IMG/VR virus record: IMGVR_UViG_3300042464_001105
Span: 1-64,000 of that record
Length of the DNA: 64,000 nucleotides
Reading direction: 5' to 3' (one strand)
Source of the DNA: a virus
Shown: piece after piece, positions 1 to 64,000 of the stretch
Layout of the letters: each line of letters starts with the position of its first letter
Numbering within the stretch: position 1 is the first letter of the stretch
Translations under genes and position numbers: made by a program
Notes under the pieces: model-generated
What the model was told of the DNA's origin: nothing
Seen by the model: the letters and a program-made list of their open reading frames with translations, nothing else
Databases searched by the model: none

Positions 1-3000
1 CAGTAAACGTACCATTGTTTTGGAAGGTGCCATTGTTCATATCGAGCGTTCCGCCCGTCCAATTCGCCGCACCATTGTTCTCGAGAATCCGATTCAAATT
101 CCTGCTATTGCCGCTGCCGCTGCTCAAGTTCAACGTCCCGCCCGCTGGGACAATCGTCTTCCCCGTTCCGCTCATCGTTCCGCCGGTCCAGTTCAACACG
201 CCCGTTATCGTCACATCACCAGCCCCGGATAGCGTCCCTAACAAGTTTAGATTGCTTACAGTCGATGCCGCACTAAACGTAGAGGTACCGTTTCCGTTCA
301 GGTTGCTTATGGTCGTTGCCACAGAAAACGTGACGGTTCCACTTATTACTAATGTTCCCGTAGTAGCCATAGCCAGAGGTGCATTGATCGAATAGGTGCC
401 AGTAAGAATAACCGATGCTGAGGCTGCAATTGAAATCAAGCCTCCACTATGCGTCCCGCCCCATAAATTGAGCGTACCGGCTTGGACATCCACGTTGCCG
501 GTGTTGTTGAACCTTACGATTGTGCTACTGCTGCCTGAGCCTGAGAATGGGAACTGCACAGTGCCAGTACCTTGCTTGATAAATGTCCCGTTATTTTCAA
601 AGGCATTCGTTACACCAGAACTAGAGCTTTGCAAAGTAGTTGCCGAGTTAGCAGTAAACGTTCCATTGTTTTGGAAGGTGCCGTTGTTCATTCCGAGCGA
701 TCCTTCCGTCCAATTCGCCGCACCGTTGTTCTCGAGGATCCGACTCAAAGTCTTGCTATTAACGCTGCTCAAGTTCAATGTTCCGCCCGCTGCGACAATC
801 GTCTTCCCTGTTCCGCTCATCGTTCCGCCGGTCCAGTTCAACACACCCGTTATCGTCACATCACCAGCGCCGGATAGCGTCCCTGACAAGTTTAGATTGC
901 TAACAGTTGATGCCGCACTAAACGTAGCGGTTCCGCCTATGTTAAGATTGCTGATGGTCGATGCCACAGAGAATGTTACGGCTCCGTTTACTACCAATGT
1001 TCCCGTAGTAGCCATAGCGAGAGGTGCACTGATTGAATAGGCGTTAAGGTTAACAGTTGCCGAGGCTGCAATTGAAATCAGGCCTCCACTGTGTGTCCCG
1101 CCAATCAACGAGAGCGTTCCGGCTTGGACATCCACGTTGCCTGTGTTGTTAAACGCTACCGTTGTGCTGATGAATTGGAACTGCATAGTGCCAGCACCTT
1201 GCTTGATGAACGTACCAGCGTTTACAAAGGCATTCGTTCCACCAGAACCTTGGCACTGAAGTGTAGTGGCTGAGTTCGCGGTGAAGGTTCCATTGTTTTG
1301 GAAGGTGCCGTTGTTCATTCCGAGCGATCCTTCCGTCCAATTCGCCGCACCGTTGTTCTCGAGGATCCGACTCAAAGTCTTGCTATTAACGCTGCTCAAG
1401 TTCAATGTTCCGCCCGCTGCGACAATCGTCTTCCCTGTTCCGCTCATCGTTCCGCCGGTCCAGTTCAACACACCCGTTATCGTCACATCACCAGCGCCGG
1501 ATAGCGTCCCTGACAAGTTTAGATTGCTAACAGTTGATGCCGCACTAAACGTAGCGGTTCCGCCTATGTTAAGATTGCTGATGGTCGATGCCACAGAGAA
1601 TGTTACGGCTCCGTTTACTACCAATGTTCCCGTAGTAGCCATAGCGAGAGGTGCACTGATTGAATAGGCGTTAAGGTTAACAGTTGCCGAGGCTGCAATT
1701 GAAATCAGGCCTCCACTGTGTGTCCCGCCAATCAACGAGAGCGTTCCGGCTTGGACATCCACGTTGCCTGTGTTGTTAAACGCTACCGTTGTGCTGATGA
1801 ATTGGAACTGCATAGTGCCAGCACCTTGCTTGATGAACGTACCAGCGTTTACAAAGGCATTCGTTCCACCAGAACCTTGGCACTGAAGTGTAGTGGCTGA
1901 GTTCGCGGTGAAGGTTCCATTGTTTTGGAAGGTGCCGTTGTTCATTCCGAGCGATCCTTCCGTCCAATTCGCCGCACCGTTGTTCTCGAGGATCCGATTC
2001 AAAGTCTTGCCAACGCCGCTCAAGTTCAATGTCCCACCAGCTGAGACGATCGACTTGCCGGTTCCCGACATGGTTCCACCAATCCAGTTCAATGGCCCAT
2101 TGATCGTCACATCGCCAGAACCAGATAGGTTGCCGCCGGATAGTGTAAAGGAACTGTTGAGTGTTGCATTTGATTCAATGGATAACGTTCCGCCGGACAG
2201 TGTTATTGGTTTATTAGATAGGAGCGAGTTAATTTGCACATTTCCGGAGCGGATTGTGACTGTGGAACTGCCTAACATGTCGATCAACACATCGTCTGTA
2301 GGACCAGGAACTTGGCCACTATTCCAATTCGTCGCAACATCCCAAAATCCGCCAGCGGGGTTTATGAAGGACGCGGTAAACGGTCTCAACTCAAAGCGAT
2401 TTACAAGGTCGATTGTGCCGAGTTTATTGCCAGCGCGATCCGTTAGGCCCGATGTCTTTGTGGTGAAAGTATATGTGCCAATCGCAAGAGGATTGTAAGT
2501 TAGTTGGATCTGCGAACTGTTGTTTCGCAGTTGGACGTTCACGGGTGCAAATGACAAACCTGCTGAATCTACGAGAGTGAAATTCGAAGGGATAAGCGTT
2601 GCAGGATCCATTCCTTCGCTAAACGACAGCTCAATTGTTCGGAAGTTCTTTCCTTTTATGCTGCCATCCGTTGGATTGATAGCAAACAACGTTGGCGTTG
2701 TAGTATCACGAACAAGGCTCAGGGCAACTACGGGGCTGGTGGTTACGTTTCCGCCAGTATCGGTTGCTCGCACTTGAACGATTGCGGTCGATTTGGTTTC
2801 CGAAATCAGCGGCATCGTTGCGGATAGGTTGTAGGGGAAGCTGAGAGTGCTTTGTACTACCGTACCGTCGACTAGCAGTTCGACATTTCGTACCTGAACA
2901 TCGTCATTGATGTCGGCTTTGATCGAAAGACTGCTTCCCTCGACGACTTGAATACCAGCGGTGATGGGATCCGAATCCATTTTACTAGTGTCGATGCTCG

Positions 3001-6000
3001 CGGTCGGTGCAATTCGCTTACTGTCGAACGACTGGTAATTGATTATTTGCAAATCAGCAGAGCCGCCGGCAACATAGGCTATGCCACCTGCTACAGTCAC
3101 CGAATTGGGTGAAGCGTCTAATGGAAAAGAGGTTACAAACTGGTTGGTCTTGGATGGATCGCGAACATCGAAAACGCTTAGAGATGGAGTTGCCCCTCGG
3201 AAATTTCCTCCGACAGCGACAATGCCAAGTCCTGAACCATTGGCCACAATGTAAGGGTTAGGACTTGCCGAACTCCCCGAGGATGCTGACCCAGCGATCA
3301 ATCTCAAGTTGGTTGGGTCGGAAACATCCGCAGTTGCATATCCCCCAGTTTGGGAACTGAACGCGGACACATAGGCAACACCATTGCCAACAAACAAACT
3401 GCCCCCGCCTTGTGGCATCGTAAGAAATCCCTTCGCGACCATGTTTGGGCCTGAGATGTCGATCGCACGAAGAACACGGGCTACGTCCATAGTAAATAGC
3501 GTTGATCCTTCGCGAGCCAGGCCGGTTATGCTGTTTGAACTTAGACTAAGTACTTGCAACAGCGATCCCGTCTGCATTTCATAGGATTGAAGCCAACCGT
3601 CGACCGCGACGTAAACCACACCATCTTTGACTTCCAATTGTCCCGCGTTGATTGGGACAGTCATTCGATTCGTAGGTTTCGTCGGGTCGGCAACGTCCAG
3701 AATCGACATTCCTCCAGTCCCTGAGGCTACAACAGCAAGACGGGCTGGTGCATCAATTGCAACGTCAACTGAATCACCTGGAAGGTCAATTTGTCCCAAC
3801 AACGTGGGCTTGTTAAACTGAGACACATCGACTAACGCAAGCCCGTAGCTGCCAGTGGCAATATATGCGGTCTGCTTTCCGTTGTTGTCAATGTCCCCTT
3901 GAACAACAATCTGTTTTGCTTCGCCCTGTAGCGGCAGGCTTGCGAGAATACCTGTAGCGACGGCCTTTCCAGATAGTGGATCGAGTCCTTGGGCTATTTC
4001 GGAACTATCACTCACTCCATCATTGTCCGTATCCGCAAGGACGGGATCTGTTCCGATTGCGAATTCTCCCAAGTCCGGAATTCCGTCTCGGTCACTGTCG
4101 GTTCCTGCAAAAACATCTAAATAATATGGCCCGATATTTGTTGGCGAGCCAGCTGTCGACGAATTACCGTCATATTGCGCTGATCGATTTGTCGCGGCGT
4201 TGTACAGGACAACACTAAAGTTTGTCTTTGGTGGAAGAAATGCAGAGAAGCGACCGACATCGGAAGTCATTCCACTTATCTCAACTCCGGAGCCCGTGGT
4301 AATTCGGAAATGAACACGTGGATCGTTTCCGAAACCTTGACCAATGGGAACGAAATTGGTCGAGCTTGCTAGAAATGTGCCACTTGATGCAGCGGAGCTT
4401 GGGGGCTGAATATTGACATGAAAATGCCCATTGTGACCCTTACTAAATCGAACAGAAAGTCCCGTTACCGGCCAATGCTTCGACCAAGTTCGAGGATCAT
4501 TGTAGTATATGGTGCCAACACTTGCCCCTGATTTGGTGGTAACGCTGGAAAATAATTCTATTTGCGAGCGAATTTTTGCTATGTCATAATTCTTTATCTC
4601 AGGGTTGTCGACGATGAACTTGACAATTCGATCAAGAATTGTTTCATTGTCGTACGTCAAATCATGCGTAAGCGCATTTGCAGGTGCTGATGAGTCGGTT
4701 TCGGAGAATTCGGCAAATCCAACTGTGTTGCCTATCATCGTGATAACATGTCGATCTCCGCGTTTGTCCTCCGTGATTCCGGCTGCGACATAGCGTTTTC
4801 CTCCTATCGTATGTGTACGGTAGAACGGGATAGCGATCGCGCGGTCTTCCCATTTCGTTTCCTTTGGTGGCGTATCGAAGTCAATATCAATTCCTGTATA
4901 ATGGCCTTCATGCCCTCTTTGCCCTCCGGGTTTTTCGGAAAGATCATCTACAAGAAGACTCGGTCCTTTATTATTGGCTCCGGCTGACTTGAGAACTTCA
5001 AGCGCCCAACTTGTGCCCCAATCATGTTCGACTTTGGAAACTTCAATATTCGTCCATCCAGGCCCCGATTTTGCATTCTTCAACCAGCTAGGTGCATTGG
5101 CGCTGTTGATCCATGAAAGGTCGATAGTTGCGGATGGATTGAAGACTCCTCTTTTCCCACTTACCGCCGCATTGAACAACCCGATAGCAGACCGTGAACC
5201 ATTACCTAGTATCCCATCAACTGCTATTGTTCTTCCACTCGCTTCAAAAAATCCTAAGTACTTAAGTCTCTGTTGAACTCGAAATGCATCCAGTACTGTC
5301 AAATTGGATGTAACCGCATCCTTCTCGTTTGTTTTGGCGTACGAGTCACGGACATTTATAATCACCTTAACGTTGGCATTGGCTTCACCGCCGTCCTTCA
5401 ATACATGTCTCGCCAACAGATGTAATTCCAATGCTCCAGGATTCTGTGGTACGAAGTATACTGTCGCGGAGTCACGAAGTCCGGATTCCCAATCCGGAAT
5501 TTTGGCGATCGTTCCCCCAATTGCTTTAGTGAAAGAGTACTTCTTCAAAAAACTCAGATTTGCAAGAGAGATCGAGATAACATCACCGAGATTACCCGTG
5601 CGATGTTCCACCCATTCGAGCGTATCACTGTCTTTGTCGTCGGGGGTACCGTCTCCGTCGTCGTCATCATCATTATCGTCTGGCTTTTGGTCATTGTCAT
5701 CATCTGGATCCTTATCATTCGGAATGCCGTCCCCATCCGTATCGTCATCGTCATCCTTATCGCCATCTCCGTCTTTATCTTTATCGCCCTTTTTCCAACC
5801 TTCGTCTCCCGATCGCTTACCCTCTCCTGTGGAACCAGGCGGAGTGAGTCCATGCCAACCGGGTTTCGTTATCCCACTCCCAGCATCCGTTGTTGCTGAT
5901 AAGCCATCAACGCTAACCGTTGATGTACCTTCGATTACTAGCCTCCCTGTTGTATGATCGAAACTAAGATAATTGAGCTTGGTACCTGGCGCTGCCCCGA

Positions 6001-9000
6001 AAACGTTTGGAAAGGTCATCTGGAGCGGCGTATTGAATATTGCTGCTCCTGGGGCTTGGATGGTGATGTCGAATGTGTGTTGCATTAAGCCTGGAGGGAG
6101 CATGTCTCGCACTAATTCGGGCGGTACAGTGCTGATGCCAATTTGGGCGTTAGTTTGCGGTTGCCCGTCTTCCCCTAGAATAGAATTGGGGACTACTTCT
6201 AATTTCAGATTCGAGCGTTGCTCATTGGTTAAATTCGGTGACGATGTACTGTCGACGCCGATGGTCGTTGTTGTCGAGTTGCTGATCGGCTGAAGCATGC
6301 TGTTTTGCAGCCGAGGTAAGTAGACTTCGGTGCGATCGGAATTGGCGACTCGCTCTTCGCGCGTGCCCATCGTTCCCATCACCGTATTGACACTCCCTAC
6401 AATCAATTCCAGATCCATGACCATCTCGGGCCAGAATACGCCCGAAGGTACGTTAGTCGCAGTGCGGCCATCGATGGCTAGCTTGATCGTCCCAGAAGGG
6501 ACAGTGGTGAGTTCGAAGTAGCCGTTTGCATCTGTCGTAACCGATTGCGATTCGCGGCCGAGGATGAAGACTTTGGCTCCCGCGATCGGGCTCAAAAAGA
6601 CGTCATCATTGGTATGCAAGATGCCGTCATTACCAGCCAAGATGTCGTCGCGAGTCATCGCCTTTAAATCGACGCCTGGATCGACGACTCGACCTTGGAT
6701 CGATGTATTCGGCAATGAAGATAGGCTGACCGTGGTGAAGTTGTACGAAAAATCCCCACCAGCTTCGCCATTACCGTCGGCGTCGAGTAGAGAGTCATCG
6801 ACGCCCCTTATCGCATCGCCATCAATATGGACCGTGATGGTGGATGATCCGGGCATCGGACTAGTGAAAAAGAGCCATGCGAACGTGCCGTCTTGGGAGG
6901 GAACAATCGTTGCTGGTAGCTTGGCCCCAGTCGTATCGGTAGCGTAGAAGCTTAGTGGTGTGAGGGTGCTTTTGTCGACTGGTCGCGAAAAGTGGACTTG
7001 GGGCCGGAATGTGCTGCCGATGTCGCTCGAGCCACTGGATGGCGTTTGGTCCGTAATAGTGAGAGGGATAAGGTGGCTGATAGTAAACGTGCGATTAACG
7101 GTAGTTACGAGGCCAGCGGCATCGCGGGCTATAAGCGTTATTGTGTGCGATCCGGGCTGGACCTTGGATAGATCGATTGGAGTGCTAAAGCCACCATCGG
7201 TTGAAGAGAATCTGATAGGGACGCGAGCTCCAGTGCCGATCTGGTAAGTCAGCGAAACGAGATTTGAGCCGGTACCTGAGGCCGTGCCTTCCAAAAATTG
7301 ACCAGCGGTGATAGTTGCTCCTTCGGCTGGGCTAGTGATGCTGGCCGTTGGAACGAGGGTGTCGAGCGTGAAGGTGAAATCGAAGTTGGACGATTGCAGT
7401 CCAGCATGGTCGATCGCAGTAAATCGAATGGTGTGCGTGCCGTTGGATGAACTGTCGAGCGGTAACGACGGTGTAAACGTGAACCGACCACTGGCATTCA
7501 GGCTAAGCGGTTGGCTAATGCCCTCGTTTACTTGTACGGATGCACCGGCGACACCCGATAGATTGTCGATCACCCACCCTTCGATGATTGGATTGGTCGA
7601 CGTTGTGATGTTGTTAGTTGGCGAGAGGAACACAATCGATGGCGCGATAAGATCGTCAGTTAGAGAAAACCGCTCGATAACTTTGTCGGCAACTGATCGA
7701 CCAAGTGACTGCCCATCTTGATTGGAGAATTCGTAGTGAATACCACCATAAATACGGCTGCGTCCAGCTTCCGCGGCAGCTTGAGAGAAACTGATATAGC
7801 TTCGTGTGACGTTTGCTAATCCCTGCGATGTCGTTGTGAAGGCGTAATTGTCTCCGAAGTAGTTTGCGAGCACCCTAGCGGCAGTGGCACTGTAGGTACT
7901 ATGCCCAGAAACGTATTCCGGATGGGGGGGAGTGATCAACAATGGTGTCCAGTTCAAATCAACTGAAGTCGCCGCATTTGAATCGGTGTCGGCTTCGCGA
8001 ATGGCAGTTATCGGTCGCCAAAATTCCTTGCTGTACTTTGTTTTCCACGCGGCAATACTGGAGTCACTTAACGCGATGTTGAGAGTGGCAAAGAGACGGG
8101 CATTCTCTCCGAGGCTTAGATTCTTGTCGGTTGCAATTTGATTTGCTATCTGATTCCAGTGGCCTGGAGGAGTAACCGTCCCTGAGCCATCAGCCCAGAA
8201 TCGAGCTTGTTGCGTTTGGTCAGCGGTTCGTGAAGCGCTAGTTGCTGAGCCGAGGGATTTGACTTCGTTGAAGGCGGTCGACCATTGATCGGAGGTTAGC
8301 GAGGGAGGACCGCTTGGGATGATCGCGTCGATATCGCTAACGCCAAATGGTGTTAGTTCTCCCCATTGCGGCAGTTGAGCTTGATCGTACATAGGGGCAG
8401 TTTGCTGCCAATGGCCGACTGAGTTACTTGGAGTGTAGTCAACGAATCGGTCCCAGCCGTCTTGCTTTCGGAGCGTGATAATAGCGTCAGCGACCAAGGT
8501 TCCAAATGCAATTCCATTTTCTTTGGTGATGGCGTCGAGGATGTTGTTAAGGACGTTGGTTTGTACTATTTCAAGCGATTGCTGCTGTGCCGGAAAAAGA
8601 TACTTCAGAACTTGATAGGCGGCAGAGGAAATGGCCGCTTCGATTGATAGGTTAGCAGGGGCTGAAAGCGATACAAGGTAGCTGGGCGTTTTCTCGATGG
8701 CGTTGAGAGTGTCGAGCATTGCGATACTCATCATGGTCATACCGCGGGTTGCGATAGGTGGTGGTGTCGCATCGCGTTGGATGGCATTGAGTATTGCTTG
8801 ATTCCAAATTAGAACCGGATCGGAAGTTGCGACTTCGTTGACACGGGTAAAACTCTGGCTGCCACTGTTGGTATTGCCAGCAAGATCGGAGACGCTTAGC
8901 TGCAAGTTGTTGGTGCCAACATCGAGACTCACGCTCGGAATCGTAAAGGTACCGTTACCAGTTGTGCGGAATGAGTCAGTGGAGCTATTGAGAGCGATGA

Positions 9001-10084
9001 AGGAATTTGCTTCAGTGGTTCCCAGTAGCGTGACTCGTGAGTTGCGGGTGATTTTATCCCCAATGACACCCGTATCCGAAGACAGTGATAAATCAATACT
9101 TGGAATGCTGGGAACGGTCGTATCGATCATTATCGAACGTGTCTCCAACAATGTGTTACCAGCAATATCAGTCACAGATGCGCTAAGTTGGTGAAGCCCT
9201 TCGGCTAAAGTCGAGGTCGCTTGTGAGAAGGAGCCAGTAGTAATCCCATCAAAAAGAATTGTGTCGCCAACTGTAACTCTGAGCGAAGAATTTGAGTCGG
9301 TTCTGATCTCAACTCTTGGCTTCGTGACACTAGTAATACCGTCGTTTGAGCTTCGCCCCGTATCGTCGCTGGGATCAATTCTTAAAACGCGAAGTGACGG
9401 GGGCATGGTATCGTACGTAAACTCAAGACGTTGATATCCAATACGTCCATCGTCTGACTGGACGAAGACCGTAGCAAAATGGCTTTCATCCGAAACGGGT
9501 TCTTCGGACGAGGCATCGAAAACAAAGGCATTGGATGCCGCGAGTGTAAGAGGCACAACCGATCCTCGATCGAGCCGAGCCTTTATCGTTGCACCTACCC
9601 CCGAACTTAGGTTGACCGAACCATTCAAGACTGGATTGTTCGTAATTTTGTCGATTGCGGAGGCGCCAGAATCAATAGCGAGTGAGAGGCTGGTGGCCAA
9701 TCCGGCCGGATTAGCATTCAAGTGATTAACTACAGATAGCACGTCAAGTGAAGAAAGCGTGAAGTCACCGTCGACATCCAGATAGTTGTTACCCCCAACA
9801 GGTTGCGTGAAGTCGATTTTTGCCCCACCGCCATTCTGGCGATTAATTTCGTTTATTGGAGCCAAGGCATCCAATGGCGACACTGTTCCATCGAAATCGA
9901 CGTCGAGATTCCACAAAGGGTTTTGCCAGTCGGACGCGAGTACCACACGCCCTTCAAGGAGCTCGAAAAACGACCTCCTTGCTACCTTTTTCCGCCAAGT
10001 ACGCAGGCGTTTGGCTGGAAGCGAACGTTTCGAAGCACCTGAAAACAGTTTAGGGAACCATTTGGCGAAAGATCGGAAATGCAT
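1..10084 (-). CDS. Giant planctomycete secreted/surface multidomain protein (partial, 3' end outside window)
   Basis: Manual translation from ATG 10084 gives MHFRSFAKW...RRSFFELLEGRVVLASDWQNPLWNLDVDFDGTVSPLDAL (LEPR-xLL-like motif then dockerin-like). The same frame was verified at 4903, 4420 and 2-31 (GTFQNNGTFT). The track lists no long minus ORF here, implying the frame stays open to the window edge. Internal motifs: SRIYGGIHY/PEYVSGHS (VCPO/PAP2), DxDGDG acidic loops, PG-binding-like, MepA-like, LVIVD-like. Confidence 0.9.
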   Translation of the reverse strand, partial: MHFRSFAKWFPKLFSGASKRSLPAKRLRTWRKKVARRSFFELLEGRVVLASDWQNPLWNLDVDFDGTVSPLDALAPINEINRQNGGGAKIDFTQPVGGNNYLDVDGDFTLSSLDVLSVVNHLNANPAGLATSLSLAIDSGASAIDKITNNPVLNGSVNLSSGVGATIKARLDRGSVVPLTLAASNAFVFDASSEEPVSDESHFATVFVQSDDGRIGYQRLEFTYDTMPPSLRVLRIDPSDDTGRSSNDGITSVTKPRVEIRTDSNSSLRVTVGDTILFDGITTGSFSQATSTLAEGLHQLSASVTDIAGNTLLETRSIMIDTTVPSIPSIDLSLSSDTGVIGDKITRNSRVTLLGTTEANSFIALNSSTDSFRTTGNGTFTIPSVSLDVGTNNLQLSVSDLAGNTNSGSQSFTRVNEVATSDPVLIWNQAILNAIQRDATPPPIATRGMTMMSIAMLDTLNAIEKTPSYLVSLSAPANLSIEAAISSAAYQVLKYLFPAQQQSLEIVQTNVLNNILDAITKENGIAFGTLVADAIITLRKQDGWDRFVDYTPSNSVGHWQQTAPMYDQAQLPQWGELTPFGVSDIDAIIPSGPPSLTSDQWSTAFNEVKSLGSATSASRTADQTQQARFWADGSGTVTPPGHWNQIANQIATDKNLSLGENARLFATLNIALSDSSIAAWKTKYSKEFWRPITAIREADTDSNAATSVDLNWTPLLITPPHPEYVSGHSTYSATAARVLANYFGDNYAFTTTSQGLANVTRSYISFSQAAAEAGRSRIYGGIHYEFSNQDGQSLGRSVADKVIERFSLTDDLIAPSIVFLSPTNNITTSTNPIIEGWVIDNLSGVAGASVQVNEGISQPLSLNASGRFTFTPSLPLDSSSNGTHTIRFTAIDHAGLQSSNFDFTFTLDTLVPTASITSPAEGATITAGQFLEGTASGTGSNLVSLTYQIGTGARVPIRFSSTDGGFSTPIDLSKVQPGSHTITLIARDAAGLVTTVNRTFTISHLIPLTITDQTPSSGSSDIGSTFRPQVHFSRPVDKSTLTPLSFYATDTTGAKLPATIVPSQDGTFAWLFFTSPMPGSSTITVHIDGDAIRGVDDSLLDADGNGEAGGDFSYNFTTVSLSSLPNTSIQGRVVDPGVDLKAMTRDDILAGNDGILHTNDDVFLSPIAGAKVFILGRESQSVTTDANGYFELTTVPSGTIKLAIDGRTATNVPSGVFWPEMVMDLELIVGSVNTVMGTMGTREERVANSDRTEVYLPRLQNSMLQPISNSTTTTIGVDSTSSPNLTNEQRSNLKLEVVPNSILGEDGQPQTNAQIGISTVPPELVRDMLPPGLMQHTFDITIQAPGAAIFNTPLQMTFPNVFGAAPGTKLNYLSFDHTTGRLVIEGTSTVSVDGLSATTDAGSGITKPGWHGLTPPGSTGEGKRSGDEGWKKGDKDKDGDGDKDDDDDTDGDGIPNDKDPDDDNDQKPDDNDDDDDGDGTPDDKDSDTLEWVEHRTGNLGDVISISLANLSFLKKYSFTKAIGGTIAKIPDWESGLRDSATVYFVPQNPGALELHLLARHVLKDGGEANANVKVIINVRDSYAKTNEKDAVTSNLTVLDAFRVQQRLKYLGFFEASGRTIAVDGILGNGSRSAIGLFNAAVSGKRGVFNPSATIDLSWINSANAPSWLKNAKSGPGWTNIEVSKVEHDWGTSWALEVLKSAGANNKGPSLLVDDLSEKPGGQRGHEGHYTGIDIDFDTPPKETKWEDRAIAIPFYRTHTIGGKRYVAAGITEDKRGDRHVITMIGNTVGFAEFSETDSSAPANALTHDLTYDNETILDRIVKFIVDNPEIKNYDIAKIRSQIELFSSVTTKSGASVGTIYYNDPRTWSKHWPVTGLSVRFSKGHNGHFHVNIQPPSSAASSGTFLASSTNFVPIGQGFGNDPRVHFRITTGSGVEISGMTSDVGRFSAFLPPKTNFSVVLYNAATNRSAQYDGNSSTAGSPTNIGPYYLDVFAGTDSDRDGIPDLGEFAIGTDPVLADTDNDGVSDSSEIAQGLDPLSGKAVATGILASLPLQGEAKQIVVQGDIDNNGKQTAYIATGSYGLALVDVSQFNKPTLLGQIDLPGDSVDVAIDAPARLAVVASGTGGMSILDVADPTKPTNRMTVPINAGQLEVKDGVVYVAVDGWLQSYEMQTGSLLQVLSLSSNSITGLAREGSTLFTMDVARVLRAIDISGPNMVAKGFLTMPQGGGSLFVGNGVAYVSAFSSQTGGYATADVSDPTNLRLIAGSASSGSSASPNPYIVANGSGLGIVAVGGNFRGATPSLSVFDVRDPSKTNQFVTSFPLDASPNSVTVAGGIAYVAGGSADLQIINYQSFDSKRIAPTASIDTSKMDSDPITAGIQVVEGSSLSIKADINDDVQVRNVELLVDGTVVQSTLSFPYNLSATMPLISETKSTAIVQVRATDTGGNVTTSPVVALSLVRDTTTPTLFAINPTDGSIKGKNFRTIELSFSEGMDPATLIPSNFTLVDSAGLSFAPVNVQLRNNSSQIQLTYNPLAIGTYTFTTKTSGLTDRAGNKLGTIDLVNRFELRPFTASFINPAGGFWDVATNWNSGQVPGPTDDVLIDMLGSSTVTIRSGNVQINSLLSNKPITLSGGTLSIESNATLNSSFTLSGGNLSGSGDVTINGPLNWIGGTMSGTGKSIVSAGGTLNLSGVGKTLNRILENNGAANWTEGSLGMNNGTFQNNGTFTANSATTLQCQGSGGTNAFVNAGTFIKQGAGTMQFQFISTTVAFNNTGNVDVQAGTLSLIGGTHSGGLISIAASATVNLNAYSISAPLAMATTGTLVVNGAVTFSVASTISNLNIGGTATFSAASTVSNLNLSGTLSGAGDVTITGVLNWTGGTMSGTGKTIVAAGGTLNLSSVNSKTLSRILENNGAANWTEGSLGMNNGTFQNNGTFTANSATTLQCQGSGGTNAFVNAGTFIKQGAGTMQFQFISTTVAFNNTGNVDVQAGTLSLIGGTHSGGLISIAASATVNLNAYSISAPLAMATTGTLVVNGAVTFSVASTISNLNIGGTATFSAASTVSNLNLSGTLSGAGDVTITGVLNWTGGTMSGTGKTIVAAGGTLNLSSVNSKTLSRILENNGAANWTEGSLGMNNGTFQNNGTFTANSATTLQSSSSGVTNAFENNGTFIKQGTGTVQFPFSGSGSSSTIVRFNNTGNVDVQAGTLNLWGGTHSGGLISIAASASVILTGTYSINAPLAMATTGTLVISGTVTFSVATTISNLNGNGTSTFSAASTVSNLNLLGTLSGAGDVTITGVLNWTGGTMSGTGKTIVPAGGTLNLSSGSGNSRNLNRILENNGAANWTGGTLDMNNGTFQNNGTFT
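661..1997. repeat. 627-bp (209 aa) near-perfect intragenic tandem repeat, ~2.1 copies, plus a diverged copy at 1-660
   Basis: TTCCATTGTTTTGGAAGGTGCCG recurs at 661, 1288 and 1915. Shadow ORFs 1091..1273 and 1718..1900 are identical. Confidence 0.95.
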
Positions 10085-10618
10085 AGTTCTATTGCTCTAC
10101 CTGCCCCCGATGATTCGCTTGAGCGTTAGGTTGCGGCCACTTAAAGCCAACCTATTGTCAAAACGGCGAAATCATTCGCTCCCTCCTATGGTTAGAAGGA
10201 TGTCAATCGGTTCCAGACTGTTCGGATAGGGAAGCACATTGGTTTGCAATTACTACTTTGCAATCAAATCGGATGGATCCATGGGCTCCCCATGATCATG
10301 GGACAAAAGTGAAATCGAGGGCCGGCGGGCCCCCCTTCAACCCTCCTAGGCGGATTTGCCATCAAAACCGAATGCAAAATTCTTAGATTTGCTAAAGTTT
10401 CTCCGACGCTTAAAAATTTGGACCTGCAAAATGGGTTCTCAGGCGATCGAATTCGGCCGGGAACGCGAAGGAACCAGGAGGCAAAGCCAGCAGCTATGTA
10501 GTACCTTTCCCGAACGAAAAAAAAGTTGCATGTCGGCAATGGCTTTATCGCAAAAGACCTTGGGTCGCGCCAAACCACGTCTACGTGACCCTGCCCGACC
10601 GAAGCATAATTTTCGTCC

Positions 10619-10850
10619 GCGGAAAAGAAATGACCGCGAGAATTCCAGTGTTGAACCTTATCCACGTCCACCAGCCGCACATAAGCTTCATGAACTAGGC
10701 TGTGGCTTGCCGCGTATGCTCCGGACATTCGCTGGCCATTCGAGCTGCGGCCAGTCGGCGGAGCTCTTCATAGACGAGCGGTGGCAGCTTCTCTGCTGCT
10801 GTAGGATCAACGGATTCGATTTGCGAAAGAATATGCTTGACTTCTGACAT
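10619..10850 (-). pseudogene. Frameshifted, truncated planctomycete ECF sigma factor (TIGR02999-like)
   Basis: MSEVKHILSQIE...PLVYEELRRLAAARMA...HTRQATA* continues in another frame as LVHEAYVRLVD...WNSRGHFFSA, then similarity ends. Confidence 0.8.
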
Positions 10851-11328
10851 AGGCGTGCCGTATTTGGAGGGATGTTCAAATGAAGCGGGAATGCCCAAAC
10901 CGCTCGATTGTAGCAACTCGAGCACTTCATTGCGTCAGAATTCTGGCCGCTGGATGTCCAGTGTCCATAGTTGGAAACGATTGAAAAGAGTTTCATTGCG
11001 TCTGCGAAGTTGCCCATCTCCAAGGCTGTATTTCGGGGTCGTGGAACTCAGAGCAGTTGCATCGACTTCGGCTTCGAACAGTCGGAGTTTTTTCGAATTC
11101 AATCCTCACCGGTCACCCAAACGTCACCCAAACCGGAGCGACTTAGATTCTGTGCGATCCTGATTTTTGACCTTATCGATTTTTCCGGTTTTCCGGCCTG
11201 GGGTGACCACAGTTGTCAACTCTTCGCCGTCTGATAGATCGCCAAAAGGAAAAATAGCTAGCACTCGCTGGCGGCAGTTCTGACTTCATGGACGGACACA
11301 ATGAGCCGCATTTTGTATCAGGAATATC

Positions 11329-12570
11329 ATGCCAAGTTTTCATCTTCCTCATTTCAATGACATCGCAATTCTGCGATCGATCGAACCTAATCGCTTCCGA
11401 ATATTTCTGATGCGATTCGACACTTATCTACGCAACCAAGGATTTACCATCCCCGAGTTTGCGGTTTTTACAGATTCTGATTTGCAGTGTCTGATCGGTA
11501 TTTTTAACGCACACGACGGCTCAACTCCGGCCGACATGATCGAGGCGCTGTTCCACATAAGCGAAGTTGCCAACGACCAGGGAATGGAAGCCCTGTTGTT
11601 GGTCGTTTCCAAAACTGGCCTTGAGTTGCCTGAAGGCGATCTCACACCGGCCGACCTCGCTCTGCTGATCTGGTTGATCGATCCGGACCTGCTGCGCCGC
11701 ACGAACTGTGAACGCATTGTGGTGCGGTTTCAGTCGTTCTATTGCTTCATGAATAGCACGCTCGAAGCCCCGTTGTTCGAATTGCCGGGCGACTCCGTTC
11801 TAAAGAGGATTGAAGAACGGACCAACCAGTTCAACCGCAATCGACGGCGTTGCGGTGGCGCGGCGGTCTGGATGTACGAGTTCGGCAACGAGATTGCTTT
11901 CCTTATTCGTTTCGGTGGTTCGCTCAAGCGGGATGAAGTCATGGACAACGATATGTGCCGGCCCGACATTCGTCGCCCTGTAGACTATGACTTGGTTGTC
12001 TATAACATCGAGACAGGTGAGTTGCGCATTCGAGCCGACCTGGTCAGCGAACGTCGATTTTATTGTCGCTTGTTCAGCGAGCAACTGTTTGCAGATCCTG
12101 AATTCTTTGAGCATGGAGAGACATTCAATCTCGATGTTATCTATCGGCTTGGCGAAGACGTTCAATCGCCCGGGATGGTTTTCGGCATCAAGAAAGTTAC
12201 TTTGGTTGAAATTCAGGAGGTCCTGCTAGGTGAAAAGACGCTCCATATCACGTTTAAAAGCGAGGCGATCTTTGAAGCTTTGCGTGAGCACAACAAGCGA
12301 TTGGTTCCGAACGGACGGCTACTGAGTGCCAAGTTTAGGATAGTCCTCGAGGACGTCGGCGAAGTGATAGCGACGGTCTGCTCTGGCAACAAGATTCGAT
12401 TAAGTCGCCAAGTAGGAATCGCTGCAATCGATCGTTGGATGATTCATCACGGTATCCGAGTTCCGCAAAATGAAACCCTCAGAATGCAGGCAGCTTCGCC
12501 TCTGGCAAACCATCTCGCGAATCCCAAGCCTCAAGGCACCGATGTTTCTGTGGCGAGCAGAACTGGCTGA
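11329..12570 (+). CDS. Hypothetical protein at prophage left end
   Basis: 413-aa ORF with AGGA RBS. No recognised motif. Confidence 0.75.
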   Translation: MPSFHLPHFNDIAILRSIEPNRFRIFLMRFDTYLRNQGFTIPEFAVFTDSDLQCLIGIFNAHDGSTPADMIEALFHISEVANDQGMEALLLVVSKTGLELPEGDLTPADLALLIWLIDPDLLRRTNCERIVVRFQSFYCFMNSTLEAPLFELPGDSVLKRIEERTNQFNRNRRRCGGAAVWMYEFGNEIAFLIRFGGSLKRDEVMDNDMCRPDIRRPVDYDLVVYNIETGELRIRADLVSERRFYCRLFSEQLFADPEFFEHGETFNLDVIYRLGEDVQSPGMVFGIKKVTLVEIQEVLLGEKTLHITFKSEAIFEALREHNKRLVPNGRLLSAKFRIVLEDVGEVIATVCSGNKIRLSRQVGIAAIDRWMIHHGIRVPQNETLRMQAASPLANHLANPKPQGTDVSVASRTG

Positions 12571-13672
12571 AGACTGGGCGGATGGTCAGAAGCTTCTGAC
12601 GGCGACTCCTGAGCTGGCGGCATGGACGCTAGCCAGCGATGGTGTCACACCCTGCGATGTAATCGAGCACCGCGATGGCACGTTGGTGGGAATCAATCGC
12701 GTCGTCGGTGAGTCGTTCGAGGTAACTCGCGATACACAAATCGTCTGCAAGTTGAATCTGCGATCACTTGCGACGCGGATCGTGGAAGCTCTCCAAGGTC
12801 GGATCGACTACAGCTTGAACTTACCAGATGCCAATTTGCATCGCATTGGCCGGCTGCCACCACGGCTTGCTTCAGCGGCAGTCCACTTGTGTGTTCGCAG
12901 TGATGCCGAATCGCTTCTTGCGGCATCGTCTTCGCTCGCTAGCTCCTCGCAACTCGTAATCCTCGTTTCAACACTACTACATACAAACATCGATGTTGAC
13001 GCGATCGCAGTTCGCTTTAAGACCATCGTGGTTGCGCTCGATGAGCTAATCGTGGAGCGAGATGGGCGGTGGCATTGTCAGCCCCACATGCTTGACGAGC
13101 TGCGCAATCGGCTGGGCATTGGAGATACAGCTGATGTCAATTCGTTTCGGCTGGAGGGTGAAAACTACCAGATCCGCTTCTCTGGTCAACAATTTTCGCT
13201 GTCGAACTCAGTGGGCCTCTGGTATCTGCGTGAACTGTTAACTCATCCCAACCAGGTGTTTGATCCGGTTGAGCTTGAGTCAGCACGCACAGGAGTTCGC
13301 GGCCGCTCCTCGAATAGCTCAACCGGTGAATCCTTCGATGCCGAGGCAAAGCGAGAGTATGCACGAAAGCTCAGCGAAATCGATGAAGAGTTAGAGGAAG
13401 CCACTCAATTCAACGATCTAGCAAGTATGGAGCGATTGCAGTCGGATAGGGAAAAACTGATCGACCACATCTCGAAAGCGACAGGCAAAGGGGGCAAAGC
13501 ACGCGTCTCAACCGACGCATCGCGAGCGCGGAAGAACATCCGTCAGCAGGTCAATCGCGACATTGACCGTATCAGTAAATCATCTACCGAGCTGGCGGAG
13601 CATCTACGAACTGCGTTTCAGGGCGAGTCGCTGAGCTACAGGCCAACTCAAGACCCAGGCTGGCAATTCTAG
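12470..13672 (+). CDS. Putative transcriptional regulator (C-terminal wHTH/coiled-coil)
   Basis: GLWYLRELLTHPNQ...EIDEELEEATQFND...RARKNIRQQVNRDIDRI resembles C-termini of ATPase-linked regulators. Confidence 0.6.
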   Translation: MKPSECRQLRLWQTISRIPSLKAPMFLWRAELAEDWADGQKLLTATPELAAWTLASDGVTPCDVIEHRDGTLVGINRVVGESFEVTRDTQIVCKLNLRSLATRIVEALQGRIDYSLNLPDANLHRIGRLPPRLASAAVHLCVRSDAESLLAASSSLASSSQLVILVSTLLHTNIDVDAIAVRFKTIVVALDELIVERDGRWHCQPHMLDELRNRLGIGDTADVNSFRLEGENYQIRFSGQQFSLSNSVGLWYLRELLTHPNQVFDPVELESARTGVRGRSSNSSTGESFDAEAKREYARKLSEIDEELEEATQFNDLASMERLQSDREKLIDHISKATGKGGKARVSTDASRARKNIRQQVNRDIDRISKSSTELAEHLRTAFQGESLSYRPTQDPGWQF

Positions 13673-13684
13673 AAAAATCTTCTC

Positions 13685-13722
13685 GGCTCACGCTTTGAGC
13701 CAACGACTCATGTTTTGAGTCG
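13685..13722. promoter_or_regulatory. Two tandem palindromic operators GRCTCA-N5-TGAGYC
   Basis: GGCTCA-cgctt-TGAGCC (13685-13701) and CGACTCA-tgttt-TGAGTCG (13704-13722), in the intergenic gap upstream of the sigma gene. Confidence 0.6.
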
Positions 13723-13859
13723 CCGTGACTCCGGCTGACGGATGCGACTAAGTCCGAGATAAGCCAGCCCGTGTTGTCTCTGCGAATGAACCGATTCGCA
13801 GCACGGTTCTGCTGGTGATTTTCTTGGAACAAGTCGTCCTCCCAGCCGGAGGAAGAACT

Positions 13860-14549
13860 TTGATCACACTGGAGATTCGTCAGAAAATACTCAGCCATGC
13901 TACCAAGTTGGCTGGCAAGGTCGTGTGTCGCCTCGAGCACCGCTCGGACCTCTCAAGCATGGAGCCCGAGGATATCGAGCAAGAGTTGCTGGCTTATGTT
14001 CTCGAGCATATGGACCGCTTTAATCCCGGCCGGGGCAGCATCGAGGCATTCACGACACGGCTGATGCAAAACGCAGTCGCCAAGCTGATCCGCGAGTCGA
14101 ACAAGGTGAGCTGCAATCCGCCAGAGGGTGTCGAACTGCAGTCGCTCTCCAAAACCGTAGAAGGTCCCCATCGAAAAAGCGAATCGCTGACCAAAGGGAT
14201 CGCGACTTCCGACAACGACCGCCGCCGGCAAACCGTCTCTCGGGACCCTCTTCAAGACCTCGATCTGGCTGACGCGATCGAACACCAGATTCGAACTTTG
14301 CCAGGGGTTTATCGGAAATTTGCTCGACTGCTGCAAACCTGCAACCAAGCCGAGAGTGGTTTTCGACTTGGTTGGTCTCGTCGACGAATTTCTGAAGCAA
14401 TGGGCGTAATTCGCCAGCATTTTGCGGGAGTCGAATGGGGTGAAATTGATTTTTTTCGGGACGAGGTCCGGCCAAATTGCATAGCTAGTACTGGAGAGGA
14501 TGACTTTTCGATTCACGACCACGACATCAACACGGAGAAGCCCCTGTGA
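13860..14549 (+). CDS. Phage sigma-70/ECF-like RNA polymerase sigma factor
   Basis: EDIEQELLAYVLEHMDRFNPGRGSIEAFTTR (region 2-like) and a C-terminal HTH. GGAGG RBS before TTG 13860. Confidence 0.75.
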   Translation: MITLEIRQKILSHATKLAGKVVCRLEHRSDLSSMEPEDIEQELLAYVLEHMDRFNPGRGSIEAFTTRLMQNAVAKLIRESNKVSCNPPEGVELQSLSKTVEGPHRKSESLTKGIATSDNDRRRQTVSRDPLQDLDLADAIEHQIRTLPGVYRKFARLLQTCNQAESGFRLGWSRRRISEAMGVIRQHFAGVEWGEIDFFRDEVRPNCIASTGEDDFSIHDHDINTEKPL

Positions 14550-14779
14550 ACTCACCCGATATCGAGACCCGCGTAAACACCTCACTCGCAGTTGGACGGT
14601 ACTTGCGTGCGTTCACTCGCTACGAAGCAGCGAGTAAGGAATTCAACGAAGCATGTTCAGCACTACGCAACCAGTTGGTCGAACCAAGCCGCTTCATCAC
14701 CAAGATCGACTTCAAGCACTACTTGGTCACCTCAGACCTGGAACGCAACTTTGAAGTCGAAGAAATCGAGCTGATCTAG
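14546..14779 (+). CDS. Small hypothetical protein
   Basis: GTGA overlap with upstream stop, GGAG RBS. Confidence 0.7.
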   Translation: MNSPDIETRVNTSLAVGRYLRAFTRYEAASKEFNEACSALRNQLVEPSRFITKIDFKHYLVTSDLERNFEVEEIELI

Positions 14780-14808
14780 CTGCTCAAGTTCGAACTGCGA
14801 CCTCTTCA

Positions 14809-15057
14809 TTGCCTTATGAAAGTGACACCGTGAATAAGCCATTACTACCAACCGAAGCCGGCTACCGTCGCTGCCTTAAGTGCAACGAAAGCTTCCATTC
14901 AAAGGGAGCTGGTAATCGGATCTGCAAGGACTGCCGAAGGATCAACGCTGCTCTCGGACCAATCTCTGAGGCCCAATTGGCGGCTCAGAGAGGCGTCAAG
15001 CGGATGAATGGAATCCCGCTCGAAGACCCCAATAGCTACGAGTCGAGCTTTTCCTGA
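14809..15057 (+). CDS. Small Zn-ribbon protein
   Basis: CLKC...RICKDC. Confidence 0.65.
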   Translation: MPYESDTVNKPLLPTEAGYRRCLKCNESFHSKGAGNRICKDCRRINAALGPISEAQLAAQRGVKRMNGIPLEDPNSYESSFS

Positions 15058-15091
15058 TCCACCAACAACCAATCATTTGATCAAAGCACCC

Positions 15092-16138
15092 ATGTCCCAA
15101 GTCATCACCCAAACTGAAGCGAATGACAAGACGCTGCTGACCTATTCAGCGCTCAACACATTTCGCAATTGTCCCCGAAAGTACAAGAACCGCTATCTCG
15201 ACAACCTGCGGCCGCGTGAGCGTGCCGAAGCGTTGTCTTTTGGCAACGTAATCCACAGTGTCATTGAATTATGGTATCGCTCCGTCCGAGATCCGAATCG
15301 CTTGGAATTGGTTTTGAATCATCTAGACCAACAATTCCCAGATCGAAACGTTGACGACTTACAAAAGTCACTTTGGCATCTGGCTCGGGCCATGTTCACA
15401 GGGTATGCCAACCGCTATGCGACCGAAGACTTCGACATCATTGAGATTGAGAAGGAGTTTGTCGGTGAGATTCGTAATCCCGATACCGGACGCCAAAGCC
15501 AAACGTTTCGAATTGCGGGCAAGGTCGATGGAATCGTCCAGTGCCATGATGGAATGTATCTGCTCGAGCATAAGACTGCAGCAAACGTCGACGCCAATTA
15601 TCTCGACAAGCTGTGGACCGATACGCAGATTGCCCTCTATAGCCATTACCTGCGTGAGCTTGGCTATCCAATCGTCGGCGTCATTTACAACGTTCTTTTG
15701 AAATCACGTCTCAAACAAGGACGTGGTGAAACGCAAGCTGAGTACGAGGTTCGGCTTTCGGAACTAGCCGCGAAGAACAAGAGTGGCAAGTCCACAGCGA
15801 AGCGGCAGTTGCCCGAGTCGGACGAAGATTTTCAAGCACGACTAGCGGAATGGTACTCGCGACCCGATGCCTTCCATCGCGAGTTCATTTACTTGTCTGA
15901 AGATCGACTCGCCATGCTTCAAGACGAAGTTTGGGAGATCACCCAACAGTATCTCGATGCCAAGCGCCGAGGCAAGTGGCTACTAAATACGTCGAATTGC
16001 TTCTCGTACCAGAGGCCATGTGAGTACCTCAGCTTCTGCCAAAGCGGCTTCAATCCCAACGTTGCAGACAACCTCTATGAGATTGCACTGCCACACGAAG
16101 AACTCTCCCCTGTTGATTCTTACGCACCCTCGTTTTGA
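15092..16138 (+). CDS. PD-(D/E)XK (RecB/Cas4-like) exonuclease
   Basis: TYSALNTFRNCPRKY, FGNVIH, GKVDG..LLEHKT, C-terminal NCF..PCEY..FC Fe-S-type cysteines. Confidence 0.88.
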   Translation: MSQVITQTEANDKTLLTYSALNTFRNCPRKYKNRYLDNLRPRERAEALSFGNVIHSVIELWYRSVRDPNRLELVLNHLDQQFPDRNVDDLQKSLWHLARAMFTGYANRYATEDFDIIEIEKEFVGEIRNPDTGRQSQTFRIAGKVDGIVQCHDGMYLLEHKTAANVDANYLDKLWTDTQIALYSHYLRELGYPIVGVIYNVLLKSRLKQGRGETQAEYEVRLSELAAKNKSGKSTAKRQLPESDEDFQARLAEWYSRPDAFHREFIYLSEDRLAMLQDEVWEITQQYLDAKRRGKWLLNTSNCFSYQRPCEYLSFCQSGFNPNVADNLYEIALPHEELSPVDSYAPSF

Positions 16139-16154
16139 AAGGTAATTGAACAAG

Positions 16155-16937
16155 ATGACATTAACCCTACCAACGGAAAGAACCAAGAACGTGACCGAAC
16201 TTGGGAAGCAGACAATCTTAATCTACTCGGCACCCAAGTTAGGCAAAAGTAGTTGGTCTGCCAGGTTTCCTGAGGCGATTTTCTTCGAATGCGAGCCAGG
16301 CCTAAATCACCTCGAGGTATTCAAGGTCCCTACCTACAAGTGGGAGGACTTCCTCGATGCTTGCAAGCTCATTGCCAAAGGGGACCACCCGTTCAATACG
16401 ATCGTTATCGATACCGTCGACAACGCTTTCAAAATGTGCAGCGAGCATGTTTGTGGCAAGCATGGGATCGATTATGAAGGGGACCTCGGCCATGGAAAAG
16501 GCTGGGCTTTGGTCAAAAACGAGTGGCACCGGGTGTTAACTCGACTGGCAAGCCTTCCCTACGGTTTGATTCTCATCTCCCACGCTCAGGACAAGACTAT
16601 CGAGACGCGGACCGGTGAATACACCAAGACCCAACCGAGTCTTCCGGATCGTGCCCGAAACGTTGTTTTGGGACTAGTCGACATCATCCTCTTCGGTGAT
16701 TCGATTCCAAAGAAAGATACCGCAGGCAATGTGACTATTGAACGTGTGCTGCGCACCAAACCGCATCCAACCTACGAAGCGGGCGATCGCACTGGCCGCT
16801 TACCTGACATTCTACCTCTTGATTACGACGCCTTTGTAAAGGCATTCAATTCACCCGTTCGAGGCCAGCAAACCGGCAATGGCAGCGAAGCGAATTGTTC
16901 TTTGCCGGCAAGTACCCCTATTGGAAAGGTCAAGTAA
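16155..16937 (+). CDS. Sak4-like AAA ATPase / annealase
   Basis: Walker A-like SAPKLGKS, Walker B IVIDT, ILISH. Confidence 0.8.
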   Translation: MTLTLPTERTKNVTELGKQTILIYSAPKLGKSSWSARFPEAIFFECEPGLNHLEVFKVPTYKWEDFLDACKLIAKGDHPFNTIVIDTVDNAFKMCSEHVCGKHGIDYEGDLGHGKGWALVKNEWHRVLTRLASLPYGLILISHAQDKTIETRTGEYTKTQPSLPDRARNVVLGLVDIILFGDSIPKKDTAGNVTIERVLRTKPHPTYEAGDRTGRLPDILPLDYDAFVKAFNSPVRGQQTGNGSEANCSLPASTPIGKVK

Positions 16938-17392
16938 TGAGCGAATACGAAAGTTATGAATGCGACAGCGTCGATCTCACATCCTTTGACGATGAGTTCG
17001 CATCAGTGGAGGCTCCAAGCCAGGAGGATGTCCCCGATGGCAAGTATCAAGTCCGCATCGACTCGGTGCGACTCGAGCACAGCCAGAAAGGCGATCCGAT
17101 GATCAAGTGGGGTTTGGTAATTCTATCGGGATCCCACGCGGGCCGTCGAATCTTCAAAAATTCCGTGATTACCGCAGCATCATTGCCGTTTGTCAAAGGA
17201 GATCTGAAGACTCTGGGCTTGGTACTAACGAAGTTCAGCGAGTTGGCTGGACGCCTCGAGGAGTTGCTGGATGTGACTCTGGAGCTAACCAAGCGCACCA
17301 AGGGTGAGTACTCCAACGTGTATTTCAATCGTCGGATCCAAATTGCGATTACTACGACGAGTCATCGTGTGGATACCGGCCTTCCGTTCTAG
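16937..17392 (+). CDS. DUF669-type ssDNA-binding protein
   Basis: VPDGKYQVRI, C-terminal LPF, position after Sak4-like ATPase. Confidence 0.75.
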   Translation: MSEYESYECDSVDLTSFDDEFASVEAPSQEDVPDGKYQVRIDSVRLEHSQKGDPMIKWGLVILSGSHAGRRIFKNSVITAASLPFVKGDLKTLGLVLTKFSELAGRLEELLDVTLELTKRTKGEYSNVYFNRRIQIAITTTSHRVDTGLPF

Positions 17393-17491
17393 CGAATGAG
17401 GTTGACTTAGAATTCTTGCGTTTCAATTGATGCAGGGGTGCGACCCGAACGACGGGGAGAACAAGTCGTGACCGCCGGAGAGTCGGCATAC

Positions 17492-17554
17492 GGATCGGCG
17501 GCGTGGTGGGACACGCAAGTTGAGCAAAGGCAGGTTCGAATCCTGCTCGATCCT
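17492..17554 (+). ncRNA. tRNA-like element lacking an anticodon arm
   Basis: Acceptor stem GGATCGG/TCGATCC, D-arm GCGT-GGTGGGAC-ACGC, T-arm GCAGG-TTCGAAT-CCTGC. Only 13 nt lie between the D and T arms. Confidence 0.6.
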
Positions 17555-17587
17555 TTTCAGCAAGGTCTAGATTTGGAGGTATCAAGT

Positions 17588-18388
17588 TTGGAGATCAACG
17601 CAACCATTATCGCTAAAGGAGCCCCAAATCGCTGTTCAGACGGAAGCACAACGATGTGTGCGATAGGTGTATCAGAAGAACTCGGATTGATTCGATTGTA
17701 TCCCCTCAGCGTATCTGATGATCGCTTGCTAAAGGTTTGGTCAAAGGTACGCGTAAGATCGCAGAAGGACAATCGAAATGAATCATGGAAAGTCATGGAA
17801 TCACACTTCGAAGGATTGATTGAATCGCGAAACGAGAAGATAGATTTACTCGATGCATGCATACTGCGTTCTGGTACAGTTGATCCGATCGATTATCAAA
17901 ACAAACATCGACGTAGCATTTGCGTCGTGAAAGTCGAAGGTCGGCTTGGCGGCTCCATCGAAGCGAGGCCCGACTACGAACATCACCTTCAATCTTCAGT
18001 TAACGATTCCTGGGTATTGCCACAAAACGCTTTTCCGTTTAAGCCGTACTTGCACTGGACGAGCGCTCAAGGCGCCCAGCACAAGACTCACTTAGTCGGT
18101 CAAGAAGTGTATTACGCATTGCATAAAAACGCGAACTCACCGTTCCGCATTTTTGAAAACATGTCGATTGGTAATCCTGATTTTGTGCATTGGATCGTTC
18201 TAGGAAACATGAAGGACCGGCGTAACGTGTGGGTCGCGGCACATTTACACAGACTAAAAGCCACCATGCAACCAACATTGCCATTCACGGTGGATGATCG
18301 CAAGAGTGACGCTTGGCCATACCTGTCCCAAGAGAAATGCAACTCTCAGAAATCCGGTCGACAGATGCAATTCAACTTCTGCACTTAA
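17588..18388 (+). CDS. Hypothetical protein, probable OB-fold family (C-x-x-G...IRLYP)
   Basis: GGAGG RBS before TTG 17588. TMCAIGVSEELGLIRLYP...KDNRNESWK. Confidence 0.6.
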   Translation: MEINATIIAKGAPNRCSDGSTTMCAIGVSEELGLIRLYPLSVSDDRLLKVWSKVRVRSQKDNRNESWKVMESHFEGLIESRNEKIDLLDACILRSGTVDPIDYQNKHRRSICVVKVEGRLGGSIEARPDYEHHLQSSVNDSWVLPQNAFPFKPYLHWTSAQGAQHKTHLVGQEVYYALHKNANSPFRIFENMSIGNPDFVHWIVLGNMKDRRNVWVAAHLHRLKATMQPTLPFTVDDRKSDAWPYLSQEKCNSQKSGRQMQFNFCT

Positions 18389-18397
18389 GGAGAGAAA

Positions 18398-19378
18398 GTG
18401 GTTATGGAATTTCACGAGGCTGCATGTATCTTCCCCATGATGACGGACGAGCAGATTGAATCGCTTGCAAAGGACATCGAAACCAACGGTTTGATTGTTC
18501 CGATTTCTGTAATGGATGGAAGGATACTCGACGGGCGAAACCGCTGGATAGCGTGTTCAAAGATATCCAAGACACCAAAGACGGTGAACGTCAATCCGTC
18601 AGATCCAATTGCATATGTGCTAAGCATGAACCGGGAAAGGCGGCATCTTGATGATGGGCAAGCGGCGATGGCCGGTGCTCGCGGAAAGGAATTGTATGAA
18701 CGACAAGCGAAAGAACGACAGGGAAAAAGAAACGACTTAACTTCTGGGCCAATTGTCCCACAAGTAAAGCAAAGTCAACAGGTACATAGAGCCCGCGATA
18801 AGGCCGGTGAAGCTGTAGGCGTTAGCGGCAAGCAGGTCGATCGAGCCACTAAAGTGCTAACTCATGGATCAAGGGCCCTCATTGAAGCCTGTGACAAAGG
18901 CGAAGTAGCCGTTTCTGCCGCGGCTAAGTTGGCGGTTCTGCCCAAGGCAGTTCAATCCGAGGTCATTAAGCAAGCTCGAGACGACGGCAGGGATATCGGC
19001 AAGGCTGTCGCTCAAGCCGCAAAGCATGCGGTCGCACGATCCGATGAAGTATGGACCGAAAGCGAATTAGAAAGAAAAGAGCTGGTTATGAAAGGCGTGT
19101 CGGTAGTTGCGAACAAGCGTACTGATGGACGGTTGATTCGTTGGGCATGCGAGAATCGTTGTTATGTGCCGATAGATCGAGGCACGCAATGGGGAAATCC
19201 ATTCATCGTCGACGAGGATGGCGACAGAGATCGTGTATGCGATTCCTTCGATGTGTTTTTTGAACTCAAACCTAGCCTGCAAAACAAAATCCACTCACTC
19301 AAAGGCAAAGTACTTGGTTGTTGGTGTTACCCTTGCCGATGCCACGGCGATCGATTGTGCGGAGAAGCGAACAAGTAG
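18398..19378 (+). CDS. ParB/Srx-like N-terminus fused to DUF4326
   Basis: IFPMM..LAKDIETNGL..ILDGRNR..N.ERRHL, then IDRGTQWGNPF...LKGKVLGCWCYPCRCHGD. Confidence 0.8.
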   Translation: MVMEFHEAACIFPMMTDEQIESLAKDIETNGLIVPISVMDGRILDGRNRWIACSKISKTPKTVNVNPSDPIAYVLSMNRERRHLDDGQAAMAGARGKELYERQAKERQGKRNDLTSGPIVPQVKQSQQVHRARDKAGEAVGVSGKQVDRATKVLTHGSRALIEACDKGEVAVSAAAKLAVLPKAVQSEVIKQARDDGRDIGKAVAQAAKHAVARSDEVWTESELERKELVMKGVSVVANKRTDGRLIRWACENRCYVPIDRGTQWGNPFIVDEDGDRDRVCDSFDVFFELKPSLQNKIHSLKGKVLGCWCYPCRCHGDRLCGEANK

Positions 19379-19397
19379 AAAACCGGAGCAAGGAAGC

Positions 19398-19790
19398 ATG
19401 TTCAAATTGGAATTGGAATATCCGCCAACCATCAACCACCAGTTCAGTTTCCGCCAAGGGCGCCCAGTGCTTTCCAAGGATGCGCGAGCCTATCGGCAAA
19501 CCGTTCGCCGTCAACTCATGCTGGCAAAGGTCAAACCGATGATGGGCAAGATTGCCGTGCAGATTGAGCTATTTCCACCGGATGCTCGACGGCGAGATTG
19601 TGACAACGTGCAGAAGCCAATTCTGGATGCGTTGCAGCAAGCCGGTGCATTTTGGGACGACTCGCAGGTTGTTTGGTTGCTGACGATCAAATCAGAACCA
19701 GTTTCCGGCGGCAAGGCAATTGTGACGATCAGTGAAATTGAAGAAGTTCGACAACCATTTATGTTTTCATATCAGGAGTCGCTTGCGTGA
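19398..19790 (+). CDS. rusA: RusA-family Holliday junction resolvase
   Basis: YPPTIN, PPDARRRDCDNVQKPILDAL, DDSQV. Confidence 0.9.
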   Translation: MFKLELEYPPTINHQFSFRQGRPVLSKDARAYRQTVRRQLMLAKVKPMMGKIAVQIELFPPDARRRDCDNVQKPILDALQQAGAFWDDSQVVWLLTIKSEPVSGGKAIVTISEIEEVRQPFMFSYQESLA

Positions 19791-22132
19791 ATCAACTAGC
19801 AACTGCTACTCCAGCGTGCCTCCGTGAATGTTCACAGTGGGTTGCTTGGAAGTATATCCAACGCGACGGGAAGAATACGAAAGCCCCAATTAATCCCGCC
19901 ACCGGAAGCTTGGCGTCTTCGACAGATCCGTCGGATTGGGGCTCATTCATGCAAGCGACAGAAGCGTGCCGGCTAGACTCGAAATTAGCGGGCGTTGGCT
20001 TCGTTTTCACAGCGGATGATCCGTACTGCGGCGTCGATCTGGATAACTGCATTGATGCCGAAAACGGCAAGCTAAAAAGCTGGGCGGCCGGTCTTCTGAG
20101 CCAACTCGACAGTTATGCCGAGACAAGTCCATCCGGCACGGGCGTGAAAGTATTCATCAAAGCCAACAAGCCAGGACGCCGTTGTCGCAAAGCGTATCAA
20201 GATGGCGAAATCGAAATCTACGATCGCAACCGCTTTTTCACAGTGACTGGAGACCGTCTCCAGGAATACCCAAGCGATATCAAATTCCGCCAGCAGTCGC
20301 TCGACTTGGTTTATGCTTTCGTCTTTGGTGACGACGAACCGGGGGCCGCGATTGCTGCCAACGGCAGACCGTCACCACCGAGCGACGACAGTTCTATAGT
20401 CGCTTTAAGTGATATTGAGATCATCGAACTCGCTAGCAAGAAACCAAAGACTGGGGATAAGTTCCGATCGTTATGGGAAGGTCATTGGAACGACCATTAC
20501 AACTCGGCCAGCGAAGCCGACTCGTCGGTCGTATTTACTTTGGCTTATTACACTAAAGATGCGGCACAGATTGATCGTATTTTTCGACAATCGAAGTTGA
20601 TGCGATCCAAGTGGGATCAGTTGCACGGTAGCGAGACTTACGGTGGAACCACGATCGCGAAGGCACTCAGTAAGGTCACCAAGCAATACACACCGAAGAA
20701 AAAGCGACCTGGTTCGCAGCGAAGCCAGCCACCAGCGAATCTCGGCTTTCCAAAGTCTGCCATTGACTGGGACTTCAAAAGCGATCAGACCGAAAACGCC
20801 ATGGCCGTTGAGTACATCGACGGCAATCAAGCCAAACTACGATACGTTCCGTCTTGGAAAAAATGGCTCGCCTGGGATGGGAAACGATGGAAAGTCGACG
20901 TAGATACGGGCCGAACGACACGATTGGCTAGGAGGCTCGTCCGTAACTACTGGGATCGACTTCAGCATGTTCAGTCTGAGAAGCAACAGAAGGAATGGGC
21001 CGACTTCTGTCGCTGGGCCAATCGCAAGACTACGATCGAGAACGTTGTTTCACTCGCTCGATGTGATGCGAGAACGACGATCGAACACGAGCTACTCAAT
21101 CAGAATACATACTTTCTAAATTTGCAGAACGGGACTCTCGACATGTCCACATGGGAGTTTCGTGACCATCGACAAACGGACTCCATTACTCAGATCGCCA
21201 ATGTTGCTTTCGATCCTAAGGCCAATTGTCCAAAGTGGCGTGCGTTCATCGATTTGATCTTTGGCAGCGATGATGAAGCTAAGCGATACATCCAGGCACT
21301 ACTCGGTTATTCTTGCTCTGGCGACGTAGGAGAGCATATCCTGCCGATCTGCTACGGATCCGGTGCCAACGGGAAATCGACCCTGTGGAATGCAATCGTC
21401 GAGTTGCTTGGCGACTATGCGATGCTCGCACCTAGCAAGCTTCTTCTGGGCACAACAAACGAACACGACACCGTCATCGCATCGCTTTACCAGCGGCGTT
21501 TGGTCGCGATCAGTGAGCCCGATGAAGGTTCAAAGCTGCGAGAGGCCCGGGTCAAGGAACTGACTGGTGACGAGCAGATCACAGCGAGGCGGATGCGTGA
21601 GGATTATTGGAGCTTTCGGCGGACGCATAAGTTTTGGTTGAGTACGAACCATCTGCCGCAGATCAACGGTACCGATGAAGGCATCTGGCGTCGCATCAAG
21701 CTGATTCCGTTCCGAGTTGATCTCAGGAAGGTTACGGAGCCCATCCCTGACTACCACAAACTGCTGGTCGGCGAGGAAGGACCAGGCATCCTCAACTGGC
21801 TCCTAGATGGCTTCAAAGACTGGCGCGCTCACGGGTTCATTGAGCCTAAATCGGTCATCAACGAGACCCAATCGTATCGCGGTAGTTCCGACGAACTCGG
21901 TCGCTTCATAACGGACTGCTGCGATGTCTCTCTCGAGCTCGTAGTCGCCTCGTCAGAGCTATTTGATGCCTACCGAGTTTGGGGTGGCGACATGAGCCAA
22001 GTGCGTTTTTCGAAGCAGATGCAGACCCGTTTTGCGCACTCAAAACGCACCTTCGGAAGGTACCGAAACAAGCAGGTGTTTGAGGGCATTTCTTTGTCAG
22101 AAAGTGATGAAATTGCGCAACTCAATGACTAA
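19787..22132 (+). CDS. Primase-polymerase / D5-type SF3 helicase (P4-family primase)
   Basis: GVDLD, ETSPSGTG, D5-N WLAWDGKRW, Walker A GSGANGKST, DEGIWRR. Confidence 0.92.
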   Translation: MNQLATATPACLRECSQWVAWKYIQRDGKNTKAPINPATGSLASSTDPSDWGSFMQATEACRLDSKLAGVGFVFTADDPYCGVDLDNCIDAENGKLKSWAAGLLSQLDSYAETSPSGTGVKVFIKANKPGRRCRKAYQDGEIEIYDRNRFFTVTGDRLQEYPSDIKFRQQSLDLVYAFVFGDDEPGAAIAANGRPSPPSDDSSIVALSDIEIIELASKKPKTGDKFRSLWEGHWNDHYNSASEADSSVVFTLAYYTKDAAQIDRIFRQSKLMRSKWDQLHGSETYGGTTIAKALSKVTKQYTPKKKRPGSQRSQPPANLGFPKSAIDWDFKSDQTENAMAVEYIDGNQAKLRYVPSWKKWLAWDGKRWKVDVDTGRTTRLARRLVRNYWDRLQHVQSEKQQKEWADFCRWANRKTTIENVVSLARCDARTTIEHELLNQNTYFLNLQNGTLDMSTWEFRDHRQTDSITQIANVAFDPKANCPKWRAFIDLIFGSDDEAKRYIQALLGYSCSGDVGEHILPICYGSGANGKSTLWNAIVELLGDYAMLAPSKLLLGTTNEHDTVIASLYQRRLVAISEPDEGSKLREARVKELTGDEQITARRMREDYWSFRRTHKFWLSTNHLPQINGTDEGIWRRIKLIPFRVDLRKVTEPIPDYHKLLVGEEGPGILNWLLDGFKDWRAHGFIEPKSVINETQSYRGSSDELGRFITDCCDVSLELVVASSELFDAYRVWGGDMSQVRFSKQMQTRFAHSKRTFGRYRNKQVFEGISLSESDEIAQLND

Positions 22133-22538
22133 CGAAAAACCTTCAAAAACATTGGGATTTTGCAGATTGCGCCGGCTTGTGGTGGGTCACGTCATTATCT
22201 TCCATATGCGTGCGCGCATGGAAAATAACAAAAGTACTCAACGCACCTGGCGCACTGGGCTCAAAAGCGACCTTCTGACGGTCGATGTTTCGAGCGCGGT
22301 TCGCTCCCCGATTGAGTCGCTTCGAACTCGCGGATGTAGCCCATCGATCGACGCTGGACTTCGCTTCCGAACTTCGCGACTCCAACCTGCGTTCGAGTCT
22401 CGCACCACGTTACGCACTGACGCGAGATCTCTACCAAGTCGCCCAACGGAGCCGCCCATCGCGCCCATCGCGTCAGTGGGCCAACTGTGGCCCCACGGTG
22501 CGTCTGCCAGTATGGCACCCGCGATCCCCCCAGTGGAT

Positions 22539-22588
22539 GGGTCCTCCCCCAAAAATCAACGCGTCATTGGGCTGCGGGAAGAGCCGCG
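22539..22588 (+). other. Putative cos region (cosQ-like GGGTCCT plus downstream cosN-like segment)
   Basis: GGGTCCT at 22539-45 equals lambda cosQ and is followed ~39 nt later by CGCG, as in lambda. Terminase and portal are lambda-type. Confidence 0.45.
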
Positions 22589-22661
22589 TTATTAACCTCA
22601 GTTTGTTTTATTTCGCCGAATGAACTAGCGGAGCCTTAATCGAATGCACAATTCAAATAAA

Positions 22662-23189
22662 TTAACCCGCGCTAGCTGCAATCAAAATCGCCATTCCGTA
22701 CCAAATCGAGATCCCCATTGCCGAGATTATCGCATTGGTGAGGCTTGGTTTGATTGGGTGAGCGGCGGCCAGAGCCGCAGCACATGCGATGTATGGAATG
22801 GTGAAAAACAAAAGTTCCGACCAGCTTTCATAGCCAATGAATCCAAAGGGCGTTCCAAGAATCCAAAGCATTGTTTTTGCTCTAGCTCCAAAAAGCAATC
22901 CCCAGCTTACGAAGAGAACCGCTGGCAGTACAAGCAGAGTTATCAAAACAGTTCCTCGCCACGGAAGCACATAGATGTACAAGACATGCGCAGCGACGCC
23001 CGAGGCAATCGCAATCGTCCAAATCACGACAATCGCGAGCGGCTCACGTCGAAAGTCGGAGAGCAGGTAAAGCCACAAGGCAAACACCGCAGTCAATGCG
23101 AACAAGCTCCGAAGGCTAATGGGACGGCCCTTGAGATTCCGCTTTTGGCTACTTGCTGTTTCGCATTCGATGTTTTCAAGCATAGTCAC
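22662..23189 (-). CDS. Multi-pass membrane protein (moron)
   Basis: ISLRSLFALTAVFA planctomycete-type leader and ~5 hydrophobic segments. Confidence 0.7.
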   Translation of the reverse strand: MTMLENIECETASSQKRNLKGRPISLRSLFALTAVFALWLYLLSDFRREPLAIVVIWTIAIASGVAAHVLYIYVLPWRGTVLITLLVLPAVLFVSWGLLFGARAKTMLWILGTPFGFIGYESWSELLFFTIPYIACAAALAAAHPIKPSLTNAIISAMGISIWYGMAILIAASAG

Positions 23190-23324
23190 ATCTTATTGCT
23201 CGCGAGGCTGCCGGGCTAACTGAAACACGAACTCAACTAAAACAATCTAACGAATTCTTGTCCAACGTAACCATCCAACCACCACAACCATTCCGTCTCA
23301 ATGAAATTCCAGGAGGGAAGTATT

Positions 23325-24728
23325 ATGAAAATCGAAATGTGGTCGATCGACCAGGTCAAGCCGTACGAAAACAATCCTCGCATTAATGATGATGCGGTCG
23401 CTTCAGTCGCCGCATCCATTCGAGAGTTTGGATTCCAGCAACCTTTGGTAGTTGATTCTGCCGGCGTCATCATCGTCGGCCATACGCGTTTGAAGGCGGC
23501 GATCAAACTCGGTCTCGATCGGGTCCCGATCCTGGTAGCCACCAACCTCACGCCGGAACAGGTCCGAGCCTATCGCATTGCCGACAACAAGACAGCCGAG
23601 CTTGCCGAATGGAATTATGACTTGCTGCCGATCGAATTGTCGGCATTGCAGGAAGCCAACTACGATCTCTGCCTGCTGGGGTTCAGTGCCGATGAGTTGG
23701 CAAAGTTGATGGACACCGGCGTCAACGAGGGGCTCACCGATCCAGATGATGTTCCCTTGCCACCCGACGATGCGATCACACAACCAGGCGATCTTTGGAT
23801 TCTTGGAAATCATCGGTTGCTTTGTGGTGACTCTTCAAATCCAGAACATCTTGATCGACTGCTCGCAGGCAAGCCTATCCATCTTGTGAACACGGACCCG
23901 CCGTACAACGTCAAGGTTGAACCGCGAAGCAAGAACGCAATCGCAGCCGGCTTGAGTTCGTTTACCAACGATGCCGCGTCGTCGAAGCTGAAGAACGACC
24001 AGGGCATGGCAGCGTTCACGCATGCGATCAATCAGAAGAACAAGTCCAAGACCGGCGCGGCGGCAACGGCGACCGCAAACGCACCTCGGCAAAAGATGCG
24101 AGCCAAGGATCGCCCGCTTGCGAATGACTTCGTTTCCGATGATGAGTTCGATCGATTGCTCGACGCATGGTTCGGAAACATTGCACGTGTGCTGGTCCCC
24201 GGGGGCTGCTTCTACATCTGGGGTGGTTACGCCAACTGCGGCAACTATCCCCCGTTCCTGAAGAAGCATGGATTGTACTTCAGCCAAGCGATCATCTGGA
24301 ACAAGATGCATCCGGTTTTGACACGTAAAGATTTTATGGGCGCTCACGAGTGGGCGTTCTATGGATGGAACGAAGGTGCCGGCCACAAGTACTATGGGCC
24401 GAACAACGAAACCGATTTGTGGAATGTTAAGAAGATCCCGCCACAACAACTTGAGCATCTGACTGGCAAGCCTGCCGAGCTCGCGGTTCGATCAATTCAG
24501 TACTCGTCGCTTCCTGGCCACAACGTACTCGACCTCTTCGGTGGCAGCGGCTCAACCTTGATTGGCGCTGAGCAGACTGGACGCAATGCGTTCTTAATGG
24601 AACTCGATTGTCCATACGCAGACGTAATCGTTGATCGGTACCAAAGGTTCACCGGCAAGCAAGCGATTCTCGAGCGAACGGGTGAGTCACCGATTCCGAT
24701 GAAGCCACGTGAAGCGAACATGCGATAG
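23325..24728 (+). CDS. ParB-fused DNA amino-methyltransferase (N6/N4)
   Basis: PYENNPR..GHTRL..IADN; TDPPY; HLTGKP; LDLFGGSGST. Confidence 0.93.
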   Translation: MKIEMWSIDQVKPYENNPRINDDAVASVAASIREFGFQQPLVVDSAGVIIVGHTRLKAAIKLGLDRVPILVATNLTPEQVRAYRIADNKTAELAEWNYDLLPIELSALQEANYDLCLLGFSADELAKLMDTGVNEGLTDPDDVPLPPDDAITQPGDLWILGNHRLLCGDSSNPEHLDRLLAGKPIHLVNTDPPYNVKVEPRSKNAIAAGLSSFTNDAASSKLKNDQGMAAFTHAINQKNKSKTGAAATATANAPRQKMRAKDRPLANDFVSDDEFDRLLDAWFGNIARVLVPGGCFYIWGGYANCGNYPPFLKKHGLYFSQAIIWNKMHPVLTRKDFMGAHEWAFYGWNEGAGHKYYGPNNETDLWNVKKIPPQQLEHLTGKPAELAVRSIQYSSLPGHNVLDLFGGSGSTLIGAEQTGRNAFLMELDCPYADVIVDRYQRFTGKQAILERTGESPIPMKPREANMR

Positions 24729-24738
24729 GAGGTCGCGT

Positions 24739-25056
24739 TCAAAGTTTATGACAATGCCAAGCTTGATCCTCGAAAACATAAACGTACTCAGTACCACAGT
24801 TCCTTGCGAACTCGTGGAGGGCAGCGCGCGTTGGCATGGCGACCGCGTTATTGCCAGCGGTAAATCGCTCCGGACTACCGTCGTTAGCGAGCGATCGAAT
24901 ATCGCCGCCAGCAACAAGCGTCCGTACCGAATCAATAGCGATGTAGTTTTGTTCGAGAATCTTGCCGGCATGGTCTGGGTAACCATCGAAGTGCAGATAG
25001 ATCGCCGCATACCGACCATCGTCTTGCTTGCAAGCGATCGTGGCTCGTGTAGACAT
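24739..25056 (-). CDS. Conserved phage hypothetical protein
   Basis: MSTRATI...IYLHFDGYPDHAGKIL...EYVYVF; AAGGA RBS. Confidence 0.8.
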   Translation of the reverse strand: MSTRATIACKQDDGRYAAIYLHFDGYPDHAGKILEQNYIAIDSVRTLVAGGDIRSLANDGSPERFTAGNNAVAMPTRAALHEFARNCGTEYVYVFEDQAWHCHKL

Positions 25057-25068
25057 GTTTTGTGTTCC

Positions 25069-25293
25069 TTACTTCGATGGTTCGTGATGGTTGGGTTCGA
25101 CGATAGAGACGCAATCGTCAGGCATCGTCAACATGAGGGTTCGACCGTTGTCCCAATCAACATCGATCTGCGTCCAGTCGCGATGATCGTAAACGGCGAC
25201 AACGGTTCCGAGCGATCCAACGGGAATCGGATCGGGATCCTGCAGCATCGACACCAAACGGATGCGATCGCCTTGCTTCAATCGTGTTTTCAT
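25069..25293 (-). CDS. DUF4314-like protein
   Basis: GDRIRLVSM.DPDPIPVGSLGTV...VDWDNGRTL. Confidence 0.85.
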   Translation of the reverse strand: MKTRLKQGDRIRLVSMLQDPDPIPVGSLGTVVAVYDHRDWTQIDVDWDNGRTLMLTMPDDCVSIVEPNHHEPSK

Positions 25294-25542
25294 AGTTGTT
25301 GGTTCCTTACTGTGAGCGAAGCAAAAAAATACGAACCGTCACAATCAGCCAGCAAGTCAAGAAAACATCAAGCCGACATCCAAGCTTGTTTTCTAGATTT
25401 CTTGCAAATATGTGGATCCGCCGGAGAAGCTCAGGGTTGCGTTGTGTCGCGTTGCATTTCAGGTTGGGTTTGTGCCCGTATCCACGAGGAAAAGCCCACA
25501 CGTTGCAAACGTTGGGCGATTGGTGTGGGATCCAGCGAAGTA

Positions 25543-25962
25543 TTAATCTCGACTCGGAACCAACACGCATGCTCCGTCACCAGTGATTGGGTACTCCTTC
25601 AGTTCGCTTGTCCTTGCGAACAACTGGTCGCTTCGACGTATCACGTAGTCAACGTATGCGAAGCACTCGGTATCATCAATCCGCCTGAGTTGGTACCGAA
25701 CTCCCGGTTCAGGAACAGCGATCTGTTCGACGTACAGGTCCGAGATGGTCTTCACTTCGTCAATGTAAGGGCCGGCTGGTCGCAAAATGCCCAGCGTGCT
25801 GCGAAACGAAATGCGTTGGCCTGTTGCTTGGTTGGTGGCGATGATATGTGTGGTCTCGCCAGCCTTCGACGGCTGAAAGATCGATTCGACCTTGACGATG
25901 ATCGTCTTACCACAATGGCAAGCGACATACCGCTCGCCAATCCGGATGTCTTTGGCTCGCAT
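25543..25962 (-). CDS. Hypothetical protein, N-terminus paralogous to the adjacent HTH protein
   Basis: DIRIGERY...ATNQATGQRI versus EVTIGGKY...ATNLATGKKV in the neighbour. Confidence 0.7.
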   Translation of the reverse strand: MRAKDIRIGERYVACHCGKTIIVKVESIFQPSKAGETTHIIATNQATGQRISFRSTLGILRPAGPYIDEVKTISDLYVEQIAVPEPGVRYQLRRIDDTECFAYVDYVIRRSDQLFARTSELKEYPITGDGACVLVPSRD

Positions 25963-25965
25963 GAT

Positions 25966-26544
25966 CTAGCCCCGTACCGTAAAGCGGCCGCGTTCTGTTT
26001 TGACAAACTTGCTGTCGTCGCCCTTGGCCAGGTCGCGAAGGATCGCGCTATACAAGGTCGCGTGCGGAGTCTTGCCCCCAGGACTCGACCAGTAACCCTT
26101 GGCTTCCATCGCGGTAACCAACTCTTGAGCATTCATCGGTTCGGAGGATTCGCCAAGGACCTTCAAAGCCGCCGTGACGCAACTCAATCGCTTCTCGCTG
26201 GCGTCGGCGCTTTCCGTCGCTGTTGCTGCAGTCTTTGCCTTACGAAGCTTCTTTGGAACCGCCCCTACTGTGGATGCTGCTTCTCCAATCGTCTCGACCG
26301 TAGCCGGTTCGTTCTCAACAATCGTGACGTTACCTTCTGTGGTTACCTTCGCGCCTCCGCGCCGCATGCCGACTTCACCCTGCAAGCGCTGAGCGCTCTT
26401 GATCAGGACCTTCTTACCGGTCGCGAGGTTGGTGGCATCCCAGCCACCGCGCGGCTTCTCGGCGTCGATCTGGATCTCACATCGATTGCAAGAAACGTTT
26501 GCATAGTACTTGCCGCCGATCGTAACTTCTGCCTTCTTCATCAT
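25966..26544 (-). CDS. Winged-helix (HARE-HTH-like) protein
   Basis: AALKVLGESSEPMNAQELV...GKTPHATLYSAILRDL...FVKTERGRF; GGAGA RBS. Confidence 0.8.
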   Translation of the reverse strand: MMKKAEVTIGGKYYANVSCNRCEIQIDAEKPRGGWDATNLATGKKVLIKSAQRLQGEVGMRRGGAKVTTEGNVTIVENEPATVETIGEAASTVGAVPKKLRKAKTAATATESADASEKRLSCVTAALKVLGESSEPMNAQELVTAMEAKGYWSSPGGKTPHATLYSAILRDLAKGDDSKFVKTERGRFTVRG

Positions 26545-26634
26545 TCTTTCTCCCAATTCGTATTCGTGGTTGGCTGCCATCGTCAGGTCGATCGAACCAC
26601 CGATCAACTACGCGATTCCGTTCCGCGTTTCGGC

Positions 26635-26970
26635 TTATTTGGAAAAGACCAAGTCGGCCAATCCGGTAGAAAGAAAATCCACAATCACCTGAATCTCTGT
26701 ATTAGCCGCAGGTACATCCAATCCGCGGTCAAAGCTAAAAAGTGTTTTGTGGTCGGCGATTCGTTCGATCCAAAGTTTCGAGATCTTGCTCTTGCCCAAT
26801 TCGTAGTCTTCGCTTTTTGCGTGCTCGGCGAAAACCAAAGCGTTGAACTTGTATTGCTCGTTGACCGTTCCAATCACCCAGGTACCGCCACCCGTGGTGC
26901 GTCGATCGATCTTGGTGATCGTCAGGTCGAGGTCTATGTCGTTTTCCCCGTTGTTGTTTGTCTTTGTCAT
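26635..26970 (-). CDS. Conserved phage hypothetical protein
   Basis: ISKLWI...FDRGLDV; GGAGA RBS. Confidence 0.75.
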   Translation of the reverse strand: MTKTNNNGENDIDLDLTITKIDRRTTGGGTWVIGTVNEQYKFNALVFAEHAKSEDYELGKSKISKLWIERIADHKTLFSFDRGLDVPAANTEIQVIVDFLSTGLADLVFSK

Positions 26971-27105
26971 CTTTGCGTCTCCGTTTTGAAAAGCTGTGAA
27001 CATCGTTTTGCGTCAACACACAGTTCGCATGCGCTTCGCATTACATCAAGCGCTGTTGGAAAAGATTCAGATAATTCTTTTCCACAGCGCCGCGGTTCGT
27101 CGCGA

Positions 27106-27378
27106 TCAGAAATCTCGACACGTCTCCCAAGCTCGTTTGCTGCCGTAGCAGATCTGCCCACCTTCGACGATGTAGACCGTGTTGTCATCGGCAACGTCTT
27201 GGGCATCGTCTTCGTCCGCATCTTCGTCGCTTGCTTCGTTCATGTCGCGGCCGCTGGTCACGCCGAAGATACGGTTCTCGAAAGGCCAATTCTGCTGAGT
27301 CATCAACCGTATTTTGGCGTCGCCTCCGAACTCTTCGCGGTAGTCGTTGAGGATTTCGATCAAGGTGTCGAGGTTCAT
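27106..27378 (-). CDS. Small acidic hypothetical protein
   Basis: IRLMTQQNWPFE...VYIVEGGQICY; GGAGA RBS. Confidence 0.75.
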   Translation of the reverse strand: MNLDTLIEILNDYREEFGGDAKIRLMTQQNWPFENRIFGVTSGRDMNEASDEDADEDDAQDVADDNTVYIVEGGQICYGSKRAWETCRDF

Positions 27379-27663
27379 GTTCTTATCTCCGTTGGGGTGA
27401 ATGAAAAGTCGTTTTCCGATAACACACATGAGCCATGCGGTTTGAACCGAAGCAACTCAAATCCAGAAGGTTTTCCCAGTCTTTTGGAATGTTTTTTTGA
27501 ATGCCCAACGGTGCACAACGTTGGCGCATGTCGCGTCGTTTTCGAAGTCGCATTGTTGGGCGTGGCGAGCCAGCAGGATGCGACGGTGGGCGAGTGTGTC
27601 GACCAAGCGAGAAAACGCCGCGCATCCGTACGCGGCGTTCTAGGGATATTGCTTGTGCGCTGT

Positions 27664-27861
27664 TTAAAGGATCGAACCGAGTCGGCTCTTCTTCATCGCT
27701 TCGAGTGCTTCGCAGGCGTAAAGGTGTTCGACGAGCAAAGGGCATGCGGACTCTTGTTGTGCTGCGTCGGCGATCTCGAGGGCGTCTGCCAAGGTTCGCA
27801 ATCCCTCGATCTCTCGAAGAGCGGCGTCGGTTGCTTTGTGTTCGTTGCTGTTCTTGGCCAT
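27664..27861 (-). CDS. Small hypothetical protein
   Basis: GGAGA RBS, downstream of a promoter-motif copy. Confidence 0.6.
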   Translation of the reverse strand: MAKNSNEHKATDAALREIEGLRTLADALEIADAAQQESACPLLVEHLYACEALEAMKKSRLGSIL

Positions 27862-28105
27862 GGTTCTGTCTCCGTTGTGGGAAAGGGTTTGAATCGTTTA
27901 TGCGATAACACACATGAGCCATGCGGTTCAAAACACATCAAGCGCAGTATGCGAGTAAATGGAAAAGATTCTGCAGCTTTCTTCCGGTGCCGACACAAAG
28001 CACAAAACGCGACGTGTGGCGTTCAAAAAAAGCTTGGGTCGCCATTAGTTACTTACCCCAAGGATGCGACTGCTGGCGGACGTTACGATCGAGAATGCCA
28101 GAACA

Positions 28106-28143
28106 ACGAACTACGTCGAGCGATTCTGCTCGGCGTAGTTCGT
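28106..28143 (-). terminator. 16-bp-stem hairpin downstream of the amidoligase gene
   Basis: ACGAACTACGTCGAGC-gattct-GCTCGGCGTAGTTCGT with one non-Watson-Crick pair. Only a weak U-tract on the minus strand and none on the plus strand. Confidence 0.55.
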
Positions 28144-28155
28144 GGATCTCGTTTC

Positions 28156-29016
28156 TTAGGCAGCCGTGTCGTATTTCTTGGCCAAGTCCAAAAGTTTCGT
28201 TTTGATCGTCTTCCAATCTGGGGTTTGGTCCCCGTTGGTGATCTCGCCGAAGGTCTTCTTTCGAAGGTCGCCCTTGTACCAACCCTTGGTCCATCCGAGC
28301 CGGTAGAACAGTCGGTTCAATTCCGTTTCGCCGAGGCCGGCATCGGGGCGATCCCAGCAGCTCTTGGTTCCTTCTTTCTTGGCGTAATCCCAATCGGGGC
28401 ATCGTTTGGAGTTGAGGGCGAGTTCGACCAAACCCAAAACCATCATCAGGTATCCAATCACCTTGGTTTTGTTCAGCGTGCCGGCGAAAGCTCTGAACTC
28501 GATTCGGTTCTTGCCTTGTCGAAGGTGGGTCAAATTCAAAAGATGGTAGCGGTCCGATTCGCATTGGCTCTTCGCGGTGTCTTTGTCGCCGTAGTGTTTG
28601 ATCTTCTTGGTGTATACCGCGTGTTCGCGTCGTCGCGATCCGGTCGAGGCGAAGATCGCTCGTTCGTGGTTGCCGACCAAGGAAATCAATCTTGCCAGGG
28701 CGGCGGCGTCTCCGTTGAAGGTCAGGGTTATGTGAAGTCCGCAGCTTGCGTTGACCCGTGCGTCGCGAGTATTTATCGCGTCGATCGCGTTCTCAACCTC
28801 TTTCATTCCTGCGTATCCGACAAGTTTTGGGCTTACAAACTCGCAGCCTTTGCGGCTCATGTTTTCCGGTTTGATACTCGCGTCGCGTTCTGCTTTCCAT
28901 CCGGTTGGAAGCCAGGGTACTTGGTAACCGCCGTGGTAGGGGCCGATCGGTGTATTGTCGGTACCGGGGAGGGTGGTTTCGAATTCAATTCCGAAGGTGA
29001 TCTCGTTTGCGTTCAT
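28156..29016 (-). CDS. Putative amidoligase (COOH-NH2 ligase) family protein
   Basis: TFGIEFE, WKAERDASI, EFVSP, SCGLHI, RYHLLNL, IEFR. Confidence 0.88.
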   Translation of the reverse strand: MNANEITFGIEFETTLPGTDNTPIGPYHGGYQVPWLPTGWKAERDASIKPENMSRKGCEFVSPKLVGYAGMKEVENAIDAINTRDARVNASCGLHITLTFNGDAAALARLISLVGNHERAIFASTGSRRREHAVYTKKIKHYGDKDTAKSQCESDRYHLLNLTHLRQGKNRIEFRAFAGTLNKTKVIGYLMMVLGLVELALNSKRCPDWDYAKKEGTKSCWDRPDAGLGETELNRLFYRLGWTKGWYKGDLRKKTFGEITNGDQTPDWKTIKTKLLDLAKKYDTAA

Positions 29017-29290
29017 CGTTCTGTTCCTTTGTGGTTCAAGGTGTGTTTTGCGTCGCGCTTTCCGCGTCGCGATGACACAATGGAGCCATGCGTTTCGAGG
29101 ATCATCCAGCCGCTTCCTGCATGTTTTTTCAGTAATTGTGCATGTTTTCTGAGAGGCAACCGGTGCCCCAACATTACGCCACGGTGGCGTCCAAACATGC
29201 ATCGCATAACAAGGCGAACATGCAAACAAAACGCGACTGTGGCGAACGTGTCGCAACCAGTGGCAATTCAACGGATCATGGAGGAATGGG

Positions 29291-29497
29291 ATGAGTGAAG
29301 GCAACAACCAGGTCGACCCAACGCGACTTTCGATCGAGCAGGCAGGAAAGCTACTTTCAGCTGCTTATCGAGAGCGAATAGAGGTCGCAAAGATTCAGGA
29401 AGACATCGACGCCGGCGCACCGACCAATGCCGACGGAACGATCAACCTCGTGCACTACAGCGCATGGCAAGCAGAGGAGATGGGACATGGCGAATAG
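29291..29497 (+). CDS. Small putative DNA-binding protein (possible terminase small subunit-like)
   Basis: GGAGG RBS, GAPTNADGTINLVHYSAW, position upstream of terminase. Confidence 0.65.
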   Translation: MSEGNNQVDPTRLSIEQAGKLLSAAYRERIEVAKIQEDIDAGAPTNADGTINLVHYSAWQAEEMGHGE

Positions 29498-29507
29498 AAT
29501 CGCGACG

Positions 29508-29942
29508 CTAAGAGATTGGAAGAGTCCAGTCTTGGACAGTCAATCCAGGAATTCGCTCATAATCAACTGTATTTCGTGTTATGACAGTCATGTGCTGACT
29601 GATCGCAATCGATGCAATCCGCAGATCCATGGTTGCGACTCGAATTCTATTACGCTTAAAGTCCTCGAATACCTCGGATGCCGCGAGGTTGAACGGAAGA
29701 ACCTGCGAGCAAGAGAAGTCCTTCAAAACTTGTTCGAGTCGAGCATACCCAGTGACAATCTTTTGAGGGCTATTCGACTGTTTAACATACTTTGTCCAAC
29801 CTGCAACAATCTCGTGAAAAGAGACGATGGTTGTGTACACGTTCGAATCACTAACTACTGCAATTCTTTTGAGAACGTTAGTGCAGTCTTCGCCCCTGTG
29901 GCCTTGCAAGATGCCAAGGTGATCCGTGTAGAGAATAAACAT
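29508..29942 (-). CDS. vapC: PIN-domain (VapC-like) toxin
   Basis: ILYTDH..SFHE..MDLRIASIA..TRNTVDY. The first acidic residue appears replaced by Tyr. Confidence 0.85.
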   Translation of the reverse strand: MFILYTDHLGILQGHRGEDCTNVLKRIAVVSDSNVYTTIVSFHEIVAGWTKYVKQSNSPQKIVTGYARLEQVLKDFSCSQVLPFNLAASEVFEDFKRNRIRVATMDLRIASIAISQHMTVITRNTVDYERIPGLTVQDWTLPIS

Positions 29943-29947
29943 CAACC

Positions 29948-30154
29948 TTACTCGTCATTCAGAATATCGGTTTGCCGCTCTTCACGCCCCAACCGGAGAA
30001 TCTCTGCAAAATCGGGGTCATCTTTGAACGAACCTTCGATTTTGGCGATCCACCCTGGTTTCTTCGCAGCGAGATCGATTTTGCTTGATTGCGAAAGCTT
30101 AAGAAGAGTTACTTCCTTTTCCAATTGCTCAAGTCGTTCTTCAACCGTGGCCAT
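29948..30154 (-). CDS. Putative antitoxin
   Basis: VEERLEQLEKEV..WIAKIEGSFKDDPDF...GREER, directly upstream of the PIN gene. Confidence 0.8.
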   Translation of the reverse strand: MATVEERLEQLEKEVTLLKLSQSSKIDLAAKKPGWIAKIEGSFKDDPDFAEILRLGREERQTDILNDE

Positions 30155-30231
30155 ATACATCTCCAAGGAATCCAACAAGACACGACGTTCTATTGTACCT
30201 TGTAGTTCATCCAAAGGGAAAGGCCGAAAAG

Positions 30232-32499
30232 ATGCGATCTGATCCAAGGAAACTAAAGCCAAGCGAGCTATGCCGACTGCTCAATTCAACACCGCTGGGT
30301 GAGGTGATCAGCGAGCGACAACTGTATCGGCATCGTCAGCGCGCCGGCGCACGCATTGGTGATAACAAGACCGTTGATTTGCTTCGCTATTGTGCTTGGA
30401 TGCATCGCGTACGACACACGCCTCGGGCGACAAGCGGTGTTGATCCATACGATGCGATGAAAGAGCGAGCGCGTGCACGCAATGCAGCACTGGCACTCGC
30501 TGGTCGCGACATTGGTGAACTGCCGGAGGTCGACAACGTTGATCGCAAAGATCGCGCAGCGCGTGACTTCCGCTATTTCTGTGAAACGTATTTCCCATTG
30601 ACGTTTCATCTTGCGTGGTCGCCGGACCACATCAAGGTCATGGATAAGATTGAGCAAGCCGTTGTCCATGGGGGATTGTTTGCGCTAGCGATGGCGCGGG
30701 GTAGTGGGAAAAGTTCGATCGCCGAGGTTGCCTGCATCTGGGCAGTTCTATATGGGCATCGCAACTTCGTTTGTTTGATCGGCAGCGATGAAGGCCATGC
30801 GTGTGACATGCTCGACTCGATCAAAACAGAACTCGACAGCAACGAGTTGCTCTTGGCCGATTTCCCCGAAGTTATCTTTCCTATTCAAGCCCTCGATGGG
30901 ATATCGAATCGAGCTAATGGGCAGCTTTATAAAGGCAAGCGAACGCAGATCGGATGGACCGCAAAGGAGGTAGTGCTACCAACGATTGATGGCAGCAGTG
31001 CCAGCGGTGCGATTATCAAAGTGGCTGGCCTGACCGGTCGTATCCGAGGTATGAAGTTCAAACGCCCTGATGGCAGAACGGTGCGTCCAAGTTTAGTCGT
31101 GCTCGATGACCCCCAGACCGACGAGAGTGCTCGTTCGCTATCGCAATGCGCGAATCGCGAAAGCATTCTCGCCGGCGCAGTCCTTGGCTTAGCAGGACCG
31201 GGCAAAAAGATCTCTGGCATCATGCCCTGTACCGTCATTCGCCCGAGCGACATGGCCGACAATATCCTCGATCGCAATCGCCATCCCGAATGGAATGGCG
31301 AACGAACCAAGATGGTTTATGCGTTCCCTAAGAATGAAACGCTGTGGGAGCGCTATGCCGAGATCCGTGCCGAAGGAATGCGTAACGGCGATGGTGGCGA
31401 ATCGGCCACCGAGTTCTATCGTCAGAACCAAGCCGCGATGGATGAGGGTGCTGTTGTCGCTTGGCAAGAGCGATTCAACTACGACGAACTCTCCGCGATC
31501 CAGCACGCAATGAATCTCAAGTTGCAGGACGAGGCCGCATTCTTTGCCGAGTATCAAAATCAGCCTCTGCCGGCGGAAACGATTGTCGATGGGATGCTCA
31601 AGCCCGAGGAGGTCGCAAGCAAGGTTAATCGTATGGATCGCGGGTTATTATCGATTGGAGCAAACCAACTCACCGCCTTCATCGACGTTCAGCAGAAGCT
31701 TTTATTTTATGCGGTCACCGCCTGGGAGGATAATTTCACGGGCTACATTGTCGACTATGGCTGTTACCCCGATCAACAGCGTCCCTACTTCACGCTGCGC
31801 GAGGCTCGCCAGACGCTGAGCTCCGAAGCGACTGGAACCGGACTCGAGGGTTCGATCTATGCCGGCCTCGAATCGCTGACATCGAAATTGCTCGATCGTG
31901 AGTGGCAGCGCGACGATGGTGCAGCGATGCGCATCGGTCGCTGTTTGATCGACGCTAACTGGGGCCAATCGACGGATGTCGTCTACCAGTTCTGCCGGCA
32001 GTCCAAGCACGCCGCTGTGATCATGCCCAGCCACGGTCGGTTCGTCGGCGCTTCAAGTTTGCCGTTCAGCGAGTATCGTCGCCGACCAGGTGATCGCGTA
32101 GGACTCAACTGGCGCATCCCAAACGTTAGCGGGAAGCGGGCGATTCGCCACGTGGTATACGACACCAATTGGTGGAAGTCGTTTGTCAACGCTCGCCTTC
32201 GAGTGAACATGGGAGATCGTGGTTGTCTATCGCTCTTCGGTAGCAACTCCGAAACGCATCGCATGCTCGCCGAGCATCTAACTTCGGAGTACTTCATCAA
32301 GACCGAGGCTCGCGGCCGAAGCGTTGACGAATGGAAGCAGCGACCTGAGCAGCCAGACAACCACTGGTTCGACTGTTTGGTTGGCTCAGCGGTTGCGGCT
32401 TCGATGCAAGGAGCAATTTTATTTGGAACCGAAGCAACACTCGATATTTCCCGAAAACGCATGAGTTTTAAAGAGCTTCAGCAGACCCGACGCAAATAA
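30232..32499 (+). CDS. Terminase large subunit (GpA-like)
   Basis: MARGSGKS, VVLDDPQ, FIDVQ, DNHWFDC. Confidence 0.92.
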   Translation: MRSDPRKLKPSELCRLLNSTPLGEVISERQLYRHRQRAGARIGDNKTVDLLRYCAWMHRVRHTPRATSGVDPYDAMKERARARNAALALAGRDIGELPEVDNVDRKDRAARDFRYFCETYFPLTFHLAWSPDHIKVMDKIEQAVVHGGLFALAMARGSGKSSIAEVACIWAVLYGHRNFVCLIGSDEGHACDMLDSIKTELDSNELLLADFPEVIFPIQALDGISNRANGQLYKGKRTQIGWTAKEVVLPTIDGSSASGAIIKVAGLTGRIRGMKFKRPDGRTVRPSLVVLDDPQTDESARSLSQCANRESILAGAVLGLAGPGKKISGIMPCTVIRPSDMADNILDRNRHPEWNGERTKMVYAFPKNETLWERYAEIRAEGMRNGDGGESATEFYRQNQAAMDEGAVVAWQERFNYDELSAIQHAMNLKLQDEAAFFAEYQNQPLPAETIVDGMLKPEEVASKVNRMDRGLLSIGANQLTAFIDVQQKLLFYAVTAWEDNFTGYIVDYGCYPDQQRPYFTLREARQTLSSEATGTGLEGSIYAGLESLTSKLLDREWQRDDGAAMRIGRCLIDANWGQSTDVVYQFCRQSKHAAVIMPSHGRFVGASSLPFSEYRRRPGDRVGLNWRIPNVSGKRAIRHVVYDTNWWKSFVNARLRVNMGDRGCLSLFGSNSETHRMLAEHLTSEYFIKTEARGRSVDEWKQRPEQPDNHWFDCLVGSAVAASMQGAILFGTEATLDISRKRMSFKELQQTRRK

Positions 32500-32584
32500 T
32501 TTTTGGGACGTCGTTCGGACAAATTGCATAGTTAGTACTGGAAGAGGCAATCGAGTTTCTTTTTCACTCGAAGAGGGTTTCCAG

Positions 32585-32782
32585 ATGTTAGATAACTTGC
32601 AAGACGCGATTCGCGACAATGCCAAGGCACCCGCCAAGGCGTCAGGTGATGCTGGCAGTGTTGAGCAACATAACCTCAAGGATCAAATTGAAGCGGACAA
32701 ATACCTCGCCTCCAAGCGAGCGACCCAAACTAAGAATCGTGGATTGCGATTTAACAAGATCGTGCCACCTGGCGCGGACTAA
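32585..32782 (+). CDS. Head-tail joining (gpW-position) protein
   Basis: Small gene between terminase and portal. Confidence 0.65.
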   Translation: MLDNLQDAIRDNAKAPAKASGDAGSVEQHNLKDQIEADKYLASKRATQTKNRGLRFNKIVPPGAD

Positions 32783-32837
32783 CTAAGCATCTTCGGAAAT
32801 AGGCTGTCGGAACAGCGACACTCAAGGAAAGACACGG

Positions 32838-34331
32838 ATGTTCCCATACTTGTCAGGGATCTTTAGCAAAAGACCTCGTCGGACAGTCCGTCCGTCGCGG
32901 GGTGGAAGCTTGTTCCGACAGCCTTTCTCATTCAAACCGCGTGTTGATGCTCGTTATGACGCAGCGGTTACCAACGATGACAATCGAAGACATTGGTCGG
33001 CCGCTGATGGTTTGTCTGCAAAAACTGCGAACGGGGCCAGCATCCGCCGGACCTTACGCAACCGAGCACGTTATGAAATTGCCAACAACAGCTACGCACG
33101 TGGCATTTCGCTGACGTTGGCCAATGACATTGTGGGTACCGGTCCTCGTCTACAAATGCTTACCGATGATCCCATTGCCAATCGCACCATCGAAATGGAG
33201 TTCAGTCGCTGGTCCAATGCGGTCGGTCTCGCTGAGAAACTAAGAACGATGAAGTTGGCCTGCTGTGGCGATGGGGAAGCCTTCGGCATTATGACCAGCA
33301 ACCCAAGCGTCCAAACACCGGTTCAATTGGACTTGATGCTTGTCGAAGCAGACCAAGTGACCACTCCATTCGGTGTGAATGGTTTGTCCAACTACATCGA
33401 TGGTATTCAATTCGACTCCTTCGGGAATCCTGTCTATTACCACGTACTCAAGTCGCATCCAGGTGACACCGGATCTGCGTGGGGTGAATTCGATATCGTT
33501 GCAACCAGTGCGATGTTGCATTTGTTTCGTGTGGATCGGCCTGGCCAAGTACGTGGCATCCCAGAGATCACACCGGCGCTTCCGTTGTTCGCACAACTTC
33601 GGCGATTCACGCTCGCGGTGATTTCTGCCGCCGAAACCGCAGCTGACTTTGCTGGGATTTTGTACACCGACTCCCCCGCAAATGGTGAAGCCGATGCAGC
33701 CGAACCATTTGAACCGATCGAACTAGAGAAGCGAACTCTGGTAACGATGCCTGGCGGATGGAAGATGAGCCAAATTCACGCCGAGCAGCCAACGACCTCG
33801 TATGCGGAATTCAAACATGAAATCCTCAATGAGATCGCGCGCTGCCTCAACATGCCGTTCAATGTCGCAGCTGGGAATTCTTCGGGCTACAATTATGCGA
33901 GTGGGCGACTCGATCACCAAACCTACTTCAAATCCATCCGTGTCGATCAGTCGAATATGGCACGTGTGGTGCTCGATCGCATTCTATCAGCGTGGCTCAG
34001 CGAAGCCATTCTCATTGAAGGCTTACTGCCTCAATCTGTTCGAACAACAGACTTCGACGCCTCGCATCAATGGTTCTTCGATGGACATGAGCATGTCGAT
34101 CCATTGAAAGAGGCAAACGCCCAAGCAACACGTCTTTCCAATCATACCACGACTCTGGCATACGAGTATGCGCGACAAGGTCGTGATTGGGAAGATGCCC
34201 TCTTTCAACGAGCCAAGGAATTGGCATTGATGTCTGAGCTTGGCCTTGCATTACCTGGCGCACCGGTGCCTGTACTTACCCCCGATGTCAACGAGGAGTC
34301 TCTCAGTGACCCAGCTGCTAACGATGAATAG
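32838..34331 (+). CDS. Lambda-family portal protein
   Basis: LRNRARYE, RPGQVRGIP, NYASGR, VDPLKE. Confidence 0.92.
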   Translation: MFPYLSGIFSKRPRRTVRPSRGGSLFRQPFSFKPRVDARYDAAVTNDDNRRHWSAADGLSAKTANGASIRRTLRNRARYEIANNSYARGISLTLANDIVGTGPRLQMLTDDPIANRTIEMEFSRWSNAVGLAEKLRTMKLACCGDGEAFGIMTSNPSVQTPVQLDLMLVEADQVTTPFGVNGLSNYIDGIQFDSFGNPVYYHVLKSHPGDTGSAWGEFDIVATSAMLHLFRVDRPGQVRGIPEITPALPLFAQLRRFTLAVISAAETAADFAGILYTDSPANGEADAAEPFEPIELEKRTLVTMPGGWKMSQIHAEQPTTSYAEFKHEILNEIARCLNMPFNVAAGNSSGYNYASGRLDHQTYFKSIRVDQSNMARVVLDRILSAWLSEAILIEGLLPQSVRTTDFDASHQWFFDGHEHVDPLKEANAQATRLSNHTTTLAYEYARQGRDWEDALFQRAKELALMSELGLALPGAPVPVLTPDVNEESLSDPAANDE

Positions 34332-36429
34332 TCCACTACCAACCGAGCTCAATATCCTAGCGCAGTCGGAGGACAAGCTTCTCAATCTGCAAGCCTGCTC
34401 GGTTGAATTCGAAGCTGCACCTGCGGACGGCAATGAAACCACCCTTCGTCGCTTTAGCATGACCGCGTACACGGGTGGCCCGATGCTGTTGAACGGCTGG
34501 AGATATCCGGTGGTTGTCGATTTGCAGGGGATGCAGATGGGCAAACAGCGACGGCCGATTTTACTGGACCACATGCGAGACGTCGATTTCGTAGTGGGAC
34601 AGACGGATTCTATCGCGGTGATGAACAACTCGCTCATTGTGGCCGGTCAAGTCATGGGCGATTCTCCCAAGGCACGGCAAGTCATTTCTCTCAACGACAA
34701 GGGGTTTGCTTGGCAAGCCTCCATCGGCGCTCGTGCAGACCAAGTGGAATTTGTGGCCGAGGGCAAGTCCACAATGGTCAATGGCCAGGAAGTCAGTGGT
34801 CCCATCAATGTGGCACGACGATCCATGCTAGGCGAGGTTAGCTTTGTTGTGCTGGGTGCAGATGATAATACGAGCGCACAAATCGCAGCCTCTCAAGATG
34901 CGACCAATATCTCGTCCACCAACGATTCACCCTTGGAAACGCCAACCGCTATCGACGCTTGGCTGGGAGTCCATGGATTTGATACTGAAACCTTAACCGC
35001 AGCCCAAACCGATGCGCTGAAGCAAATGTTCGCGGTCGCTCACAGCAAGATTGAATCCAACCCACCTGGAGATAGCCAACCTACGAGCGAGCCTGCGCAT
35101 TCCGCTACCGATGCCGTGACTGCGCTACGTGCCTCAATGGCTTCAGAACTCAAACGCATCGCCACCATCCGAACGATTTGCAAGGAGCGGGACACAGCGA
35201 TCGAAGCTCGTGCGATCGCCGAGGGATGGGATACCACTCGAACGGAGTTAGAAATCTTGCGAACACAACGCCCACAGGCACCAGCCATCCAATCCATCGA
35301 CCGTTCAATCAGCGGTGAAATCCTTGAGGCTGCTTGCATGATTGCTTCACGTCACGGCGACGTTGAAACTCTGTACGAACCTAAGACGCTCGATGCAGCA
35401 AACCGTCGCTTCCGGGGCGGGATCACACTTCAAGAACTTATCCTCGAAGCCGCGTGGGCCAACGGATACACCGGTCGCAACTTCCGTGACTCGCGGGAAG
35501 TACTCCGGTTTGCATTCGCGCCGTCGATTCAAGCGGGACTCTCCACGATTGAAGTCTCTGGGATCCTATCCAATGTTGCTAACAAGTTTCTACTCGAGGG
35601 GTTCTTTTCGGTCGAACGCGTGTGGCGCAACATCTGCGCCGTACGAACTGTCAACGATTTTAAGACCATCAGTAGCTATCGACTGATTGGCAAGGATCAG
35701 TACGAACTGGTCGCGCCCGGTGGTGAGATCTCTAGCGGAACGCTTGGTGAAGAAAAGTATACCAACAAGGCCGACACGTACGGCCTCATGCTAGCCATCG
35801 ATCGCAGGGATTTTATCAATGATGATCTTGGTGCTATTACGACCGTGCCTCGGAAACTTGGTCGCGGATCGGGGCTCAAGATCAATGACATCTTCTGGAC
35901 AACGTTCCTCAACAATGCTGCATTCTTCGCAGCCGGTAACAGAAACTATATCCTCGGAGCCAATACGAATCTGGGCATCGATGGATTAACGCTTGGCGAA
36001 ACGACATTCATGGACCAAGTAGATGCCGACGGCAAGCCAGTTGGAATCATGCCTCAGATCCTGCTTGTACCAACGGCCATTTCGACCACAGCTGCGCAGC
36101 TCTACAAGTCCTTGGAAATGCGCGACAACACGGCCAATTCCAAGACAACCACGAGCAACCCTCACCAAGGCAAGTATCGGGTTGAAGTAAGCCGCTACTT
36201 GGGCAATGCAACATATGCGGGCGCATCGGGCAGAGCTTGGTACCTGCTCGCGGATCCGAACGACCTGCCTGTGATCGAAGTCGCTTTCCTCAACGGCCAA
36301 GAGTCTCCCACGATTGAAACTGCCGAAGCGGATTTCAACATTCTGGGTGTCAAGATGCGCGGCTATCACGACTTTGGTGTGGCGCTCCAGGATCCGCGCG
36401 GCGGATTGAAGTCCAAGGGCGAAGCGTAG
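34324..36429 (+). CDS. Prohead protease-major capsid protein fusion
   Basis: ILLDH, WQASIGA, EVSFVVLGADDNT, then VNDFK...INDDLGA...HDFGVA. Confidence 0.88.
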   Translation: MNSPLPTELNILAQSEDKLLNLQACSVEFEAAPADGNETTLRRFSMTAYTGGPMLLNGWRYPVVVDLQGMQMGKQRRPILLDHMRDVDFVVGQTDSIAVMNNSLIVAGQVMGDSPKARQVISLNDKGFAWQASIGARADQVEFVAEGKSTMVNGQEVSGPINVARRSMLGEVSFVVLGADDNTSAQIAASQDATNISSTNDSPLETPTAIDAWLGVHGFDTETLTAAQTDALKQMFAVAHSKIESNPPGDSQPTSEPAHSATDAVTALRASMASELKRIATIRTICKERDTAIEARAIAEGWDTTRTELEILRTQRPQAPAIQSIDRSISGEILEAACMIASRHGDVETLYEPKTLDAANRRFRGGITLQELILEAAWANGYTGRNFRDSREVLRFAFAPSIQAGLSTIEVSGILSNVANKFLLEGFFSVERVWRNICAVRTVNDFKTISSYRLIGKDQYELVAPGGEISSGTLGEEKYTNKADTYGLMLAIDRRDFINDDLGAITTVPRKLGRGSGLKINDIFWTTFLNNAAFFAAGNRNYILGANTNLGIDGLTLGETTFMDQVDADGKPVGIMPQILLVPTAISTTAAQLYKSLEMRDNTANSKTTTSNPHQGKYRVEVSRYLGNATYAGASGRAWYLLADPNDLPVIEVAFLNGQESPTIETAEADFNILGVKMRGYHDFGVALQDPRGGLKSKGEA

Positions 36430-36490
36430 TCGCGATTTAGCCGCGCTCAATTCAAGAAACATCATTACTCGAAAAGAGGACTCATAACCG

Positions 36491-36838
36491 ATGGCATACG
36501 AATATCTCAGGCATGGCGACGCGATCGATTACGCAAACGGAGGTACAGCCATTGCTGCGGGCGAAGTAGTGGTTGCCAACAGCAAACCGCTGGGCATCGC
36601 TATTCGGCCTATTGCAGCCAACGAAACCGCTGGGATTTGTCGAAAGCAAGGCGCCATCTTTCACTGTGACAAAGCGAGTGCAACAACCTTTGCGGTCGGG
36701 GACGATGTTAATTTTGTGACGGCAACGAAGCTTGCCACCAATGCTGTCGTCGGTGCTGGCATTATTGCACTTGGCCGATGTGTCGAGGCTGCTGGTAACG
36801 GGCCTACCAAGGTCAAGGTTGCTATCAACTTTAACTAG
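36491..36838 (+). CDS. DUF2190-type capsid decoration/cement protein
   Basis: GDAIDY..IAAGEVV..GIAIRPIAANETA; follows the capsid gene. Confidence 0.75.
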   Translation: MAYEYLRHGDAIDYANGGTAIAAGEVVVANSKPLGIAIRPIAANETAGICRKQGAIFHCDKASATTFAVGDDVNFVTATKLATNAVVGAGIIALGRCVEAAGNGPTKVKVAINFN

Positions 36839-36867
36839 TCAATCCGTCAATGGAGTAGGGAATAGAC

Positions 36868-37488
36868 ATGGTTCGAGTGGCGAACGAGAAAGAATGGTTG
36901 GTGATAGTGCTCTTGTGGATGAGCATGTTTTTCACCGGCTGTGAAGAGCAGCAATGGAGAGAGCTGGCACGTCCCTCTGTGGAAGTTCCTGCTGCGAACG
37001 TGCCACTGGCTCTGCGCCAAAAGAACTGGCCCGACGCGCGCGGATCCGGGTCGTGTGTTATCGCCTCGACCTGTTCAGCACTTCAGTGGCACAACAAGCC
37101 GGAACTGGCTGAACGCTTTCGTAAGTCCTATTCAGGCGGGCAAACGGAGACCAGCATTAAACAAAAATGGGCTGCCAACGGAATCAAGTTCATTGCTCCT
37201 GAAAGAGATGATGAATATGGCGATCCCGACTTTTTGGAGTGGGCCAGTCGGACGCGCCGAGCAGCAATCATTTGGTACTTTCCCAATCATTGCGTGACGT
37301 TTTGTGGGTTCTCCCTTTGGCAAGGTCGCGAGGTCGCCTGGTTGCTCGACAACAATCGCAAGGAGCGATTCATTCCCATTCCAAAACAACAGTTTCTGAC
37401 GGAGTGGCGCGGCTATGGAGGCTTCTGTGCAATCCCACTCTTAACGCCAGCCCCGAATCTACCCTTCCAAGCTTACGAGGTGAACTAA
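36868..37488 (+). CDS. Putative lipoprotein cysteine peptidase (papain/C39-like)
   Basis: Lipobox-like FFTGC, GSCVIAS, NHCV, LLDNN. Confidence 0.6.
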   Translation: MVRVANEKEWLVIVLLWMSMFFTGCEEQQWRELARPSVEVPAANVPLALRQKNWPDARGSGSCVIASTCSALQWHNKPELAERFRKSYSGGQTETSIKQKWAANGIKFIAPERDDEYGDPDFLEWASRTRRAAIIWYFPNHCVTFCGFSLWQGREVAWLLDNNRKERFIPIPKQQFLTEWRGYGGFCAIPLLTPAPNLPFQAYEVN

Positions 37489-38213
37489 TGTCCAGAGCAA
37501 TTGTTGTATCGGTCTCCGTTGGAACGGGCCTGTTCATTGGGTGCTTGGTCTTGATGCTCTGCGTAGCGATTGGTGCCACGCTTTGCATCGATAGCACAGA
37601 GCCTACGATGGCACCGGCCATCTTCAAGCCAAATTCGGGAGCGATCGGAGACACTGAAAGAGCTATCAACGATTTGAAATATGGTCCCGTCAATCTGGAT
37701 GCAGCAAAAGAAATCAAAAATGGCTTGTTTGCAAGGATTCGCGACACTCGGCAATCGAGGATCTGTAACCCAGTCCCACAGCAAGCATGCGTTCCTGTTC
37801 AAGACACAAGGGTGATAGAGCCTCAGCCGTATGTGATCCAAGCAACTGGTATCGAATCGCCATCAGACCCTTTGAAGGAATATCCCGCGATCAATCCGCT
37901 CGAGCCCCAGAGCGGAGATTGTCCAACCTGTCCCCCCTCTGTGGAAATTGAAAAGCTCTTTCGGAAGAAAGTCTCTCCCCGATCGGAGAACAAGACAGGG
38001 GCATTCATTTGTTCGCGTTGCAGGAAGTCGCATGTGGGTGAGGAGTGGCATACGGATTGGGCTGCGGACGGTACGCCCATCACCTTCCTCTGCGAAGGCT
38101 GCTATTCACGCATGAGCTCACAGCAGCGGATTGAAGCGTACAAGGCCTACGCTTCACGTCAAACGACGAAGAATGGTCGTGCTGCACTCTTACACCAGGA
38201 AATCGGCGAATAA
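37488..38213 (+). CDS. Membrane-anchored Cys-rich protein
   Basis: N-terminal TM; CPTC, CSRC, CEGC. Confidence 0.65.
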   Translation: MSRAIVVSVSVGTGLFIGCLVLMLCVAIGATLCIDSTEPTMAPAIFKPNSGAIGDTERAINDLKYGPVNLDAAKEIKNGLFARIRDTRQSRICNPVPQQACVPVQDTRVIEPQPYVIQATGIESPSDPLKEYPAINPLEPQSGDCPTCPPSVEIEKLFRKKVSPRSENKTGAFICSRCRKSHVGEEWHTDWAADGTPITFLCEGCYSRMSSQQRIEAYKAYASRQTTKNGRAALLHQEIGE

Positions 38214-38887
38214 TGAAAACTCCATTATCGATACTCATCGCACTCTGTGGATGTGCTTCGCTCGCTGCGGCTGCCGATCTTCCGGCCAATGACGCTGGCA
38301 AAAATCAGCTCATTGTTGTTGGCCAACCAGGTGAAGCGCCCGCGAAATGGTTCAATGAAGTCACGGAGCTGGTTCAAGTAAAGAATGCGGTATCTTTCAC
38401 GCTGTTCACTCCGACTTCCAAGCTCTTTCGAGAACGATATCAGTCTACGCTTGGTACTGACTTTCCAATCGTTGCGTATCTTCGGTCGGATGGTGGGGTC
38501 GTGTATTTTGCGGACCGCAACACATTACCATCCAATGGCGCCAATTTGTTTCAAGAAATGAAGGCGGCAGCATTTCTCGCCAAGAATGCTCGGCCATCGA
38601 CGCGACTCCCTGTGGAAATGGAAGTGCCAAGTGTACTCCAAGCCGATTGCCTGGATGGAAATTGCTATCCCGACCAAACTGCAGAGCAAGAACCACGCTT
38701 CCCTCGGCTGAATCCGTTCAAGCAACCGGCGAACAATCCACTCGACAACATAGTAACTGGCTGGTTTAGCGACTCGATTTCGTCCGGTATTTGGCTGGTG
38801 TTCTCGGTCATCGCACTTGGCTTCGTGCTGTTCTTCTTTGTGTTGTTGGTCGGTGCAATGCTTCTCGTCCGCAATCTTTGGAGGTAG
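38213..38887 (+). CDS. Exported protein with C-terminal TM
   Basis: Signal peptide, CLDGNC, C-terminal hydrophobic helix. Confidence 0.7.
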   Translation: MKTPLSILIALCGCASLAAAADLPANDAGKNQLIVVGQPGEAPAKWFNEVTELVQVKNAVSFTLFTPTSKLFRERYQSTLGTDFPIVAYLRSDGGVVYFADRNTLPSNGANLFQEMKAAAFLAKNARPSTRLPVEMEVPSVLQADCLDGNCYPDQTAEQEPRFPRLNPFKQPANNPLDNIVTGWFSDSISSGIWLVFSVIALGFVLFFFVLLVGAMLLVRNLWR

Positions 38888-38956
38888 AGATATTCAGCCT
38901 CTTGATTGGTCTATTGGTCTCCTCACCCTCCTACTCAAACTACTTAGGTAAATCAC

Positions 38957-39217
38957 ATGGGAACAAGCTTTATTAGCACTCTATTCGTGGGAATCACCGT
39001 ATTGGTCGTATTGATGATTCTCCTGTTGGTTCTGTTGTTTGTCGGAGTCGGCGCGTACCGATTGATCTCTGCCAAAAGAGAGCGTTCGACAATCGACTTA
39101 TCCGATGGGCTAGACGAATCGGAGATTCAAATCATCCGCAACGCACTACTGAAGAAGCAGACGGCGGACAAGGAAGCGGCAGTTAAAGCCAAGGTTGCCG
39201 AAGTCGTCAAGTCGTAG
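38957..39217 (+). CDS. Small membrane protein (holin-like candidate)
   Basis: Long hydrophobic N-terminus, charged C-terminus. Confidence 0.6.
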   Translation: MGTSFISTLFVGITVLVVLMILLLVLLFVGVGAYRLISAKRERSTIDLSDGLDESEIQIIRNALLKKQTADKEAAVKAKVAEVVKS

Positions 39218-39229
39218 AGGGTGTTGCAA

Positions 39230-39616
39230 ATGACAAATATGCTCGAGCAAGGCAGCCAATGGCTGAGCGATCAGATCGACCAGTACGCTGCGTCAAGCGT
39301 TCTGTATCGACGTGGCTCGCTGACGGTCCCAGTTCAAGCGGGCAAGGGACGAACGACGTTCGAGCTAACCGATACGAGCGGAATTCTCATTTCTATCGAG
39401 TCGAGGGACTTTTTGATTTCGGCTGCCAACCTTTTGCTTGACGATACCCCAGCCCTGCCGGAAGTCGGAGATCGCATTATTGAAACAATCGGCGGAGAAC
39501 TGCACGCATTCGAGGTCAGTAATTTCGGCGTCGAGCAACCGTATCGATTCTGCGATCCGTACCGACACAAGCTGCGAATTCACACACGCTATATCGGAGT
39601 GATTGTCAGCTTATGA
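39230..39616 (+). CDS. Head-closure/head-tail adaptor
   Basis: SRDFLI...LPEVGDRI...LRIHT; position in the operon. Confidence 0.7.
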   Translation: MTNMLEQGSQWLSDQIDQYAASSVLYRRGSLTVPVQAGKGRTTFELTDTSGILISIESRDFLISAANLLLDDTPALPEVGDRIIETIGGELHAFEVSNFGVEQPYRFCDPYRHKLRIHTRYIGVIVSL

Positions 39617-42615
39617 GCGCTCCCGTGATTCCAGGCGTGCCAATAGATGGTCTTAAACCAGCGGATTTGCTGTGGGCAAGCATCCTTAGCAAGCCTCTGC
39701 TTTTTCCACCGAGTCCGCATTCCCATGGTAGTGCCGATCTACCTGTAACCGTAGCTCGCATCGATCTGTCGAACACGTTTACTCAGAACCAGCTGTTTCA
39801 TGGCAACGCAGAAGTAGCCGGATTGCTAAGTGTCAAAGGCACAGACTACACCACCAGAGCAACTATTAACGGCAACACTGGTGCTTTTGAAATCAATGCA
39901 GGCGATTACCAAGTCAAACTTCATGGAGACGCCAACGGTCCAATCCTCCAAAGTTTTGCATCAAAGCCCCTACAAATCAACCCACTCGGAAACGACACTG
40001 TATTCCCGTCTTGGTATTGGATTCGAGATTCCTACAATCGAATCATGTTTGCTGGGGGTTCATCTACTTATTTAGCTGGACAAGGTACTTACCCTGTTAT
40101 TCACCGAAATGCTTCTGGGCAAGATGTGTTTCGAAACCAAGACAACGGAGACCAACTACTTCGTGGTAGTCTTTTGATTAGCTCTGGCACCAGTGATCCT
40201 AGTGGTTCCACAGCAACTCCCGCAAAAGCTTTTGTAGATTTCCGAAGTGGGGGTTGGACTTATTCGGCTGGTAGAATTGAAGGAAGAACGTACGCTGCAA
40301 ACCTCATTTATGGCGATCTGGTTCTGTCGGCCAATCCTTCCATATTGATTACAGACGGTAGTAACCTTTCAAACGACTTAGCGATTCGTGGAAATACTGG
40401 CAATGTTGAACTTAGCCGTGCTACTCGTCTCACGTTCCTAGGTCCAAATTCTGGTTATCGCACTGCAATTGAAAACAATTGGGACTCTGGTAGAGCTTTT
40501 GCGATTACGGCAGGTGGATACGATGTAATCAAATGCTCCTCAGATGTGTACAACTCGTTGACCATAGGACATTCGGGAACACAAAACGTAAACTTTCCAG
40601 GAGTTAGTACGACCTTTGCCGGTACTGGGGCGTTTAATGGGCTGATAGCCCATTCCATGCCTGGAGGTTCGATCTCTTCTCCATCTCGTTCTAGGCTGGA
40701 TTTCTGGAGCGGTAACTACTCGTATCGTACTGGAGCGATCTATACCGAAAGCTACGCAAACGACAGTCTAGCCACAAATATGTTCTTGTGTGCTAACCCC
40801 AACCTTCTCAACCCACCTACGCCTAATATCACGATTGCAGGGGCAACGGGTAACGTAACGTTTTCAAACGGGGCAACGTTTTCCGGTACTGTAAGACTTC
40901 CAACCGGAACGTGGCACACGAGTACAGAGTCTACACCAAAACAACGGCTTTTCTTTAGCGTAGATGCAACCAGTTACTATCAAGGACATGGATCATTTCC
41001 ACACATATTTAGAAATGGTGCAGGTACTGATCGTTTAACCATCCGAGACAGCGGTACTACGCTTATAGACGGACCAATGTTTGTTGGTTCTGGGACTGGT
41101 AGCGATGGAAGACGACTGATATCCCCGAACTATGATGGGTCAGCAAATGGACATTTCGCATCTGGCTTAGTAGCTGAACGAGGATCTATAGCTATTGGGC
41201 TTGCCTGGGGCATGTATCAAGATAACACAACCAGTTGGTTGTCTGGATGGGACTATGGTGCTTTATCTAGAACTGCCTTGTTGAACGACTTCGCAGGATT
41301 ACGGTACATAACTACAGACGCAACCACTGCTGCCCCAGGATCGGTACTACCTTCGCAACCAACAACAAAGTTTAGCGTATCACCAACAGGTGCACTTACG
41401 ACTACTGGTCCTGCGGTGTTTGGCGGAACCATGGCCTGCCAGTATGGCATGACCATAACCGAACTCGGCACCTCCACAATGCAATGGTTGCTTTATAAGA
41501 ATGCGGGCGTAGGACAACCACTGTATATCCGAGATATGGTCAACAGTCATAACCATGTGATCATCTACCCTGGAGCTACATCATACGCCTCCACTGTTGG
41601 TTTTGAATCTCATGTCGTTGTGAATCAAGGCTTACAAGTAGCTTCAAACGCTTCCCACATTGGTTTTGATGCGGGACCCAATAACTATCTTGGAGGAATC
41701 ACGTACTTTAGACCGTCAATAGGCGGAGCTATTACTGCATCGATAGACGGAACGACAGGAATTGCTGCATTTGGAGGACAAGCCATAGCTGACAGTCTGG
41801 CAGTTACTACCTCAGCTAGGATAGGAGCTGGAGCACTCGGCGGATTGTTGTACTTCGGCAATGGAAGTAATTGGATCTTTCAGGACTCCAATAGTTTCCA
41901 CATCGATAGCAATGGTGGAGGAGTTCAATTTCGCAATGCCTTAACGGCACTCCCATATTTTCGTGTTACCGCAGCAGGGCACGTAACTACCTGGGGAGCT
42001 ATAGACTCAACGGGTAGCGTCAACTCGAATCGCTCACTCAGCCTGGGTAACGATAACCTTGGTGCAGAAACCATCACCTTTGTAGGAGTAATTCCCGCCT
42101 ATCGTACGGTCATCGAAAACAACTGGAACTCGGATCGATCGTTTGCAATCACCAATGGTGGGTACGATGTCTTTAAGTGTTCCAATGGTGGCTACACTAG
42201 CATCACTATCGGAAGTGATATTACGCAAAGTACGATCATCAAGGGTAATCCTCAAGCAGTCGGATTCACTGCTATTGAACCCGGCAAAGGTGCAGCAGCA
42301 ATAGCAGCAGGTGGGTTCTCCGGTACAGGATTCTTTGCTTGGTTTAAGCCTGGCGGTACTAGGCAAGGCTATGTTGGATTTGATTCTGGTGAAAACATCG
42401 GATTCGTCAATGAGCGAAGTGGTGGCATATTCACCTTCAATGCCGCGGTAAATGTTGCCAGTTATGTGACTTCCAGTTTTCAATCCTTGTCTGCCGATCC
42501 GACGACCCTAGACCTCACCGCAGGTCAATCACGACTCGTGAAAAACACGACATCAGGTTTATTACGTTTGTGGGCCAATGATGGTGGCACCATAAAATCT
42601 GTGACACTTACTTAA
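39613..42615 (+). CDS. Fibre/spike-like virion protein
   Basis: 1000 aa, Gly/Ser/Thr-rich, PSPHSH and NTFT fibre-like motifs, internal duplication. Confidence 0.7.
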   Translation: MSAPVIPGVPIDGLKPADLLWASILSKPLLFPPSPHSHGSADLPVTVARIDLSNTFTQNQLFHGNAEVAGLLSVKGTDYTTRATINGNTGAFEINAGDYQVKLHGDANGPILQSFASKPLQINPLGNDTVFPSWYWIRDSYNRIMFAGGSSTYLAGQGTYPVIHRNASGQDVFRNQDNGDQLLRGSLLISSGTSDPSGSTATPAKAFVDFRSGGWTYSAGRIEGRTYAANLIYGDLVLSANPSILITDGSNLSNDLAIRGNTGNVELSRATRLTFLGPNSGYRTAIENNWDSGRAFAITAGGYDVIKCSSDVYNSLTIGHSGTQNVNFPGVSTTFAGTGAFNGLIAHSMPGGSISSPSRSRLDFWSGNYSYRTGAIYTESYANDSLATNMFLCANPNLLNPPTPNITIAGATGNVTFSNGATFSGTVRLPTGTWHTSTESTPKQRLFFSVDATSYYQGHGSFPHIFRNGAGTDRLTIRDSGTTLIDGPMFVGSGTGSDGRRLISPNYDGSANGHFASGLVAERGSIAIGLAWGMYQDNTTSWLSGWDYGALSRTALLNDFAGLRYITTDATTAAPGSVLPSQPTTKFSVSPTGALTTTGPAVFGGTMACQYGMTITELGTSTMQWLLYKNAGVGQPLYIRDMVNSHNHVIIYPGATSYASTVGFESHVVVNQGLQVASNASHIGFDAGPNNYLGGITYFRPSIGGAITASIDGTTGIAAFGGQAIADSLAVTTSARIGAGALGGLLYFGNGSNWIFQDSNSFHIDSNGGGVQFRNALTALPYFRVTAAGHVTTWGAIDSTGSVNSNRSLSLGNDNLGAETITFVGVIPAYRTVIENNWNSDRSFAITNGGYDVFKCSNGGYTSITIGSDITQSTIIKGNPQAVGFTAIEPGKGAAAIAAGGFSGTGFFAWFKPGGTRQGYVGFDSGENIGFVNERSGGIFTFNAAVNVASYVTSSFQSLSADPTTLDLTAGQSRLVKNTTSGLLRLWANDGGTIKSVTLT

Positions 42616-42629
42616 CAGCAGGATAATCC

Positions 42630-43553
42630 ATGCCAGAACTACGATCCGCTTTGCCATACGTCTCTCACTTGCGAGTTACCAAACGACCTACTCGTGATTG
42701 GGTTCCAAGTGGATATCAAAACAGAGAAGGGCAAGATCTGTACCAGCAAGTAACTGATTTGCCAGGGATTGAGTGCGAAATCACTCCGTACGTGGGATCG
42801 GTGAAAGGTCCAGCAAGCCAATTCAAGTTCCCGAGCAAAGCATTCTTCGAGAAGGCTCTTGCTGATTTGGATGCGAAACCAACGAAGACTGAGCAAGACA
42901 CCCTGGCAATCACGAATATCGAAGCCACGATTGCTAGAACCGATATCGTGTGGGCGGAAACAATCTTGCTGGCTGGTTCGTTACCAACTCTTGACTCTCT
43001 TTGGGAAGGTGTCTTCTCGGATGCACTCGATGAGTTCCCAACCTGGAAGGAACCGGAAACAGCCGTTGGCGGTATTCCGTTGTTCGTGAAGGAGATGCAA
43101 TGGGATGCTCGAATGCCGTTCGAATCCTCCAAATCGATCTTGCTCAAAGTGGGTCTCTACGACAACGACCAAGAGCACGGTAATCCCCAACTATACACGC
43201 TCAATTTCGAAGACTCCACAACCAAAGCGCAACGGGAATCCTACACTACCCAAATCCAACGACGTATCGACCAACTATCGGACGAGATTGAAGCGATCAA
43301 GGAGGAGCAAAGTACCGCCAGGATTCAAAAAGTACAAGAACTCGGTCGATTCCAATTAGAAAAGTCTCAGCGAGATGCAATTGAAAACGGATTGATGACC
43401 GACTTGCTTGCGAATGTTTCTGTTCAGCAATCGCTACCAGCTCTATTGCTATCGATCATCGGCACCCTAAAGGCCCAACACTGGCCCGACTTGGACATGA
43501 AGGTCGTACAGGAACGTTTGCTCCTTTCGCTGGCGGACATCGCCACCGCTTAG
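42630..43553 (+). CDS. Hypothetical protein (possible fibre chaperone)
   Basis: AGGA RBS; follows the fibre gene. Confidence 0.65.
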   Translation: MPELRSALPYVSHLRVTKRPTRDWVPSGYQNREGQDLYQQVTDLPGIECEITPYVGSVKGPASQFKFPSKAFFEKALADLDAKPTKTEQDTLAITNIEATIARTDIVWAETILLAGSLPTLDSLWEGVFSDALDEFPTWKEPETAVGGIPLFVKEMQWDARMPFESSKSILLKVGLYDNDQEHGNPQLYTLNFEDSTTKAQRESYTTQIQRRIDQLSDEIEAIKEEQSTARIQKVQELGRFQLEKSQRDAIENGLMTDLLANVSVQQSLPALLLSIIGTLKAQHWPDLDMKVVQERLLLSLADIATA

Positions 43554-43618
43554 GTGCATTCTTTTGACACTATGGATTGTTGTTTGTTTACCCGTTCTAT
43601 ATGGAAAGAGAGCCCAAA

Positions 43619-44104
43619 ATGGCTAACGAAAAAGTGTTTGAAACAGGCATGGATGAGAGCTTTAAGCAAGCGTCGACCGCTCAGGTTGGGTACACGGCCG
43701 AGAACGAAAGGCTCTTGTATGCCAATTTAAAGCGTACCTACGACGAGTATCAACAGGAGTCTCTCGAGTCGATCAAGCGGAATCGATCCATCGTTGACAA
43801 ATTGCTCAGCGATGCACAGCAATATGACAACCAGCGGCAAGCAATCGCAAACCAGTCTCTTCAGAATGCTGTTGAAACTGCGAACATGGTTGCCAAGAAT
43901 GCGATTGTGAATATCGACGCGCTCCAAAAGCAGCACACTTCCCACCGGGACGTCGCAACTGACAACCTCTGGAATCCAGTGCAGCAAGGGGCTGGGGATG
44001 CGGTCACCATGCGCTCGGTAACCCTCGATGATGTATCGCTCAAGTCGCTCGGGGCATCCATTGCGGCGGCTGTGGCAGCTGCGATCAATCCTCCCAAGGC
44101 TTAG
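43619..44104 (+). CDS. Hypothetical helical protein
   Basis: Q/N/A-rich ORF within the operon. Confidence 0.65.
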   Translation: MANEKVFETGMDESFKQASTAQVGYTAENERLLYANLKRTYDEYQQESLESIKRNRSIVDKLLSDAQQYDNQRQAIANQSLQNAVETANMVAKNAIVNIDALQKQHTSHRDVATDNLWNPVQQGAGDAVTMRSVTLDDVSLKSLGASIAAAVAAAINPPKA

Positions 44105-44137
44105 ATCTCACTTTGTGAGCATTCGTAGGTAGAGATT

Positions 44138-44953
44138 ATGATTCCAGTCAGCACAACACGCCCCCCCGGTTTAACGCTCTATGCGTTTCCAGAGGGGTTT
44201 TCGTTAGCTGACTGGACGTCCTATCGCGTGTTACTCAGCGAACTACCTGCTCCAAATTCAGGTTATTATACCGCCGATATTGACGAATCCCTTGCCTCCC
44301 TGTGGAGATTGTTCGAGGGAGCGGCTCAGCCCGTTTCCTGGGGAGAGGCGATAGAGTACTTTCCCCTCAATACAAGCAATGGTGGCTCGGGGGCTTATAT
44401 CGTCACGGTGGAAGTCACTTCGGACAGTCTGCCTGTTCGTGGAGCCATTGTGACGATCGAGCAGGATGGGCTCACCGTTCTGCATGTTGTTACCAAGTCG
44501 CTGGGAGTGGCAGCAGTAGCGCTAGATCCAGGTGACTACACAGTGACGATTGTGGCGACCGGATTCACATCCATTGTGGATTCGCCGTTTACGGTTGCTG
44601 AGGACATGACTCTTGCCCGGAGCCTGACCTTGGCACCGTTGGATCCGCCAACAGCCGCCGATACGTGCCGTGTGAGTTTGCAAGCAACACGCGGTGCAAC
44701 TGGCGAAAGAGTCCGAGTTGTCATCACCACCAGTTCTGTGGGGCGGGACCAAGACCTCGCGTTTCTCAATACAGCTTTCGACGGCGAGACCGACGACAAT
44801 GGCATCCTGTTGGTAGACCTGCCATGGTCGAGCAGCGCTGGGGTGGGCGCTTATCGATTCAGGCTGATCGATCTAGTATCCGGCAAAATCCTGCATGATC
44901 GAACGTGCACGGTTCCCGACGAGGAGAACGCTATCTATGAGGACCTCGTATGA
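44138..44953 (+). CDS. Protein with carboxypeptidase-regulatory-like (Ig) domain
   Basis: PVRGAIVTI...LDPGDYTVTIVATGF. Confidence 0.7.
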   Translation: MIPVSTTRPPGLTLYAFPEGFSLADWTSYRVLLSELPAPNSGYYTADIDESLASLWRLFEGAAQPVSWGEAIEYFPLNTSNGGSGAYIVTVEVTSDSLPVRGAIVTIEQDGLTVLHVVTKSLGVAAVALDPGDYTVTIVATGFTSIVDSPFTVAEDMTLARSLTLAPLDPPTAADTCRVSLQATRGATGERVRVVITTSSVGRDQDLAFLNTAFDGETDDNGILLVDLPWSSSAGVGAYRFRLIDLVSGKILHDRTCTVPDEENAIYEDLV

Positions 44954-45390
44954 CCGTCCCATTGATACTCCAGCTTTGTGACAAGATCGTAACGCTGCTC
45001 AACAACGGTTCGAGGAGCGGCACCTATGGCATGCGTTTCGAGGCCGTACGCTACTTTCAGCCACGATTCACACTGCCGGAACTGGAGGAAGGAGTAAAAG
45101 TCTGCGTCGTGCCAGCGGAAGTCGAACGGAGCAACTTGAGCCGATCGGTCAATCAACAGAATTCGACCATCCAAATCGGGGTACTTTCTAGGGTAGTTTC
45201 GACCTTGGCTGGGATCGATCCGTTTGTGGCGTTGGTTGATTCGATGGCTTTAAACCTTGACGGTGCGCAGCTGGACAACGTTTCCACAGTCGTCGAAGCC
45301 AAGATTGCTCCGATCTTTGACCAGCAATTGCTACGAGATAACAAGCAATTCACATCGATCCTCTCGATCATCGTGAGGTCATTTCTATGA
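44950..45390 (+). CDS. Tail terminator-like protein
   Basis: Size, position, ATGA coupling. Confidence 0.6.
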   Translation: MTVPLILQLCDKIVTLLNNGSRSGTYGMRFEAVRYFQPRFTLPELEEGVKVCVVPAEVERSNLSRSVNQQNSTIQIGVLSRVVSTLAGIDPFVALVDSMALNLDGAQLDNVSTVVEAKIAPIFDQQLLRDNKQFTSILSIIVRSFL

Positions 45391-46010
45391 TCACCATGAA
45401 ACCAGCCAAGGCGAAGGATTTCTTCTTCGACCGAGTCCTTGTCACGCAATACATGGATCGAAAGACAGCCTCGGCTCTTGCCAAAGGGGGCGGACTCATT
45501 CGCCGCATCGCACAAAACAGCATGCGATCTCGAAAGAAGGCATCCGCACCTGGCACGCCTCCCTCTAGGCACAGGCCACGCGGTCAGGGTCTTACCTACA
45601 TCCTGTATGTCTTCGATCCTCGAACCAAGTCGGTTGTCATCGGTCCAGTTCTATTCACAAAAACGGTGAATGCAGACGGAACAACGGCGCCGGAAGCCAA
45701 CGAATTCGGGGGACGCGTCAAACGTCGAGCCGAGAGAGCACAAGGGCACGTGTTTTCCATTGGGGAACGTGGTCCGATTCGGGAGATAAGCCAACCTTCC
45801 CCCAGATCGAAGCGCTTCGCAAGACCGATTCTGGTCTCTGCCAAGCAGGTCGAACGGGCACAACGGATCCACGATGAGTATGTGTTGTTCCGGATCGCGG
45901 CCACGGGCGGCGTTGCCAATTATCCCAAGCGAGCTTTTATGGGACCAGCTCTCGAAGTAGCCAAGCCGAAATTGCCCGAACTGTGGGCATCCGCGGTCCA
46001 GTCACACTAA
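45387..46010 (+). CDS. Neck/tail completion protein
   Basis: ASAPGTPPS...SVVIGP...KRAFMGPALE. Confidence 0.7.
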   Translation: MITMKPAKAKDFFFDRVLVTQYMDRKTASALAKGGGLIRRIAQNSMRSRKKASAPGTPPSRHRPRGQGLTYILYVFDPRTKSVVIGPVLFTKTVNADGTTAPEANEFGGRVKRRAERAQGHVFSIGERGPIREISQPSPRSKRFARPILVSAKQVERAQRIHDEYVLFRIAATGGVANYPKRAFMGPALEVAKPKLPELWASAVQSH

Positions 46011-46046
46011 AACCGGTCGACAAAAAAAGGAGTTTATAAAGAGATC

Positions 46047-46505
46047 ATGGTAAGACTCGGACTCAAAGCCAAGCTCTATCGCAATACGGGCTCCTATGGA
46101 TCCCCCGTGTGGAATGAGGTCAAGAATGTCAAAGACCTAACGCTCACAATCGAAAAGGGTGAAGCGGATGTGAGTACTCGAGGCAACGATGGCTGGCGAG
46201 CGCTCATCGGTACACTCAAATCCGCTTCGATCGAGTTTCAAATGGTTTGGGACACGGCCGATGATGATCACACTGCCTTTCACACCGCTTTCTTCGCCGA
46301 TAGTCCCGTCGAGTTCGCAATCATGGATGGAAAAATGGTCGCTGATTCGGGCGGTGAAGCTAGCCAAGGACTACGCGCCACTTGCAGCATCTTCAATTTC
46401 AGCCGAAACGAAGAGCTTGAAAACGCCATCATGACCGACGTTTCCATCAAACCCACCTATGCCATCAATGCTCCCTCTTGGATCACCGGAACGGTAGGAC
46501 TCTAA
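46047..46505 (+). CDS. Tail tube protein
   Basis: VKDLTL..EADVSTR..GW..LKSASIEF. Confidence 0.8.
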   Translation: MVRLGLKAKLYRNTGSYGSPVWNEVKNVKDLTLTIEKGEADVSTRGNDGWRALIGTLKSASIEFQMVWDTADDDHTAFHTAFFADSPVEFAIMDGKMVADSGGEASQGLRATCSIFNFSRNEELENAIMTDVSIKPTYAINAPSWITGTVGL

Positions 46506-46509
46506 CATC

Positions 46510-46959
46510 ATGCCAAATTTTACGGATGCATTGGGCCGAACGTGGCCATTGAGCGTATCCTACGCCACCTGCAAAAAGATTCAATCGCAATGCGATATCA
46601 ACCTACTCGATGTCGCGCAGATCGATCAAACGATTGGTCGTATGCGTCTCGACAATCTTCTGGTGGGGGACATTGTCCTCTGTTTATGCAGTGCCGAATG
46701 TACCGCTCGCGGAATTAGCCTCGACAACTTTCAGGACGCTCTCGATGGTGAGGCGCTCGACAGTGCGAGCAGTGCGTTGCTGGAGGGACTTGCGTATTTT
46801 TTCCGGAGAGGTCAGAAGGGAAAGCTTCTGACCGAAATGATCAGCAAGCTAAAGCAGATGGAGCTGACCGCAACCAATCAGGCTCTGGCAGACATCGAGC
46901 GCGAGACGAATGGGAAGTCTGGCGATTCGGCTACGGTCTTGCAGGAATCCTCCACGTAG
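46510..46959 (+). CDS. Tail assembly chaperone (gpG-like)
   Basis: Between tail tube and tape measure genes; FTDALGRTW...LAYFF. Confidence 0.75.
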   Translation: MPNFTDALGRTWPLSVSYATCKKIQSQCDINLLDVAQIDQTIGRMRLDNLLVGDIVLCLCSAECTARGISLDNFQDALDGEALDSASSALLEGLAYFFRRGQKGKLLTEMISKLKQMELTATNQALADIERETNGKSGDSATVLQESST

Positions 46960-47207
46960 ATCCCGGCCCTTTCACATTGCGTGAATTGGTTTGGATGGTC
47001 GAGGAACAGCAAGATAACTGGTGGGACCATACGGCATCCATCCTGGCGATCATTGCCGAGGTCAATCGGGACAAGAAGAAGAATCCAACCCCCTTCACGG
47101 CATCAAAATTTCATCCTCGGAAAGCGAAATTAAAGCAACAAACAATTGAGCAAGTCGATTTAAGAATACTCAAGTCGATTTTTGTGGAGAGGAGGCCACT
47201 GCAGTAA
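46818..47207 (+). CDS. -1 frameshift extension (gpGT-like)
   Basis: G GGA AAG at 46818-24 in the correct phase; the -1 frame is open to 47207 (AGILHVDPGPFTLRELVWM). Confidence 0.65.
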   Translation, partial: GKASDRNDQQAKADGADRNQSGSGRHRARDEWEVWRFGYGLAGILHVDPGPFTLRELVWMVEEQQDNWWDHTASILAIIAEVNRDKKKNPTPFTASKFHPRKAKLKQQTIEQVDLRILKSIFVERRPLQ

Positions 47208-47209
47208 TC

Positions 47210-49288
47210 ATGTCCGCAACCAATGTGAGAGCAGGACGAGCGTACGTTGAGATCGCTGCTGATTCGTCACGGTTGGGTCGCGATCTGCGCGCGGCTCAAA
47301 CTCAGATACGCGGCTTTGGGGATTCGGTTCGAAACATTGGATTGCAACTGGGAACGTTGTTTTCGGGCGCAGCGCTTAGCGGTGGGATTTTGAATTCGGC
47401 CAGGTCGTTCGCAGATGCTGGATCGGCACTGGACGATCTTTCACAGCGTTCGGGCGCATCGGTAGAATCGCTGGGGGCATTGTCGTTGGCTGCCAAGCTG
47501 TCCGATACCAGCATGGAGACCTTAGGGAAAGCATTTGCAAAGATGCAACTCCTTATAGTGAAGGCGTCCAAGGGGAATGATGAGGCTGTTGATGCGATCC
47601 AGTCCCTTGGTCTCAATCTGCGAAGTCTCGCGCGCATGTCACCCGACAAGCAATTTGAAGCCTTTGCAGGTGCCATTGCGAAACTCCAAGATCCGGCGTT
47701 GCGGGCCAACGCTGCCGTTTCCGTGTTTAGCAAAAGTGGTCTTGAGTTACTTCCTATGCTCATGGAGGGAAAGGATGGCTTGAGGGATTTGGCCAAAGAG
47801 GCTCGCGACCTTGGATTGGTGATGTCAGGGAAGGATGCGGCATCGGCTGCCGTGTTCGGCGACACACTTGATAAACTACGCATGTCCCTGACAGCCGTTT
47901 ATAACAAAATCGGTGCGGCGCTGGCTCCCATGCTCAATCGTATCACCAGCATTTTTGTTAGTGTGTCCGCGGCCGTTACCAAATGGCTCGACAAGAATCG
48001 TGGGATCATCGCTTTGGTAGCACCCATTGTGGCTGCTCTTGGTTCGGCCGGGGCTTCGGCCATTGGTTTGGGGTTAGCATTCAAGATTGCAGCGATTGCG
48101 GTAGGACCAGCGTTACTTGCGGCCCTTATCGCTGTGAAGACCGCGATTGTAACTGTCGCAGGTGTGCTGGCTGCAGTTGCGATTCCGGCGTTAGCGGTGG
48201 CTGCTGCAATCGGCGGACTGACGGCTACGATATACGCATTGGGGATAACTTGGACCGATGTGGCGACAACGATTGCCAACGTGTGGTCGAGTGCCATGTC
48301 CTTCATTGGCAATTCTCTCAGCCCTGTGGGAACTTTTATTGCCAACTGGGTTAGTAAAATAGTCAATGGCTTCGCATGGATGTATGACGGCGCTACCCAG
48401 TATTTCGGTGCCATTGGCAAAGCGCTCGCCGATGGCAACCTCGAGGGCGCTGGCCAAGTCGCCATGACCGGACTCACACGTGCCTTCCGTGGAGGATTCA
48501 ACGTACTCTACGGCTACTACCTCGCCTTCATCGAGGGTTGGAAGTCCTCGTGGGATATGTGGACAACAGGTCTTGCGGATGGTTTTGTGGTCGCCTGGAC
48601 AAGTATCGAATCGACTTTCACAGACACCATTTCGTACCTTGGTCAAATGTGGACTCTGTTTACTACCGGTTTAACGATCGCTTGGAATTCTTCTATCGGG
48701 TTCATCCAAAAAGCTTGGATCCGGCTCAAGGCGATGTTTGATAAGGATATCAATGTTACGGCCGAGACCAATGCTATCGAACAGCGAACATTGGATGCGA
48801 ATGGGAATGCCTTTGCGAGTGGTGAGTCTGCCATCGTAGCTCGTGAGAAACAACGACGAGACCGTCAGTCGCAGATCCAAGTGGAGCGCGCGACCATGAT
48901 CGGCACTCTAGAATCGGACCGCCAGCGAAGACAAACCGATCATGCTAAAGCGACCGACAGCCTCATGGGCCAAGCGAACGCGGAGTTCGACACTGCCAAG
49001 CAGAGGTACGAAGCGTCTATCAAGGCAGTTCAGGAATTCAGACCAGATTTCAAAGCACGCAAGAACAAGTTCGGTTTCGATCCCGAAAGTCTTTTAACCG
49101 ATACATACAGTCCAGAAAAGAGCCTCACGGAAGCGAGAACGCGCATCGAATCGAAAGGGACATTTAGCGCCTTTGGTGCACGTGGACTGCAATCCGACTC
49201 GGTAGAAAAATCATCGGCTGAGACGGCCAAGAATACAGCCGCCATGTTGCAGTGGATGAAACAAAACCCCGGAGTCCGATTCATATGA
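47210..49288 (+). CDS. Tape measure protein
   Basis: RAGRAYVEI, Ala-rich helical composition, periodic Trp. Confidence 0.9.
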   Translation: MSATNVRAGRAYVEIAADSSRLGRDLRAAQTQIRGFGDSVRNIGLQLGTLFSGAALSGGILNSARSFADAGSALDDLSQRSGASVESLGALSLAAKLSDTSMETLGKAFAKMQLLIVKASKGNDEAVDAIQSLGLNLRSLARMSPDKQFEAFAGAIAKLQDPALRANAAVSVFSKSGLELLPMLMEGKDGLRDLAKEARDLGLVMSGKDAASAAVFGDTLDKLRMSLTAVYNKIGAALAPMLNRITSIFVSVSAAVTKWLDKNRGIIALVAPIVAALGSAGASAIGLGLAFKIAAIAVGPALLAALIAVKTAIVTVAGVLAAVAIPALAVAAAIGGLTATIYALGITWTDVATTIANVWSSAMSFIGNSLSPVGTFIANWVSKIVNGFAWMYDGATQYFGAIGKALADGNLEGAGQVAMTGLTRAFRGGFNVLYGYYLAFIEGWKSSWDMWTTGLADGFVVAWTSIESTFTDTISYLGQMWTLFTTGLTIAWNSSIGFIQKAWIRLKAMFDKDINVTAETNAIEQRTLDANGNAFASGESAIVAREKQRRDRQSQIQVERATMIGTLESDRQRRQTDHAKATDSLMGQANAEFDTAKQRYEASIKAVQEFRPDFKARKNKFGFDPESLLTDTYSPEKSLTEARTRIESKGTFSAFGARGLQSDSVEKSSAETAKNTAAMLQWMKQNPGVRFI

Positions 49289-50112
49289 CGATTCCCAAAG
49301 AGTCACCTCTATGGCCAGGATTGTCGGGACCCGGTGACGACGAGATAGTCTGTGTCGAGCGCTTCGACTCACGGCCTGTGAATAACAGCCGGGACCCATC
49401 GATAACGCTCCACTTCAGCCTGTGGCGAAGCGACGATGAATCGAGAATTGCCGGTAAGCTTGAGGATACTGCGCCAGCTTTGTTCGACGGCCTGGATGCG
49501 GACAGTTACACTCTCGATCCACAGGGTGGCGGTGTGTGGCTGGCACATGTGAATTACAAAATTCGCAATCAATCGGCCGAATCCTTCGACACGACGGGCG
49601 GGACAGTGCATGTCACACAGAGTTTTGGGACCAATCGCTTTGGAACGTTGGCTCCTGATTTCCAAGGGGCAATTGGAGTTAGCGATGACAGGGTTGATGG
49701 TGTGGATATTACGATCCCTGCTTACAAATTCTCGGAAACTCACTTCATTCCGAGAATCTTTGTTAACGCATCGTACAGAAACACGCTCTTTCAAATGACT
49801 GGAAAGGTCAACAACGCAACGTTTAAGAGTTTTGCTGCGGGGGAGGTGCTGTTCCTTGGCTCCACGGGGCAGCGCCGTGGGCGCGAGGATTTTGAAATCA
49901 ATTACAACTTCGCTGCCAGTCCGAACATTGCGTCGATTGTGTTTACGCCGAGCATCACCGTGCTCAACAAACAGGGTTGGGATTACATGTGGTTGTACTA
50001 CGATGACCAAGTCGATTCTGTCGCGCATCGTATCGTTCGTCGACCTCGAGGCGCTTACGTGGAAAGAGTCTACGAACGAGCTGACTTTAGCTTGTTGGGG
50101 TTGGGTGCATAA
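49285..50112 (+). CDS. Tail tip/distal tail protein
   Basis: SFDTTGG..VNNATFKSFAAGEVLFLG..KQGWDYMW; follows tape measure. Confidence 0.7.
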   Translation: MTIPKESPLWPGLSGPGDDEIVCVERFDSRPVNNSRDPSITLHFSLWRSDDESRIAGKLEDTAPALFDGLDADSYTLDPQGGGVWLAHVNYKIRNQSAESFDTTGGTVHVTQSFGTNRFGTLAPDFQGAIGVSDDRVDGVDITIPAYKFSETHFIPRIFVNASYRNTLFQMTGKVNNATFKSFAAGEVLFLGSTGQRRGREDFEINYNFAASPNIASIVFTPSITVLNKQGWDYMWLYYDDQVDSVAHRIVRRPRGAYVERVYERADFSLLGLGA

Positions 50113-50990
50113 TGCCACAGCGCGGAGATCCACTTGCAATTAGCGCCCGCGACTGGACGGACATGCAACGCGTGGTCGACAAGTTTCGCAACGGGGGCGT
50201 ATTGTTTCAAGCGGAGGCAATGCAAAGCACCTATCGTAGCCCCGCAATTGTGAAGGTGCTTAACGCTACAGCAGGTCCGCTCGAGCACTGTGGAATCGTA
50301 GGTCTCGGGGAACCCGTGATTCTACCAACCGACAACGAAATGGAATTCGTTCGAAACATCGCGTTTCGGATCGTACCGCCATTGCCTGGTTGCTGGGGTG
50401 TCCTACAGTCGCCGGTTGCGGCCGGTGAGATTACAACCGCCATCGTTGCGGGAGTTGCAGCCTGCAAAATCAACGTCGCTGCTGAGATAGACCTGAATCG
50501 ATTCGCGGATGCGGTTGATCCCGATTTCACAGAGCTGAGGGTAAGTGATTCGACTGGTAACGCTCAAATCCTATGGCGTGCAGGGGGCACTGGGAGCCAA
50601 TGGGCGATCGTCCGGATTGGCAACACAGCATGTGGTGAGAGGCTCGAGAAATTCGTCATGCTGAGTGATTGGTCAGACGATGGTCTTGCGGTTGCTCGTT
50701 TTACGTTAATGGAAGCGGCAGCATCGGACATGGTAGGGATTGTGGAAGATCCGTTAGGGATATTCGCGGACCAAATCGGACTTGGAAACTCTGGACTCGC
50801 CACAAGAACGTGTAGCGGACGACATTTTGTGATTCAAGCCGCATGTGAACAAAACGAAGTTGCTCCAAGTGCTCCGCTTGGAAGCTGCGCCTACAGCGAT
50901 CCGACAGGCAATCCTGCATGTTCAATGACGACGGAAGCAGATTGCGCGGCAATTCCTGGCGTATGGACTTTGGGAGGAACGTGTTCATGA
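50112..50990 (+). CDS. Tail-associated protein
   Basis: VKVLNATAG..WRAGGTGSQWAIVRIG; Cys-rich C-terminus. Confidence 0.7.
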   Translation: MPQRGDPLAISARDWTDMQRVVDKFRNGGVLFQAEAMQSTYRSPAIVKVLNATAGPLEHCGIVGLGEPVILPTDNEMEFVRNIAFRIVPPLPGCWGVLQSPVAAGEITTAIVAGVAACKINVAAEIDLNRFADAVDPDFTELRVSDSTGNAQILWRAGGTGSQWAIVRIGNTACGERLEKFVMLSDWSDDGLAVARFTLMEAAASDMVGIVEDPLGIFADQIGLGNSGLATRTCSGRHFVIQAACEQNEVAPSAPLGSCAYSDPTGNPACSMTTEADCAAIPGVWTLGGTCS

Positions 50991-51793
50991 CCGGTCATCC
51001 TTGCTGCTGCGTTGAGACAAGTTCCTCTAGCTCATCGGTGTCTAGTTCATCATCCAGCTCGAATCCAAGTTCGTCAAGTAGCTCATCCACACCTAGCTCA
51101 TCATCTAGCAATCCATCGTCGAGTAATCCGTCGTCAAGTAACCCATCATCGAGTAACCCATCATCGAGTAACTCATCATCGAGTAACTCATCATCGAGTA
51201 ACTCATCATCGAGTAATCCTTCCTCAAGCAGCCCATCATCCAGTAACCCTTCATCCAGCAACCCATCGTCTAGTAATCCTTCGTCTAGTAATCCTTCGTC
51301 TAGTAACCCTTCATCGAGTAACACATCATCGAGTAACCCTTCATCCAGTAATCCTTCATCCAGCAACCCGTCATCTAGCAACCCTAGCTCTAGCAATCCA
51401 TCGTCCAGTAATCCGTCCTCTAGCAATCCTTCGTCTAGTTCTAGTTCTAGTTCTAGTTCTAGTTGGTGCCCCAACCTGTATATTGCTGTATTCCAAGAAG
51501 CTCCTAGTGGGTTATGTTCAAACCCTACTCCTCCTGCCGTGCTAATAGCTACAGCTTATGGATGTTTCGAACGACAAGACCATTCTTTCTGGGCCATATG
51601 TGCAGACACCCCACCAAGTGATTGTTATTTCGGTAATACCGATTTCGCTAACTATATTTGGTATCAAAATAAGACAGCTAGAGAATTAGCAGACGATAAA
51701 GGTTTAACTGCCTGTTTTGAGTATGTGAATGGGTACTCAGATGCAAACCCGCACCCTGACTGTTGCCCCGATGGAGAAGGTCCACCACCATGA
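50987..51793 (+). CDS. Ser-rich protein with (SSSNP)n tract
   Basis: PCCC N-terminus, ~148-aa Ser tract, Cys-containing C-terminal domain. Confidence 0.75.
   Translation: MTGHPCCCVETSSSSSSVSSSSSSSNPSSSSSSSTPSSSSSNPSSSNPSSSNPSSSNPSSSNSSSSNSSSSNSSSSNPSSSSPSSSNPSSSNPSSSNPSSSNPSSSNPSSSNTSSSNPSSSNPSSSNPSSSNPSSSNPSSSNPSSSNPSSSSSSSSSSSWCPNLYIAVFQEAPSGLCSNPTPPAVLIATAYGCFERQDHSFWAICADTPPSDCYFGNTDFANYIWYQNKTARELADDKGLTACFEYVNGYSDANPHPDCCPDGEGPPP
51020..51463. repeat. Degenerate 15-bp coding repeat (SSSNP)
   Basis: Repeated TCATCGAGTAACCC-type units with synonymous variation. Confidence 0.9.
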
Positions 51794-52191
51794 AAGTTAG
51801 AAAGAGCTTATTGGTAGAAGCAGCCAAGGATAGACCGCAGGGATACTTAGAAGATGTTTATTCTCATGTTGAATCAGAAGACATGGAGTTTGTCTACATC
51901 AGTAACGATAACTACATGCTTCTGAAAAACAAATACACTGTTGAGCATGGTTTGCCAGGCACGGAACTAAAGAAGCTGATTTCCTGGTTCTATTCTCCTG
52001 ACAAGAAGAAGTGTAAATGCGCGACACGAATCAAGAAGATGAACGCATGGGGGCCAGATAAATGCGAACAGAGAATGGATACGATAGTTCGATGGCTGAA
52101 ACACTCGGCAAGAATCCACAAGGTTCCCTTCTTCGAACCAGCAGTGAAGCTGCTCATCAAAAAAGCAATAAAGAACTCACGGTCGCAGTGA
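51790..52191 (+). CDS. Hypothetical protein
   Basis: PGTELKKLI..CKC...MNAWGPDKC; ATGA coupling. Confidence 0.7.
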   Translation: MKVRKSLLVEAAKDRPQGYLEDVYSHVESEDMEFVYISNDNYMLLKNKYTVEHGLPGTELKKLISWFYSPDKKKCKCATRIKKMNAWGPDKCEQRMDTIVRWLKHSARIHKVPFFEPAVKLLIKKAIKNSRSQ

Positions 52192-52901
52192 CAACCGCCC
52201 CCCGCAAAGACTGCACACTTGCCTACTGTCTCGCATCCATCGAATCCTGCGGCTGGACGCCAATAGTCTTTGCGGAGCCGGGAGCGACTGAGACGGACTA
52301 TCAAACGATTCAAAACGCAACGAAGCTTGGAATTTGGCACAATTGGCTTCGTTCCTGCCGCTGGTGTCTTGAGCACTCGAGCACTGACTACATCATGACC
52401 GTTCAAGATGATTCGCTATTTCATCCGGATAGTAAAACGTTCGTGGATGCAATGTCCTGGCCGTCCAACTGTGGGTTCGTATCACTCTACACACCCAAGC
52501 ATTACTCGATTCAAAAGTCTGGTCAGTTGCGCCCGACCGGCATCAATCGCATTGTTACCAACAGCCTATGGGGCGCGTGCGCTCTGCTTTGGAATCGTTC
52601 CGTTCTATCGCAGGTTCTCGAAACACCCGCATGTAAATACTGGCTCGGTGCCAAGCCAAAGTCAGGTGCAAAGTCAGTCATCGAGAATCGTAGGCTCCAT
52701 CCTCACTTGATCGCCAATAGCGATACCGCGATCGGCAAGGCCGTCAATCGACTTGGCCTTGCGATGTACTTTGTGGATCCGTCACCCGTCCATCATGTGG
52801 CGAGGTATTCAACAATTTCACACGGCGACAACACTGGTCGTCGCAATTGTTATCGATGCGCTGACTTTGAAAAACCACTTTGGGATCAGGTCTACCAGTG
52901 A
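52188..52901 (+). CDS. Glycosyltransferase-like (GT-A) protein
   Basis: TTAPR..L..CLASI, MTVQDD, LWGACAL, PSPVHH. Confidence 0.6.
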   Translation: MTTAPRKDCTLAYCLASIESCGWTPIVFAEPGATETDYQTIQNATKLGIWHNWLRSCRWCLEHSSTDYIMTVQDDSLFHPDSKTFVDAMSWPSNCGFVSLYTPKHYSIQKSGQLRPTGINRIVTNSLWGACALLWNRSVLSQVLETPACKYWLGAKPKSGAKSVIENRRLHPHLIANSDTAIGKAVNRLGLAMYFVDPSPVHHVARYSTISHGDNTGRRNCYRCADFEKPLWDQVYQ

Positions 52902-53560
52902 AATTCATCACTTCCCTCAGTCGTCACCGCATCGAGCGCCAACAGTATTGCCTCAAGACTTGGCAACAGTACGGCGAGATAACAGCCGTACAATCAGCCG
53001 CTGACATTGAAGAGCTGACACCCCATTTTCCAGATGTCCATTTCATTGAGACTGATAAAACTGGTAACGAGATCTATCGTCTACCCAACCGCGTACGCAT
53101 CAAAGCGATGATTGACCAAGGCCCTGGCCTATTGATCAACAGTGACATCAAGATAGACTCCAGTCACGAGAACTTCCAAGCAGACTGGGAAACGGAAAGA
53201 GGGCAATTTAACGTTGGCATTCGTTACGACTTCGACGGACCTGGACAGCCAAAGATGATGAACCTATATGGAATCGATGCGTTCCTGATCACAGAGGAGG
53301 TGATGGACCTGATTCCCGATGTGGGGTTTGTAATCGGAGTATCCGTCTGGGACTATTGGATAGTATGGCACATGATGACGGAGCGATTTCGAATCAAGGC
53401 GAAGACAAGGCCTGGCCTACTACACTTGCGTCACCCTCAGAACTGGGGCGAGCGGGACACCGAAATAGGCCTCTCGATCATGCGATCCGTGTACGGTCTC
53501 AACGAGCCCAAGAAGATCCTGGACTCTGTTATTCCAATTGCAACCAATCGAAAGCGTTAG
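52898..53560 (+). CDS. Glycosyltransferase-like protein
   Basis: LINSDI, GIDAF, G...WDYWI, HLRHPQNW. Confidence 0.55.
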   Translation: MKFITSLSRHRIERQQYCLKTWQQYGEITAVQSAADIEELTPHFPDVHFIETDKTGNEIYRLPNRVRIKAMIDQGPGLLINSDIKIDSSHENFQADWETERGQFNVGIRYDFDGPGQPKMMNLYGIDAFLITEEVMDLIPDVGFVIGVSVWDYWIVWHMMTERFRIKAKTRPGLLHLRHPQNWGERDTEIGLSIMRSVYGLNEPKKILDSVIPIATNRKR

Positions 53561-53716
53561 AAATGGCAATGTCTACGATAAAGAGCGAAGGCCGGCACTG
53601 AATTTGCGTCACTTAAATCGGGAATGATGTGACCAAACGTGTCCCGAGTCCATGCCAGGATTGTAATTGGGTCTGAATCAATGTTTTCTATCGCTCGCTC
53701 GCAGGGAATTGTCAAA

Positions 53717-54226
53717 ATGCTTACCCGCTGTTTGTTCGTATTATGTCTGATTATTTCGATTGGTTTTAGTGACAACTTTCGAGCTCAATCTGACGACAAT
53801 CGAAGCAAACAACAATGGCCCATTATTCAGTGGTACTCCGGCATCGGTAGCCAAATTGGTGATCGAACCACCTTCCGTGATGCATCCGGTCGGACGCAAG
53901 GCTCGGCAACACAATCAGGCGGTAAAACCACATTCCGCGATAGTTCTGGTCGAACGGTTGGATCAGCTGATACCTCAGGAAGCCGAATAACGATCCGCGA
54001 CGCCAGCGGCAGAACGATTGAGACTGCGAGTACGAACCGTGATCGTACGACATTTCGATCATCGAGTAACAGCAGCTTAGGCTCAGCAAGTCAGTCTCGC
54101 AATCAAACGACATTTCGCGATGCAAGTGGACGGTCGACTGGATCTGCGAGCAACCATAGTAATCGAACAACATTCAGAGATAGTTCTGGGCGGTCGACGG
54201 GATCAGCGAGTAATAGTCGGCGATAG
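53717..54226 (+). CDS. Secreted protein with six 20-aa repeats (TTFRDxSGRxxGSA)
   Basis: Signal-like N-terminus; 60-bp period over 53867-54223. Confidence 0.7.
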   Translation: MLTRCLFVLCLIISIGFSDNFRAQSDDNRSKQQWPIIQWYSGIGSQIGDRTTFRDASGRTQGSATQSGGKTTFRDSSGRTVGSADTSGSRITIRDASGRTIETASTNRDRTTFRSSSNSSLGSASQSRNQTTFRDASGRSTGSASNHSNRTTFRDSSGRSTGSASNSRR

Positions 54227-54540
54227 TTGCGATCGATCACGTTTCCAAACTCTGGCCAGTATGTTAGGCGCGAGGGAATGTTCTCTATCTAGACAAGGGC
54301 AAGGGCAACCGCAGCGATTGCCTCTCGCCGTTTGATCCTGCTGACCCTGCGTTTGGGCCCGAAGGCTTCGTTGGTTACTTTTCAATCCAAGGATTCATCG
54401 CCCGAGAGCAGTTTATTCTCGATTTACCCTACCGCAGTGACCTAAGTTGTCACAGGCTCAACTGATAATGAATGTGTTGGGACGCGGCAGACCAACGATT
54501 CCCGCACTGCCGCAGCAATCGAACTCAAGGAAGACTCAAA

Positions 54541-54750
54541 ATGCTAGTTCTAAGTCGCAAAGTTGGTGATAAGCTAGTTATCGACGGCAACATCACTGTC
54601 GAAGTCGTCAAGATCTCTGGCAACCGAATTTCGCTTGGCATTGTTGCTCCCTCTAATGTCAAAATCCTCCGTGGTGAGTTAACCGAGCAGCAAGCCAAGG
54701 CGCAAATTGTGGAGCTGGTTGTTGAAGATGGATTGTTGGTGGCTTGCTAG
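54541..54750 (+). CDS. csrA: Carbon storage regulator CsrA-family protein
   Basis: MLVLSRKVGDKLVIDGNITVEVV..ISLGIVAPSNVKILRGEL. Confidence 0.9.
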   Translation: MLVLSRKVGDKLVIDGNITVEVVKISGNRISLGIVAPSNVKILRGELTEQQAKAQIVELVVEDGLLVAC

Positions 54751-54774
54751 ACTCATAAGTAGTTTGTGTCGAGG

Positions 54775-54960
54775 CTATCCACGACCACCTTCGCAGCAAG
54801 TCTCGCAAATCCTGTGACACTTGGAGCATTGCAGCTTCGCGCGGATGTCAATCAGCGATCCGCCGCACACAGGGCAAGCGGGCTGGCATTGTTTCTCTGA
54901 TTGCGCCACTTTCACGACTGGATTGGTTTGGCCAGCGTTATTCTGGTTCTCGACTTTCAT
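54775..54960 (-). CDS. Small Zn-ribbon protein
   Basis: CPVCGG..CSKC..CETCCEGG. Confidence 0.65.
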   Translation of the reverse strand: MKVENQNNAGQTNPVVKVAQSEKQCQPACPVCGGSLIDIRAKLQCSKCHRICETCCEGGRG

Positions 54961-54982
54961 ATGCTTCGTTTTCTACCTTACT

Positions 54983-55252
54983 GTATTGACCTGCCCTAGA
55001 ACAAAAGAGCCGTACATCGGATCAGCGACTGGGGCCGATGGATTCCATGGAAGATGGCTCCAATATTTCGCGAACCATCACGGTGGTAACAAGGGATTGA
55101 AATCACGCGAGCCAAGTGACTACCAGGTCTCAATACTTGAGATTGCGGGGTCAGCTCAAACGCACGATGAAATCTTGGCAATGGAAGGGCGATGGTAACG
55201 AAAGCTCCAGAGTCGAGAAATGGGACTTAATCGGAACCTTGCTAAGAAGTAG
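54983..55252 (+). pseudogene. GIY-YIG nuclease C-terminal remnant
   Basis: PYIGSATG...GRW...GGNKGL...E..W*RKLQSREMGLN. Internal TAA at 55196 and no 5' part. Confidence 0.7.
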
Positions 55253-55371
55253 ACTAAGTGAAATAAATATGATGCTGATGAATCCTTGCTATCTCAATTG
55301 AAGGACATTCGTACCTTGATTGGCAAAACATCTGTAGATTACCCGGCTTTCGGCAGTGCGGACTGAATGAC

Positions 55372-57552
55372 CTACTCGTCATCATCGTCTTCATCGCCCT
55401 CGTCTTCATCCGTTTCAGCTGCTATGGACTCGAGGTATTCAACACGAACATCCCGAAGTGATTTCTTGCCCTGCTTTTCTACTAGAAAGAACCACCAGCC
55501 ATTCGTGGCAACACCTGTGAGTGCTTTTGCTGCTTCAGAAGCAGTTGCACAAACGGTCCCGTCAATATCGACTCGTCCGTCCCCAAGCAAGGTGGCTGCT
55601 TTCTGCGAGAACTTCTTTTGCCTTGGAATCAGTGTCATGCCAACTTGAAGGCAGCCTGCGCTTAACAACACACTTAGATCGACGCGATATCGTGGCCTTG
55701 TTTTTTCTGCAGTGAATGCCGATTTGTGACCATCCGGAGTGGGCCAGATTTCTACGATTAGTTTCGCCAGAGAGTCCGAACGACTTCGGATTTTTGAGTC
55801 GTTCCAATCGGCCTCTGCAAACTCTAGGAGTTTACGATTTAGCATAAGGACATCATGTGCCTTTAATCCCTGCATTTTTCCGCTAACTCCGCCCCACGGA
55901 CCGTTCGAAACTTTTGAATTGAGTCGTGAAGTGAGTAAAGTCAAATTGCCAATCGTGTGAATTAGTGCATCGCGTTCGCCTTCGGAGCGTGAGCCTTCAG
56001 GTAACGACCAATGAACTTGCCATTTTCGAGGCATTACATGCTCAATTGCGTATTTTCCGCGAAACACGCGCTCGAAGTTGAAACTAACCTGCGTACCGCA
56101 CCAGCCTCGAAGATGGTCTTCGATTGCTTCGATCACCATTCGAAGTCGACCGCGCCCCAGTCGTCGATACGCTGGCAGGACTCTCAGCTCCTCTCGTACT
56201 TCGTTGTCATCTGGCCAGTAGCGGCTTTCACTCGTTTGGCCCGCGAAAAAGGTTTCAATCGCGTCACCAACTTTGGTTCGATCTTGATTTGACAAATGCC
56301 GAATCAGTTCCGCAACAATCTGGCTGTAGCTCTTGGTTGTAGCTCTGACGAGCATTCGCCTAACCATCCAGCTCTCAATCACACTCAAAGCCTTTAAAAG
56401 TTGCTCTTTCGGGATGGTTGATTTCTCTGGATCCAAAAGATTGAGGACCAAAGGCTTGATGACTTCGCTTTCCAACACACTTGATCGGTACGAAAAAAGC
56501 CCTAATCGGTCAATCATGCCGGTGGGTTGCAATCCATCGAGAATAAACACTCGATATATCGTTGCGGATCGACTGATCTGCTTTAGAAGCTGCTGCATCG
56601 GCAGCCCTGATTCAATTGCGTAACGTTTAAACCGAGTGAATACTTCGCGAGCGACAACCTCCTCTCCAGTTTGTGCGATCAACCAATGATTGAGATAAAT
56701 GGATGATCGCGGATAACGCATTCGACCAACATTGACTTCAGCTTCCCAAAATGCCGACTCAAAATCTTTCCAGTTTTGAACATAAGCTGTCTCCACATCC
56801 GCACCAGAATCCAGCAACCGTTGAAAGACAAAGTTTTTTATCAAGTCGGCAGCGGTCAACTGTGCTCCGCGTGCATTTAGAGTCTCGAATATCTCTTGTG
56901 CATTCTCGTCGACGCCCAAATCGATAACTACCATCTGCAATAGATCGCGGATAACGGTTTCGATTGCCATAGAGCGTGCTGTAATCGACTCCAAACCATC
57001 AGCCTTCAGCCATTGTCGTGCCTGTTCCGCGAAATAACGATGTGCTTGCACCATCCGCTCCTCGCCAAACCCGACAGAATCGTAGTCGACAGGTTCCGTG
57101 GCCGACATCACAGCGTTGAAAGCGGGGCGATCTCGATTGGTTGGCCAAACCTTGAATCGATCCTCCGGCTGTGAACAAAAGGGAGCTGCATTCACGACAA
57201 GCGTTTCAAGTCGCATCGCTGGAGCTGTGGCACCAACCGCAATGAGTTCAGCGTGCAAAGCATCAAACAATAGCTGCAGCGTCGTCAGTCGCTGTTGCCC
57301 ATCGATGATCGTACGTTCCTGCATCGTGCCGACAGAGTTTTGCACCTGTTGCAGTACAACCGCGCCGATAAAGTGCGGCTGATGCGTGGACGTTGGTGCC
57401 TTCAAAACACGCTCTGTTAAGCGAATCACATCATTCCAAAGGGGCTCCCACTGATTCTCTTCGCTCCACACGTAAGGACGCTGAAATAGAGGTACTGTCA
57501 AGCGTTGTGGGTGCATGAAAACCGTTTGAGGCGTACGAACTTGGGTTTCCAA
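55372..57552 (-). CDS. gmrSD: GmrSD-type type IV restriction enzyme (DUF262 + DUF1524) with C-terminal RAMA-like domain
   Basis: FQRPYVW, IIDGQQRLTT, IFETLNARG, IEHVMP..IGNLTLL..N, C-terminal SEAAK...NGWWFF. Confidence 0.88.
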   Translation of the reverse strand: METQVRTPQTVFMHPQRLTVPLFQRPYVWSEENQWEPLWNDVIRLTERVLKAPTSTHQPHFIGAVVLQQVQNSVGTMQERTIIDGQQRLTTLQLLFDALHAELIAVGATAPAMRLETLVVNAAPFCSQPEDRFKVWPTNRDRPAFNAVMSATEPVDYDSVGFGEERMVQAHRYFAEQARQWLKADGLESITARSMAIETVIRDLLQMVVIDLGVDENAQEIFETLNARGAQLTAADLIKNFVFQRLLDSGADVETAYVQNWKDFESAFWEAEVNVGRMRYPRSSIYLNHWLIAQTGEEVVAREVFTRFKRYAIESGLPMQQLLKQISRSATIYRVFILDGLQPTGMIDRLGLFSYRSSVLESEVIKPLVLNLLDPEKSTIPKEQLLKALSVIESWMVRRMLVRATTKSYSQIVAELIRHLSNQDRTKVGDAIETFFAGQTSESRYWPDDNEVREELRVLPAYRRLGRGRLRMVIEAIEDHLRGWCGTQVSFNFERVFRGKYAIEHVMPRKWQVHWSLPEGSRSEGERDALIHTIGNLTLLTSRLNSKVSNGPWGGVSGKMQGLKAHDVLMLNRKLLEFAEADWNDSKIRSRSDSLAKLIVEIWPTPDGHKSAFTAEKTRPRYRVDLSVLLSAGCLQVGMTLIPRQKKFSQKAATLLGDGRVDIDGTVCATASEAAKALTGVATNGWWFFLVEKQGKKSLRDVRVEYLESIAAETDEDEGDEDDDDE

Positions 57553-57749
57553 AGCGTGTTAACTCCTTCAAAATTCTTGGAATTTTTGAGCCCAGAGAAC
57601 GCCCCCGAAACGCAAGCCTCTGATAGTCTTTTTGTTGATTCGTTCGAAGAAACGAGCGTTTGGCGCTTGCACGACTCATTGAAAAGCATACCAAACCTTG
57701 GTAAGGTTTGGCTAGTTCGGGTAACCAATTAATTTACCGGGAGACTGCT

Positions 57750-57971
57750 GTGAACAAACTCAAGGACTTCTTACGAATCACTGAGGCTGCCGTTTATCTG
57801 GGCGTGTCACCAAACACGTTACGGAACTGGGAGAACTCCGGCAAAATTATCGCTCACCGTCATCCTGTGAACGGTTACCGGCTATTCAAACAGGAAGAGC
57901 TCGACACTCTTCTAAGTCTTGCAGAGCGTCCAAGCACGGGCGTTCAAGATTCTTATCGAAAACCGCGTTGA
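57750..57971 (+). CDS. MerR/excisionase-type HTH protein
   Basis: ITEAAVYLGVSPNTLRNWE..G..R.PVNGYRLF. Confidence 0.85.
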   Translation: MNKLKDFLRITEAAVYLGVSPNTLRNWENSGKIIAHRHPVNGYRLFKQEELDTLLSLAERPSTGVQDSYRKPR

Positions 57972-58037
57972 TAAAAGGAACAAAAGCCGATAACGCCCCA
58001 AAAACGTCGTTTCGCCGATACTCACATGGACACGTGC

Positions 58038-58649
58038 ATGAGCAAGACCAAGTTCGCGCTTTCGTTTACCGCGGGAGGACTTCTATACAACGAATCAATC
58101 GTTGTTGCCGAAGCCCTTTTGAGGAACGATCACGACTGGAATACGACACTCATTGAGGTTGAACAAAAGAATCTACTTCAAAGCCGCACGCCTAGTACTG
58201 CGAAACGCAAACTGCATGAGATCTCCCAACGCATGAAGTGCCTAACAGCTGATCAATTGGCACTGTTGGTCAATGGAACGCGGTTGGAACAGAAGCTCAT
58301 TCTGTGGTTAGCATGCTGCCTCAAATATCCGCTTCTCGCTGAATTGGCACGCGATGTGTTACGTGCCAAGTTCCTACAGCTCGACTACGCGATAGATGCG
58401 GTCGATGTTGCGAAGTTCATCGAATCGCAAACCTTGTGGCACGAAGAATTGGAGGAGCTAACCCCATCAACACTAACCAAACTTCAGACAGTCATGCTTC
58501 GAATGCTCAGAGAATCCGAGTTGGTTTCGGACGACGGAATCATTTCATCTCCCTTGGTCTCCGGTCGCTTCATTCAAGTTCTCCAGCGTGACTCATCAAG
58601 CCACCTGCTTTTCTTCCCACTGGTGATTGAGAACGGACGGGTGACTTAA
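58038..58649 (+). CDS. brxA: BREX protein BrxA (DUF1819)
   Basis: SFTAGGLL..NLLQSRT..T.KR; gene order. Confidence 0.85.
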   Translation: MSKTKFALSFTAGGLLYNESIVVAEALLRNDHDWNTTLIEVEQKNLLQSRTPSTAKRKLHEISQRMKCLTADQLALLVNGTRLEQKLILWLACCLKYPLLAELARDVLRAKFLQLDYAIDAVDVAKFIESQTLWHEELEELTPSTLTKLQTVMLRMLRESELVSDDGIISSPLVSGRFIQVLQRDSSSHLLFFPLVIENGRVT

Positions 58650-58650
58650 T

Positions 58651-59262
58651 ATGCCAAACGATCTACAGAAAGCTCCGATAGCAACTCGCTTCGATCACTT
58701 GCTGAACGTGATCAGTAGCCAACGATTCTTACGCATGGAAGGGATCGGCAAGGAAGTGCCGTTCTTTGTCGTGCCATACTGCCCAACTGAGCATTTGGAA
58801 ATCGAAGCCATTCGCGGCCAGTTGATCAACAAGCTTCGCCACAAAGGCATTCGCATCCTAGAGATCAATCTCTATGACTTGAGTAAGGAGCTCATGGATG
58901 CCGAAGGCGACTGGCAATATTGGATTGAGAATGAGTCGACCATTTCCAAATCAGAGCTCGAAAAGGCCTTTATGAACCTGACCGATTCGGAGACGAAACT
59001 CGCCCCAGCAATTGCTGAGAAGATTCGTGCCACCGAGTTTGACGTGCTGTTCTTGTCTGGCGTAGGCGAAGTGTTTCCGTACATCAGATCGCATACAGTC
59101 TTGAACAACTTACAGAGCGTCGCCAAGTCTCATCCTATGGTGATGTTCTTCCCTGGCGATTACTCACACTCGCTTGAGGAGGGGGCGTCGCTGGATTTAT
59201 TCGGACGGCTCCATGACGACAAGTACTATCGCGCCTTCAACATCTTTGATCGCGAGACATAA
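58651..59262 (+). CDS. brxB: BREX protein BrxB (DUF1788)
   Basis: GVGEVFPYIRSH..MFFPGDY..YYRAF. Confidence 0.92.
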   Translation: MPNDLQKAPIATRFDHLLNVISSQRFLRMEGIGKEVPFFVVPYCPTEHLEIEAIRGQLINKLRHKGIRILEINLYDLSKELMDAEGDWQYWIENESTISKSELEKAFMNLTDSETKLAPAIAEKIRATEFDVLFLSGVGEVFPYIRSHTVLNNLQSVAKSHPMVMFFPGDYSHSLEEGASLDLFGRLHDDKYYRAFNIFDRET

Positions 59263-59324
59263 GTCAGTGATTGCAACTTAGTGACGACTTAAAACCAATT
59301 TCATTTAGCTTTCGACGATACACC

Positions 59325-62300
59325 ATGCAACTCCGCAAAATATTCGAATTTCCGATTGATCGGCCAATCGAGGGCGTCATCAAGGCAGATGATGATGCCA
59401 GCCTACGGACTGAAGTGGAAGAGTATGTCATCACGGATGAACTCGAACTGCGACTAGACGACTTCCTTGACGCATACATCAAGTACGAGAATGCAAACGG
59501 CGTCTGGATCTCGGGCTTTTTCGGCTCCGGCAAATCGCACTTACTCAAGATGGTGGCAATGCTTCTTGCGGGCCGTGATTTTGATGGCATTAACGTTAGC
59601 GAAGTCTTTCAGCGGAAGTGCGAGAAGAAGAATAAGTTGCTGGCAGCTAAGATTGCCAAAGCTGTGGCCATCCCATCGGAAAGCATCCTATTCAACATCG
59701 ACCAGAAGGCCGATGTGATCAGCAAAAAGGACGTCGATGCCTTGCTCGCTGTTTTCGTGAAGGTATTCGATGAAAAGTGCGGCTACTACGGCAAGCAAGG
59801 ATACATCGCCCACTTCGAGCGACAATTGGACGAAGACGGCCTTCTCGACAAGTTCAAACAGGCGTTCGAGAAACACGCCGGCATGACTTGGGATAGTGGC
59901 CGAGAGCGAGTGATCCGTGTTGGTAGCAGTATCGACAAAGCCTACAACGAAGTAACCGGCGAATCGGTCTCGGAGGTGATCAACAAGCACCGTGATGATT
60001 ACAAGCTCTCCATCGAAGACTTTGCCGAACAAGTCAAACGTTACGTTGACCGCAAAGGCAAAGACTTTCGGCTGAACTTCTTCGTCGATGAAGTGGGGCA
60101 ATACATTGCCAAGAACGACAAGCTTTTGGTCAACCTACAGACGATCGCGGAAAGTCTCGCAACCAAATGCCGTGGTCGCGCTTGGATTCTCGTCACAGCA
60201 CAAGAGGAAATGACCACAGTCATCGGCGAGATGTCATCGGAACAAGGCGACGGATTCTCCAAAATCCAAGCTCGCTTCGCCAATCGCATGAAGCTCACCA
60301 GCACCAATGTGGCTGAGGTCATTCAAAAGCGACTGCTTGCCAAGACGGAGGATGGCGTCAAAGCGCTCCTCCCGGTCTATAAAACTGAGTCGGGAAATTT
60401 CCGCACGCTTTTCGACTTTTCCGAGGGGCAAAAGTACCGGAACTTCCAAGACGAAGATCACTTTTGCAATTGCTATCCATTCATCCCTTATCAATTCGAA
60501 TTGTTTCAGCTAGCGATCCGTGGCCTATCGGTCCACAACGCCTTCGAAGGAAAGCACAGCAGCGTTGGTGAGCGATCGATGCTGGGAGTCTTTCAAGAAG
60601 TTGCAATCCAAATCGCAGACAGTACCATCGGCGAGCTCGCAACATTCGATCTGATGTACAAAGGCATCAGCTCGACACTCAAGAGCCATCTCTTGTCTGT
60701 TCGCGCAGCAGAACGCAATCTCGACAATGAACTTGCCGTCCGCTTGCTTAAAGCACTGTTGCTTGTGAAGTACGTTAAGGAGTTCAAGGCATCGGTTCCC
60801 AATCTCTGCGTCCTGATGATCAGCCGATTCGATCAAGATTTGACCCAGCTCCGTAAGGACGTCGAAGAGGCACTCAGCCTACTCGAGAACCAAATCTACA
60901 TTCAGCGCAACGGTGAATACTACGAATTCTTGACCGACGAAGAGAAAGATGTCGAGCAAGAGATCAAGAACACCGAAGTCGACGCAGCGGAAGTCGCCGA
61001 TGAGTTGCACCAAATCATTTTCGACAAGGTGCTAAAGACGAAGAAGCTGCGGTACGATCCTAACAAGCGAGACTTCTCATTCACTCGCAAGCTCGATGAT
61101 AAGATCTATGGGCGAGAGCATGAGCTTGGCGTACATGTCATCAGCCCCTTCCACGAACACTCGGGAAATCCAGAACATGTCCGCATGACTTACATGGGGA
61201 AATCCGAGCTGACGGTATTGTTGCCACCGGACGATCGATTGATTCGCGACATCACGCTGATGAAGCAAACGGCAAAGTATGTCGGCATCAACTATGCCAC
61301 AGCCAAGAAGGCCAACGTCAAGCAGATCATTGGCAATAAGAACGAGAGCAATCGCCTGCTTCAAATGCAGATCGTTGAACTCGTCAAACGCTTGATGGGC
61401 AAAGCTCAGATGTTCGTGGCTGGATCGTTGGTCGAAAGCACCAAGGAAGATCCTAACATGCGGGTCCACGATGGCTTTGAGAAGCTGGTCGAGCAAACCT
61501 ACACCAACCTTCCGATGCTTCGCGGGGTGTCGTTCACGGAAGCTCAGATTGACCAGTGTCTAAATGAGTCAGCAGACGGATTGTTTGGCAACGATGCAGC
61601 CACGATCACGGAACCAGAAACAGAGATGCTTGGTTCGATCAGTCGCAACGTGGCCAAGGGCATTCGTCCCACTATGAAGATGTTGGTTGACGATTTCGAG
61701 AAGCGACCGTTTGGTTGGCCTCTCCCTGCGATCCAGTGCGTGCTGGCCAAACTTGTGGCACGCGGTAAAGTCGAGGTTCGTTGCGATGGTGAATTGCTCG
61801 AGGATGCAGCACTTGCATCTGCCCTGAAGAATACGCAGAAACACGGCAACATGGTGCTCGAGCCGCAAATCGAGTTTGGTGCCGGGGCCGTTCGAAAGTT
61901 GAAGGAATTCTTCTCCCAGTTCTTCGACACGCCGGCCAGATCCAACGAAGCTCGGGCGCTTGCAGAAGAGACCGCAGGGGCATTCCAGAAACTTCACGGC
62001 GAACTGCAGTTGCTCGTCGCACGCAATCGCGAGTATCCGTTCCTTTCAACGCTCTCATCGCATGTCGATGACTTTGCCAAACTGACTCGTAAATCGTTCA
62101 AGCATTTCCTTGCCGAATTCGATGGCGATTCGGAGCGATTGCTCGATCTCAAAGAGCAGATCCTTGATCCGGTACGTCGTTTCATGGCTGGCCCACAAGC
62201 CTCGCTATACGCGGAAGCGAAATCGTTCATCGATCACAATGCTACGAACTTCTCCTACCTGGATGGCGATGAACATACACAACTAAAGAAGTTGCTCGAA

Positions 62301-62828
62301 GACCCTCGCTGTTTTGCCGGAAATGGCATGAAGCAAGTCAAGACACTCCTGGATAGTCTACGCAGCCGGTTGGGAAATTTGGCCACCGAGGCTCGAGCGG
62401 CTGCCGAGCAAGCGGTAACCTCGAAAGTCCAGAGACTCGCTTCGATCGAAGGCTACGACAAGCTATCGGATGCACAGAAGCAGCAAATCGAATCGATAGT
62501 TTATGAGACGATCGAGCAGATCAAGTCCCAACCGTTGATCGCAGTGGTGAAGGAAGCAGCGACTCGCTTTGAGACCAACGGTTACTCCTCAATATTATCT
62601 CGCGTAACACAGTGGACCGCACCCAAGCCCCCACCGGTTCCCGATGGAGCTGGAGACACGACTCCTTCCCCTGCAAAGCCAGCGATTGAGTACGTCGCGC
62701 AAGCCAGTCTAAAAGTCGATTTCGACAAACCATGGCTTGAAACCAAGGAAGATATCGATCAATACCTAGATCATATGCGAGTAGCGATGCTGAAGGTAGT
62801 GAACGAAGGGAATCGGGTACAACTGTGA
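59325..62828 (+). CDS. brxC: BREX ATPase BrxC
   Basis: WISGFFGSGKSH, VDEVGQY, YPFIPYQ, GERSML. Confidence 0.95.
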   Translation: MQLRKIFEFPIDRPIEGVIKADDDASLRTEVEEYVITDELELRLDDFLDAYIKYENANGVWISGFFGSGKSHLLKMVAMLLAGRDFDGINVSEVFQRKCEKKNKLLAAKIAKAVAIPSESILFNIDQKADVISKKDVDALLAVFVKVFDEKCGYYGKQGYIAHFERQLDEDGLLDKFKQAFEKHAGMTWDSGRERVIRVGSSIDKAYNEVTGESVSEVINKHRDDYKLSIEDFAEQVKRYVDRKGKDFRLNFFVDEVGQYIAKNDKLLVNLQTIAESLATKCRGRAWILVTAQEEMTTVIGEMSSEQGDGFSKIQARFANRMKLTSTNVAEVIQKRLLAKTEDGVKALLPVYKTESGNFRTLFDFSEGQKYRNFQDEDHFCNCYPFIPYQFELFQLAIRGLSVHNAFEGKHSSVGERSMLGVFQEVAIQIADSTIGELATFDLMYKGISSTLKSHLLSVRAAERNLDNELAVRLLKALLLVKYVKEFKASVPNLCVLMISRFDQDLTQLRKDVEEALSLLENQIYIQRNGEYYEFLTDEEKDVEQEIKNTEVDAAEVADELHQIIFDKVLKTKKLRYDPNKRDFSFTRKLDDKIYGREHELGVHVISPFHEHSGNPEHVRMTYMGKSELTVLLPPDDRLIRDITLMKQTAKYVGINYATAKKANVKQIIGNKNESNRLLQMQIVELVKRLMGKAQMFVAGSLVESTKEDPNMRVHDGFEKLVEQTYTNLPMLRGVSFTEAQIDQCLNESADGLFGNDAATITEPETEMLGSISRNVAKGIRPTMKMLVDDFEKRPFGWPLPAIQCVLAKLVARGKVEVRCDGELLEDAALASALKNTQKHGNMVLEPQIEFGAGAVRKLKEFFSQFFDTPARSNEARALAEETAGAFQKLHGELQLLVARNREYPFLSTLSSHVDDFAKLTRKSFKHFLAEFDGDSERLLDLKEQILDPVRRFMAGPQASLYAEAKSFIDHNATNFSYLDGDEHTQLKKLLEDPRCFAGNGMKQVKTLLDSLRSRLGNLATEARAAAEQAVTSKVQRLASIEGYDKLSDAQKQQIESIVYETIEQIKSQPLIAVVKEAATRFETNGYSSILSRVTQWTAPKPPPVPDGAGDTTPSPAKPAIEYVAQASLKVDFDKPWLETKEDIDQYLDHMRVAMLKVVNEGNRVQL

Positions 62829-64000
62829 TCCAAAGTTTACAACTCGAGAACTTTTCGGTGTTCAAGAAGGCATCTATCGAGTTCTCTCCTAAGATCAATG
62901 TGATTGTCGGCGAGAATGGAACTGGAAAAACGCACCTGCTCAAGGCTGCGTACGCGTTGAGCTCGTGGCAATCACTGTTGGATGGCGACAAGAAGTCGAA
63001 AAGCGATCTAAGTAAGTCGTTTACGGAAAAGCTTCTTCGAGTGTTTTTCCCAGGCGAGCAACACCTAAGGGAACTTGTCCATCGGCAGTCTCAAGAGTCA
63101 GCATTACTAGACATTGCATTTGCAGATGGACAGAAAAATAAGTGTAGCTTTAAGCCTCGCGCTAAGAGCGTTTTACTGGAGACACAACAAACGAAGCTGG
63201 CGCCGTGTAATAATCCTATTTTCTTCCCTGCCAAAGAGGTGTTGTCGTTCTTGCCCGGCATCGTCGCCGTTGGTTTGGATAATCTGGCCGTACTGAGCTT
63301 ATTCGATGACTCTTATCTGGATCTTTGCGATGAGCTTCTGCGGCGAGACGTAAAGGTTGATGTCGACCGAGATCCACGCATTGGTACGTTATTGCCGGGA
63401 ATCACGAATGCCATACGTGGTAGGTATGAAATAAAGGAAAGTCACCTCAGATTCATTCCGGGGACCTATCAAGAGACTGCTGGAAAGCGTAGCAGACAAG
63501 TCGCGAAGATCGCCCAAAAAGAGCTTTCGGACGGCGAGTCTCCTTCGTTGCCGCAGGTCGCTGACGATGTTGATACCGTCTTTGTGCCCGTTAAGGACGG
63601 CGAGCAGCCTGGACATATCACGGCAGAAGGCTTCAAAAAGCTTGGTGTTCTTCAGCAGCTTCTAGCCAACGGATCTCTTTCGCCCGGCAATTCAGGAACA
63701 TTGTTTTGGGACGAGCCAGAGTCCAATGTAAATCCCACGCTAATGCGATTGATCGTGGAAGTGATGCTCAATATGTCACGCAACGGCCAACAAATCGTGC
63801 TGGCAACGCATGACTACGTTTTGCTTAAGTGGTTCGACCTCCTGGAAGACGCCAAGCACAACGATGACGTTCGATTTCATGCGCTGTATCGCAATGAAGA
63901 AACTGGCGAAGTTTGTGTTGAAACTGCAAATGAGTATCGACTTCTTAATCAGAACGCGATTTCGGATTCTTTCGCTGAGCTTTACGACGAAGAGGTGCGT
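62825..64000 (+). CDS. ABC/AAA ATPase (partial) following brxC
   Basis: GTGA overlap; GENGTGKT, AEGFKKL, FWDEPE, LATH all in one frame; runs off the window. Confidence 0.85.
   Translation, partial: MIQSLQLENFSVFKKASIEFSPKINVIVGENGTGKTHLLKAAYALSSWQSLLDGDKKSKSDLSKSFTEKLLRVFFPGEQHLRELVHRQSQESALLDIAFADGQKNKCSFKPRAKSVLLETQQTKLAPCNNPIFFPAKEVLSFLPGIVAVGLDNLAVLSLFDDSYLDLCDELLRRDVKVDVDRDPRIGTLLPGITNAIRGRYEIKESHLRFIPGTYQETAGKRSRQVAKIAQKELSDGESPSLPQVADDVDTVFVPVKDGEQPGHITAEGFKKLGVLQQLLANGSLSPGNSGTLFWDEPESNVNPTLMRLIVEVMLNMSRNGQQIVLATHDYVLLKWFDLLEDAKHNDDVRFHALYRNEETGEVCVETANEYRLLNQNAISDSFAELYDEEVR

Follow-up and report, generated by a model that had tools for sequence, protein, structure and literature searches.

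A stop-free plus-strand frame antisense to eight register-locked cargo genes as a candidate translated bridge cistron in a tailed phage operon

A plus-strand frame of 1531 stop-free codons (24703-29295), closed by a TGA at 29296-29298, runs antisense to eight backward genes of a tailed dsDNA phage with terminase, portal, and capsid genes. It was delimited by ORF listing and stop counts in the window, i.e., the whole 64,000-nucleotide stretch that was analysed (positions 1 to 64,000 of the 88,177-bp IMG/VR record IMGVR_UViG_3300042464_001105), and exceeds every other stop-free run on the plus strand of the record, the runner-up reaching 1224 codons. The open frame that the initial annotation had placed at 24709-29298 is real, and corresponds to the listed ORF of 1529 aa, opening with GTG 24709. 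Judged from codon, spacer, and locus statistics, the openness of this bridge frame is selected and its register is locked, and the product sequence is under no constraint and appears meaningless; both ends, as annotated, have the geometry of coupled cistrons. We infer that the frame is translated. The explanation that we consider probable is that of a meaningless translated bridge cistron, which would keep the operon mRNA covered with ribosomes, perhaps against Rho-dependent polarity or decay. The phage itself is a lake-water planctomycete phage.

The plus cistron directly before the bridge (23301..24728) encodes a protein with ParB_N and N6_N4 DNA methylase domains (PF02195, PF01555). The gene ends, with a TAG stop (24726-24728), 26 nt into the open frame, and two start candidates flank this stop. 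GTG 24709, which lacks an SD-like motif, is located 20 nt before the end of the stop, and ATG 24748 is located 19 nt after it. The initial annotation had proposed a start at the methylase stop, using AGGAGGT and ATG 24748. The location holds, but the 14 nt between AGGAGGT and this ATG constitute a long spacing with a poorly placed SD, and GTG 24709 is an alternative. At the other end, the bridge stop overlaps the ATG of a small conserved plus gene (29291..29497, 68 aa) in the arrangement ATGAGTGA, as had been claimed, with GGAGGA upstream. This small gene, for which profile searches returned no Pfam or PHROG family, sits before the terminase large subunit gene (TerL) in 82/82 dereplicated loci. 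A second, shorter bridge frame of 271 codons follows (29427..30242, plus strand), with 0 stops in 244 codons where the other frames have 12 and 9, and no credible Pfam family for its product. It lies over a backward toxin-antitoxin-like insert, made up of a PIN-like toxin candidate (29508..29945, minus strand; PF01850, E 1.5e-4, just under the cut-off; phrog_13721, E 3e-11) and a putative antitoxin partner without family (29948..30262, minus strand), which does not share the register of this frame. With its stop codon, the second bridge overlaps ATG 30232 of TerL (30232..32499, plus strand, gpA type, PF20454).

All eight minus-strand cargo genes are codon-aligned with the bridge frame, and five of them have family support in Pfam or PHROG. 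In order of their low ends, they comprise a 105-aa gene of unknown function (24739..25056; phrog_1987, E 1.7e-23); a 74-aa DUF4314 gene (25069..25293; Pfam and PHROG searches); a 139-aa gene without family (25543..25962), with a protein-like translation and same-size ORFs in register in two relatives, L001 and L015; a gene with a C-terminal HARE-HTH domain (25966..26607; PF05066, E 3e-13; likely start 26580 or 26544); a DUF7678 gene (26635..27003; PF24726, E 1.3e-13; likely start 26970); an acidic gene of 90-107 aa, recognized from its translation, with no family in Pfam and PHROG searches (27106..27429); a 65-aa gene, likewise recognized, with no family in a Pfam search (27664..27861); and an Amidoligase_2 gene of 286 aa (28156..29016; PF12224; phrog_2443, E 2e-25). 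The seven spacers between them measure 12, 249, 3, 90, 135, 285, and 294 nt, every one a multiple of three, so that the register and spacing values of the initial annotation are all reproduced. Four copies of a promoter-like 44-nt element (family D1, minus strand, 61-100% identity) occupy spacer positions 27006-27049, 27412-27455, 27898-27941, and 29065-29108, upstream of cargo genes, and none introduces a stop into the bridge frame.

Stop counts differ sharply between frames. Over the 1070 genic codons, the bridge frame contains 0 stops, compared to 34 and 35 in the remaining plus frames; over the 461 intergenic codons (about 460 had been announced as stop-free), the counts are 0, 13, and 12. 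The cargo avoids the three stop complements TTA, CTA, and TCA while other genes of the phage use them, as first noticed: they make up 0/1158 cargo codons, versus 657/21173 (3.1%) across 31 other long ORFs. With tighter gene starts (1062 cargo codons), none was observed for 32.8 expected, or 23.3 expected once the Leu and Ser content is allowed for (Poisson P 7.5e-11). Codons ending in A but outside this trio occur at normal rates (ACA 14 vs. 14.4 expected, GCA 26 vs. 25.5, GGA 21 vs. 20.7), and GC3 is 0.642 in the cargo versus 0.534 in the rest of the genome. Against the codon-usage expectation for the bridge, 43.8 hits were expected (log10 P = -19.3). Elsewhere in the record (GC 0.51), plus ORFs of at least 300 codons show an in-register antisense run of at most 160 codons, and the 10-kb gene holds 127 in-register TTA/CTA/TCA codons in 3365. 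The earlier statement that shadows are short elsewhere is thus roughly right, except that the 271-aa shadow it cited is the second bridge itself.

The bridge is conserved in relatives. In the close clade, defined by at least 88% TerL identity and GC 0.50-0.56 (29 loci after removal of duplicates, each with 300 nt or more upstream), a single open frame runs over 4-15 backward genes in 29/29 loci, with a maximum of 2514 codons. Its share of the interval is never below 0.81 and reaches 0.90 or more in 23 loci (99,555 nt in total), and the chance of zero stops is 1e-10 to 1e-22 per locus. The long bridges count 1340-2514 codons across 8-15 in-register ORFs. Random samples of ORFs from relatives yielded 49 member-family Pfam matches for 120 in-register ORFs (HARE-HTH 27, DUF7678 9, Amidoligase_2 6, DUF4314 4, others 3) and 0 for 120 off-register ORFs. 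Distant loci carry different in-register cargo (GATase_6, DUF6900, HTH_31, and Fic). The DUF4314 gene of L132 is real, yet off register inside an open frame. Two loci, L082 and L087, are carried by cultured Pirellulaceae strains.

End geometry was compared in a wider set of 82 dereplicated loci, tiled by open frames. The bridge stop falls within -30 to +40 nt of the small-gene start in 63 of the 82, overlapping it by 1-14 nt in 37 and stopping 1-4 nt short in 9; the remaining 19 fall outside these limits, the bridge stopping over 30 nt short of this start or over 40 nt past it. At the upstream end, the open frame starts no later than the stop of the plus ORF ahead of it in 71/82 loci, with ATGA-type overlaps in 25 and TAATG-type overlaps in 7. 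Methylase and bridge form an in-frame fusion in L148, and share a frame with a single stop codon between them in L028, L134, and L160.

Substitutions between the window and L015 indicate which strand is constrained. Genic substitutions by plus codon position number 391/110/152; they peak at plus position 1, thus concentrating on the minus-strand wobble position. In spacers the counts are 86/94/107, with no clear plus periodicity (chi-square about 2.4, not significant). No purifying selection on the plus bridge product is seen in these counts; amino-acid constraint is found on the minus strand only, and it is therefore openness that is selected, not the product. All the sequence-based tests set out in the initial annotation gave the predicted outcome: homologous (pro)phages with other cargo keep the plus frame open and their backward genes in one register, constraint in the two frames falls as described, and the comparative evidence supports both the proposal that ribosome transit rather than the protein is selected and the proposal that cargo is gained or lost in multiples of three.

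The bridging rule is not absolute, since backward inserts without a bridge exist. A PIN toxin-antitoxin pair in the gap between the small gene and TerL of L027 faces plus ORFs of only 40, 37, 56, and 100 aa, and the GmrSD gene of the window (55372-57552) has 29 in-register TTA/CTA/TCA codons. A similar toxin-antitoxin insert in L046 faces two plus ORFs with an 88-nt gap between them.

In the proposed mechanism, ribosomes ending the ParB-methylase gene would re-initiate within about 20 nt, read 1.5 kilocodons antisense over the eight cargo genes and their promoter-bearing spacers, and stop at the small plus gene's start codon, from which the second short bridge and then the terminase would follow. 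The cargo is held in the single antisense register where any stop falls opposite a Leu or Ser codon with synonyms (TTA, CTA, TCA); as these codons are replaceable, openness costs the cargo proteins nothing. Spacers that are stop-free and multiples of three keep the frame open. The likeliest gain would be an operon mRNA that is never ribosome-free, with no Rho-dependent polarity or decay of the pyrimidine-rich antisense stretch, together with the handing on of ribosomes to the terminase genes. As a by-product, the plus operon, when on, would run against the cargo promoters. The anti-Rho purpose is speculative, as are the 'late' timing of the plus transcript, the 'early' timing of the cargo, and cargo silencing. 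It is established that translation shields rut sites and that Rho suppresses antisense transcription, as summarized in PMC12360218. Rho was found above the cut-off in 3/3 host genomes. The purine fraction of the bridge plus RNA is 0.468, versus a mean of 0.514 in plus genes; its C/G ratio is 0.99, and it is therefore not C-rich, unlike classical rut sites. A junk protein of 1500-2500 aa would be costly, which counts against a bridge.

Among the other explanations, a frame that is translated and selected open for a benefit other than defeating Rho is unlikely, though it deserves weight. The plus mRNA may be shielded from RNases or from duplexes with cargo transcripts; ribosomes may melt cargo-gene hairpins that would terminate plus transcription; or they may act as a conveyor or delay timer for poorly initiated terminase genes. 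Such benefits draw on the same openness and coupling evidence as the anti-polarity explanation, and nothing in the data separates them from it. The C/G ratio of only 0.99 speaks for them, as does the ribosomal protection of RNA proposed for narnaviruses (PMC8316113). A terminator-like hairpin with a T-run on the plus strand of a spacer (27462-27488) would suit the melting variant, but it is weak, with 3 G-C pairs of 11; as for the conveyor, the small gene has its own GGAGGA, and may therefore not depend on delivered ribosomes. True dual coding, in which the giant ORF would be a functional protein overprinted on the cargo genes, is highly improbable. It is the longest ORF on its strand, gene catalogues list five similar ones (1796-2308 aa; two, both from JGI, named, as 'hypothetical protein'), and bacteria are reported to have long antisense genes that are translated (bioRxiv 10.1101/2021.02.09.430400). 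Nevertheless, Pfam searches found no family in the window ORF or in those of six of seven relatives, the seventh matching via its fused methylase only; the position 1 excess and the spacers without clear periodicity point the other way; and the ORF differs in length and content as the cargo varies between 4 and 15 genes.

Two further explanations treat the open frame as incidental. TTA, CTA, and TCA are all decoded by U34 tRNAs, and the cargo, which resembles early or anti-defence cargo, might shun them for decoding reasons (for example, U34 tRNAs being scarce or attacked early in infection), with the open frame as a by-product. We give this very little credence: it leaves unexplained the stop-free spacers (0/461), the shared register, the end overlaps with neighbouring starts and stops, and the normal use of other A-ending codons, and the phage's other genes do contain the three codons, at 3.1%. 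An ordinary shadow ORF, arising from chance and cargo codon bias, is the account with next to no probability here. It can invoke the somewhat raised GC3 of the cargo, as well as the relatives of GC 0.60-0.70, in which ordinary genes carry in-register shadows of 500-784 codons and per-locus P values are only 1e-1 to 1e-8; for the short bridges of these GC-rich relatives, it is a fair partial account. For the low-GC clade, it is refuted: such runs over other genes do not exceed 160 codons at GC 0.51, the missing codons are only the three stop complements, the spacers are stop-free in one frame only with all seven in multiples of three, and the frame is likewise open in 29/29 clade members.

Several known systems share features with this bridge. 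The closest analogue in print is the ambigrammatic narnaviruses, in which a codon-aligned (-0) reverse ORF covers the RdRp gene (DeRisi et al. 2019, PMC6884476; further work on ambigrams in Retallack et al. 2021, PMC8316113, and in 'Polymorphism of genetic ambigrams', PMC8155312). As described there, the reverse frame is conserved across relatives, UUA, CUA, and UCA are dropped by synonymous choice, and the product is judged non-functional, translation itself being proposed as selected; the bridge shares these sequence traits, and for it, too, translation is the proposed object of selection. A narnavirus is a eukaryotic RNA virus with one gene per segment, whereas the bridge belongs to a dsDNA bacterial phage, spans eight (elsewhere up to 15) genes with phase-locked promoter-bearing spacers, and is joined stop-to-start to flanking operon cistrons. 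In the published study of antisense ORFs, stops opposite real genes are avoided beyond expectation, with no negative selection on the translation, and the authors speculate on a role of translation other than encoding protein; these ORFs oppose single genes, and the abstract mentions neither a register lock across several genes nor stop-free spacers, nor coupling within an operon. GC-rich shadow ORFs also form long codon-aligned antisense frames and explain part of the signal at GC 0.60-0.70, but they are single-gene and predicted by codon usage, whereas the bridge is about 19 orders of magnitude beyond this and crosses seven spacers.

Noncontiguous operons (S. aureus; phage 80alpha ith-1/tha-1; PMC11087260) likewise nest backward genes in a phage operon: the nested gene or genes have their own promoter, the long transcript crosses them, and expression is mutually exclusive. 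As presented in that article, the concept is transcriptional, with 'translation' occurring 0 times in its text and no open antisense frame described. The orientation of the present cargo fits this arrangement, and the four promoter-like 44-nt elements may be its promoters. Finally, Rho polarity can be prevented by translating or stalled ribosomes that shield rut sites, while untranslated or antisense RNA is terminated (PMC12360218), and it is this termination of unshielded RNA that is proposed as the reason for the bridge. The known shielding cases are ordinary genes or short leader ORFs, with no kilocodon-long meaningless cistron over backward genes among them.

The window is part of a single-contig virus record of 88,177 bp, and many studies of lake-water metagenomes contain near-identical DNA; no RNA run appears among the 24 matches listed from lake water or freshwater. 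Megablast of window 24000-30000 against phage and plasmid collections gave no match; the relatives discussed below were gathered by a related-locus search, not by megablast. On the plus strand, a primase/helicase gene is followed by a ParB-methylase gene (23301-24728), which lies directly before the region of interest. Beyond this region come a small conserved gene (29291-29497, +) and, past it, plus-strand genes for a gpA-type terminase large subunit, then a lambda-type portal and then the capsid. Between the methylase gene and the small gene, one plus-strand frame, here called the bridge, is open for 1531 codons (24703-29295), the longest stop-free plus-strand run of the whole 88,177-bp record. 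Its translation is noise-like and belongs to no Pfam family. On the opposite strand, in exactly the same codon register, eight ordinary proteins are encoded, five of them with family support (Amidoligase_2, DUF7678, HARE-HTH, DUF4314, and phrog_1987). It is, therefore, the backward genes that are real, with the giant ORF as their antisense, which agrees with the initial annotation of an open frame locked to eight minus-strand genes.

TTA, CTA, and TCA are the sole sense codons that have a stop as their complement. The cargo genes, said to avoid them in contrast to neighbouring phage genes, indeed contain none in 1158 codons, versus 657 among the 21173 codons of 31 further long ORFs in this phage. 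When the gene starts are set more tightly, the cargo has 0/1062 against 32.8 expected, or 23.3 when the expectation is conditioned on the leucine and serine content (P 7.5e-11). This loss is specific, since ACA, GCA, GGA, GTA, ATA, and AAA are present at their expected counts. The same openness extends to the spacers, where 461 codons hold no stop in the bridge frame versus 13 and 12 in the other two plus-strand frames (P ~2e-6, reckoned from these other-frame counts); the genic part has 34 and 35 stops in those two frames. All seven spacers (12, 249, 3, 90, 135, 285, and 294 nt) are multiples of three, for which the chance is (1/3)^7. Over the other genes of this genome, in-register antisense runs do not exceed 160 codons. 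It is near certain that the open frame is under selection. On the minus strand, a long ORF that runs off the window start (2-10084; at least 3361 aa) uses the three codons normally (127/3365).

Conservation in blastp was tried as a way of telling which frame codes, and was dropped as too noisy, because the shadow of a conserved stretch scores too: inside bridges, 50 ORFs off register appeared 'conserved' alongside 225 in register. A Pfam test on samples was, therefore, adopted. From the bridges of 82 dereplicated terminase-anchored loci, 120 in-register and 120 off-register minus-strand ORFs of at least 70 aa were drawn at random (from 359 and 289, respectively) and searched for member-family Pfam matches at E <= 1e-5. 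The in-register set yielded 49 such matches, and the off-register set none. When eight off-register ORFs were checked singly, seven had no family and one was real (a DUF4314 gene in locus L132).

Substitutions point the same way. Between the window and its relatives, differences concentrate at the minus-strand wobble position: compared with the related locus L015, the genic part shows 391/110/152 differences at plus-strand codon positions 1/2/3, and the spacers a nearly even 86/94/107. From this wobble-position pile-up in genes and the even counts in spacers, it follows that amino-acid selection acts on the cargo proteins only, with the plus-strand product unconstrained apart from having no stops. 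Among the changes that are synonymous for the cargo, 115/2376 (about 4.8%) would make a plus-strand stop, so that the ~390 wobble differences would be expected to include roughly 19; none is seen. Contigs from four DNA runs reproduce the window sequence exactly, in pieces. No plus-strand stop is made by any of 40 listed population variants out of 148, but with only ~1.3-2 expected among them this absence carries no information. One variant, a +1/-1 indel pair at 25056/25064, preserves the frame, and may be an alignment effect.

A search with the terminase protein returned 80 viral and 80 genome contigs, nearly all from Planctomycetota, including the complete chromosomes of two cultured Pirellulaceae strains. 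Many of these relatives have giant plus-strand frames of 1340-2514 codons directly upstream of the terminase (e.g., 2514 codons in L046, 2399 in L015, and 1894 in L082), each in register with 8-15 minus-strand ORFs. In the close clade (at least 88% terminase identity, GC content 0.50-0.56), every non-duplicate locus that has 300 nt or more ahead of the small gene was examined, 29 in all. The interval scored extended upstream from the small gene as far as the methylase stop or the edge of the contig. A single open frame spans at least 81% of this interval in 29/29 loci, as was anticipated for homologues with different cargo, and at least 90% in 23 of them. The intervals total 99,555 nt, and the uncovered part is always the final 62-216 nt. 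Terminase-module codon usage predicts 23-51 stops per locus (log10 P -10 to -22). Relatives at a greater distance (terminase identity of 69-75%) have other cargo in register (GATase_6, DUF6900, HTH_31, and Fic) in addition to HARE-HTH and amidoligase genes, and their plus-strand ORFs again have no family. At their GC content of 0.60-0.70, ordinary genes also have shadows of 500-784 codons, and P for a single locus ranges only from 1e-1 to 1e-8; for these relatives it is thus the register and the end geometry, and not the length, that make the case. Greedy tiling distinguishes the bridge from the control only in the low-GC clade, the antisense control of GC-rich relatives being also nearly open, and the statistical claim is, therefore, based on the low-GC clade only.

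The two ends of the frame are also informative. A plus-strand gene of 68-72 aa precedes the terminase in 82/82 dereplicated loci; its product belongs to no Pfam or PHROG family, and could be the small subunit of the terminase or an accessory protein of packaging. In 37/82 loci, the bridge stop and the start of this gene overlap by 1-14 nt (ATGA, ATGAGTGA, and ATGACAACTGA types), and in 9/82 the bridge falls 1-4 nt short of that start. Overall, it lies within -30..+40 nt in 63/82 loci, and farther away in 19/82. Upstream, the open frame starts no later than the stop of the plus-strand ORF ahead of it in 71/82 loci, with a start codon overlapping that stop in 25 (ATGA type) and 7 (TAATG type) of the 82. 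The junctions noted in the window are thus recurrent. The window itself offers two candidate starts: relative to the end of the methylase stop, GTG 24709 lies 20 nt upstream and ATG 24748 lies 19 nt downstream, the latter 14 nt behind AGGAGGT. This geometry looks less convincing than that of many relatives. In L148 (6749-9787, Botrimarina hoheduenensis), the ParB-methylase ORF extends in frame for ~570 codons over backward genes, HARE-HTH included, and the bridge there is a tail of the methylase. In L028, L134, and L160, a single stop splits the methylase from a bridge in the same frame. Entry by frameshift from the methylase was considered and rejected, as the relative frame varies (37/34/11 loci across the three phases). 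The end geometry appears to be that of translationally coupled cistrons, and stop codons are meaningful to ribosomes alone. On these two grounds, we infer that the bridge frame is translated.

What such translation would bring can be considered in the light of Rho. As background only, P1 immI/icd is an example of translation-dependent escape from this factor. The rho gene is present in 3/3 host genomes. Ribosomes trailing RNA polymerase protect rut sites, uncoupling of translation from transcription leads to Rho-dependent polarity, and antisense transcription is suppressed by Rho in all studied organisms (PMC12360218). A plus-strand transcript reaching the terminase would have to cross 4.6 kb of antisense and, given this ribosome shielding, Rho polarity, and the presence of rho in the hosts, would be exposed unless translated. 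The cheapest route to translatability is the one observed: the backward genes stand in the aligned register, where each stop can be removed synonymously, an argument already made for narnaviruses (PMC6884476), and the spacers stay in phase. The plus-strand RNA of the block is antisense to genes, with a purine content of 0.468 versus 0.492-0.532 in plus-strand genes, and is not C-rich (C/G 0.99). Very probably, translation is the reason for the open frame. The purpose that we infer for it is more evenly poised, relief from polarity being about as likely as the alternatives taken together (protecting the RNA, melting hairpins or delivering ribosomes). In phage 80alpha, operon transcripts crossing backward genes can also turn them off (PMC11087260).

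Candidate regulatory elements are found inside the block. A 44-nt promoter-like element occurs in four copies upstream of cargo genes (27006-27049, 27412-27455, 27898-27941, and 29065-29108), with start-to-start spacings of 406, 486, and 1167 nt; relative to the bridge frame, three of the copies have a common phase and the remaining one differs. A terminator scan found only weak hairpins (24 versus 14.0 +/- 4.2 in shuffles). One spacer holds a terminator-like 11-bp hairpin with 3 G-C pairs, followed by a T-run (27462-27488, +), which ribosomes in the bridge frame would traverse.

Both the window and L001 have a backward toxin-antitoxin-like pair between the small gene and the terminase; in the window, it consists of a PIN-like toxin candidate (29508-29945, -) and its putative partner (29948-30262, -). 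This pair is crossed by a second bridge, an ORF of 271 codons (29427-30242, +) that begins before the small gene has ended and whose stop falls on the terminase ATG at 30232. Over 244 codons, the second bridge has no stop whereas the other frames have 12 and 9, and of the two backward genes only the PIN-like toxin gene shares its register. Different toxin-antitoxin inserts occupy the same place in L046, where bridging is partial (ORFs of 80 and 141 aa, with an 88-nt gap), and in L027, where it is absent (plus-strand ORFs of 40, 37, 56, and 100 aa). The three inserts form a natural series, from bridged through partly bridged to unbridged. Elsewhere in the window, a GmrSD-type restriction gene with a RAMA domain (55372-57552, -), backward among plus-strand genes, has no bridge and contains 29 in-register TTA/CTA/TCA codons. 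The DUF4314 gene of L132 (5467-5703, -) is off register with the open plus-strand frame covering it, and overlaps the end of the methylase gene. Because of these exceptions (L027, L046, GmrSD, and L132), the bridging rule is strong for the methylase-terminase block but does not hold everywhere. Inserts without a bridge may have arrived recently, or may lie at operon boundaries.

Every sequence-based test that had been proposed supports the idea that ribosome transit, and not the protein, is selected. Tailed dsDNA phages probably possess 'ambigrammatic' arrays, in which up to 15 backward genes and their promoters are phase-locked and devoid of the three codons. Ribosomes would cross them on a meaningless cistron that reaches 2514 codons, and translation itself would be what selection maintains. 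This points to a design rule whereby backward cargo in an operon must be 'transparent' to ribosomes, tying gene order to codon choice and spacer length, a connection that is invisible to gene-by-gene annotation. If true, the demand for transparency would act as a filter on the gain, loss or swap of cargo inside phage operons, and cultured Pirellulaceae lysogens would allow testing. Gene callers can mistake the giant frame for a gene, and then miss the accessory genes beneath. Five such giant antisense frames appear in public gene catalogues as proteins with lengths of 1796-2308 aa (P0002-P0006), of which the only two bearing a name, both from JGI, are called 'hypothetical protein'; these entries are probably annotation artefacts hiding real cargo genes. 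Conversely, the signature of register-locked backward genes without TTA/CTA/TCA could reveal operon continuity and cargo blocks in uncultured phages.

A literature search covering a minority of subscription journals found no multi-gene phase-locked bridge frame in a phage, and the matches listed for 'ambigrammatic' contained no DNA phage case. Passages of a planctomycete phage paper in eLife (PMC10945688) mention amidoligase genes, and neither the terminase nor antisense. Statistical avoidance of stops has been described opposite single prokaryotic genes (10.1101/724807), and noncontiguous operons cover the transcriptional side (PMC11087260). The closest published case is that of the ambigrammatic narnaviruses, which resemble the phage bridge in register, in the three missing codons, in conservation, and in having a non-functional product, and whose persistence requires translation (PMC6884476, PMC8316113). 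A phenomenon known only in small eukaryotic RNA viruses is now extended to bacterial DNA viruses, in which its likely reasons (Rho polarity and transcription-translation coupling) are genetically testable; if true, this would be the first DNA-virus and the first multi-gene counterpart of the narnavirus ambigram. Although it would work alike, the bridge falls outside the narnavirus group, because it belongs to a dsDNA phage, spans many genes and their spacers, and is coupled to flanking cistrons.
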